Assembly: GCA_013239625.1 (NCBI GenBank)
Contig: MU053283.1
Location: forward strand, 5,530-55,220
Length of the DNA stretch: 49,691 nt
From: Lama guanicoe
Taxonomy: Eukaryota
Direction of reading: 5' to 3'
The position numbers and the translations under genes were made by a program. Below the pieces are notes generated by a model that saw nothing but the letters and a program-made list of their open reading frames with translations, searched no databases and was not told the DNA's origin. Below, in pieces: positions 1 to 49,691 of the stretch (position 1 is the first letter of the stretch; each line of letters opens with the position of its first letter).

Positions 1-980
1 CACACACACACACATACATGATGGCAAATAAACAGAAAAACATTCTTATTGTCAATTTGCTTATACAGTGAAAATTCAGATTTGCCATGTTAATGGTAAT
101 TCTTCACAGCTCTATTTTTAGGAAGAATAAAACTGTCCAGTTGCGCCCAGAAAAAGGTCAGGATGTTAAAGGAAACAGAGGTATGTGAATAGGACTGTTC
201 TTGACAAATCAGAGTCCAGTGGAGGTGCTGACTGACAAGGACATCACCAAACACCCCCACTTAACAGCCTGGGGGCACAGGAAGGGGAGGATGTTGAATC
301 CCTTATCAGACGTGTATTTATACATTAGTCTGCCTTTTCTAGCCTGCGTCTCATGGTTTCCCAATAACTTGGAGGAGACCTGGAAAACACGTTTATCAAA
401 TCTGAGTATCAGACAGTGTCAGAAGAATGGATTCCTCCGTGAATGATACAGTGAGACTCAGACTTATTAAAGTAAGCCACGATACAACTGAGAAGTGACA
501 AGTTTTAAATAAACATAAATCTTTATAAAGACTGTTACATGGAGTCCAGAAATCAAAGAATGAGTGACCTGATTTGAAAGCAGTCCAAGTAAAAAAGCAA
601 ACTTACTTTGGCTTCAGGATGCTGGTTGGGGACGGCAGTGTGGCAACTTACAGCTGACGTATTAATGCAGACTTGCTTCCTGGGGCATCCAGATAAAGAG
701 ATGCACCCACGGGACAGGGTCGTGGCGGATACCTCTCCCACGTACAGTGAGAACCGATGGGAGGAGCTGAGATATGTAAGTCAGAGAGGTGAGCGTTTTA
801 AAACTGGAGGCTGGCCACGTGGAATAGAAATGAGATTTTTAAAGTTCTTGTAAATACAGATCTCCAAGATAGTTTGTATAAAGACTTCGAATTTCCAGCA
901 GGAAGCAGACTGCCCTGCCCGCAGGGGCTTCCCCAGGGCCTTTGGGTGCTCGGCGGACTTTGCATGGAAAGTATTTTTGC

Positions 981-1484
981 GTTGAGAACAGTAGGAGGTC
1001 AGGTTGTCCCAAAGCGCGGGTGCTATGAAAATGGTTTCTGTCTTTTTAGTAAATAAATCAATGTATTCATACTCTACTTGGTTTAGAAGATTGATAAATC
1101 AAAAAGGAAATTTCATTGTTAAAGAGAAATAAAAGTGCATTTAAAATAGTTTGTTTGTCGTAAACATGTAACAACAGTTCAGCCCCGTTTACAAAAAGAG
1201 ACATAATGTTAGTGAGTAGAAGCGAAGCCTGATGTTGAGAACAGTAGGAGGTCAGGTTGTCCCAAAGCGTGGGTGCTATGAAAATGGTTTCTGTCTTTTT
1301 AGTAAATAAATAAATGTATTCATACTCTACTTGGTTTAGAAGATTGATAAATCAAAAAGGAAATTTCATTGTTAAAGAGAAATAAAAGTGCATTTAAAAT
1401 AGTTTGTTTGTCGTAAACATGTAACAACAGTTCAGCCCCGTTTACAAAAAGAGACATAATGTTAGTGAGTAGAAGCGAAGCCTG
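981..1484. repeat. Near-perfect tandem duplication, 2 x 251 bp (981-1231 and 1234-1484)
   Basis: Copies read identically except gcgcggg/gcgtggg and aaatcaatg/aaataaatg; 2-bp spacer. Confidence 0.95.
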
Positions 1485-1987
1485 TCATCTGGCTCATTGT
1501 GAAAGCTGCCACTCTTTACAAAGGTGGTCTTTAGACTTATCTGCTAACCTCCGAATAGGGTAAACTGTACTGAAACAGAAATACAAGGGCCTTGATTTCA
1601 CTGAGCCATACTAACCTGGCATATCCTGTGTGTTCTATAGCAACAGTATCTAATCTAACCCATGATTTTATGTTTGTGGTGAGAGTACATGATTTCTTTA
1701 AAACTCTTTGTTTGGAAGTTGGCTTATATTGAAAAAAAAAAAGAGACAGAGCTGGTATAACTTAATTGTCTGAAGTGTCTCACTGAAATTATCCTAAGTA
1801 AACATATCCAAGAAATTTTCAATATTTCAGATAAAAATATTTAATGGAGAAACATACTGGATGCATCATCAGTCTCCTGCAGAAATCTCAGAACAGTTCT
1901 CCTACTCTTAGAAACAAGATGCATTTCTCTGGGGGGGATCCCAGCCTTTCAGGAAAGGCTGAGTGAAGATAATGGTCACGAGAAATG

Positions 1988-2457
1988 AGAAACTAGAAGC
2001 AGACTTACTACATGATCCAGCAATCCCACTCCTGGGCATATATCTGGAGAAAAATATAATTTGAAAAGATATGTGCACCTCAGTGTTCACAGCAGCACTG
2101 TTTCCATTAGCCAAGATATGGAAACAACCCAAATGTCCATCAACAGATGACTGGGTAAAGAAGATGTGATACACACACGTGTGTGCACAATGGAATACTA
2201 CTCAGCCATAAAAAGTAGAAATAATGCCATTTGCAGCAATGTGGATGAAACTGGAGATCGTCACACTAAGTGAAGGAAGCCAGAAAGAGAAATAAAAATA
2301 CCGCATGATATAACTTATATGTGGAACCTAAAAAAAAAAAAGACACAAAGAAGTTACCTGGAGAACAGAAACAGACTTACAGACATAGAGGACAAACTTG
2401 TGGTTACCAGTGGGGAAAGGGGGTGGGAAGGGATAAATTGGGATTTTGAAATCTGCA
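1988..2457 (+). mobile_element. LINE-1 fragment (ORF2 C-terminus plus proximal 3' UTR), relatively young
   Basis: catgatccagcaatcccactcctgggcatatat (DPAIPLLGIY), caacccaaatgtccatcaacagatga, tggaatactactcagccataaaa, gtggttaccagtggggaaaggggg. Confidence 0.9.
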
Positions 2458-2627
2458 CCCCTTGGGGAGTGATGGAAATGTTAGCTGTCTTGATTGTGGT
2501 GGTGATTTCATGGGTGTAGACATCTGTCGAAATTCATCCAAGTGTACACCTGAACTATGTGTCATTTACTGTACAGGAATCATACCACAATAAAGGTGTG
2601 GTGTTAAACAATAAAATAAAATAAAAT
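2458..2627 (+). mobile_element. Older L1 (L1MB/MC-like) 3' terminus with A-rich tail
   Basis: gatggaaatgtt...tcttgattgtggtggtgatttcatgggtgta...aataaa, followed by (aataa)n. Confidence 0.7.
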
Positions 2628-3990
2628 TAGGAAGAGAAATGCCCGCTTCATTGAAATGTATTGTTTGTAAACTCAGCAGTAAGAGCCTCTGCACGTGTGG
2701 TAGCACCTTTTCTATCCGCGTTTCCGTTCTCAGTGCGTGAAAATGAAAACGGGAGACCAATCCCCTTAGAAATACTTGCTTTGCCCTGTGCGGACAGACG
2801 CAGAGCAGTCACTGCCACCATCACAGGGTCCAGGAGGGAGCGTCTCGTCCTGCAATGTGGCTGAGCCTGGATCAGGACAGTCCCTGAGCCTTGGGAGTGC
2901 AGTGGGGGGGTCCCGGTGTGGACCTTCAGGTGTCTCCCTGTGAACTGATACGTTACACAATATTATGTAATCCCTGCACGTGGCTGATGATAAGTATCTT
3001 CCTTCTCTGGAAATAGTCAAACAAAAAAGTGTGAATCCAAGCTACATTACATTTGGAAATAGATGTGATTTACTGATTGAATCAAAGGAAATTTTGAAAA
3101 ATTTGGCCAGCCAAAATTAATTATTTACATAGGAAACTATCTAGAAAAAAAATCGTATACTAGGGCACTAAATGCATAAACTAGGACTGATCCTTCTCTG
3201 TGTTTTTCAGGTTATAAAGAAGCAAACGATATTCTTTCTGGCCCTATGGTATTTAGACCACAAGTAAGGGAAAGACAGTAGCACATATCAACCAACAGTT
3301 TTTGAAAATCTGGGGACAGAATACTAAATTTTATACAAAAATTAATTAAGCTTATGATTATTAAGAAAACGGGGGAATGATTAGCTGTTGAGAATTGTAC
3401 TATTTCTGCATTTTTCTCAAGCATCATGTGTTTTAAATAACAATGCAGATTCAGTGATTTGGGGGAAATTTAAATCTTACATTTATGGACTATTAAAATG
3501 TTTTTCTCCAAAAGAAAGATGCTCTGTAATAGATGAAAAGTGTTAGCAGTGTGTTCCGGGAATTCTTCACATGTTCTTCTAGAACGTCTCTTCCATTGGG
3601 AGTGGAGTGTGTGCAGGATCATAATTCTGTCTGCTCTGCGGTGGGTGCCAGGTCAGGCACAGGATGTGGGGAGGTGCGGGGAGCGCGCTTGGTTCTAGGT
3701 GCTCTGCAGGCGTGCTGCTGTTTGGAGCCCGTGACAAAGCCCAGAGACAAGCTGGCCACAGCGCACGGTCCTAATGTGCTTTTCAGATTTAAAAATGAGG
3801 CTCTTTTCACTGTTTTTCCTGTTCTCTCTGAATACTGACCTGAGACCATTTATTTTTCCTGTTGTAAAGGCCACTGGTTATTGAAGGCAGCTCTATTTTA
3901 CAAAAAGTAATTGGAACATCTCACTTTTAACCGTGAACTAAATACGACTTTCAACCAAAGAAGACAAGTACATGGCCCAGTACAAGTGCT

Positions 3991-4705
3991 TGTTACCGCA
4001 CCCCGGTTTTGTCCAACTGAGCCGTCCCAGCAGCTCCACCTGCCGGGCAGCGGTCCAGACACTGGGCTCATAACCAGATGAAGCTGGTTCTGGACCCAAG
4101 TTCGGCCGCTCGAAAGGCCAGTACTCGAGAGACAAGTGTTGGTGGAAAAGGAAAGGTTGCTTCATTCAGGAGGCCGGCAGCCTGGGGAGAGGGTGCATGA
4201 ATGTCCTGAGACGGCCTCCCGGGTGCCATCTGGAGGACAGAGGTTTTAAAGGCTGAGCGAGGGGGGGGCCGCGCAGGATGTGAGCAGCTCCTGCATTGGT
4301 CAGCCTCGAGGCGACGTTTCAAGCATCCCGTCTTCTGGTTTCAGCTGGTCTGGGGTCTCCGTGCTGGTGGTCAGCACTCCCACCTGGTGGAGGTCTGCTT
4401 CCTGTAAGAACAGCCTCGGAAGCTGTGTCAGACCTTCCTCTATGTTTTTCAGGGAACTGGGAGTTCGGTGACTTCCATGTGGCTGGTTCATCATCCAAAC
4501 TGCTACCAGTCCTGCCTCCCCAGCAAGTACTCTTTTTTCCACATCTTCACGTGCCCTAATTTCCTGATCATTCACTCTTGAGCGAGCCCTTTGAGTCTCA
4601 GGGGAGGCCTGGAGACAAGCTCTTCTACAAGCCAGAGGCAGACGGAGGATGTGGGGGCTGGAGGGCTCTGTTCCGGGAAGGCCGCATGGGGTCCTGCGCA
4701 TGACA
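3991..4705 (-). mobile_element. ERV1-like solo LTR relic (left boundary uncertain, 3991 or about 4086)
   Basis: tgttacc... start and ...ggtcctgcgcatgaca end. Reverse-strand order of a degenerate polyA signal (ttcatt), a TATA-like motif (ttttaaag) and CCAAT (attgg). Resembles recalled laurasiatherian ERV1 LTRs. No clean TSD. Confidence 0.55.
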
Positions 4706-7700
4706 CACACACTGTCTGTGTGAACACACATCTCATAATTGCACCAAATTATCTCCTTTTCAAAGGGCAGGAGGCGGTCTTAGGGAGTAGATGCAGAGTA
4801 ATTAAAGTACTTGTCAGAGATGGAATATTTAAGAGACTCTCCGTCTAGAATTAGTTAAATGTGATGCTATTACTTTTTTAACAACAGGTAAGTTAACTCC
4901 AATTTTCAGTCTTCCTGCTCCAGAAAAAACACCACTGTTGGTAAAAGTAAGAACTGAATGAAAAGCACTGTCAGAAAGACAAAGTCTGACTGAATGTAGG
5001 GTTTGCCGACTACTCTAAGCCTGCATTTCGTTTAAACTGTTTAAGGCGAGCAGACGACAAAACAAAGTCCAGTCATACTTTGGGTTCTTAATTGGCCCAG
5101 CAGCATTTTTGGAAGGGTTCGGTTTCGGTCCTAGCCCATTCGTCCTCTGGGCTCTGGAGGCACTGAGGCAGGACGTAGTGCTTTTCTGGTCGGACCGCTT
5201 GCTCTGGACCCGACCCTCCTCTGCCCAAACACAGAGGCTGCTGAGGAACCAGGATGCATAGACTGACAGAAGGAGGGGAGAGGACAGCGGCCGAGACAAA
5301 GCTCGGATTCCTGCTAGGGGGTGATGCTCCAGGACAGATGGGCGTTCTCAGGAAATCCAGGATAAATATAACTTGAAAAAGCATTTGACCTGGTGAGTCT
5401 CAAGCTGGATGTGCCTTTTGATCCAAGTCCATCACCTGAAAATTACCCTCAGCGTATCCTTGGAGAGTCCTCCACAGAAATTTCAGTTACAGACGAAATG
5501 ACGGGGGCACGGAACGGCTGGTCTGACATTCTCCTTATCGACAGGACAGAGGTTTCCTGTTGTTTGAATGAATGAATGAGTGAAGACTTGATTGACTGAT
5601 TTAGACCCGGATCCATTATTTTATCATATTTCACTGAATCTAAAATGTACGAATGGTGCTTCATTATTTTGTGTGACACTGAGAAATTGCTCTTTTTACT
5701 TTTAAAACACCCTTGCAGCCAAGTTTTGAAACATTCACTATGAGATGTGCATTTTGTAATCAACCGCCTGCAACAACAGACTGCAAAACCCAGCTCAGTG
5801 TAAACCTGCGTGTCACAGGCTAGTCTTACAGGGGAACAGATCACTTTTTGCAAGTTGTGAAAGGTTTTTATTTGACAAAGCTTCATATCAAAGATCATTA
5901 AAAAGAAGTTTTGCAGGAAGACAATGGTAACAATAAGGGATCCCCTTACCCTAAGTTTCCATGTCAGAAAACATGACAGTAAAACACTGGAAGTCACGGT
6001 AAGAACAAGGCAAGGCTAAATCCAGGATTACTGGAGGCTTTTATCAAATGGACTGTTAGCTGAAGCGCTTTTGAAGTCCTGTGATAGTGTCCCTCTTACT
6101 TCCATGGGTCACATGTTGCAGTCCTCAGCTTTATGCGCATGAAAGTAAAATGCACTTCACAGTGTCTGAATAAGTGACATCTTCCACGGCCAAGTGATTA
6201 CTCCGTGGTTCCCTCTTGTTAAGTCTGGTGACATTCTTACAGAGACTAATCTTCCTAATTTCGTGTTTTCCTCCTTGTAAGTAGGTTTCAATCACTTTGC
6301 TTCTCACTGGCCACCCAACTTCGGGAAAGGGTGTCAGGAGGGAGAGTTGCCCTCCGAGGATGAGATGTCCAGTCAAACTGGACGTGAAATAGTAGGATCT
6401 GTAATCTTCTGTAACGTGTCTGGAGGCGGGCCCCCCGGGACTGATGGATTCAGCCCACAGTCCCCTCGGCGGCCCAGGCGTCTCCGTCTTTCTGCTCCTA
6501 GATCTTCGCTTTCCTTCTTGAGCTCACGGACAACAAAATGTGGACCTTTACTTCAAGAAATCATGGGAAGAAACCGCAGTGACTAGACTAGAAGAAAAGA
6601 TGTGTTCTTCCTGTGTCTGTTTTATTTAACTTTTTAATTGTGAGCAAAGAAACCTGTCGCAGAGCCCCTCTACCTGGCTGCCTTCGGCCCTGTCTGGTCA
6701 GCACTGGTTACGGGCTGGTTCAGAGTCTGTCACAAGCCAGTGGACTCAGCCCAGCCAGGTGAGAGCCCTCAGCAGAGAGCAGGTGGGCCTGGGGGGCCCT
6801 GGCCCTGCAGGGCGGAGGAGAGGGAAGATGGGGCTCTGGGCTGCAGCCCTCAGAGGTTACCCTGCCACTTGCCCAGGATCAGGGCTCTTCAGTTATAGAA
6901 GGGAACAGTCTCTGTGACCTGCTGTCGAAGGTCCGGGAACTGGAGCTGGGTCGGGCAGCTCGTGGACAGGCCGCTGAGAGGGGAGCTCCCTCAGAACGGG
7001 GGACTGTCAGTGGGGTCTGAGGCCCGGGGCCACCTCTGGATGGGAAGCGGCATGGGAACGGAGAGGAGCAGGGTGTGTGGGGGGGGGCTAATCACTGTTG
7101 GGGTCCCCGGAGCAGAGAGCTCTGAAGGGCGGCTCCAGTTAGAGCCCCATCTTACCAACAGACCACAGCTGTCAGGTGAGCAAAGCAGGCAGGCTCTAAA
7201 TGGCCAAGAATTTGCTGGTTTGCACTTTTAAATAATTGGATCATGAACATTGGAGTCTACTGTCCATGGGCTTTGGCAGTAAGGGTCTCAGCCTGCAGTG
7301 GAGAAATCTGTCCGCAGCCTGGGGACAACCCCATCTGTGTGCATCTGATTGTCACCTGGGCCATCCAGCCGTCCTGTTGGGTGATGTGCACGGGGGCTGC
7401 GGATGCAGTGGTCCTCCCTGTGAGAGGGGCGGACACGTATGTAACCCGGTAGGACTCAGCCCGTCTCCCTCCTGGCCCTGCGGTATGTATCCCACCACTG
7501 CTGACAACAGCCTTGAACCAAGTGTTGGTCAAGAATTGGTCAGTTTTCACAGAGTAAAATGGTCTCCCTGGGCTGGCTGTGCCAGGTGTTGCGATAAGAC
7601 AGCTCCAGGTCTCTGGGAACTCAGAGTCCAGTTGGATGCATGTTGGTCACCTTCCGTGTGTGGGTTCAGGCCCCCAGCATCCTTCTTCTGTCTCTGCTTC

Positions 7701-8484
7701 TGCATCCTCTTTCAGTTCCTGGGGGTTTGGTCAGGAGAGGAGGGGAGATGCTGCGGAAGAGAGAAGAAAGCTCCCAGGTGTCCCCGCTTGGAAGTGGCTG
7801 CCACGTGGACTCACGTTCCACTGGTGAAAAAGCAGTATTGAGAAAACACTTCAGGTGTTTATATTTTTTCCAAGTAGCATTCTTAAATGTGTTATAAATC
7901 GAATCACCTGTGTGGAAAGCACAGCAGGGACTAGAGGGTCAGTCCCAGGATCGACGAGTGAGGAACAGAATGAATCCTGGGCACAATTCAGGAACATTGG
8001 CATGGGGCTTCCTAAGCATTTTTGGTGAGTTAATTGCCAACATAAGCTTGCTTTTGCTTATTATCTTTTTTTTTTACCATTAACATAATAGAAAAGTGTG
8101 AGCTCTCTCATTTTCTGAAAAAGATAATAACCCAACTAAAAGCTCTTAATACACCAAGTGCTTTACTTTTATAATAACTTCCTAGGGTGGAAGGCCCGGG
8201 ACTTAAGATGGACTGGAACAGAGCACGTTTTTGTACTTAAGGAAAAACAAGGTGGTGATTTGCAAGAAGAAAAGATTTTTAGGAACCAGTTGTCATCACG
8301 ATTTCTGCCTCATCATGTTTGACAGAGACTCTGGAGTGAGGCAGCGCCTTTGAAAAGGACCGTTAGGAGCTCCCAGGAACCGTCAGCCTCCCTGCCGGTT
8401 CTCAGCGCGAATGCCAATAACCTCTTGAAAGAATTGTTTCTGCATATACACAGTCTTAGGCCTGAAAATCTCAGAGATACTTAA

Positions 8485-8625
8485 TAGTAGTAGTTAAGAT
8501 GCATTGAGAGCCTTGCTAGTGGTTTGTGTAAGTCCTTTAGTTCCCATAATGACCCTGTGTGACAACTCCTGGTACACGCTTTCAGATGAGAAAATTGAGG
8601 GACAGAGGCTAAGCAGTCTGTCCCG
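8485..8625 (-). mobile_element. MIR SINE relic
   Basis: ttcagatgagaaaattgagggacagaggctaag matches the reverse of the MIR core. Confidence 0.7.
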
Positions 8626-8954
8626 TGTATTCCACTGGTTAGTGTTTTTCAGTTCCCGTGTAACTTCTGTTTGATACTTTCTTACAGTTTCTCTCTGTTG
8701 GAGTCCCACTGTTCCCCTGTTTTTCTCTCCGGTTTCAGGAACACATTAATGACGCTTCCTTGGAACCCTTTGTTAGTTAGATGGCTTATCTCAGTTCTGT
8801 TCAGTTCCTTTTCTGAGGCTTTGTCTCCCCATTTTGCCTAACCCTGTGTTTATTTCATCGTGTCGGGCAGATCCGCGACCCGCCCAGCCTTGAGGGAGGG
8901 GCCCGGGTAGGGGGCGCCCTGTGGACTTGCGTCCTTACGATGTTCTGTGTACGA

Positions 8955-9260
8955 GGTTGTGTTGTCTGCAGGTAAAGACGGTTTCACCTTATCCCTTTCC
9001 CCTCCTGATGCCTTTTGTTTATTTTTCTTGCCTCATTTGTCTGGCTAAGACCTCTCACAGTGTGGGGTGTGTGAGGGCAGACGTTGGTCTTGGGGGAAGC
9101 GTTCAGACTTTCATGTTGTCACGGTGTGACTTGTGGTGTTTGTGAAGGTGCCGTCATCAGGCTAAAGTTTCCCCTTTTATTCCTAAGTCATTTTTTTTGT
9201 TTGTTGACAATATTTGTCATGAATGAATGTCTATTGCAGTTTTTCTTTTGTCGAATGATT
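8955..9260 (-). mobile_element. Ancient L1 ORF2 (RT region) fragment
   Basis: tgtctgcagg..gacggtttcacctt..cctttcc..gatgccttttgtttatttttcttgcctcatttgtctggctaagacctc is the antisense of the L1 ORF2 consensus. Confidence 0.7.
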
Positions 9261-10094
9261 TTTCTGCATTTCTTGAGATTATCATGTGTTTTTTTCCTTA
9301 ATAAGTGTAATTTTAAAATCATGACAATTAAATGAAACTAGAATTTGGCTTTTCTCCTTTTTTTCCCCCCAAATACTAGTAGTACCACAGTGTGCTAAAA
9401 TTCAGCGGGAAATTCTCAGTTAGGGTTACAATGCCTAGAAATGGGCTTTTATAGCTCAAGTTACAATAAGGTCCAGAGACTTTAAAAACAACTGATGTCC
9501 TGGTTAAATAATTCTCATTTATAAGTCTTTTCATTGTAACCGTATGAAATTCATAAGGTTCTATTCTGAGTTCCATTGACTGAAAACCATTGTGAAGGTC
9601 CTGTCTATAGCTGCTGTAAGACCTAAATTAAGCCGACGGGTTTTAAAGTTAATCTTAGTGTGGATATAAGTTTATATGTTCACAGGTGAATTTTTAACAG
9701 AAGCATAAGTCTTAGGTGCAGTTTTTGGCAGCTTTTAGCTTTAGGTGTGATAAGCGAGGTGTCCACTTTCATTGACAAAGAGATAAAAGGATTTAATGGA
9801 TGTGAGTGAAGTCTACGTTATGTACCGAGGAGTGCAAACAGGGACTTGTGACCCAGATAAAACCACAGAAATCCGAAAAAGTGCGTTAAACCTAATCCAG
9901 CCAAGGGAAAACAATGAACTGATTTCTTTTTACAAGTGATCAATGCCGTGCTCATTGTCACGCCCAGGCCCTGGTGCCTGCAGTAATGGGTGTCCTGTCC
10001 AGGAGCCGACGTGTGTAATTACGAGCACTTTATCGAGAGATTTAAAGGTCTGACCACTCTAGTTTCCAGAGCAGTCGTCTGCCCAGGGTGCTTG

Positions 10095-10225
10095 TGAGCC
10101 ATGTGATCTTGAACAAACTGTCTAACCCCTGGTGCTCTGTTTTTTTTATTTTTAGAAAGGTAATAATAGTACCTAGTTCACAGGATTGCTGATTAAGAGA
10201 GTCAGGAATTTAAGGACTTTGCAGC
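10095..10225 (+). mobile_element. MIR SINE relic
   Basis: atgtgatcttgaacaa..ctaacccct..ctgttt..taataatagtaccta..tcacaggattg. Confidence 0.65.
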
Positions 10226-12029
10226 GGAGCAGAGACGTCACGTGCTGTGACTGACCAGATCCCCGAGTCTTCTGTTGTGTGTTTGTCAGTTACTGTTATT
10301 GTCCGTAATCGGCTGCTCCTCTTAAGTCCTTTAAACTGTTTTTCTTCTTGTATTCCATTTGTTTGATGTTAATATTGTTCTTCTGGTTTCCTTTTGACTT
10401 GAATTGCCTGTTTTGGTGTTTTTCGCTATATTTGTTTCCGTCTTTCTCAGAGCTCCTCCCCCTGATTTCATTTCCCGCCCTCGGTGTGGACGGGGAGGTG
10501 CTGACGTGGGACCACTCGGAAGTGGGTAACGTCTTTATGTTGGTTATAATCTGCTTCTCTCTGATGTTAGATTCTGTCCCCCGATATTGCCCTGTGACCC
10601 GGGCCGTTGGGGGCAGACCTGCTGGGCCCACGTCGTGTCTGACCTCGCCCTCCTGCCTTTGCAGGACGTCTGGGTGGAGGGCAGCCTGCGGGGAGGGGTG
10701 CTTCCTCCAAAGCAGAGCAGGTCTGCCTGGAGCTTCCAGGGCCGGGTTGATGTCCCCACCCAGCAAAGGGCAGGTTTGTGTCTGCGCAGCTAGGGCCCCT
10801 CCCTGAGAGGCGGCACATGACCCTGCTCTGTGTCCCCAGGCCCTGCCCCCTCGGAGCCTCGGGCAAGAGCAGGCAGAGGGCTGTCCTCTGGCTTCTCCTC
10901 CTGCTGTGCAGAAACCCGATCATTCTTACGGGCCCGAGGTCTGGGTCTTCCCCTCAAATCTGCAGAACCGTGGCAGGCTGCTTTGCAAGCAGGGCACACA
11001 TGGGGCCCTGCCCAAATCTGGACCCCAGCCTCTCCCAGGGAATGACCCTCCCAGCGGGGCTGGAGATGAGGGGCACCAGCCGCAGCCATCCTCACTGGCC
11101 CGGAGCCCAGGCCTCCCAGCTGAGGTCTCTGGCTCACACCAGACAGAGGCCTTCTGTCTCCCAGAAGTCTTGAATTTTGCTTTCTTAGACACTCTCATCC
11201 ATATGTGGTCTGACTTCTGTGGTTTCTCTCGGTTGGGTTTGGGGAAGGACTGAGTGCTTTATCGACATCTTGTCAGACCACATGGAATTTCCAAGACTTA
11301 AAGCTGGTTATACATCCATCTTAATGTAAAGAGTTTGATTGGTATATAATTTCCTTTCCAGTCAACGCAGTGATATTGTCTGGCTCCAGGAGGAGCCTGG
11401 CTTCTCAGAGAGAGAGAAAAATAACACAATTGCAGACTGGAAAATCGCAGCCTCACAGAGCATGCAGGATGCTTGATAAAAATGCTTCCTGATGGCAATG
11501 AAACTATTTAAAAATCTGCAGGGCCAAAATGTGCACACACAGAAGAGTCATTTTGGTGTGAATGGACAGAATGAATCATTCTGTTTATAGCACCAGTTAC
11601 CCAGAATGTATAAAGAGAATTGAGACAGCCCGGAGAGAAACACTTCGCAATAATCACATATGCAAGCACAGATGAAATTGTGTCTAGAAGAAGGACATGC
11701 ATATTTTAAAACCAGAAAAGAGATCGAAGGATAACATTCTTTCTTAAATATGGGCTCTGTGTATGAAAATGATATTCAGTAATTTTGAAATGACTTGCTT
11801 TTGTTTCCAAAGAGGAGAGAAAAGGACAATGTGAGTGCCAATTAAAGTGGAAATCATTTAAGTTCATTTTCTAGGTAATTACTTTATCTTAATAGAGGAA
11901 TTATTTAGTTCCTGCCAGATTACATTCGGCTTTTGTAAACCCTCTATAATTGTGAGGGTGGAGCGGCTTGACAGTGGGAAGAACGTGTGTGCAAAGCTAT
12001 GAAAAGCAGAATATGACACAAGTCATGGA

Positions 12030-12120
12030 ACTTAGCTGACTGTGGGTTTGGGTTAACAAGTCAATGTGCTGAGCCTCAGTGCCCTCATCCTGCAAATGGG
12101 CGTAATGTATCCCAGGACTG
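12030..12120 (+). mobile_element. MIR SINE relic (core)
   Basis: caagtca..ctgagcctcagtgccctcatcctgcaaatgggcgtaat. Confidence 0.5.
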
Positions 12121-15100
12121 CGCAGAAGAGACACTTGCATTGTAGGAACAGGTTTAATGTGTTAGAAACTAAGACGTGCACACCCCTTTGCCTGGTTGTG
12201 TTCTGTGTGTGGTAGTGTTTGTGGTGGACCCGGTGGTTTGTGCAGAATTTTGTAACAGTACCCGACGGATGGTTTTCGCTACTAATAAATATCTAGCTAC
12301 GTGCAGTGTCAGGATACATTCACTTTCATTCTTGTGGTTGAGCAGCTCTGTGGTCACAGTCTGTTTTCCTGGTTGGTAGAGATATGTGTTCAGTGATGCT
12401 CTGATAATACGTACAGGAGGTGCTTCCCCGAATCAGCTGTATTTCATGGGTTCTGAGGGGAAAATATTTCATCATGAAGCTTGTAAATTGAAAAGTTTTT
12501 CCATACTTTTCCTAACAACCCCTTTTGTATCAGTACACATGTGTGCAGTTAAAAAATACCTGTGTTTTTTATTTCCCTCAAATACATGGATATGTAATGT
12601 GCTTTATATGTTATCATTATGTATGTATTTATATGTTATAAAATGCAAAGTGTATATAGTATATCTTTATTATAATTATAAAATGACATCCATTACTCTA
12701 ATTTATCCCAGTCATATTTCTGCATGCTCTCTGTGGACGATAGTCCCTCGCTGGAATGCATTATTATTTCAGGAATGAACGTTTGGGGACAAAGGTCTAA
12801 TTGCTATGCAGTATTGTTTCCAAAGTCAATGCCAGCCACTTGAAGGGAGCCCAGCACCTGAGCCAGGCCCCACAGAGGTGCTGTGTCCTCACTGTCACTG
12901 CCCGTCTGTTCCGTAGAGTCCCAGGTGTGACTGTGGCACTGGCGGGACACTGTCGCGACCTCCCGCGGGAAACACTGCTCATCTGTCCGCACGGCCGCTG
13001 TCGGCCCTGGGGGTGGGACACCAGCGGTCTTACCAGTTGTGGCAGGACATTGGGATCAGAGGCACTTCATGAAAATGTAACTTGATGTAAATCATTGAAG
13101 GTTTGTGGCACACGCATCGTGGACAGAATGTGTATGTGGAGCGTCAGTCTGAAGCAGTGCGAATGAGCATCAGTGCTTCCCGGGTTTATGTTAATTATCT
13201 CGTGAAATGGAGTCATTAGAGTAGAAGATTCACTGTGTTTCATTGAAGAGGATCAAAATGCATATGTGTATTAATTTTGTAAAATACACCCCACTCGCCT
13301 CCCATCCCCCATACTAGCAATGCCTTTTAGGAAGGCATATCATGAGTGAAATTAAAGACGTAATAGTGTTACTCTGGTGTATTTGCATGTGAGTATGTGT
13401 GTGTGTGAACTTTTAAAGGTAAACATTAAGATTTTTAAGTACAAAATTGAATTCATCCCAGTGAAGAATTATGATCCAATGGCAGCATGGCTCAAAAAAA
13501 AAAATTCAATGTTGTACTATTGATATATTTTGAATATTTTAGTTGAACTAATACAAACAGAAATGCAATATAAACAGAAACACTGTTTCTAAAAACATAA
13601 TATATCACCAGATGTGGAATGTGTAACCTCACGTTTGCAGGGAAAGTGTTTGTGTTGAATTATCTGAGTGTGACAGCTTCTGTCATGTGAAATCTCTGAT
13701 CATCAGCATGCTTCTCTAGAGGGAGTATCATGTGTGCCAACTTACTTTATTTTTCTGGGAATGAAATACAAATATTAACATCACTTTCCCTATGAGGCTG
13801 ATTAATTTGAATTTAAATTTGAACACTGAAGACTTAGCTGAGAGTGAGTTGATGTTGGGTCACAGGACATAGGCTAGCGTAAGGACCGTCATGATGGAGG
13901 GAGCTTGGTGAATCGTGTGCTCTGTGATGCTTTCAGCAAATGAACGACGGGAGGTGAGTTTCAGTGAACTTGTTAAATCATGGATGTTGCAGAGATCCCT
14001 GTGACCTGGTATGGTTTTAAAACATTGAAATATAATAAAGTGGAGTTTTCACCCAAAACAGAACTATTCTATTACTCTTAGTAAGGCTAATGTGTTAAAA
14101 TAACAGCGATCCCTTCCAGCCGTTGCCGTGGGGTGGGTGTTTCCAGCTCAGCGTCACTCGGTGTTTCTAAATTTAATGACCACAAACCGCTTACCTTTCC
14201 AACCTCATTGTCGGGGGTGGGGGAGGCATGCGTGCAGGGGAGGGAGAGCTGTTCCTGCTACAACCGCAGGGCGACCCTGTGGGTGGGAGGGCTCGCCCTG
14301 TGCGTGGGAGGAGGTCGGTGTGTGTCTGTGCCGAGACAGGGCCAGCCATGCACGGGGTCTGGTCACAGAGCTCGTGTCTGGTGGGGATGCTCGTGTGGAC
14401 CAGCCGAGGGCCCAGCCACCTCCCACTGTCGGGGTCTCTCTCTCCTACGTCGTATCAGTCTGTGTCTACATCCACGTAGCGAGGTGAATGTTTCTAGCTC
14501 TGTTGTACAGGTGAGCACTTCAGAGAAAAATTTGTGTGAATAAACCCAGGATTTGAACCTCATCTCTGGCTCTGGCTCTGGCTCGTGGTTAGTGTAATAA
14601 ACTCAGATGTCTGTTGAGACGCTGCGTGGACTGAGCTGTTACCTTCATTCTCGAATTAGCCAGAGGATGGTAATGAACGCTCAGCAGAGGAGGATCTAGA
14701 GATTAGGAGTAAGATGGAAAGATCAGCTAAATGCGTTTGAATTCGCAGGTTTTCTTGTCTCTCTGTATCAGAAGCAAGTTTGTATACATTTACTAACAAC
14801 AGATATTTGTTGAGAAGGTCGTGGTAATCAGGGGTGTGCTGTACTGACTCTCATCTTCAGGGGGGCAGAGTGGCTTTGCTTCGTTCGAGGACTGATGGCG
14901 TGTTTGCTGGTCATCACGCAGAAGTGCCCCAGCGCTTGGGAACCCACCCCGCAGACAGCAGGGACTTCAGGTCGTGTGAGGTGGTCCTGTTCCAGGGAAA
15001 GGGGCAGAGACACGGAAGTCCAAGAAGGCAGATTCTGGTTTATGCTGCTGTCAGGAGGTGAGATGCTAGGCCACACAGCAGTCTAGGGATGTGGGATCTT

Positions 15101-18100
15101 AGGAACAGGGAGCCCGGAGGGGCGGCTGCAAGCTCTCACCGTGACGACATCGCCCGGCTGGCGTGCTCCGCTGGAGGAATAATCACCTTCACTGCTCTCG
15201 CCTGCATCTGAGGGTCGGGGAGTCCCTGCTGGGGGGTCTTGTCTGGAAACACACGGGCAGGCCTTCTGGGGTGGGGTCCACGTCTCCAGGCCCCACGGTA
15301 CCACGGAGAACGTGAGAGGGGTGGTCCTGGGTTGCCAGCGTCACCATGGTGCTGTGATCCCATCGGGACTAAGACATCAGAGAAAATCTAAAGGGAACGC
15401 TCAGTGCCCATGGGAAGAAGATTTTAGGGCCAAGGAAATACTGTATAACCCAGGTGCTCTCTGGGATCAAGAATTAGAACATGTATACATTCTGGGAAGG
15501 AATACAGATAGTAAGAAGGACTTCTTTCCTTCTAATCTGAAGACTAAAACAGTTGAAATAAGCGATCATTAAGTGTTTAATTTTTTTTCTGTTATGTGTC
15601 CCACCTTAAACTGTAGTGTCCGGAGAAGAAATAGCAGAAACGAGTGTAGTCAAAAGGGTACTGTGGAGTGCAGTGTCGTCTGGGCAGGACACAGCAGGTC
15701 CTGCGTTCACACTGAAGATTCCAGCAGGTTGTACCCTGCAAGGGGGAGGCTCATGACCACAGCCCCTGTCCCCGGAACACGCGGCAGACGTGGGCAAACC
15801 TCTCTTTCCTCCAGAATCCGCCATTTCCTCCCAGCTGACTTACGGCCACCTGGCCCCACAGCTGGTGACGTGGCCCCTGACAGTCTGTGACTGGCTTCCG
15901 TTCTCCAGACGTGGTGCCACCTGACGACAGCTTACAGGTGACCTGGCACACTGAGCAATGCGGTACAGACGCTTGTCTGCCCAGAGCACCTGGCTGGATT
16001 ATCATTCACTTTGTCACCTGACACAGGTGTACTCCTGAAACTTCCCTGAGTCAGTGTTGCGAGCACGATTTGTGCTAACACATCTTCACTTTAAATAGGC
16101 TGTGGTTTTAATTTTTGGTAAGGTCCTGAATTTTAAAGAGTATTTTGGGGCCACCGAATCTTTTGCATCGTGCAGAGAGTGTATATTGTACTGTAGTAAT
16201 CTTGTGGTTACATTTGTATGGTCTGACTTAATAGATGTGAAGGTTAATCGCAGCTTGACTAAGGTAGCAAAGTTGTTCAACTGTAGAGAGTAGACTCTCC
16301 TTAATCCTAGTAGTGTATACTCTAAGGCACACCAACTGTAATAAGAAACACTAATAATCCAATTTTAGTTCTTAAAATGTTGCTAAAATTTTTGTACCAG
16401 ATGTAATATATTCACATTTGATGTCTGTAGTAGCAATAGAGTTTAAGGTTTTAAAAACAATACTTCACTTGATAAATATTTTCTCAAGAAGTCATCACTG
16501 AATAACTTAGCTCATTTTCATGCAGAATAGAAGCCTCATCTCCCATCTGGGGGCAACTCCTCTTAATTATGTGTAAATTGTCAAAGAAATAAACAATCTC
16601 CAAGCAGATGACCTTGTTAAGACAAAATTATTTGCTTAAGGCAAACTGCAAAAAAAAAAGAAGCTATAAAGTGCATAGCATCACTTATTGCTGGTCATCA
16701 AAGTCCTCTGTTTATTCTTGAGGTCTCAACAAAGGCTGAAGCCTTGTGGACACGAGGACTTTTCCTGATGTGTGGGTTCAAATTAAAACGTGACAAGTAC
16801 TGACTCTTCCTATGTCGTTTGTGTACATAATATTTAAATAGTAGTAAAGTGGTAATTAAGAAAAATAGAGCTATATGTTAACAATATTGCATAATTTAGC
16901 CATTTTTTGGTCAACATATTTTTAAAAACAGTGCTTTTCTACAACTCTCAATTACCTTTGAATCCAGGACAGGGACTGTAAATTCATCAACACTTTATTG
17001 TACTTTCCTACAAACAGCAGGTCTATTCTAATGCAGAATTAAATTGTATCTTTTACTCTGTGAGGAAGAAACTGATTACACTATTTAAATAGTATTTCCT
17101 GTAGCAGATTTTCTTAAATATGTATTTGTAGTGTTTTGTGAACTTAAAGGTTCTTCTGCCTGTTTCAGACTTTCATGTGTTAAACTTGCAAAGCCAGTCA
17201 GTTTTTATTACTTCAGATGATTGCTGAAGGTACCCACTTTGGCACATGTGGCTTGGTTTTTACCCTGCAGTGATTCTCTTAATGGCTGGAAGGACTGATT
17301 TAATAGCAGACATACCGTCTATTAATACTATGCAAGAGTGAAAGCAGGTTCCTGAATGGAATCCATCTGATTAAATATGCACTTTTTGATTACTGTCTAA
17401 TCTTCTGTGACCTCTAATGTCTGTCTTTTGCCATTAAAGATTAATCTGCCAGTCTATCAGATAAAATAATAATCTGAATAGATCAGCCTTCTTCACCTCA
17501 TCTGTCAAATCAGATAAAGACTTATTTTTACTGCTTGCAGATTTATATGTGACCGTAAAATTACCATCCAGCAGGAAAGAAAACTGTTAGAATACTTGCA
17601 AAATATATGGATTATCAAATCAAATATATTTTCTGGGTGTCTCAAATTTGTCAGACCCACAAAAGGAGAATCTCAAAGAAAAAAATTTTTTTAAAATAAA
17701 GTAATGCTATAGGTTCCTTTGATTTGTGTATCCTTCCAGCCAATAGCTTTTGAAGTCCTGTGTATCATCAGTGCAGTTGTGCTGTGCAGAAGATCAGGGA
17801 CTCACAGCAGACGTGAGAGGTGTGGAGTGCCGTGTGCGTAGTGCATGGAGCATCAGTGTCGCAGGGAATATGGTTCTGTGACAGAAAAGGTAGTTTTGAT
17901 GATACTGTGTTTATCACTCTTAAAGATGCCTCCTGGTTGAAAGCATATTAACATTCCTGATAAATTATGCAGAAATGAATCTGTTCATAACATTTCAGCT
18001 CTGTTTTATTAAACTCTTTGAGCCTTCATGAAACAAAATGTAATACTTCACGAAACTGGGATCCGTGAGACCTGTGAGCCGTGGTGGAATTTACCATTTA

Positions 18101-18369
18101 ATTAGTGTGTTTTCCCTCACGCTGGCAGGGACTAGAAAACCACTTATAAGCACCTGGAAATGTTCACTTTCCATCACTTTCTTCAATAAACAATTATGAG
18201 GGATCATTTTGAGGATATTTAATGTTTGAAATGCAGAAATGTATTAAGATTTAAAGTTTTTCTGACACCACACGTTTGAATACAACGTTTTCACCGGCAC
18301 TACATGGGTTTTGGGCGATTTGTCCATCCTGTGACGCTGGTCATTCCTGCGAGCCCAGCGCACACCTGC

Positions 18370-18720
18370 TGTCGGGTCCAAGTGCGCATGGAGGCCCTGA
18401 CCCGGGTCCCAGATGTGGCTGCATTTGGAGACGGGCCCTCTGGAGAGGATGGCCCATTTGGAGATGAGGTCCTGTGGGTGGCCCTTGTCCGGGGTGCCAG
18501 TGTCCCAGCAGACGGGCAGGTTAGGGCACAGTCAGTGCAGACCAAGGGACGAACATGTCACAGCAAGAAGGCGGCCAGGCCATCCGCAAGTCCAGGAAGG
18601 AGGCTGCGGGGACAGGCCAAGCCCGCTGGCCCGTGGTCTGGGACTCAGCCTCGCTGAGCATCCCTGTTGGGCGTGGGGTCCAGCGGGTCCTCAGACCCAG
18701 CAGGTCACAGTGCACTGCTG
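18370..18720 (+). mobile_element. MaLR LTR (MLT1A/B-like), heavily GC-shifted
   Basis: gaggccctgacc..atgtggctgcatttggagacgggccc..atgaggtc..gggtggccct..cacagcaagaaggcggcc..gcaagtccaggaaggaggc..gactcagcctc follows MLT1 motif order. Confidence 0.7.
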
Positions 18721-19194
18721 CACTCAGCCTGCCCATCCCAGATGGAGAGAGTGATTTAAATAAGGGCCCTTCGTCCCGAGAAGCTGCTGTGAAGTTTCCC
18801 CCTGTCTCTCTTAGAGAACTTGGTGGTCTGTGGTTTCCTCCCAAGTGCGGGGCCGCTGGGAACTGTGAGGTTTCCTCTCGTTAACTCTGCAGGGAGCCCG
18901 CGTTTGACGCCAGCCTGCATGTGTATTTGGACGAGCCAGATAATCCGTCTCCTTGCTCTTTGCAGAAGCACAGATTAGTAGTGATTCTAGGCATGGAATT
19001 GCAACAGGCTTTTCGGTTATATTATTATTAGATGTTACAGATGAGTTCAAGTTGAGTGTGACATGTCATCAGTAGAAATGACCAGCAGGTGTTTGAAGTC
19101 TCAAGTACGTTGATTCAGGTACTTTAGCTTAAAAAGGGTTGACACCGCCTGATGATCATTCTCCTCTCAGCCTGGGGACAGAAACAGCTTTATG

Positions 19195-19306
19195 TCAGTT
19201 TTGTGGGACAAGGACACCCAGCAGCTGGTCATCTTGAGGCCGTTTGGCTCAGTTTTGTGGGACAAGGACACTCAGCAGCTGGTCATCTCCGAGGCTGTTT
19301 GGTCAG
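19195..19306. repeat. Two-copy 54-bp tandem repeat
   Basis: tcagttttgtgggacaaggacac(c/t)cagcagctggtcatct..gaggc(c/t)gtttgg at 19195 and 19249, followed by tcag. Confidence 0.9.
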
Positions 19307-19711
19307 GATGCTGCCATGTCGCCTGGTCCTGTTCAGTTGTTCCTACTTTGCAGAGTCAGTGGGTGACGGGTCCCCTGTCCCTGCTGCCCAGCTGCCACCG
19401 GAGGCTGATCCATGGACACGTCCCCCCTTGTGTCTGAACAAAATGCCTCAATAAAACACCCCCAGCCTCAGGCTGGTCCTCAAAACGCAAGGTAGCTGTG
19501 AATCAGGGAGTTTCAGATGCTCTTGTGAACATCAGTGTTCTTTAGCGGCTGCAGAAATTGTAGCTTATGTTTTAATAAAACTACACGATTGATGGCAATG
19601 CTGAAGGTTCATGGTTTCACTTCCATAGTTTATCATGTAAAATTTTTAGTGTGACTGTAATTCACAGGACACTCTGACTGACCTCACCTTGATGAGGAGC
19701 ATTCTCTAAGA

Positions 19712-19751
19712 TGTCTGTGTGTATCTGTCTGTCTGTCTGTCTGTGTCTGTC
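19712..19751. repeat. (TGTC)n/(TG)n low-complexity tract
   Basis: Direct reading. Confidence 0.7.
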
Positions 19752-20879
19752 AGAGGATCTGGAAACAGTTTGCCTGACTTTGACTTTGAGCAGCAGAGAC
19801 AGGGCTCCTGTGGTCTGTGTAATAGTGTCCCTTCCCGAATCCTGTCTCTCAACTACAAAGCCTGTAGGAGTTGCTTACTGAGCTTTTTAAGAAAGAAATA
19901 CTTTAAAGTTGCTCAGCCCTGCTCTGGAATGAGACGTGCCTGTACTTTATAATTAGGAAGTTGTGTGATGCGTGTGTGAGCATTTGCATCTACGTGCGTG
20001 TCCTGCTTTAAATTTTGTGTTCCTCTTAATGATGAACTTCTTAACTGTATGGATGTCTCAGAGCGGCATGGGGTGGAAGTCCCAGGTTAGTGCCCCCCGG
20101 CCACTGCTGAGGGCCAGTTGGGTTGCCAACACCCTCGCTGTTACAGGAGTGCCGAACAAATGCTGTTGTACAGTTTACGTAAGTTGTACGTGTGGAGTGT
20201 GCCTGTAAGAAAATTTTTAAGAAAGACAAATGCTAGGTGAAGGATTAGACTGCATTGCAGTTAATTTTTGAAGGAAATTTAAGTTTTTAAATTTATTTAT
20301 TACCATCAACAGAGGTATCAGCACACGATTCAGAAGGAAAGGAGAGATCCTCACACCACTTTCCCCCGTCGCTGTCCCCTAACTGGAGATGCCATCTCGC
20401 TGCCCCATCTCTTCCTCCCGGAGACGCGGGTCTCTGGTCTCGGCATCTGTGTGCGTAGGACGCCCTTCCTTCGGGTGGGCTCCGGGCTCCCGCGCAGCAC
20501 TTTGCGGGCTAAGCAGGTGTTTGTTGGTGCAGAGCGACCGGGCTGACAGTCCTGTTCACACTGAGGGAGCTGCACACCTGTCACAGCCTCAGCCGGACCT
20601 GATCTCTGACTCCTCGAAGCTCGTTGGTTCCCCTGGGTAAAGAGTGTGAGGAGTTCCGTGACTGACCCCTGACCAGCGGCTTTCAGACCTGCTCCCCCAC
20701 CACGCATTGGCCCCCAGCACGTGTGCGGGCCCTGTCCTCCTGGACATCCTCGCTTCTCCGTGAGGTCTTCCATCGCCTGTGTCTCGGCCTCCCCATCTCC
20801 AGTCTCCGCCGTGTCACATCTTCCAGCAGCTCCCGGGGAAGTCATGTGGGTGCTTAATCTGGGGATCTTGTCTCTTTAA

Positions 20880-21160
20880 AATATCTTGAACTTTTGGTTC
20901 CACCTGATTTTTCTGGATATAGGATCCCAAGTTTAAAATATGAGTAACTTTCCAGTTGTTTTTCTGCCTGTCAGTGTCAATATTGAAACGTCTGAAGACA
21001 TCGACTCCTTATTCTGTGTGAGTTTCTGATGCAGCTTGTAGAATCTTCCTCTTTGCCTCCAGGGTCCTGAAATGCCACAGCGATTTGCTTTTGTGCGTCC
21101 TCCTTTAGGCTCTGGGAGGGTCCTAGGAATCTGGAGTTTATTTCCTTTAATAGTAGGAAG
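20880..21160 (-). mobile_element. Very old L1 (L1ME-like) fragment
   Basis: ctggatataggatcc..agtt, cagcttgtagaatcttcctctttg..cctgaaat and aatctggagttta resemble antisense old-L1 ORF1-region sequence. Confidence 0.45.
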
Positions 21161-22225
21161 TGGTCTTAAGCTCTTAATTCTATTGCATTATCCTATACTG
21201 CACTTCATGTTGTGCGCGTCACATTATATATCCTGTAATATCATGTATATAGGTATGTTAAGCGCCACATAACACTTACCATCGTGTAAATCGCTGTTTT
21301 TCAGAAAAGGCACAGGAAGAGCTCTGCTAACAAGCTCTTAGTCCAGGACGCTGCATGTTAGCTACTTGCAGAGGAGTTAGGTCTGTGGTAACAATGGAAT
21401 TAAGTATTTCTTATATTTTCAAAATATCTTGGTGACAAACTCCTGAATTTGATATACTGTATTCTAGCATTGGGCTCACACACAGATACACATACATATG
21501 TATTTATAAAATGTATTCTGCTATTTTTATTGCATAAACTGTTTTAAAGAACATAAATATTGGTAAATAACAATATTTTTTAAAAGAGGAATCAAGTTCC
21601 AAATGTCAAAATTTGCTAACACCTTATTTTTACAGCAGAAATATGCCATTTTCTTAAATATTTTACACTCTTTCCTAATGTCAAAAAGATAGCTCTTCCT
21701 TTTCTGTGTTCAAAAAAAATATGTAGGATTAAACCAGATAAAAATGGCCTCTGTTTATAATTGATAATTCCTCTGTATATTGAATGTACTAATGCAGGTT
21801 TTTAATTGAAAGCTGTTGTAATAGGTGGAGCCGGTAATAAATATGTAAGTAATCATTTGCAGTTTTCAATCCTTTATTTCCCCGAATAATCCACCATCCT
21901 CCCATGACGGGTGTTCAGCACGTAAATATTACAACTCAATTTATGTGATGTTAACAGCAAGAGCCTTAATGGTGTGTTTTATTGCAGCAAAGGGTGGAGG
22001 CAGAATTCTTCTCATAATATTCCTTTATTAAAGGAATTGTTCTTGTTACATTGCATCTTATGTCGAAACATATTTCGTTTTTGAAAGCAAAACAGTTAGC
22101 AGTTGTGTTACATCTTTTCTTTTGGTGGTTGTTGCCCTTTGGTTGTTGGCGTCTTTGAGAATGAGCACTGACATTACGTATTATGCCAAGTCATTCTTCA
22201 GGATCTGTGTTGTCTCTGTTTTCAG

Positions 22226-22345
22226 CGTGCAGTGCCCTGGAGCTCAGGGAGGTGGCCAGCAGACTGCGGGACTGGTTCAAGGCCCTTCACGAGAGTGGAG
22301 GTCAGAACGCGGACAGCAGGGCGTCCCTGCGGCTGGAGCGAAGCA
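22226..22345 (+). CDS. SPOCK3: SPOCK3 (testican-3) internal coding exon, start of the extracellular calcium-binding (EC) domain; 120 nt, phase 1-1
   Basis: Acceptor ttttcag and donor gtaagg. Translates (A)CSALELREVASRLRDWFKALHESGGQNADSRASLRLERS(R), matching recalled testican-3 ACSDLEFREVANRLRDWFKALHESGSQN...ERSR. Splices in frame to 29459. Confidence 0.95.
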
Positions 22346-24497
22346 GTAAGGTTCCCAAGTCTGGCGTGTCGTTGTGTCTCGCGTGGGGCTCTGTCTCCAA
22401 TGAGTCACTTAGATCAAACACATACTTCAAACTTTATTCTTTACTTAGATGGTCAACAGAAATCAGAACATTGTTATTAGTTCCAAGCACACCCGTATCG
22501 TGTTTTGCAAAGAGATACAGCATTTGTGACAACTCTGGTTAGAAAAAGGAATATTCCATTAGAGACAGCATTTAACTCCTAGTTGAACTGGAAGAGTAGG
22601 AACATATTTCAGTGTATTGAGAGAAGTGGGGAAGAGGAGAACCACACGGAAACAAAGGTAGAAGCTCTGACGCCCTTAGAGTTTTGGAGGACGCGGCACC
22701 CACTCCCTCGATCAGCTGTTTCTAATTTGACTCAGCTGTCAGTAGGCAGTAGGATATTTTCAGTCTCGCACTGCAAACCGAATTCATAAAAGAAGAAAAT
22801 AAGAGCCAGGTGAGTCTTACATGATTCTTTCATCTGTGTAAACCAACAAAGTCATTTTTTTTTTAAATTTCTTAGAATTGGGAAATGTAAACTAAAATAG
22901 AACGCTTGCTATGAATAATTGTATACATTTTTCATTTTATATTTTTTCATTTATAAAAAATACGTATTACATGTTTAATGCATGTGAGAGACATGTATTG
23001 AAACATGAGCTTGGTTTGGGGGAGCTTTCAAAGACCGAAGCATTTGCACTAAGAGCAGGAAGAGGAGGCAGGGAGTGGGGGCAGCATCCTGGCTGCAGAG
23101 GCGGTCCCGAGGACCCCCCATCACCACGACCCCACCTGCAGGTCCTCGGACGTCTGTTTCTAACAGAGTCACCTAGCTAGGGGGCTTAGCGTCCACAGTC
23201 TATTTCCTAAACGCCCTGTTTGTCTTCTCATCAGGGAGTTTTCTGTAAGCCCTTATTTGTATTTCTGGGTCTTGACATCCTTAAAGAATACAGTAATTCT
23301 TGTTAAGTCAGTTTTTTCAGAGAGACATGATAACTGTGAACGTGTGATGGCTACGTCCACGTCCTTCTTCTTAGGAAGCCCCCAGAGAAACTGTGGTATC
23401 CCCCTGCCGTCAGTGTCCTCTCTGGCTTGTCTCCAGAATTATTGTTTAAATTTTTGACAGAAGTTAATTTTTTGATACCTTGAGAGTAAGTAGGATGCCT
23501 GATCTTAGTTAAAGAAATAATAAAGTATATTTGCCCCTGTATTCATACCTGGGGTGGGGAAAGATTTGCTCCAGATCCTTCAGTATTGACTTTTTGATTC
23601 GTGTCCACGTCTGTCCCCCCAGTACTTGTACTTGAATATTTTTATTGCTTGCTTTCAGATCTCTGATGAACTTAGTTAAGACGGACAATCCCTCCTGTAT
23701 TTGGAGGTGGATGAAAAGAGAGCTTGTGGGACACTCAGAACAGTGCCTGGTTAATTGTACACAATCACAAATGTTATTTCCCTTTCTAGCTTTTTCTTGC
23801 CAAAAATGAGACACTTAATATAGTGGGTTAATTGCAGGAAGCACTTTGAGAGTTGAATATCTTTGGAGGATGAATGAAAAGTGGGGCATAGGATTATTCA
23901 TAGTGCATGAAGGGGTCAGGGGTTGATTTGACGAGTGTCTGGACTGCAGTTCTCACAGGTCTTTCTCTCTGGGACCGGGAAGGATGGGGGGTCCACTGGG
24001 ACAGAAGGCGATGCCTGTTTGTGGCTGGTGTTCACGTTGAGATGTGCAGCTTCAGAGTCAAAGCCAGCGGGAATCTTGTCGATGTCAGGATTCAAAACGG
24101 GACACGCAGCAGATCCGGGGAGAGTGACCACATCTGTGTCCCTCTCCTGGGCTCTGTGATGGGGAGGAGCCTGGCGGCACCAGGCAGGGGAACCAGAGTT
24201 GGGTATCTGCGTCCCTCCAGGGAGCTGCCGTGGCCAGCTGGCTGTGTAGTCCCCAGGCCCAGGGTTGTCATGTGTCCTGGAGGGGCTGACACAAGACCCT
24301 ACTGCATGTGCGGCATGCTGGGAAACATGGAGAGTGAGAAACACCGTCCCTGCTCTTGGCCGAGTTTCGCTGAGTCCCTCTCCCAGCGTGGGGTCAGGGA
24401 GGCCCAGCTGTCACTTGCGTCTAGTAGTGGAGTCCATTGAAGAGGGTCCCAGACAGCTGTTACCTTACATAGAAGTCAGCCCTCCCGTGTGGACAGC

Positions 24498-25500
24498 CTA
24501 AGGCTATGTAAACTCATGGAAGAAAACACAGGCACAAACACACGTGACCTTCGGTCAGCAGGGATTTCTCGGATACGACGCATAAAAGGAAAAAGTGATG
24601 CCAAACTTCATCAAAACTACAAATGTTTCATTTTCAGAAGCTACTGCTTTTCCAATGAAAAGACAAGCCACAGAGTGGGAGGAAGTACTGGCAAGTGCAC
24701 GTCTGGTAAAGGACTTGCATCAAGAGAATATAAATAACACTCAGATCTCAAAGTGGTGAGGCAACTCCCCCTCCACTGAAAGTGGGCAAGACGCCGTGCG
24801 CGTCACCAGAGAAGGTGACACGTTAGGAACACCTAGAGAGGAGCTGGATGCTGGTCATCACGGGGGAGACGCCGACCCCTGTCCACAAGGAGGTGCCTCC
24901 TGTATCCTTATTAGAAAGGCCACGGTGAACGGCAGGACCAGGTCTGGTGAAGATGGAGTAACTGACTGTCCCGTCCACTGGGGTGGGAACGCAAGACGGT
25001 GCAGCCACTTCGAAGGACAGCCGGGCAGTGTTTTATAAAAGGAAATAGGAACTTGTCGCAGGACACAGAAGTCTCATTTCATGATATTTCTCCTTGAGAA
25101 ATTACAACGTGTTCACATTAAAACATATGTGTGGATGGGGTGGGAAGGGATAGACTGGGAGTTCAAAATTTAGATACTGACAGACACGTAGAATAGATAA
25201 GCAAGATTATACCGTACAGCACAGGGAAATATTTACAAGATCTTGTGGTAGCTCACAGTGAAAAAAATGTGACAATGAATATATGTATGTTCATGTATAA
25301 CTGAAAAATTGTGCTGTACAAAGGAACTTGACACAACATTGTAAAATGTCTATGACTCAATTAAAAAATGTTTAAAAAAAATACGTGTGGATGTTCATTG
25401 AAAGTTTACTTATAAGTGCAACACTGGCCACAAGCCGAATGTCCATCCCTGGCGAGCGAATGAAGAAATGGTTGTTCGTCCATGTGATGAAATAAGATGC
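24498..25500 (+). mobile_element. Ancient L1 ORF2 3' region, GC-shifted and interrupted by a younger L1 insertion
   Basis: aaactcatggaagaaaacacagg, aatgaaaagacaagccacagagtgggag, tctggtaaaggacttgcatcaagagaatataaa, ggtgcagccactt, aatgtccatc. Confidence 0.75.
25138..25380 (+). mobile_element. Young 5'-truncated L1 3' end (camelid-type) with target-site duplication
   Basis: gatcttgtggtagctcacagtgaaaaaaatgtgacaatgaatatatgtatgttcatgtataactgaaaaattgtgct..., A-tail. Flanked by atatgtgtggatg (25125-25137) and atacgtgtggatg (25381-25393), with a TT/AAAA site at the left copy. Confidence 0.85.
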
Positions 25501-26074
25501 ACTTTGGCAGAGGGACTAAGTCAGTCCTCAGATGAAGGTCTGCTCTGCACCTGACGTAACAGAGCCTGAAAGCTGCCCTCAAAGAGTCGTGCCGACTTGC
25601 AGGTTTTTAGCTTCATGCCAGAACAAAGAAAAACACGGGGAGGAATTCCACAAAACCCCCAAATCAGCGATTTAAAATCCACAATGTGCAGCATCTAGCC
25701 GATGTTTACCAAGCACGCTGTGAAGCATAAAGCAGTGGCCCGCAGTTTGGGGAGGTTTCTGGGTACCAGGAACCATACCCAGAGACAGCAGTGAGGACGG
25801 GCTTAGCACACAAGGACCTTAAACAGCTGCTGTAAGCGGTGTTACTGCGCACGGTGGGATAACGGTGAACAGACACCAGGTACGAGAGGAACAGAACAGC
25901 CCGTAGTACGTGTAGGGAAGCGGACAACGAATGAAGTGAAAAATGGATTCTATGGAAAAGAAAGTCCGCGTGCCTGAAGAGATGTGACAGAAACCACCCA
26001 AAACAGAGCACATGGAAAAAAAGACGGTGGGATAAATAGTAGAAGGGACAAAATCAAATCAAAGGAAGGTGGAA

Positions 26075-26355
26075 GATTTAAATACAACCATATTGATGAT
26101 ATTAAGTGCATGTGGCTCTAATGCTTCAGAAAAAAGACAGAAATTGTTAGACTTGGAAATAAATAGTGATAATATTTAACATTTTTGTGAATTTGAGCCA
26201 GTGGTTTAGAATTAGAGTGTGAGAGTCAGTGCCACGCTGTCTCGAAGAAACCCATTTTAAGTGTAAGAGGCAACATAGTGTAAAGCAGAATAGAAATTCT
26301 AATCATAAGAAAGCTGGAGCGGCTGGTCTGCGTAAGGCAAGATCGACGTCAGAAA
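26075..26355 (+). mobile_element. Ancient L1 ORF2 endonuclease-region fragment
   Basis: aatgcttcagaaaaaagacagaaattgttagac, gctgtctcgaagaaacccattttaa, taatcataagaaagctggagcggct. Confidence 0.6.
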
Positions 26356-28764
26356 TTGGATGAAAGCCAGATTCTTCACTGTGGCCACACCAGTCAGACC
26401 CCCGGTAGCCCCGGGTTCCTGCTCTGTTGGTCTTCACGGGCGTCCATGCTGGGTTTTTTCTGCGTTATATAGGGGGAATATGCGCTGGCACATCTGAGAA
26501 CTCTCTAGTCACCACATAGTGTGTTGCTCCACAAGTTTAAAATAAGATAGGAGAAGTTTTTTCCAAATTTATTTTATTTTACACTTGTAGCATCAAGATA
26601 ATCGTATTGAATAGTATACATTTGAGAGGATCAAAACAATGTTATATCTGGTCCTTTTCTGTAACATCATGCCAATGACCCTGGTAGCACAACTTTTTGT
26701 CTATCATTCAGATGACATAAACTCACTGTGTTTTTTATCTCCAGGGTAACATAGAGGTCATGCTTTAAAAGTCCACACATTGTCTAGACGTGGACGTTAA
26801 ATCTACATATTAAATGACTTAATGACAGGCCAGTGACCTGAATCCAAATCAGCTTCCCTGGCATTCTCCATCTAAAACATCGCATTTCATCTAACTGATC
26901 ACTTAACAGACATGTGCACTGTAAGTTCATTACTTTTTAACACAAAGGATAAACTTTTAGTTCTGTTGTGTCTAAAATTTACTAGGTACCTGTGCACATC
27001 ACATTTTCAGAAAAATTCTTTTATGTTGGTATCTGGGTTGTAGAAAAGTTCTTCTCAAAGTAGAGCTGCAAACATGATGGGAAGTGAGGCCCCTTCTCTT
27101 TCACACCATCCTGAGAAAAACAGCGAGGAAGGACGTGCTGAAACTAACGGTGTTTGTGAGTCGTCATGAAGCTGGGCGGAGGTCGGTTTAAGTCTCCCAT
27201 TTTAAAGGCTGGTGGCGGTTCAAAGGAGGCTCAAGCGAAGGTGTGATCCGAGCAGCCCACAGGCGCCCTCACGAGGGGTCCCCGGCATCCACGCTGCTCC
27301 CACAGTCCCGAGTGGAATTTTCCTTCCGGAGCTAATGTCAGCTGTGTCAGTGCTCCAGTCCTTCTTCTCCATCCTGAAAGGCACAGGGCGCGTGTGCTGT
27401 CACCTCCACGCTGACCTGGACAGGAGGTGCTCTGGTGGACCCTGGCCTTCTGCTCCAGCCCCGCATCCCTGGGACTCATCCACCCGGCACCTCAGCAGAG
27501 AGCGAGCCTCCGGGCCCAGCTCCTCCCCAGAGCCGTCTGGGCTGCACTGCAGTGCCCGCTCCCACGTGGGCAGCACCAGGACCAGGCAGAGAGCAGACAG
27601 GCCAGCCTCCCCTGGGGCTCAGCCACCTCTCCTCACAGACACTGGCAGGCCTTCCGTGATGCCCTGGGAGCCTCAGGAAGCTGGCAGCGGGGCCCTCTGC
27701 TCTTCAGAAGGAGGTGAAGGGAGAGGGCAGGCCCTCTACACTGACTCCCAGTGCCCCCTCGTCTCCCCAGACCATTTGCTCATAAAGGCATTTAAGTTCC
27801 TTCAGTGCTTCATAAGATGAACTTGGGAAGGGAAGAGAAAGTCAAAGCCACACCAGAAACCTCAACCCAGAACTCGGGTTCTTTGAGTGGTTTTGCAGAG
27901 TTTAGTGCATTTATTTTTCCTGCAGGTGGCTTTCTTCATGTAATCCCTGAGCACTCGACAACTTCTGGTGGTCAGGGATAGCTTCAGCCAGTTTTCCAGC
28001 CATGCTGTTTTGAAAGTAAGCTCAGAGAAGAGGGTCCTTGTCCGCATGTTCCAACCCTGCATTCCCAGAACCAAGGTCAGGTCCTGGGAAGTAAATAGAA
28101 GAGCCACTCACGTTTACTTTCTGTTTGGTTGAGTGGGAGAATTCTGTTTGTTGCTGCCGACAGTTTTACAAAGAAAAGCACAAACAGTGAGAAAGTCACT
28201 GGATGTCTCTCTGTGCTTTTATGAAAGCGTCACAGACACCGCCTGATCTCTGCACGTCCTTGCCCGGCACCGCAACGCACAGATAGGAAGCTCTGAGGAT
28301 GTTACTGAGATAAACCCTGCAAAGGTGGCGAGATTGCAAACGTCTTCAGTCCTACATCTCCTACAGTAGATACCCATTTAATTTGTAATCCTAAGTATCC
28401 TAAAAATGCAAAATATCTTCTCTGCCATTATTCTTCATCTTGCAAACTTAAATTATAAAGGTAGTTTGTGCACAACTAGAAAATAAATGGAACTGCACCT
28501 GAGGGAGAATTCCGCTCATAAATGGTTCAACTGCTGTCTAGCTCCTGAAGCTTGTCTGTCTGATCCTCAGTTTCCAGACAACCGTCACACCCTCTCCAAG
28601 GACAGCCTCTCCTCCACACCAGTTAAATGAGTTATTGTTTTCCTGCCACTTGTGATGAGTGAACCGTAACAAATAAGACAAAAGCCAGATGACAAAACAC
28701 ATGTGAAAACCAGCGTAACCTGACACGTGAGAGTCGAAGGTAAGTTCCTCGGTTACGCCTCACA

Positions 28765-28792
28765 CGCTGCCGCTGCCGCTGCCGCTGCCGCT
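28765..28792. repeat. (CGCTGC)n hexamer repeat in a CpG-rich patch
   Basis: cgctgccgctgccgctgccgctgccgct. Confidence 0.85.
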
Positions 28793-29458
28793 CTGCGGGA
28801 CACTGACCCTGGCGGGGCCCGTGGCTGGCGAGGTGATCGCCCTCGGAGAGCGAGCGGCTGGGTACAGACCTGCCCCCCGCGCACCCCTGCGCCCACCGTG
28901 GCAGATTCGTGCTTAGAAGAGCCCTTGAGGGAAGACGGGAGCTGCGAAAGTTACACAGTGGTGGCTCTTTCTCCGGATGTTACTTGTGAGCTGTCAGGGT
29001 TGCTGTGGTTCTGCCAAGATACAGAGCACTGCTGAAGCTGAGATTTACAATATGTCAGTCATACTTCTGTTAAAAGGGCATGTCGCTGCTTTGACTAAAA
29101 AATGAATTTTATTTTTTTATGAATATTACTCAGTTAGAGGTATGTCACCTAGTGAACCATTCATCATGATAACCTGCTTATTCAGGAAAAGCTTGACCAA
29201 TAAAAAGAAGAATAAAAAATCTATAATATAATGACAGTAGGACCTGCCACTGAGCAAATGACTAACTAGTCCTGAAGCTTTCTGTCCTGGTTGGTTAGTC
29301 CTCACAACTCTCCTGCCAGGTGTGTGTGACTCTGTCCCTTTACTCTGGAGCCAACTGGGAGCAGGTGCCTGGAGGGAACCCACGTGGCACCATGGTGTTT
29401 GCATGCTGATGGTGACATCCAGATTTAGCTCATCTTTTTTTTCTGTCTTTGCCTTTAG

Positions 29459-29680
29459 GATTTGATACCGGTATTTTGCCAATTTGTAAGGATTCACTTG
29501 GCTGGATGTTCAACAGACTGGACACCAACTACAACCTGCGCCTGGACCCGTCAGAGCTGGGCAGCATGTACCTGGACAAAAACGAGCCATGCGCGGAGGC
29601 TTTCTTCAACTCCTGTGACACGTACCGGGACCACTGCATCTCCAACAATGAGTGGTGTGCCTGCTTCCAGAGACAGCAAG
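29459..29680 (+). CDS. SPOCK3: SPOCK3 EC-domain exon with two EF-hand loops; 222 nt, phase 1-1
   Basis: Long pyrimidine tract ending ctttag; donor gtacag. Translates FDTGILPICKDSLGWMFNRLDTNYNLRLDPSELGSMYLDKNEPCAEAFFNSCDTYRDHCISNNEWCACFQRQQ. NRLDTNY, KNE and FQRQQ are testican-3-type residues. Confidence 0.97.
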
Positions 29681-31465
29681 GTACAGCCCCCACGTGCTCG
29701 GTCCTCCCAGTGACAGTAGTGCCTAACCCCACTCTTTTGGTAGCTATTCTTCTAACTAGAGTGGTTAACAAAAGAGCAGGTAAGCCTGAACAGCATAACT
29801 CAGCCAGGGATGCTACACACGCTGAAGGAGATAAAAAACCGTAATTAATGTGCTCTGTTAATGCACTTCCTTAGAGTCTCCATCATGAGCCACCAAGAAG
29901 GACATCGGGATAGGAGAACATAGATGCTAAAGGTAGTCATTTAAATTAACCTGTTGTCGGTCTTGCCCACGGTGTAAAAAGGGATTTTCATCTCTATGCT
30001 GTGGAGTTTAATGTTCTGTTTTGTGATCTTTTTAAATGACTTGAATGAACCATAGCTTTCACCATAAAGTTATTTTTACGTATTTGATTTTAAAATGATC
30101 TTTCAAACTTTTAAGATAACTTAGCTTTATAAAAATTCATTAGCAAAGACGGAGTCCCGATTCCCTGGAGAGGCAAGGCAGCGGCTGTCCTTGACAGCCC
30201 GTCTTCACTAGGAAACGAAATGTAACAGGACGCTGGAGCCTGCGTGTATAGTCGTCCGGAGGGTAATTAAAATCAAGTGTGTGAGGGAAGGGCCCCAAAC
30301 ACTGACATTATGGGGAGGTTTGGGGAACCTCCGAAAACAATGATACGTGTGACCCTGATGCTGATTTTGAAAGACAAATTGGGAATTAGTCTGACGTGAC
30401 ACGTCAGCTATCATCACTACATTTTAAAGCTCCTGGCAGCTGAGAGAATGAACAAGCTGCTTTGAACTGTGGATGGTTCTCAGGTTTTCAGGAAACCAGC
30501 ACATTCTCTAGGGCATTTTTACTATCTCAATGCCTTTTCATGTATTAGTAATAGTTTAGTAATTAGAGACAACATGCTTATCTGTAAACTGGGTTTGTAG
30601 CGTAGATTATTTATAAACTACTTTAAACAAAGTGTAAAAAATTTGATTTGTTAGAGTATTCTAAATTGTACACACAGACACACACAGAGACACATGAACA
30701 CAATCACTCACATACAGACACACACACACTTGCTGACTTACTATTACATGCTTTCAGGGTGACCGAATACCCCTAGAAAACTTCATCCTAGTTTTAATGA
30801 CGAGTCTACACTTAAATCACTTAAAGAATAAAAAAGTAAATCCAGGTGAACTTGCCATAAAAAGGCATGTGGTCCTTTATTATGACACGTGTTTTCTAGT
30901 TTTTCTTTGGTTGTTATGATAGCATGTCCAAGTGTTTATACATGAGCATTTAAAACTATTCTGAATAACTCTGAATGTTTCTACTGCAGAAATCAATGTG
31001 TTTATCTTAAAACATTCATAGAATTTGCAGTAATATTTATAGAATTAATCAAAAGTCCCCAAAAGATTCTGCTTTATATACATTTCATGTATTTACTTCC
31101 AAAGTATTAAAATCCTTATAGTCACATAAAGATATTTTATGAGATCATTTAATATATGGTAGAAGTAATTTAGTTAATGGTACCCAAGCTGGTTAAAGGA
31201 TTTATACAACTTCCCAAAACCTTAGGAGAGTTTGGCTAATTCTGTGTATTATTTTAATATGCTAGAAAACATTACAAAAAAAAAAAAAAAACAAAACCAA
31301 AAAGCTCCTGACTTACAGAATTAGTTCATCAAGTAATTTCATGAAAAGGAATAAACATTAATTTTAAAACATTTTTCTTCAAATGTTTCACCTTATAAAG
31401 AATGTGTTTTTCCTATTTATTCAATACAAACAACAAATTCTTAAGTTTACTATAATTAGAGTAAA

Positions 31466-31467
<2 letters not shown>

Positions 31468-31506
<39 letters not shown>

Positions 31507-31512
31507 AGAGAG
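31468..31512. repeat. Compound (TG)n(AG)n microsatellite
   Basis: Direct reading. Confidence 0.95.
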
Positions 31513-34416
31513 AATAAGTGGGTGTTACTGATCCAGGTTGACTTAAAACTGCAATCAAGACCATAGTTGTATGGTTGTTGGAAAATACCAGAAAAATAAA
31601 AGTGTTTTTTGAAAAGTACCTTTCAAAAATATAAAATTAAGATTCATTTCAATAGTTTAATCAAAGATGTTGAGAATATAAAGTCTTAAGCCAGTGAAAT
31701 ACTTACAGTTTTTCAATGGAAAAAATGTTTTAACTTTAATTAAACTACATATTTGTTTCCATGACTAACATTCTGAAATCCTGAGAGTTAAGTGGTACAA
31801 AATGGCTATGATTTTGGCTTGTGTAATTCTTCTTTCTAACTAATCATGAAACAGGCGTAGGAGAAATATTACTTGGGGATTTTTGTTACCTTGGGTGTTA
31901 GTAACTGACTTTCGTAAAGTGTATTCTACGCCCCCACTCAAAACAGTAAATCCATTTATTTCATTTAAAGTCTTGTTGTGTAAGATCCAGGAAGAGAAAG
32001 AAAATTAACATTTACTCAGGCCCAGCTAGTTTTTGAGATATGTAAAATCATTTATTACCCACATAGCCTGTGAAAGTTTAATTACCCCATCTCACGGCTG
32101 TGGACTGGCGCGCACTGGCCCCAAACACCTTCACGTGGTGGGAGGAGTACAGGGACTGGGATTTGAAAGTTCTGCCTCCAGCAGCTTTACCGCTATATGC
32201 AGACTTTGCAAGGTCAGACATAAAATGCGGAGAGACGTCCCTGTGCAGCCTGTTGGCAAGTCCCGTTCAGTACAGGTCACCCCAGCAAGTCTCACTTCAG
32301 CCAACGGTATGCCGACAGGTGGGAGCAGTGCATCCTCAGAGTGGGTCACGCATTTGGCCACAGGGACAGGGACCAACTGCACCACTGCTACGAAAGACAT
32401 TTTCCTGTTTAAGGCAAGATGTTAAGCACAGGGAGTGTTGTTCATCCTGTTAGAGGCTGTGCGGGCCATAAAGTGTGAGGACAGGGAACAGGGGAGCAGC
32501 CCCTGAGAGGGGCTCCCCTACCCTGCAGAGGATGTGCTGCCCACTTGGTCATCCCCAGGCCTCTGCAGCGTCCGCCCCCTTTTCAGCTGTGACTCCAGTT
32601 GTCTGCGTTTGACAATGGAAATGCACCTCCCTAAAAGTGACTAGCTGTGAGTGTGGGAAGGACACATGTGTATATTCCTATTGTGCACATGTAGGTATTT
32701 CCTTATTTATTTTCCCAGTGACATTCAGCTCAGAATTGTGTGGGAAAATAAGAATGCATTGTTATCATTGTATGGAAAACTATCAATTCGTGATATGACA
32801 TTCAGGTAATGTGTGAATGGTTCCAGTATAAGGATTTGAGTTTTTAAATTCAGAATGCAAAACAATGAAGAGTGTTATTTTTGAAAACAGCTTTTTTTTT
32901 AATTAACTAGTAGAAGATTTTAATTCTTTTTTTCTTGTTTTTTAAAACAAGCATTGGGATTCATTACTTGTAAATTCAGTGACTGAATTAAAGCCTATAT
33001 TCGATAACTCATGATTTTCATACACCTTTAAGCAGATAAAGTCAGAATTTCCCATAAAGTAAAAACATCGGAAGATGATGGGAAATAAATCTTGTGTGTA
33101 AGTCTGTGCTGATGCCCTACACCGAGCGTTCACATCTCACCGTGTCCAGACCTTCATGCTCTTGGCCACCTCCCTGCCCTTCCATCTGCATCAGTTCTTT
33201 GCAAGTGCGTTTCACGACCTATGAAATCTCAGTCAGGCCCTCCGCGTACTTCTGAGTGGAAGGCCAGAAGCAGAGGGGAGGAAAGGTATTCCACACTCCC
33301 GTGCTGTATGTGGAACAGCCTGATCTACCATGACTTCTCTGGAAGCATTGCACGCCCCTCACACAGAGCTGGTGGGGCTGTCCTGAGGTTATTCAGTGAG
33401 GTTGCTAATCAAGAGTCAGGTTTTTCAAACAAATTACTTTTTCTTCACACGTTAGGATCCTCTAGAAAAAGCACTGTTGGCCTTACGTATTAAACTGTAA
33501 AATACATTTCAAGTTCTTTGTCTTATTTCCTCATTCCACTTTGTTGCTTCCATGAAAATTTAGTAACTGACTATTGCGAGCTTTATACTAAAGAATTTTT
33601 AATTATTTGAATTAATTATATCTTGCTTTTCCTTAAAAAGTTGTAGTGTAGCAAAATAAATATTGTTTTGCTCTTTCAATGGTTTGTGATAGTTTTATAT
33701 AGCAAGTATTAATATCAAGTTTTTAGAATATGAGTGTAAAGCATTAAACTATTTTCATATAAAGTATGTATTATATGGAAGAATGTGTCTAATTATATAT
33801 AATAAGACAAGCCAAGCTACATTGTTTCTGTTTAGAATTTTACGCTTCTGAAAATATTCTCCAGTAGGTTTGAAAGAGTTTGGAAAAGTAGACAAATACT
33901 TATTTCCAAATTGGTTTAAAGTCTTGTTTATTTTTTAAAAGATGACTTCTCAGAAGTTACTGTATATTACGTCCTGTTTCCCAATTGCATGTATTGTTGA
34001 AGCATCTGGGCGCAGCTAAGACCGAAGCCTGTCCACATTACTCAGTGTCAGAACTTATAACAGCACCTCTGAAATTCCTCGGAAACATTAACTGTTTCCT
34101 GGATCATATTTGAGTGCAGTGCTGTTTCTCTCGATCATAGAAACTCTTCTATGTGAGGAAAACGTAACCAGGGAGCTGTTTAGGCAGAAGCCCCTCAGCT
34201 GTGTTTACCTTAATGAGCTGATTGACCAGTGAAATGAAAGGAACCATTTTCCATCCTGTAAGTGAATTTTATGATTGTACATACATGTATCTACTTGCAG
34301 AATACTTAATATGTAATATATCTTCTAAAGCCATGTGACTCTAGTTTTGGTAATGTGGAACCCACACCGTCTTTGTTTAACTGTAACCCTTAAGGTCATG
34401 TTTAATGCTGTTGCAG

Positions 34417-34479
34417 ACCCACCTTGCCAAACGGAGCTCAGCGGTCTTCAGAAGCGGCTCGGGGTGAAGAAGTTTCTGG
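34417..34479 (+). CDS. SPOCK3: SPOCK3 exon, start of thyroglobulin type-1 domain; 63 nt, phase 1-1
   Basis: Acceptor ttgcag and donor gtgagt. Translates (D)PPCQTELSGLQKRLGVKKFL(G), matching recalled DPPCQTELSNIQKRQGVKKLLG. Too short to appear in the ORF track. Confidence 0.95.
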
Positions 34480-35064
34480 GTGAGTAGCAGGTCACTCTCT
34501 GACTCCTTCACTGCTCACGTCAGTAACCCAGGGAGACAGCAATGGGAAATCAGTGTTCATCCCACAAAGGTAGACCACACTGAATTTCAGCAATAAAGCT
34601 TACGAAGTTTTGGAAAGCCGTTAAACTTAGTTCTATTATCTGACCTGTTGAAAGATGCTAGGTGTGTTTCACTACCCTAATGCAATGCTCATTTTGAAAG
34701 TTATTAAGTAAAAAAGAGATTTAAACAATGCTAAAGTTAAAGCATCAGCAGAAACTTCAATTCTAATTCTGTTGGTAACAATTCAAGAGTTGATGGCATG
34801 TGTGTATTCAGAGACGAGGGAGAGAGAGAGGCAGGGTGACACGTGGCCTGAGTACCTCAAGGAGAGGTGAACAGGCCTTTTAGAGTGTTTCATCAGTGCT
34901 TTTTACAGCTCACTTTTAGTAAGTTAATGTATGTAGAAGATGATGGATGAATATAAATTCCAAATTTTATCCAAAGCCTTGCAATACTTGAATGCTTGGC
35001 TGTCAACAGATTGTGAAACTATTATGTATGGTTATTTGCTTTATTCCTGTAAACATACAATTGT

Positions 35065-35315
35065 TAAATAACCTCTTTTGGGAATAATTTTAGATTCAAA
35101 AATTTACAAATGTAAATTTCATACATCCTTCACCCAGCCTCCCCTGAAGCCACCTTACTTCCCAAGAATGATGGCTGGATGTTTGTCAAGTCTAAGAAAT
35201 TAACATCAATACAGTCCTCTTAGTTAAGCCTCAGACTTTGTCTGGATTTCACCAGTTTGTCCACAGTTGTCCTTTTTTCTGTTTTAGGATCCAACATAAA
35301 ACACCACATACAGTT
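35065..35315 (-). mobile_element. L1MC-like 3' end
   Basis: aataattttagatt, ccttcacccag..tcccct, tttgtcaag.ctaagaaattaacat, cagacttt..ggatttcaccagttt.tccac, tgtccttttttctgtt..aggatccaa. Confidence 0.75.
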
Positions 35316-36676
35316 TTGCTCTTACTGTTTTCATGTATGCTCCTGGGTATTTAGTGACATGTAACTTTATGTTTTTGGATCTGATTAATCAATTTGTATT
35401 ATATTATGATTTGCTGTTTTTGTAATTAGCATATTGTATGTTTACATGAAAAGATTTTACATATTACTTGAAAATTCAAAGTTCAAAATAAATAGGCTAA
35501 TACTTTGTAATGCAGCGTTTTCAGATGTGAATCGTCATCATTAGATCAAAGCTACAAAGTATCATGTTTCTTTTACCTCTTTTGTAAGATGCCCTACAGT
35601 CCTGCTCACAGGTGTAAAGGTTATGTTGGTACCTGGCTTTGTTTGTGTCTACAGATGGAAGTTCAGCACGTCCAGTGGGAAAAGCCACTGACCTTCAACG
35701 GTGAAATGTTTTAGACTTGATCAATGTCTATTAGTGACAAATCTATTAACATCCAGGCTTTGATAATTCAGTGTTACCAAAGAATGAAAATACTTAGCGC
35801 CCAGCTGGGAGGAGTCACCTTTGTTCACAAAAATGTTCATAGAAGTGGAAGTCACCGCTGCAGAGCAGTGCCCCTCCCCCGCGGCCTCGGCGCTGTGAGA
35901 GGCGGGCGCTGCCTGCCCTCCAGCCCCAGGCTGTCTCGGTCGCGGCCGAGCTCCAGCCTGGTTCTGACGACGCTCTTCCACTTTCAAGGTGCGCAGGCAC
36001 CGGAGATGAGTTAAATGGTCACACTGACTCTCGCTCTTAACATTTTTATGGCAAATATGGCAAATCATGGTGGTTTTTAAGAGGTAGAGATAATAGTGCT
36101 AAAAATTTCCCAGTTTTTGCTGGCCTTAAATCCACAGAAGGTGTTCTCATGTTTTCTGTGTTGGCGATGTTCTGTGTCCCTCATGGAAAGACCAGGAGTT
36201 CAGATATTTCAAATGAATCAGTTTTAAATTAAATTGGTTACTCATATATCAGAATTTTTAAGCTTTTCAAAAGGATCAAATAATGAGCCCATATTGTTGC
36301 AAGACCAGATGAGAGTTTCCCATTTTATCCATTTCTTAGTCACTGGTTTTCTTTTTTTTTCACCAAATAACTACAGTGTGTCTGATTGTTGAGAGAAAAA
36401 TTGGTCAGGAAAGACAGGAAAATCTTCTAATCTCCAGAAGCTTCTTACATTGTAGTGTTGGACTGTTACTGAAGACCGGGAATTCACTTCTCAATTGTTT
36501 GCCGGATATGATCACTAGCAGTGTGCCGGGACTATGTTAGATCCTATAGGTGTGAAAACAGATGTCTCTCTTCCCCACTAGACTGAGTTTAAGGGTTGCT
36601 CATGTAACAGTGAAAATCAAGAGCATCCAAAGTGCCCAGAGGATATCACAGGATAGTGGTGAAGCTGTGCAGTAAG

Positions 36677-36704
36677 ACACACACACACACACACAATGTG
36701 GAGG

Positions 36705-36745
<41 letters not shown>
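36677..36745. repeat. Interrupted (CA)n microsatellite
   Basis: Two CA tracts separated by atgtggagga. Confidence 0.95.
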
Positions 36746-36748
<3 letters not shown>

Positions 36749-37246
36749 ATGGAAGAAATATATCAGAAACCCTCCTGCTTAACAGGAAGGGGTCATATTT
36801 AAGTCAGGTTTTCAGTTGCAAGAGGGAGGGAAGGGGAGAGGGTTCCGGATGAGGAAGAGATTCCTGTGGAGATGAAGTCTTCTGGGTCTGGAGGAAGCAG
36901 CAGCTTGACGTGGGGAGAGCTGGGGGTGTAGGAATGACAGTCTGGGGAGCGAAGGTCGCAGGTGGCCATGCACCTGGTCTGGGGGACTGGGGGTTACGGC
37001 ATCCGTCAGATTCCAGTTCTGGGTGTCCTGCCCCTGAAAACGGCACCTTTGCAGAGTGAGGAGAGGAAAGACAGGAGATTTCTCAGCTAACGACACTCAC
37101 AGTGGCAGTTCCTCACGACGAGGGCGGGGCCCCAGCTGCTCTGTCCTCCGGGCACCACCGGCTCCCCGCCCAGGGCCGGGCCCACGCGTGCCTGGCTGAG
37201 TGACCCGAGGAGGGGCACCAGTCACTCATCACGGTGTGTCTTGCAG

Positions 37247-37366
37247 GGCAGTACATCCCCCAGTGTGACGAGGACGGTTACTACAAGCCCAGGCAGTGCC
37301 GCGGCGGCGCTGGGCCGTGCTTGTGTGTGGACAGATACGGAAACGAGGTGGCGGGCGCAGACTGTG
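37247..37366 (+). CDS. SPOCK3: SPOCK3 thyroglobulin type-1 domain exon; 120 nt, phase 1-1, divergent
   Basis: Acceptor cttgcag and donor gtaaga. Translates (G)QYIPQCDEDGYYKPRQCRGGAGPCLCVDRYGNEVAGADC(A). Confidence 0.95.
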
Positions 37367-38036
37367 GTAAGAAGGGGGTCCTCCCTCAACACGCTCTCCA
37401 CACTCACTAGAACTCTGTGCAGACATGGGACATCGGGGGGCGGGTGACAAAGACTGGCTCCTAGCACACTAAAACCTCGTATGAATAAGAAATAGGACCG
37501 CATAATTTAGATGGTTTAAGAAGAGCTACAAGGTGGGCCCCTTTGCTATTTTAGATACAGAAAATACGTCCAATGCCTCACCTGTTCTTCTGGGTGGGGA
37601 GGGCAGACTGCTCCGGGCCACCCGTGTCCCCACCCAGCACCTCCTGTCTGTGTGCCCTGGAGATGTTCACTAAGGGGGCAGAGGCTCACCCATGAAAGAA
37701 AAACGAACCTTTTTAAAGTAAAGGTCCATAAATTGTAGGTTTGTGGCCATCTTTCCTTATGTTTGGGGGAGAAAATACACTTTTAATTGCTTGAAGGGTA
37801 ATTATAATTAATATTTTAATTGTTTTTCTATGCATGCATTTTACACATATACCTAAAAAGTAGTATTACAATTAAGTTGAGCATCATATATATACATTTT
37901 AAAGTTTTAAGTGTGACATTACTTTTGTCTCATAAAATATTTTTTCAGAATGCAAGTTTTAAATTAGTATTTTTGTTTGTACTGTGGAAAATTTTCTTTA
38001 CAATAGCCACTTAGCCTGTATAGACACATAATACAA

Positions 38037-38058
38037 GCACACACACACACACACACAC
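38037..38058. repeat. (CA)n microsatellite
   Basis: Direct reading. Confidence 0.85.
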
Positions 38059-38834
38059 GGAATCAATGGATTGTAATTCCATTAATTCAAATGACCAAAA
38101 ATGAAAACAAAGTTCTTGACCAGTGTTGTGTTTTAGAAAATGTTTTCCTCCTTTATGGGATTTTGAAACTGACACACTGTGGTTCTTTAGAAATAGGTAA
38201 GTGGTAAACAGCATACAAGCAATTGCATTCAATGATGAAATGCCATGCTTTGCGTTTATTTATTCCATAACACTTTTAATAGCTTGGCTTTGGTTTTCTG
38301 ATCAGTGTTTTCAGGTTTAAGTAGGATTAAGTCTAGTCAGTAGCTAACAGAATTGTAACATGTGTCTGTAATACATAGTTTAAATGGGTTGCATTATTAA
38401 GTACTTCAGTCATCAGTGATGCCAGTGATGGATAAAGAATTTCAATTTATCTTATAAGTAAAAATTATATGGAGATGAATTCAGTAAGGGAAATTGTTTG
38501 GGTAATATGACTTCTGAGTTTTCTCAGCTTGTTGAAATTATTAAGAAAATACAAGAAGTTGCAGAGTAGAAAAAGTTTTCTTCACGTGAGGTGTGGATCT
38601 CCATGCGTTGTATTGTGAAATCAATCAGTTATTAATCGCAATGGATTCCATTGATAGCATTTGTTATAATTAGCTTCCACAGAATTTCAGGACTAAAATA
38701 TTAGGAAGTTTAGAAAATAAACACACTGTCTTGAGGAGGTGGAAAATGAATACATCCTGAGGTGTGTGTGCATTACTGCCTCCGTGAATAGGAGCTGATA
38801 CTTTCCTAAATATTTTTAAAGCATTGACTGGCTG

Positions 38835-39090
38835 TGTTAGCTTTTTATTGTTCTGGTAACAAGATCCCACACAAGTACGTCATCTTGTGGTTCCAAACAT
38901 CAGACGTGCAGCCCGGCTTCCTGGAGCTCAGGGCGGGGCGTCCTCAGAGCTCCTTCGGAGGCGTTGGAAGAGAGAGTTTCCCAACCTGGTCCTCTGCTGA
39001 CAGACTGTTTCCCTGACTTCAGAGCTAGCCGCCTGCACCTGACTCTTGCTTGTAACCACACCTCCCTCTTACTTTGACATGGGCCTTCTC
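38835..39090 (-). mobile_element. MaLR LTR (MLT1C/D-like) relic
   Basis: gttagctttttattg..gtaacaa, catcttgtggttc..tcaga, ctccttcggaggc..gagag..tttcc, cttcagagctagc, gacatgggcc. Confidence 0.5.
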
Positions 39091-39336
39091 AGAACTGGGC
39101 TGAGATCGTATCACTGGACTAGAACTCTTGTCTGTCAGACCTCAGTAATAATTCTGCTTTTTACCACATAAATTTTAATAAATGATGACAAATGGATCTT
39201 ACCTTATTTTTGTTAAGAAAGCTAAAGAGCAAATTAGAATTTTATGAAATGCCTCAGTTTTCGTAAAAATTTTCAGTCCATCAGAAATTATCCCACCACT
39301 CAGTCAAATAACACCACTGTTTACCGCTTTCCTAAG

Positions 39337-39500
39337 CTGTTGACTTTGAGACCTCGGGAGATTTTGCAAGTGGAGACTTCAGAGAGTGGGCCGGTGACAT
39401 GGGCGAGGATGGTGTGACACGCGGTGAGGATGAGATTGGAGACGAGGAGGAGGAGGAGGGAGACGATGACGATGGCGGGGACCAGGACGGCTACGTGTGA
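39337..39500 (+). CDS. SPOCK3: SPOCK3 terminal coding exon: Ser-Gly glycosaminoglycan attachment motifs, acidic tail and TGA stop
   Basis: Acceptor tttcctaag. Translates (A)VDFETSGDFASGDFREWAGDMGEDGVTRGEDEIGDEEEEEGDDDDGGDQDGYV*. TGA is at 39498-39500. Confidence 0.93.
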
Positions 39501-40707
39501 CCGGCGAGGTTGGAGCACATTTCCGTCATTTACACGGTGATGCCTACAGAGAACTACCTTCTTGCCCAAAAGCAAAATGAGTCTAAAACTCACTTATGTT
39601 TTGTATAATTATTTCAGATACCACAACTAAAATCCTAGAGCTTTATGTTTAAATACAAGTCATTTACTTTGAGTTGTATCTGTCCTGGAGAAAAAGGACA
39701 CGTACGGGGTCTCTCCTGACAGAAGAGGGAAGAGCTCGTGGTCTCGACAAACGTCAATGAAAGCAAACTGTAAGTTGGTCACAGACGGAGAGGCCAGCGC
39801 TGGAGGTCGTATGGGACACTCTTCGGAGAGGAGTTCTCAGTTGAATCTGCAGTAACTTATTAGTGACCTGGGCCCCCGGGATCTTATAAAAATATGCATG
39901 ACCTTAATTGCAGTTCCCAAGGCGCCTCTTTCCCAAAGCTGGAGCGACTGACTCAGAGGTGAGTGAGGTGAGAAAGACAAAGTCCATCCCCGAGTCCTCC
40001 GTCAAGCTTGTCATCCCAGTGATGCTTTTAATTATGCACTTATTCTGGATGTGATAAGACATCTCAAAAATGGCAAGTATGGAATACCATGGATTCTGAA
40101 AGTTAAACACTTAGTTATCCTTTCTAAATTTTGTTTTAATGGGGACAGCAGGCTCATGTAAATTTTTTTAAAATTTTTAACCAGCATGGTTTCTTTACCT
40201 TTCTAGGTTTCTTGATCTTTCTGACCAGCAACATAGGGTGCAGACTTTAAAGCAGAAAGACAAAGATAAGGATTCTTTTAAACTGTATTTTCACAAAAAA
40301 GTTTGTCATTTGCCCCAGTACCAAATTTTAAAATACCAATTCTTATTTTTTTTCCTATCTTAGATAAAAATTTGCATTTAATCTAAAAATTGTCCCATTT
40401 TGTTACTGGTATTGAAACTTGGCGTGTGTATGGTGCCTTGCAAAGTAGAGACAGAGTGGTTTCAGCATGCATACTGGCACAGGACAGTAGTCCACAGACA
40501 AGCACACCTAATTAACCAGTTGATACCAGTGATGTCACTGCTGCTGGAATGAAGAAAATGGAGTGTGTTTCTTTCTTTTTTCCTCTTGTTACATACTTGC
40601 CATGTGGGCTTGTGTATGATTTTTGTGTGGAGTAGCATCTGAGATTTAACTGCAACAAAATTACTTTAATTGTTGTATTTAAGTTAGCATGTTAGTTAAT
40701 TGTGTAG
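39501..40707 (+). other. SPOCK3: SPOCK3 3' UTR, running into the assembly gap
   Basis: Follows the stop codon. Blocks such as ttttgtataattattt, atggcaagtatggaa..ccatggattctgaaagtt and gttagcatgtta.ttaattgtgtag resemble my recollection of the human SPOCK3 UTR. I saw no AATAAA before the gap. Confidence 0.8.
40433..40439 (+). promoter_or_regulatory. Candidate miR-124-3p 7mer-m8 site (GTGCCTT) in the 3' UTR
   Basis: Exact complement of miR-124-3p nt 2-8 (AAGGCAC), in an AU-rich UTR context. Confidence 0.45.
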
Positions 40708-40791
40708 NNNNNNNNNNNNNNNNNNNNNNNNNNNNNNNNNNNNNNNNNNNNNNNNNNNNNNNNNNNNNNNNNNNNNNNNNNNNNNNNNNNN
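40708..40791. other. Assembly gap (84 N)
   Basis: Run of N. Confidence 1.
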
Positions 40792-40920
40792 TCACAAACT
40801 AGCTAGAAAAGTTTTTTGAAAAAATTTTGAGTTTCAAAGTCAGAGCTCTTGGCATCTTGGATATTGTTTTATTATACATGTTTTAAAAGATTTTTGTTTG
40901 CTAGATTGTTCTGTTTTCAC

Positions 40921-41065
40921 TTAAAAATCTTAATTCTTATTTTCTGTTTTAGATAAAAATATGTGTTTAATCTGAGAATTATGCCATTTTGTTTCTTGTA
41001 TCAAAATTTAGAGAAGGTACTGTATGGTGCCTTGCAAAATGGAAATAGAAGGTTTTAGCATGCAT
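40921..41065 (+). repeat. Diverged direct copy of UTR segment 40328-40472
   Basis: Collinear shared blocks aattcttatttt, ttagataaaaat, tttaatct, ccattttgtt, tgtatggtgccttgcaaa (18 nt exact) and agcatgcat. Confidence 0.85.
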
Positions 41066-41551
41066 TGTTTCATTTGTCATAGCATTGCAAAGTAGATCAT
41101 TTTCTTTGTTGAGGGTAGTATTTTTAAGCCCATTTTTGTGGTATTATATTTAATATATTTAGCTAAATTTCTGTAGCAATAGCATTTTTGAAGAGTGATA
41201 GAATAACCTTACCTGTTTAACAAAAGTGTAAGAACCACAAAATGCAACTTGTGGATTGATTGGAAAAAGAAAAAAGATCAAATTCTGTATAAAGGTTTAG
41301 CAAATTAATTCAAAGTAACAAGTATGGTGGTCTTTAAGTGAAGCTGTTTTTTTTTAAAGACGTATCATCTTTCAAGCTCCCAGGAAAGCAACCAATTCAA
41401 CCGAAAATATAAAATTGAAAATATGTATACATCGCTACACTTTATATAAAGTCTGTGTGTGCAGTATATATTTATATAAATGTGTTTAAAATTATACTTG
41501 TGACAGATCTCTTGGTCATTTAATTCATTTTGAATATTCTGATTTAATATA

Positions 41552-41680
41552 ATTATTTATTTATTCCAAAAACATCAATATTGAGCACCTACTGATGCCC
41601 AGGCACTATTCTAGGCACAATAGAGTCATTGGTGAGCAACATAATTGTGAAGTTATATTCTAGGGCAGAAGGAGGTAATA
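41552..41680 (-). mobile_element. L2 3' end relic
   Basis: ttattcc..aacatc..tattgagcacctact..gcccaggcactattctaggcac. Confidence 0.7.
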
Positions 41681-44510
41681 CATTTACCCGCCCATAACCG
41701 AATGTAAGTATGTTCACCACTAGGGAGAAATCAAACAAAGCTATTTCCTAGACATAATTTGAATAACAAGGCCAATGTATTTAGAACACTTAAGAATTGA
41801 GTCCTTGAAATGAACTCAAATTTTTAAGGAATATTTTTGATTGAAAAGAATGGAACTATCCAATATTTTGTCCTTTCTTAAGTTAAATTCTGAGGCTCAG
41901 GCGTGAAACCGTGCTGTGCATCCTCAAGCCTGTTTCTCTCTGGTTATCATAGGGGCACATGTAACATGCAGAAGACCACAAGACAGTCTGAGTCACAAGG
42001 TCAAATGTGAAGTCGTTAGAGGACGGGAGCAGAAACTTACAAATAGATTGTCAGTGTTCCTGGTGTGTCAGAGGCTAAATGGGAATTGGTGAACGCTTTT
42101 TGTCGGGCACCCTGGATTTGCTCACAGTTTATTTACCAGTTCATTTATTTAAGTGGGTTTAGAGAGTTTCACAAATGAGCACTTGCTTTGAAACAAACAT
42201 TTTGTGTTTGGTACAAATGGGTGATACCGCAGGTGAACAAAGGTGCAGTCTGCCTGGAGAGAGGACTGGCGCTTTCAGTGCTCACAGAGATACTCCTGCC
42301 ACGGGGTGGGCTCCCCAGTGTCTGGACCCCTGCAGACCCTGGGCCTGAGGGGCTGGCCACTGTCCTCCCTGATGCTGAGTTCTTCCGAGTGCTCAGCGGA
42401 TGACCCGCCAGCCCAGAGGCAGGGGTCCTTTCCATCACTGGGTCCTTATCGGCTGGTGGGGGAACAATGTTGTGACCTTTAAAAGGGTGGTGGCAGCTCT
42501 GTCTGACGTGGCTAAAGAGTCTGGAATGGACTTTAAAATTCTGCAGCTGTCCCTTGAGTCTCTGGCAAGAATGCCCTTGGGTAACAGGCTTGCCTTCCAC
42601 TGCCTGCTTGCAGACCAGGGCAGACTAGGGCAGACTGTGTGTCATAGCTGGCCCTCCTGCTGTCTCGACACTAACACCAGCAGGACTGTTGAGCAAAGTG
42701 CCCGTGTGATCTCGGGTAGGCCCCCTGGTTTCCCAAGCAGAGTCAGTCTGACCTATGACCTAACAAGGGTTGTTTGGACAAGAGTCCACAGCCCCTCCTG
42801 GTGTTAACCCACCTCCTTCCTTTCCAGGCCTTTGGTGGCTACTGTTCATTTCCTCTTTGGCCCTTGTCTCTTTAGCCTTCTGGTCCAGTTTGTGTCTGCT
42901 AGCCTCCAGTGGTCTCAAGTAAGGCTCAGGAAGGCTTAAGGATTTCAACCCATCCCAGCAGAGGGTGGCCTGGTCCCTGCAGGTCCTTGGAACAGTCAGT
43001 GAGGGATGCCATGGTAGGCTGTGCTCTGCAGCCTCATCCAGCAGGAGGAAGTTTCAGAAGAAGAGACCTCTGGGCCCTTAACCCTTAGGAATAAGGGGTG
43101 TAGAATCTCTCGGGGGAAGGGGACAGGCTGGGATCTGGGACCCTGTGCTATAGTGCTTGCACTTGGACAGATGTCTCCTCAAGCAACAGGACACAAAGAA
43201 ACTATAAGGGACTAAAGATAACAGCTTGCACGTGCTGTTGGGGTGAGTTATGAACAAGAAACAGAAAACCAAAACCCAGCTGCCGCTTCTGCAGTGTTGG
43301 GAGCAAAAGCAGGTGCCAGGTGTGATCCCCCCACAGGGCACCACCAAGTGTGCCGGCCTACCCACCAAGCCACCCCTCCCACCCGACCCCTGGACCCCTC
43401 CACCCCATTTAAGGGAACTGACCCCACCCTGGGGAGGGAGCAGGGGCACCTGTCACTTGTTCTCGTGCCCTCTGCTGCAGCACGAGTCCTGGCAAAAGCC
43501 TTGGAGTGTCTCGTCCAGCCTCTTCAATTTCTCCTGATTCCAGAGCCCAAGGACCTGGGTAGGTAACAGAAGGGGGAGGCAGGAAGGTGTGGACTGAGGG
43601 CGTGGAGGAGGAAGTGGAGCTGAGTGTGGACTGGAGCCCAGACCGTGGCACCAATGTGCATGTCACACAGTTTGAGGTGTCACCCAAATCTGGGAAAATC
43701 CTTGAAAAGCATTTGTTAAAAAAATTACACAATTTCTAAAAATCTGTGATGTAGAAGTTGCCATCTGTTGGGGAGACGGAGGTGAGGGTGGGGAAAGTAA
43801 AGACGTGGCCCAAGATGCGCACGTGGCAGCCTACGTCAGGAGGACGGGCTTTGGCAAATATATTTTCCTTCTCGTGAATTTGGGAAATTGAAGGAAGGTG
43901 CTAACTGCAGCGCAAGCTGCTGCCGGCAGGTGGTGATGGCAGCCAGCCTTAGGAGCAGACAGACTCAGCTGCTGGGTGAGGAGGTGCTGAGGACCCTGTG
44001 GGTTGAGGAGCCCTGGAGGGGAGCGTGCAACCTGCTCCCTGGGTCTCCATTAATGTCTATTGTTTCAGTTTTGAGGAGAAATTCAAACTGTACAGCTTGA
44101 AAAAAGCACCTTGGGAAATTTCCAAATGAAAGGTGTCTTAATGTAAAAGGCTATCTTCCAGTCTTAGTAAAGTAAAATCTGATGTCAGTAAAGTTGTGGT
44201 GATTCAATTTGTGGTGCAGTGAAGTACGTCTGCAGATGCAAGTCAGGGGGACACTAGAAATACACTTTTCTGTTTACAGTGACAACACGAGTTGAAGGAT
44301 TCATGGTGGCATGAAGGGGGAGAGGAGAGGGCCTCTCGTGCAAGGTTGGTGACCTCGGCCCGGCACAGGGTAGTCACAGTGGCTGCCACCCTAACGGATA
44401 GCGCAGCCCAGAGGTCGAGCCCTGCAAGAAACCAGAGCGTGCCTTCAGGCCCCTGGTGCTGCAGGCTTCCCACCTTTGATGGAATCCCTAGTTCCTGCAT
44501 CTTTAAAAAA

Positions 44511-44755
44511 TTTTTTTACTGAAATGTCGTTGGTTTACAATGTTAGTGTCAGGTGCAGAGCAAAGGGATTCAGTTTTGCATACACGTATATATGTTTTTT
44601 CTTTTCAGATTCTTTTCTGTTATATGTTATTAGAAGAAGTTGAATATAGTTCCCTGTGCTGTTCAGTAGGTCCTTGTTGTTTACCTATTTTGCATACAGT
44701 GACGTGTGTCTGTTAATCCCCAACCCCCAATTTATCCCTCCACACCTTTTCCTCC
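44511..44755 (-). mobile_element. L1 3' end fragment
   Basis: T-run followed by gttggtttacaatgtt..caggtgcag..gattcagtt..ttttcagattctttt..ttgaatatagttccctgtgct..cagtaggtccttgttgttta..caatttatccctcc. Confidence 0.85.
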
Positions 44756-47700
44756 ATATTTTAAATAAAACCATCACCCTGCTTTCACTGTTTCAGAAAT
44801 TCCTCTGTGAGTGGAGCGGGTGCACAGGATGCTTGGCTGTTAAGTGGAGGGCTGTCATACTCACCAGGCAGAGCTCTGAAGCGAGAGGGCATCGCCAGGA
44901 CGTGCTTGTTCTATAATCTGTGCTGTCTGATACCTTCATCTCCAGCCCGTGTGATTTTTGGACACTTGAAGTGAGGCCAGTGCATCTGAGGAACAACTGA
45001 ATATTTCACTTTGATTAATTTAAAATCAACACCAAAGCCGCATAAAACATTTCTGCTAAACACAGCTTCATTGTTCCCATGGACTGCATCTCACTTGCGC
45101 CGTGCACAGTATCACTGCAGGTCTGTAGTGCGTGTCTGGGACGTGTCGTCTCCACCCTACGCCCGGGTGAGCATGTGAGGGCTCAGCGTGCCTGGTTAAC
45201 AGTAGCAGGCTTCGTAACTTTAGAACAAAGGAGTTATCGTGAACAAAAGCCACATGGAGATGCAGAAGCTGGTGCTGCTCCTGGAGACGTGGAGGGGCAG
45301 AGGACGTACTCGGTACATCGCACGATTCCCAGCAGTTCTAACCTGGGAGAGCAGCGCAAAGTAGAACAACTGTGTGTCGTGCAGAACAAACGTGTTAAAG
45401 TTGACAAGAGGGACAATATTGAGACATACCAGCAAATAGGCAATGGATCTGATAATGATTTTCCTTTCAACACTCAAAAACTATCAACAAAGCCAGTTAT
45501 CAAAAACTATAATTAATTTTAAAATGTAAAGACTTTTCTAAACAGACCATCAGCTTGTACCTTTAGCCAGCTTAACATTTTTAGTGGAAAAGAAATATAT
45601 TTAGGGAATGTAGTATAATACATAGGCATAGAATAATATAACATTATATTTTATATATAGATATATATAGAATAATATATTAGGGACAGCATATTTAGGG
45701 AATGAGAACTAAGAAGATATCAAGTTGGGATAATTTAGTCATAGTAATATATAAATAATGTGTATTTTTCTAATGTTATAGAAAGGCTTAATAAAAAGAA
45801 AAGGCAAGACTGCTGTATTAGCTGAACTGGAATTAGGATCCACTAAGGTAGCAGGAAAAACAGTGTATCCCATGATTTTTTAAAAATTGGAAATGTTGTG
45901 GGGAAATGGTTGGCAAACATTGACGACAAAAATATTTGACTTGCTATTTATAAGATAAATATAGTTGATATTTTACCTGAAAAAATTCCTTTCTTTCTGT
46001 TGCATTCAAATGAAAATTCAGCCTGGAAACACATAATGAAGATGCATTTGAGGACTTACTTGAGCTTGTATGTGTATGTGCTTTATAAAGTACAGCATGT
46101 GGGTGGCTTTGATGGGAGGCAAACAAATCATTGTTTATTCCTCTTTAGAGGAAGAGGTGCTTCGATTTGGGAATTGATAGCCTCTGCATTAGTCTCAACA
46201 ATGCAGGATGGACCACCGAGAATTTTGTTAAGAGACTTTTACAGCCAGAGAGCAGCAGATGACAAGGAGACAGTACGCTGGTCCCTGTGTCGAGGTTGTC
46301 ACGTGGGCACAGAATGCAAGCACACCAGTCAAGAGCCTGTCGAAACTCCCTTGCATTTTTTTTATGTGTCAGACAAGTTCATCACAAGCACAGTTCTGAA
46401 AGGACTAGAAGGGCAGAACTGGGGGCTTCCTTCTTTATGCCCGAGAAATAAAGAGAAAGAGGGAGAAAGAAGTGTGTGGACCTACTTAGCCTTTTTGTCA
46501 TCGACGAGCAAATCACAGTCCTGGCAGAAGCTACTTCATGGACACACGAGGAAGTGACAAGAAAGGAATGATTCTGTTTGAATTCAGAGGCAAAAATTAC
46601 CCATGGAGGCTGATTAAAGTTATTTTTGATCCACTTAAGTAGAGATATTCCTGACATAGAGGCTTTGATAGACAGAAATACATCACAGTTAAGCAAGCCC
46701 CCCAAAGCTGGGAAAGACGAGCACCCCATGCTCCCTGTGAATGTGCACCTTCACAAGGCATTGGAGGGTGGGGTCAGGTGGAAGAGTGGTGAGCAGGTCA
46801 GAGAACATTCATTCCTGAACTGACCGTGGTACAGTATGCCTCATAGATTCAGGAGATGTTATGGGAAATAGAACTGGCACGATCTGGCCAGGTTCAGAGC
46901 CCAGATGACAGCAGTGACAGTGACAGTCTTCAAAAATTACAAATACAGGAGCAGCTCAGAACTTCAGTGAAGGAAGGGGAAAGAGCTTCGCTTAATCAGT
47001 TGACATATAAGGTACCTGAGTTATCTCAGCCTCACTCTCAGGTTTATGGGATATGCAAGAAGCAACTGCAATCTGAGATGATAACCAAGAAGTAAAATTT
47101 GTCAATAATCTTTGCAGTTGTTTTAAGATGAAGATGAAGACAAGGCCCAAAAGAGCACCTGGGAAATACATAGTCAGGAAACAAGACAACCAGGAAAGGA
47201 ATGGCTAGAGAAGTGTGGAGTGGGGATAAGGACCTCTTTTTATGGGCCGGATACTGCCAGCTGGTCAGAAGCCACCAAAAGAAAAGGACCTCATTCTGTA
47301 CACGAGGGCCAATTCCTTACCATGGCATTAGCAAAATGCTAAGAGGAGATCATAAATAAGAGCCAGCTCCACAAATGTCTCAGTAACAAAGTTTAAACAG
47401 GTATGGGGAGGTTGTTAGGTTAGAGAATTCTTTTCGAACATATTATTAGCTAACAGCACCCTGTAGGGAGAGGATGAGACTGTTAAATTAACCTCCACTG
47501 AGTCTGAGGGTAGGTAAGTTAAAAAATAATCAGAAGTTTGTATGAAGTTCTCGTAAGAGCCATATAAGCAGCTGAATAGGGCGATAAAGCAGGACCCAGC
47601 AGAGCCGGGTAACAGCTCCGGTTCTGTTACCCTAATCAGACGCACCACCCAGGCGTCTCAAGCTCAGCTGAGGCTCCCATGAGAAGGTAAAGGGGAGGCT

Positions 47701-47884
47701 TCTTCTGAACACTGAGCTATGGAAACCCGTTCGTGCTGTGCTCAAAAGAAAAGAGAAAGGAAAATGCCCAAACACTGGGTGAACCTTTGTGCTATTAAAT
47801 GCCAATACCACCAAAGACATTAAAAATAATGTTGTGGAAGACTAATTACAGCTAATTAGACTGGGGACATTTCATAATACTGCT

Positions 47885-48500
47885 CACTTAGCCAACCAAT
47901 TTTTATTACATCCCTACTAAGTGCCAGGACTCAGACTAGGTGTTAGGAAGTTGTGAATAAGAAGTTTATGTCTAGTAAACAGGCAACAGTAATACTATAT
48001 GAAGTGACAAATGCTATGCTGGAAAAAGGTATCACAGGGCACACTGAACCACTTGACCCAGTCTTAAGGAGGTCAAAGAGGAGTTCAAAAACATTTCCCA
48101 GAGATCAGGCTCTGAAAGCTGACGTGTGAGTGGCCAGGCCAAGGTGAAGGAAGGAGATGCTCAGAAGCTAGGAAACCAGCCCAGAAGGGGTGGGAGAGAA
48201 CTATGTAGGACAGTAAGGCGACAGGAGAGAAATACACCAACGTGACTGCAAACAGTTTGTAGGTCACGCTAAGAGCCCCAGGGGAGAGTAGAGATTCACA
48301 TGAAGAGGTGCCTATAAAACATCCAGTTGAAAATTTCTGACAGGCAGTTAGAAGAATATAAAAAAGCCTTAGGGACTAGAGATGCAGATTTGGATCCCAA
48401 CATAGAGACAGTAACTAAAGCCACAAGAACACCAAAGTTCTAGCAGGAAGTGCGGACAGTCTCCACACTGAGAGGTGATGGAGAGGCCCAGGGAGACTCC
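47885..48500 (-). mobile_element. L2 relic
   Basis: cctactaagtgccagg..ctaggtgtt, aaatgctatg, gaggtgcct..acatccag, aggcagttaga, agagatgcagatttgga. Confidence 0.6.
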
Positions 48501-48611
48501 AAACGCATCAACCTGTAAGAAGGTGGCCGAGGGAAAAAAATCATTCCCCTTACATGTTAATTGATAAGACTAGGAATCTAGCTGTATATATATATTTTTT
48601 CTTCTCCTTGA

Positions 48612-49691
48612 CTTTTTTTTTTTTGGTCAATTAAGCTTTTCTAAAATTATACTGTTACAATTTGTTAATTTCTAGTGATCAGCATAATGTTTCAGTCATA
48701 CATATACACAAATATATTCATTTTCACATTTTTTCATTATAGATTACTACAAGATATTGAGTATATTTCCCTATGCTATGCAGAAGAAATTTGTTTTTAA
48801 TCTATTTTTATATATAGTAGTTAATGTTTGCATATCTCAAACTCTCAATTTATCCCTCCCCATCCCCTTTCCCCCAGTAATCATAAGATTGTTTACTGTC
48901 TGCGAGTCACTTTGTCTTGTAGATGAGTTCATCAGTGTCTTGTTTCTTTTTTCAGATTCCACATAGAAGTGATATTATATGGTATTTTTCTTTCTCATTC
49001 TGACTTCCTTTACTTAGACTGATGATCTCCAAGTCCATCCATGTTGCTGCAAATGACATTATTTTATTCTTTTATATGGCTGAATAGTATTTCATTATAT
49101 AAATATACCACAGCTTCTTTATCCAGTTATCTTTTGATGGACATTTTAAGTTGGTTATAGTAAATAGTGCTGCTATGAACACTGGGGTGCATGTGTCTTT
49201 TTGAGTTCCCTCCAGATGTATGCCCAGGAGTGGGATTACTGGATCATATGTTAGGTCTGTTTTTAGTTTTTTAAGGAATCTCCATACTGCTTTTCATAAT
49301 GGCTGCAACAAACTACATTCCCACCAGCACTGTAGGAGGGGTCCCTTCTTCCACACCCTCTCCAGCATTTATCATTTGTGGACTTTTGAATGATGACCAT
49401 TCTGAATGGTGTGAGGTGATACTTCATTGTAGTTTTTATTTGTATTTCTCTGATAATTAGTGATACTGAGCATTTCCTCATGTGCCTATTGGCCATTTGT
49501 CTTCATGGGAGAATTACTTGTTTAGGTCTTCTGCCCATTTTTGGATTGGACTGGTTTTTTTAAGGTTGTCATTTTGTTTATTGTTTTCTTTGCTGTGCAA
49601 AGATTGTAAGTTCAATTAGGTCTCACTTGTTTATTTTTGCTTTTATTTCTATTGCCTGAGTTTACCGCCCTGGGAGAACACTACACTGCTA
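48612..49691 (-). mobile_element. LINE-1 3' portion (ORF2 C-terminus plus 3' UTR), continuing beyond the window; degenerate
   Basis: ORF 49263-49496 (-) [38 protein letters not shown]...KCWRGCG is L1 ORF2p. Poly-T at the left end is the A-tail. Confidence 0.95.

Follow-up and report, generated by a model that had tools for sequence, protein, structure and literature searches.

The locus raises the question of whether a thyroglobulin type-1 (TY) domain has been remodelled in an otherwise intact gene. The window, i.e. the whole stretch of 49,691 nucleotides from Lama guanicoe analysed here, carries a TY exon in which the hallmark motif CWCV reads CLCV and six residues are missing between the fifth and sixth cysteines. 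The explanation that we consider probable consists of two layers, namely a camelid-wide truncation of the TY loop of SPOCK3 and a degenerate CLCV motif that most likely occurs only in a South American duplicate of the gene.

The SPOCK3 exons of the window

The best named matches of the TY exon in a homologue search were testican-3/SPOCK3 proteins, with camelid sequences at the top, and the identification of the gene as SPOCK3 in the earlier note was thereby confirmed for the window exons. The window contains the final five coding exons (Table 1), which join to 228 codons plus a terminal stop codon and are free of disabling lesions (stop codon, frameshift or broken splice site), all splice sites being canonical. 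An EC domain, the TY domain and an acidic tail with two Ser-Gly sites were all found in the deduced product; both of these glycosaminoglycan sites are retained in the last exon, where the acidic tail shows many replacements of Asp/Glu by Gly. No match to a signal peptide, the N-terminal region or a follistatin/Kazal domain was detected in the window, whose upstream part is intron only.

Table 1. Features of the SPOCK3 copy in the window
Feature	Position	Strand	Remarks
TY-domain exon of camelid SPOCK3 copy	37247..37366	+	120 nt (outgroup 138 nt), with Cys2-Cys6
TTG (Leu) at the CWCV Trp position	37321..37323	+	diagnostic base 37322
18-nt deletion junction	37354..37359	+	camelid-wide; six residues lost behind the loop Gly, among them the conserved Ser/Thr-Arg
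First SPOCK3 coding exon in the window	22226..22345	+	start of the EC region
EC (EF-hand) exon	29459..29680	+	three changes private to the window copy
63-nt exon with TY Cys1 (PPC)	34417..34479	+	precedes the TY exon
Last coding exon	39337..39500	+	acidic tail, stop codon
Intron, collinear with a Camelus SPOCK3 intron	1..22225	+	without upstream SPOCK3 exon or duplication edge

The TY exon translates as QYIPQCDEDGYYKPRQCRGGAGPCLCVDRYGNEVAGADC, is bordered by a CAG acceptor and a GTAAGA donor and matches the Pfam family PF00086 (Thyroglobulin_1) with 54.1 bits at a cut-off of 20.6. The description of a 120-nt exon with intact splice sites, a CLCV motif and all six domain cysteines distributed over two exons proved correct: the cysteines occur in conserved order, the first in the preceding exon and the other five in the TY exon, and the Cys5-Cys6 spacer comprises 12 residues. 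DNA alignment with a bird-type exon from a metagenome contig (L001) revealed a single 18-nt gap and identical splice boundaries, in agreement with an in-frame deletion of six residues; this one exon served as the DNA outgroup, the metagenome scan having yielded at least 59 loci with a best identity of 76% to a pig-like query among the matches listed. The human SPOCK3 sequence given in the earlier note agrees with the gorilla protein P0070.

A microhomology origin of the 18-nt deletion, which had been suggested from the letters at its junction, is not supported by the sequence. The repeat GGCGGGCG is present at the junction; it belongs to a set of three tandem 4-mers found over 689 exonic bases and to the seven short tandem matches of the TY exon. 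A microhomology-mediated deletion leaves one copy of the repeat and not two, and two copies remain here; moreover, the ends of the gap in the distant bird-type outgroup share at most one or two matching letters.

Distribution of the deletion and of the leucine codon

The deletion, and with it a Cys5-Cys6 loop of 12 residues, was found in all 11 camelid database proteins (dromedary 3, Bactrian camel 3, wild camel 2, alpaca 3) and in none of the 172 matched non-camelid SPOCK-type sequences, a set from pig, warthog, cetaceans, carnivores, primates, birds and fish that includes redundant isoforms and a small number of SPOCK1 sequences; isoforms that skip or lack the TY exon are unmatched and hence lie outside these counts. 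The non-camelid spacer measures 18 (168/172) or 19 residues (4/172), and the Trp of the motif is invariable (172/172). Both the shortening of the spacer from 18 to 12 residues and the lineage restriction proposed for it are therefore borne out, and in the alignment across camelids, pig, cetaceans and primates neither change was seen outside the camelids.

The CWCV Trp is retained in 10 of the 11 camelid proteins. The sole Leu protein is the alpaca 'testican-3-like' model XP_072807679.1 (P0089; 243 aa, contig 18,127,519), whereas the full-length alpaca testican-3 XP_072808643.1 (411 aa, contig 26,422,752) keeps CWCV. The earlier view of a single remodelling of the domain thus holds with respect to the existence of both changes but not to a joint origin, as the deletion is camelid-wide together with CWCV and Leu occurs in one alpaca model; judged from this distribution, the two changes appear to have separate histories. 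Both alpaca models are already in RefSeq. XP_072807679.1 is known as an automatic RefSeq model only, and a literature search, with most subscription papers outside its reach, found no published account of it or of camelid SPOCK3; the accessible parts of PMC6598621 and PMC7288448 and of the main text of bioRxiv 10.1101/2025.08.28.672513 contain nothing relevant to this locus.

Ruminant SPOCK3 proteins were absent from the matches listed (84 and 120 rows), whereas pig, cetaceans and camelids occurred among them; the gene may have been lost in ruminants or may lack annotation there, and none of the 14 titles listed in the literature search for cattle SPOCK3 dealt with cattle. Additionally, many bird, bat and hamster models (P0157, P0159, P0161, P0163-P0173) skip the TY exon in frame, so that SPOCK3 isoforms lacking most of this domain are widely predicted.

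Examination of sequencing runs

Of 24 listed sequencing runs, four were examined, namely the DNA runs X1, X9 and X11, which stem from three studies and carry three organism labels, and the RNA run X15; the small-share RNA runs X17-X20 and 16 others were left out. The contigs of all three DNA runs contain no alternative letter at base 37322 and lack the 18-nt insertion, and over 37000-38027 the number of differences from the window is 0, 1 and 1, respectively. Logan contigs collapse or drop variants, so that the absence of a variant cannot be inferred from them, and their depths (34, 157 and 54) were not taken as copy number. The alpaca model XP_072807679.1, which comes from a source with one residue different from the window, is identical to it across the TY exon. 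Since the Leu base is present in all three DNA runs, it is not an assembly error, and neither a TGG codon nor the restored 18 nt, either of which would have spoken against the changes, turned up in the contigs of these DNA runs. That both changes are assembly or sequencing errors might be suspected from the draft-assembly marks in the window (a gap of 84 N and a near-perfect tandem of 253 bp), but their reproduction by independent DNA contigs and by an annotated alpaca model makes this practically inconceivable, and assembly error was excluded as their source.

The RNA run X15 is of the Camelus type, as judged by an upstream loose end and intron differences. It provided an exon contig of 121 nt that has G at 37322 and lacks the insertion, and a GT..AG joint 37365>39336 at depth 125. 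Accordingly, the deletion form is spliced with the Trp kept. No RNA with the Leu base was seen in this run, which by its Camelus type is uninformative on the Leu form. A homologue search with the EC exon returned no camelid sequencing-run open reading frame among 78 matches.

Further differences between the window and the runs were observed in this region. Five A residues of the last intron (38969-39267) are G or C in most or all covering run contigs, including those of the Camelus-type run, and all three DNA runs have a 4-nt insertion at 38488. These differences are either private to the window copy or haplotype, or errors.

Origin of the leucine form

The translated window differs from XP_072807679.1 at one of 228 residues, an Asp/Glu exchange in the acidic tail, and is otherwise identical to it over the five exons, including CLCV and the short loop; it differs from the full-length XP_072808643.1 at 7/228 residues. 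The two alpaca models are separated by 6/228 residues, compared with 9-11 between alpaca and Bactrian camel, and at each of the six separating positions the window agrees with the -like model. Six differences are many for a pair of alleles (rough p 0.008-0.08 under assumed dates). Four of them are private to the -like form and lie at sites that are invariant in 13 outgroups: Ser>Gly (29470-29472), Asp>Asn (29533-29535), Leu>Arg (29539-29541) and Trp>Leu (37321-37323). By analogy to the numbering in PMC7763218, Asp>Asn corresponds to position Z and Leu>Arg to position -Y of EF1, which the same source, as far as accessible, describes as the only calcium-binding EF-hand of testicans. By chance, all four private changes would fall on invariant sites with a probability of 22%, so that their location is compatible with drift and no proof of it.

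The full-length camelid testican-3 proteins (alpaca XP_072808643.1, Bactrian camel XP_074211641.1 and dromedary XP_064338586.1) share the deletion, the stem changes and the EC-TY-acidic tail order with the window, but keep CWCV, Ser59, Asp80 and Leu82 (P0089 numbering), and in contrast to the -like form they possess the N-terminal and Kazal parts and are encoded on another contig. The P0089 model lacks the Kazal domain, and its first 14 residues are intron sequence just upstream of 22226 (from 22183). With an intact parent on another contig, known from the RefSeq alpaca annotation, and with its introns retained, the copy shares two traits with duplicated (unprocessed) pseudogenes; as no lesion is present in the five exons, it was classed as a duplicate under relaxed constraint and not as a proven pseudogene. 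A neutral copy diverged by about 1% stays lesion-free 40-48% of the time at the assumed indel rate, so that the open frame says little on constraint. Short models starting in the same intron exist for camels as well, and the dromedary one equals the full-length sequence over 229 residues (P0003 versus P0004); a short model is therefore no proof of a partial copy, and the 5' truncation of the -like copy is taken from the RefSeq annotation alone. These data qualify the earlier notion of an otherwise intact gene: frame and splice sites are open and canonical in the last five exons, but the intactness of the Leu-form gene is doubtful in view of a 243-aa match without the Kazal domain, its location on another contig and three further private changes.

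The run contigs bear on the number of Leu copies. No Trp-bearing contig was found in X1, X9 and X11, where contigs collapse variants. For a copy pair in a 1:1 ratio with at least five differing sites per kb, a contig path as clean as the one observed has p ~0.001, and with two sites 0.14. This counts against a simple duplicate, and the reading as a duplicate needs several Leu copies or near-identity of the copies in this region. It may be that Leu copies are more numerous than the parent or that the common allele is Leu. In the latter case, Leu would be the common allele of the full-length South American camelid SPOCK3, the two RefSeq loci would represent two haplotypes or one mis-split locus, and the TY domain of the working protein would combine the short loop with CLCV. 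This reading accords with the single contig with T at 37322 in each of the three DNA runs, with 0/1/1 other letters over about 1 kb, with the undamaged frame and splice sites and with the occurrence of short models as annotation artefacts in camels. We nevertheless regard it as unlikely, because the two alpaca models reside on separate multi-megabase contigs and are 6/228 residues apart, compared with 9-11 between alpaca and Bactrian camel, and because the absence of Trp is not demonstrable from Logan contigs that drop variants. A weak hint from synteny points in the same direction, as the full-length alpaca gene is located on a 26.4-Mb contig and the Bactrian gene on one of 26.35 Mb.

The duplicate might alternatively have been retained as a functional truncated unit, either an EC-TY-acidic tail protein or a regulatory transcript, in which the replacements in EF1 and CWCV modify the binding of calcium or of proteases. 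The 228 open codons, the coding RefSeq model of 243 aa and the Leu base common to three organism labels would fit this assumption, but the absence of the Kazal domain, the intronic origin of the first 14 residues of P0089 and the fact that an open frame is expected by chance (40-48%) make it very improbable. There is likewise only a small chance, somewhat above that of the common allele, that the CLCV short-loop form is the predominant, expressed SPOCK3 TY domain of South American camelids, be it a common full-length allele or an amplified and transcribed truncated copy. It would then represent a natural mammalian TY domain without the signature aromatic residue and a third of the last loop, evolved in two dated steps, in the camelid stem and subsequently in the South American lineage.

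We favour the duplicate under low constraint. After the camelid-wide loss in the loop, the 3' part of SPOCK3 would have been duplicated in the South American camelids, probably more than once, and the window would contain one such 3' copy without signal peptide and Kazal exons. Lacking these exons, the copy would be under little constraint and would have acquired the four changes at invariant sites, including CWCV to CLCV, which is expected to weaken the domain core. Of this scenario, the 5' truncation, the presence of more than one Leu copy and the lack of function are inferred.

Extra copies of genes have been described in the same lineage and elsewhere. Alpaca-specific dispersed gene fragments, comprising NEK10-like, FMN2-like and ABHD17A-like blocks that are absent in camels, were reported in PMC13751797 and resemble the window as fragmented extra copies beside an intact parent; SPOCK3 is not named among them in the accessible part of that article, and the window copy has no frameshift or stop. 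A second SPOCK3 locus was observed in cetaceans (right whale XP_061034759.1 and narwhal TKC33609.1; models P0119, P0137 and P0158), where the duplicate lies on another contig as in alpaca. In the right whale, each of two contigs carries a full-length SPOCK3 model, and the second copy, unlike the window, is of full length and keeps the 18-residue loop; the second-type model of the narwhal has the motif CWFV and lacks segments. Cetacean SPOCK3 thus seems to be duplicated, presumably independently of the camelid gene.

The Leu change serves mostly as a warning that what looks like a remodelled gene in alpaca or llama genomes may represent an additional copy, with consequences for both annotation and read mapping. 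The significance of the findings as a whole is modest and would be greater if the Leu form proved to be the expressed gene.

Consequences for the TY domain

The window domain scores 57.9 bits against PF00086, compared with 60.8 for the alpaca Trp form and 74.9 for pig (cut-off 20.6). In a survey of 319 distinct TY domains from 93 of 130 representatives, including two artefact spacers (1 and 2) caused by extra cysteines, the residue between Cys4 and Cys5 was W in 285 cases, F in 25, Y in 4, another residue in 5 and Leu in none. The aromatic residue of CWCV is present in the full-length camelid genes and replaced by Leu in the window, whose domain is therefore called TY-derived and non-canonical. 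CWCV is placed at the core of the TY fold in PMC7863939 and PMC10889554, from which it would follow that Leu destabilises the domain.

The loop length is 16-22 residues in 274 of the 319 domains. Shorter loops occur in the 16-repeat TY protein P0287, where 14 matched repeats include loops of 13 (ten), 12 (two) and 9 residues (one) whose register equals that of the camelid loop. With the deletion, loop positions 11-16 are gone and the V-D-x-x-G-x-E hairpin stays; among 293 loops, Thr/Ser occupies position 11 in 88% and Arg/Lys occupies position 12 in 66%. The AlphaFold model of P0089 displays the same strand pattern as that of the warthog protein P0099, except for a bridge at warthog residue 282 within the deleted stretch. 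It superimposes on the saxiphilin TY domain with Z 8.2 and an rmsd of 2.0 A over 58 residues (pLDDT 65-77) and on IGFBP-1 with Z 8.0, compared with Z 10.0 for the warthog control against IGFBP-1 (control range Z 9-10). The p41 fragment (1ICF) is outside the best 50 structure matches listed for the P0089 model and within those for the warthog control. The predicted fold appears to survive the shorter loop in these models, which are driven by the alignment and do not allow the effect of Trp>Leu to be judged. In the favoured reading, the shorter loop would still allow the beta-hairpin core and the three disulfides to form, while the conserved Ser/Thr-Arg return segment is lost, so that the camelid TY domain would be trimmed and not destroyed.

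In comparison with the thyropins and TY type-1A domains, such as p41 (1ICF), saxiphilin and testican-1, the window shares the six cysteines, the PF00086 match and the predicted fold, but these domains have an aromatic core residue and not Leu (0/319) and a loop of usually 16-22 and not 12 residues. In p41, according to the cited literature as far as available, the active site is blocked by loops one and two, and loop three contributes contacts on the primed side. Most TY domains have not been shown to inhibit proteases, tight inhibition of a cathepsin through three loops, the mark of the thyropins (MEROPS I31), being reported for p41 and the testican-1 TY domain. With respect to testicans, the accessible sections of PMC7763218 report inhibition of cathepsin L for the TY domain of testican-1 and not of testican-3; the statement in the earlier note on testican-1 agrees with this, and its application to testican-3 is an extrapolation.

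Substitution rate and base composition

In a tree of constrained topology, the distances from the Laurasiatheria node to the tips over this SPOCK3 region were 0.29-0.31 substitutions per site for camelids, 0.17 for pig, 0.13 for dolphin, 0.08 for pangolin and 0.004 for the carnivores lion and bear, with the acidic tail aligning poorly; camelids accordingly form the longest branch. Of 22 changes on the camelid stem, 15 are directed toward GC-rich codon classes and 3 away from them (p=0.0075), and eleven are located at outgroup-invariant sites; rate and direction were derived from protein changes and codon classes. The GC3 content of the window coding exons is 0.72, compared with an intron GC content of 0.38-0.47. 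A pattern of this kind is described as a product of GC-biased gene conversion in PMC8336415, whose supplement lists SPOCK3 accessions only, and such conversion is a probable cause of the camelid change. The functional SPOCK3 of the camelid stem would thus have lost six residues of the Cys5-Cys6 loop as one of many changes in a fast-evolving protein, mostly toward GC-rich codons, with GC-biased gene conversion together with weakened selection as the most likely cause. Mice deficient in testican-3 are reported to be viable and fertile, their brain anomalies being stage-specific (PMC7763218, citing earlier work), which fits weak constraint.

The deletion could also represent an adaptive change of TY binding specificity, positively selected together with the nearby changes His>Arg, Gln>Pro and Thr/Met>Arg. 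It removed a conserved element, i.e. the Thr/Ser and Arg/Lys positions 11 and 12 of the loop, it was retained in both Camelus and alpaca along with the Trp and the six cysteines, and it is accompanied by the eleven stem changes at outgroup-invariant sites. However, the changes extend all over the region with a bias to GC-rich codons, pig and cetaceans are accelerated as well, the mutant mice are viable and fertile (PMC7763218), and cathepsin inhibition by the testican-3 TY domain was not found in the consulted portion of the literature. We therefore give this possibility little credence and retain drift under GC-biased substitution and weakened selection as the preferred cause.

SPOCK3 with a shortened TY loop, camelid-wide and spliced, provides a natural variant for probing the role of this loop, the same segment having 18-19 residues elsewhere, from fish to primates, in the sequences examined. 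Moreover, SPOCK3 would illustrate the drift of a conserved brain proteoglycan under GC-biased substitution.

Several further changes were observed in the camelid proteins. The TY helix exon of Camelus (P0091, P0004 and P0096) shows Asp>Ala, Leu>Arg, Gln>Arg and Gly>Glu at outgroup-conserved sites, which indicates that the domain kept changing after the camelid split. In the EC exon (29459-29680), all camelids have an extra cysteine (Leu/Ser>Cys) just before ISNNEWC, possibly a free thiol as far as the sequence tells, and Ala in place of an invariant Tyr. Full-length camelid SPOCK3 proteins (P0092, P0091 and P0004) carry a deletion of about eight residues before the Kazal domain compared with pig, in a part of the gene outside the window.

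Other features of the window

A 253-bp tandem duplication of 99% identity at 981-1484 is typical of assembly overlap. Downstream of the stop codon, a 73-nt direct repeat of 78% identity (40348-40420 and 40937-41009) flanks the 84-N gap (40708-40791) and would, by its sequence, be an old internal duplication of the 3' region. Finally, positions 1990-2457 and 48829-49269 contain copies, in opposite orientation and 79-88% alike, of one interspersed repeat that we take to be LINE-like.
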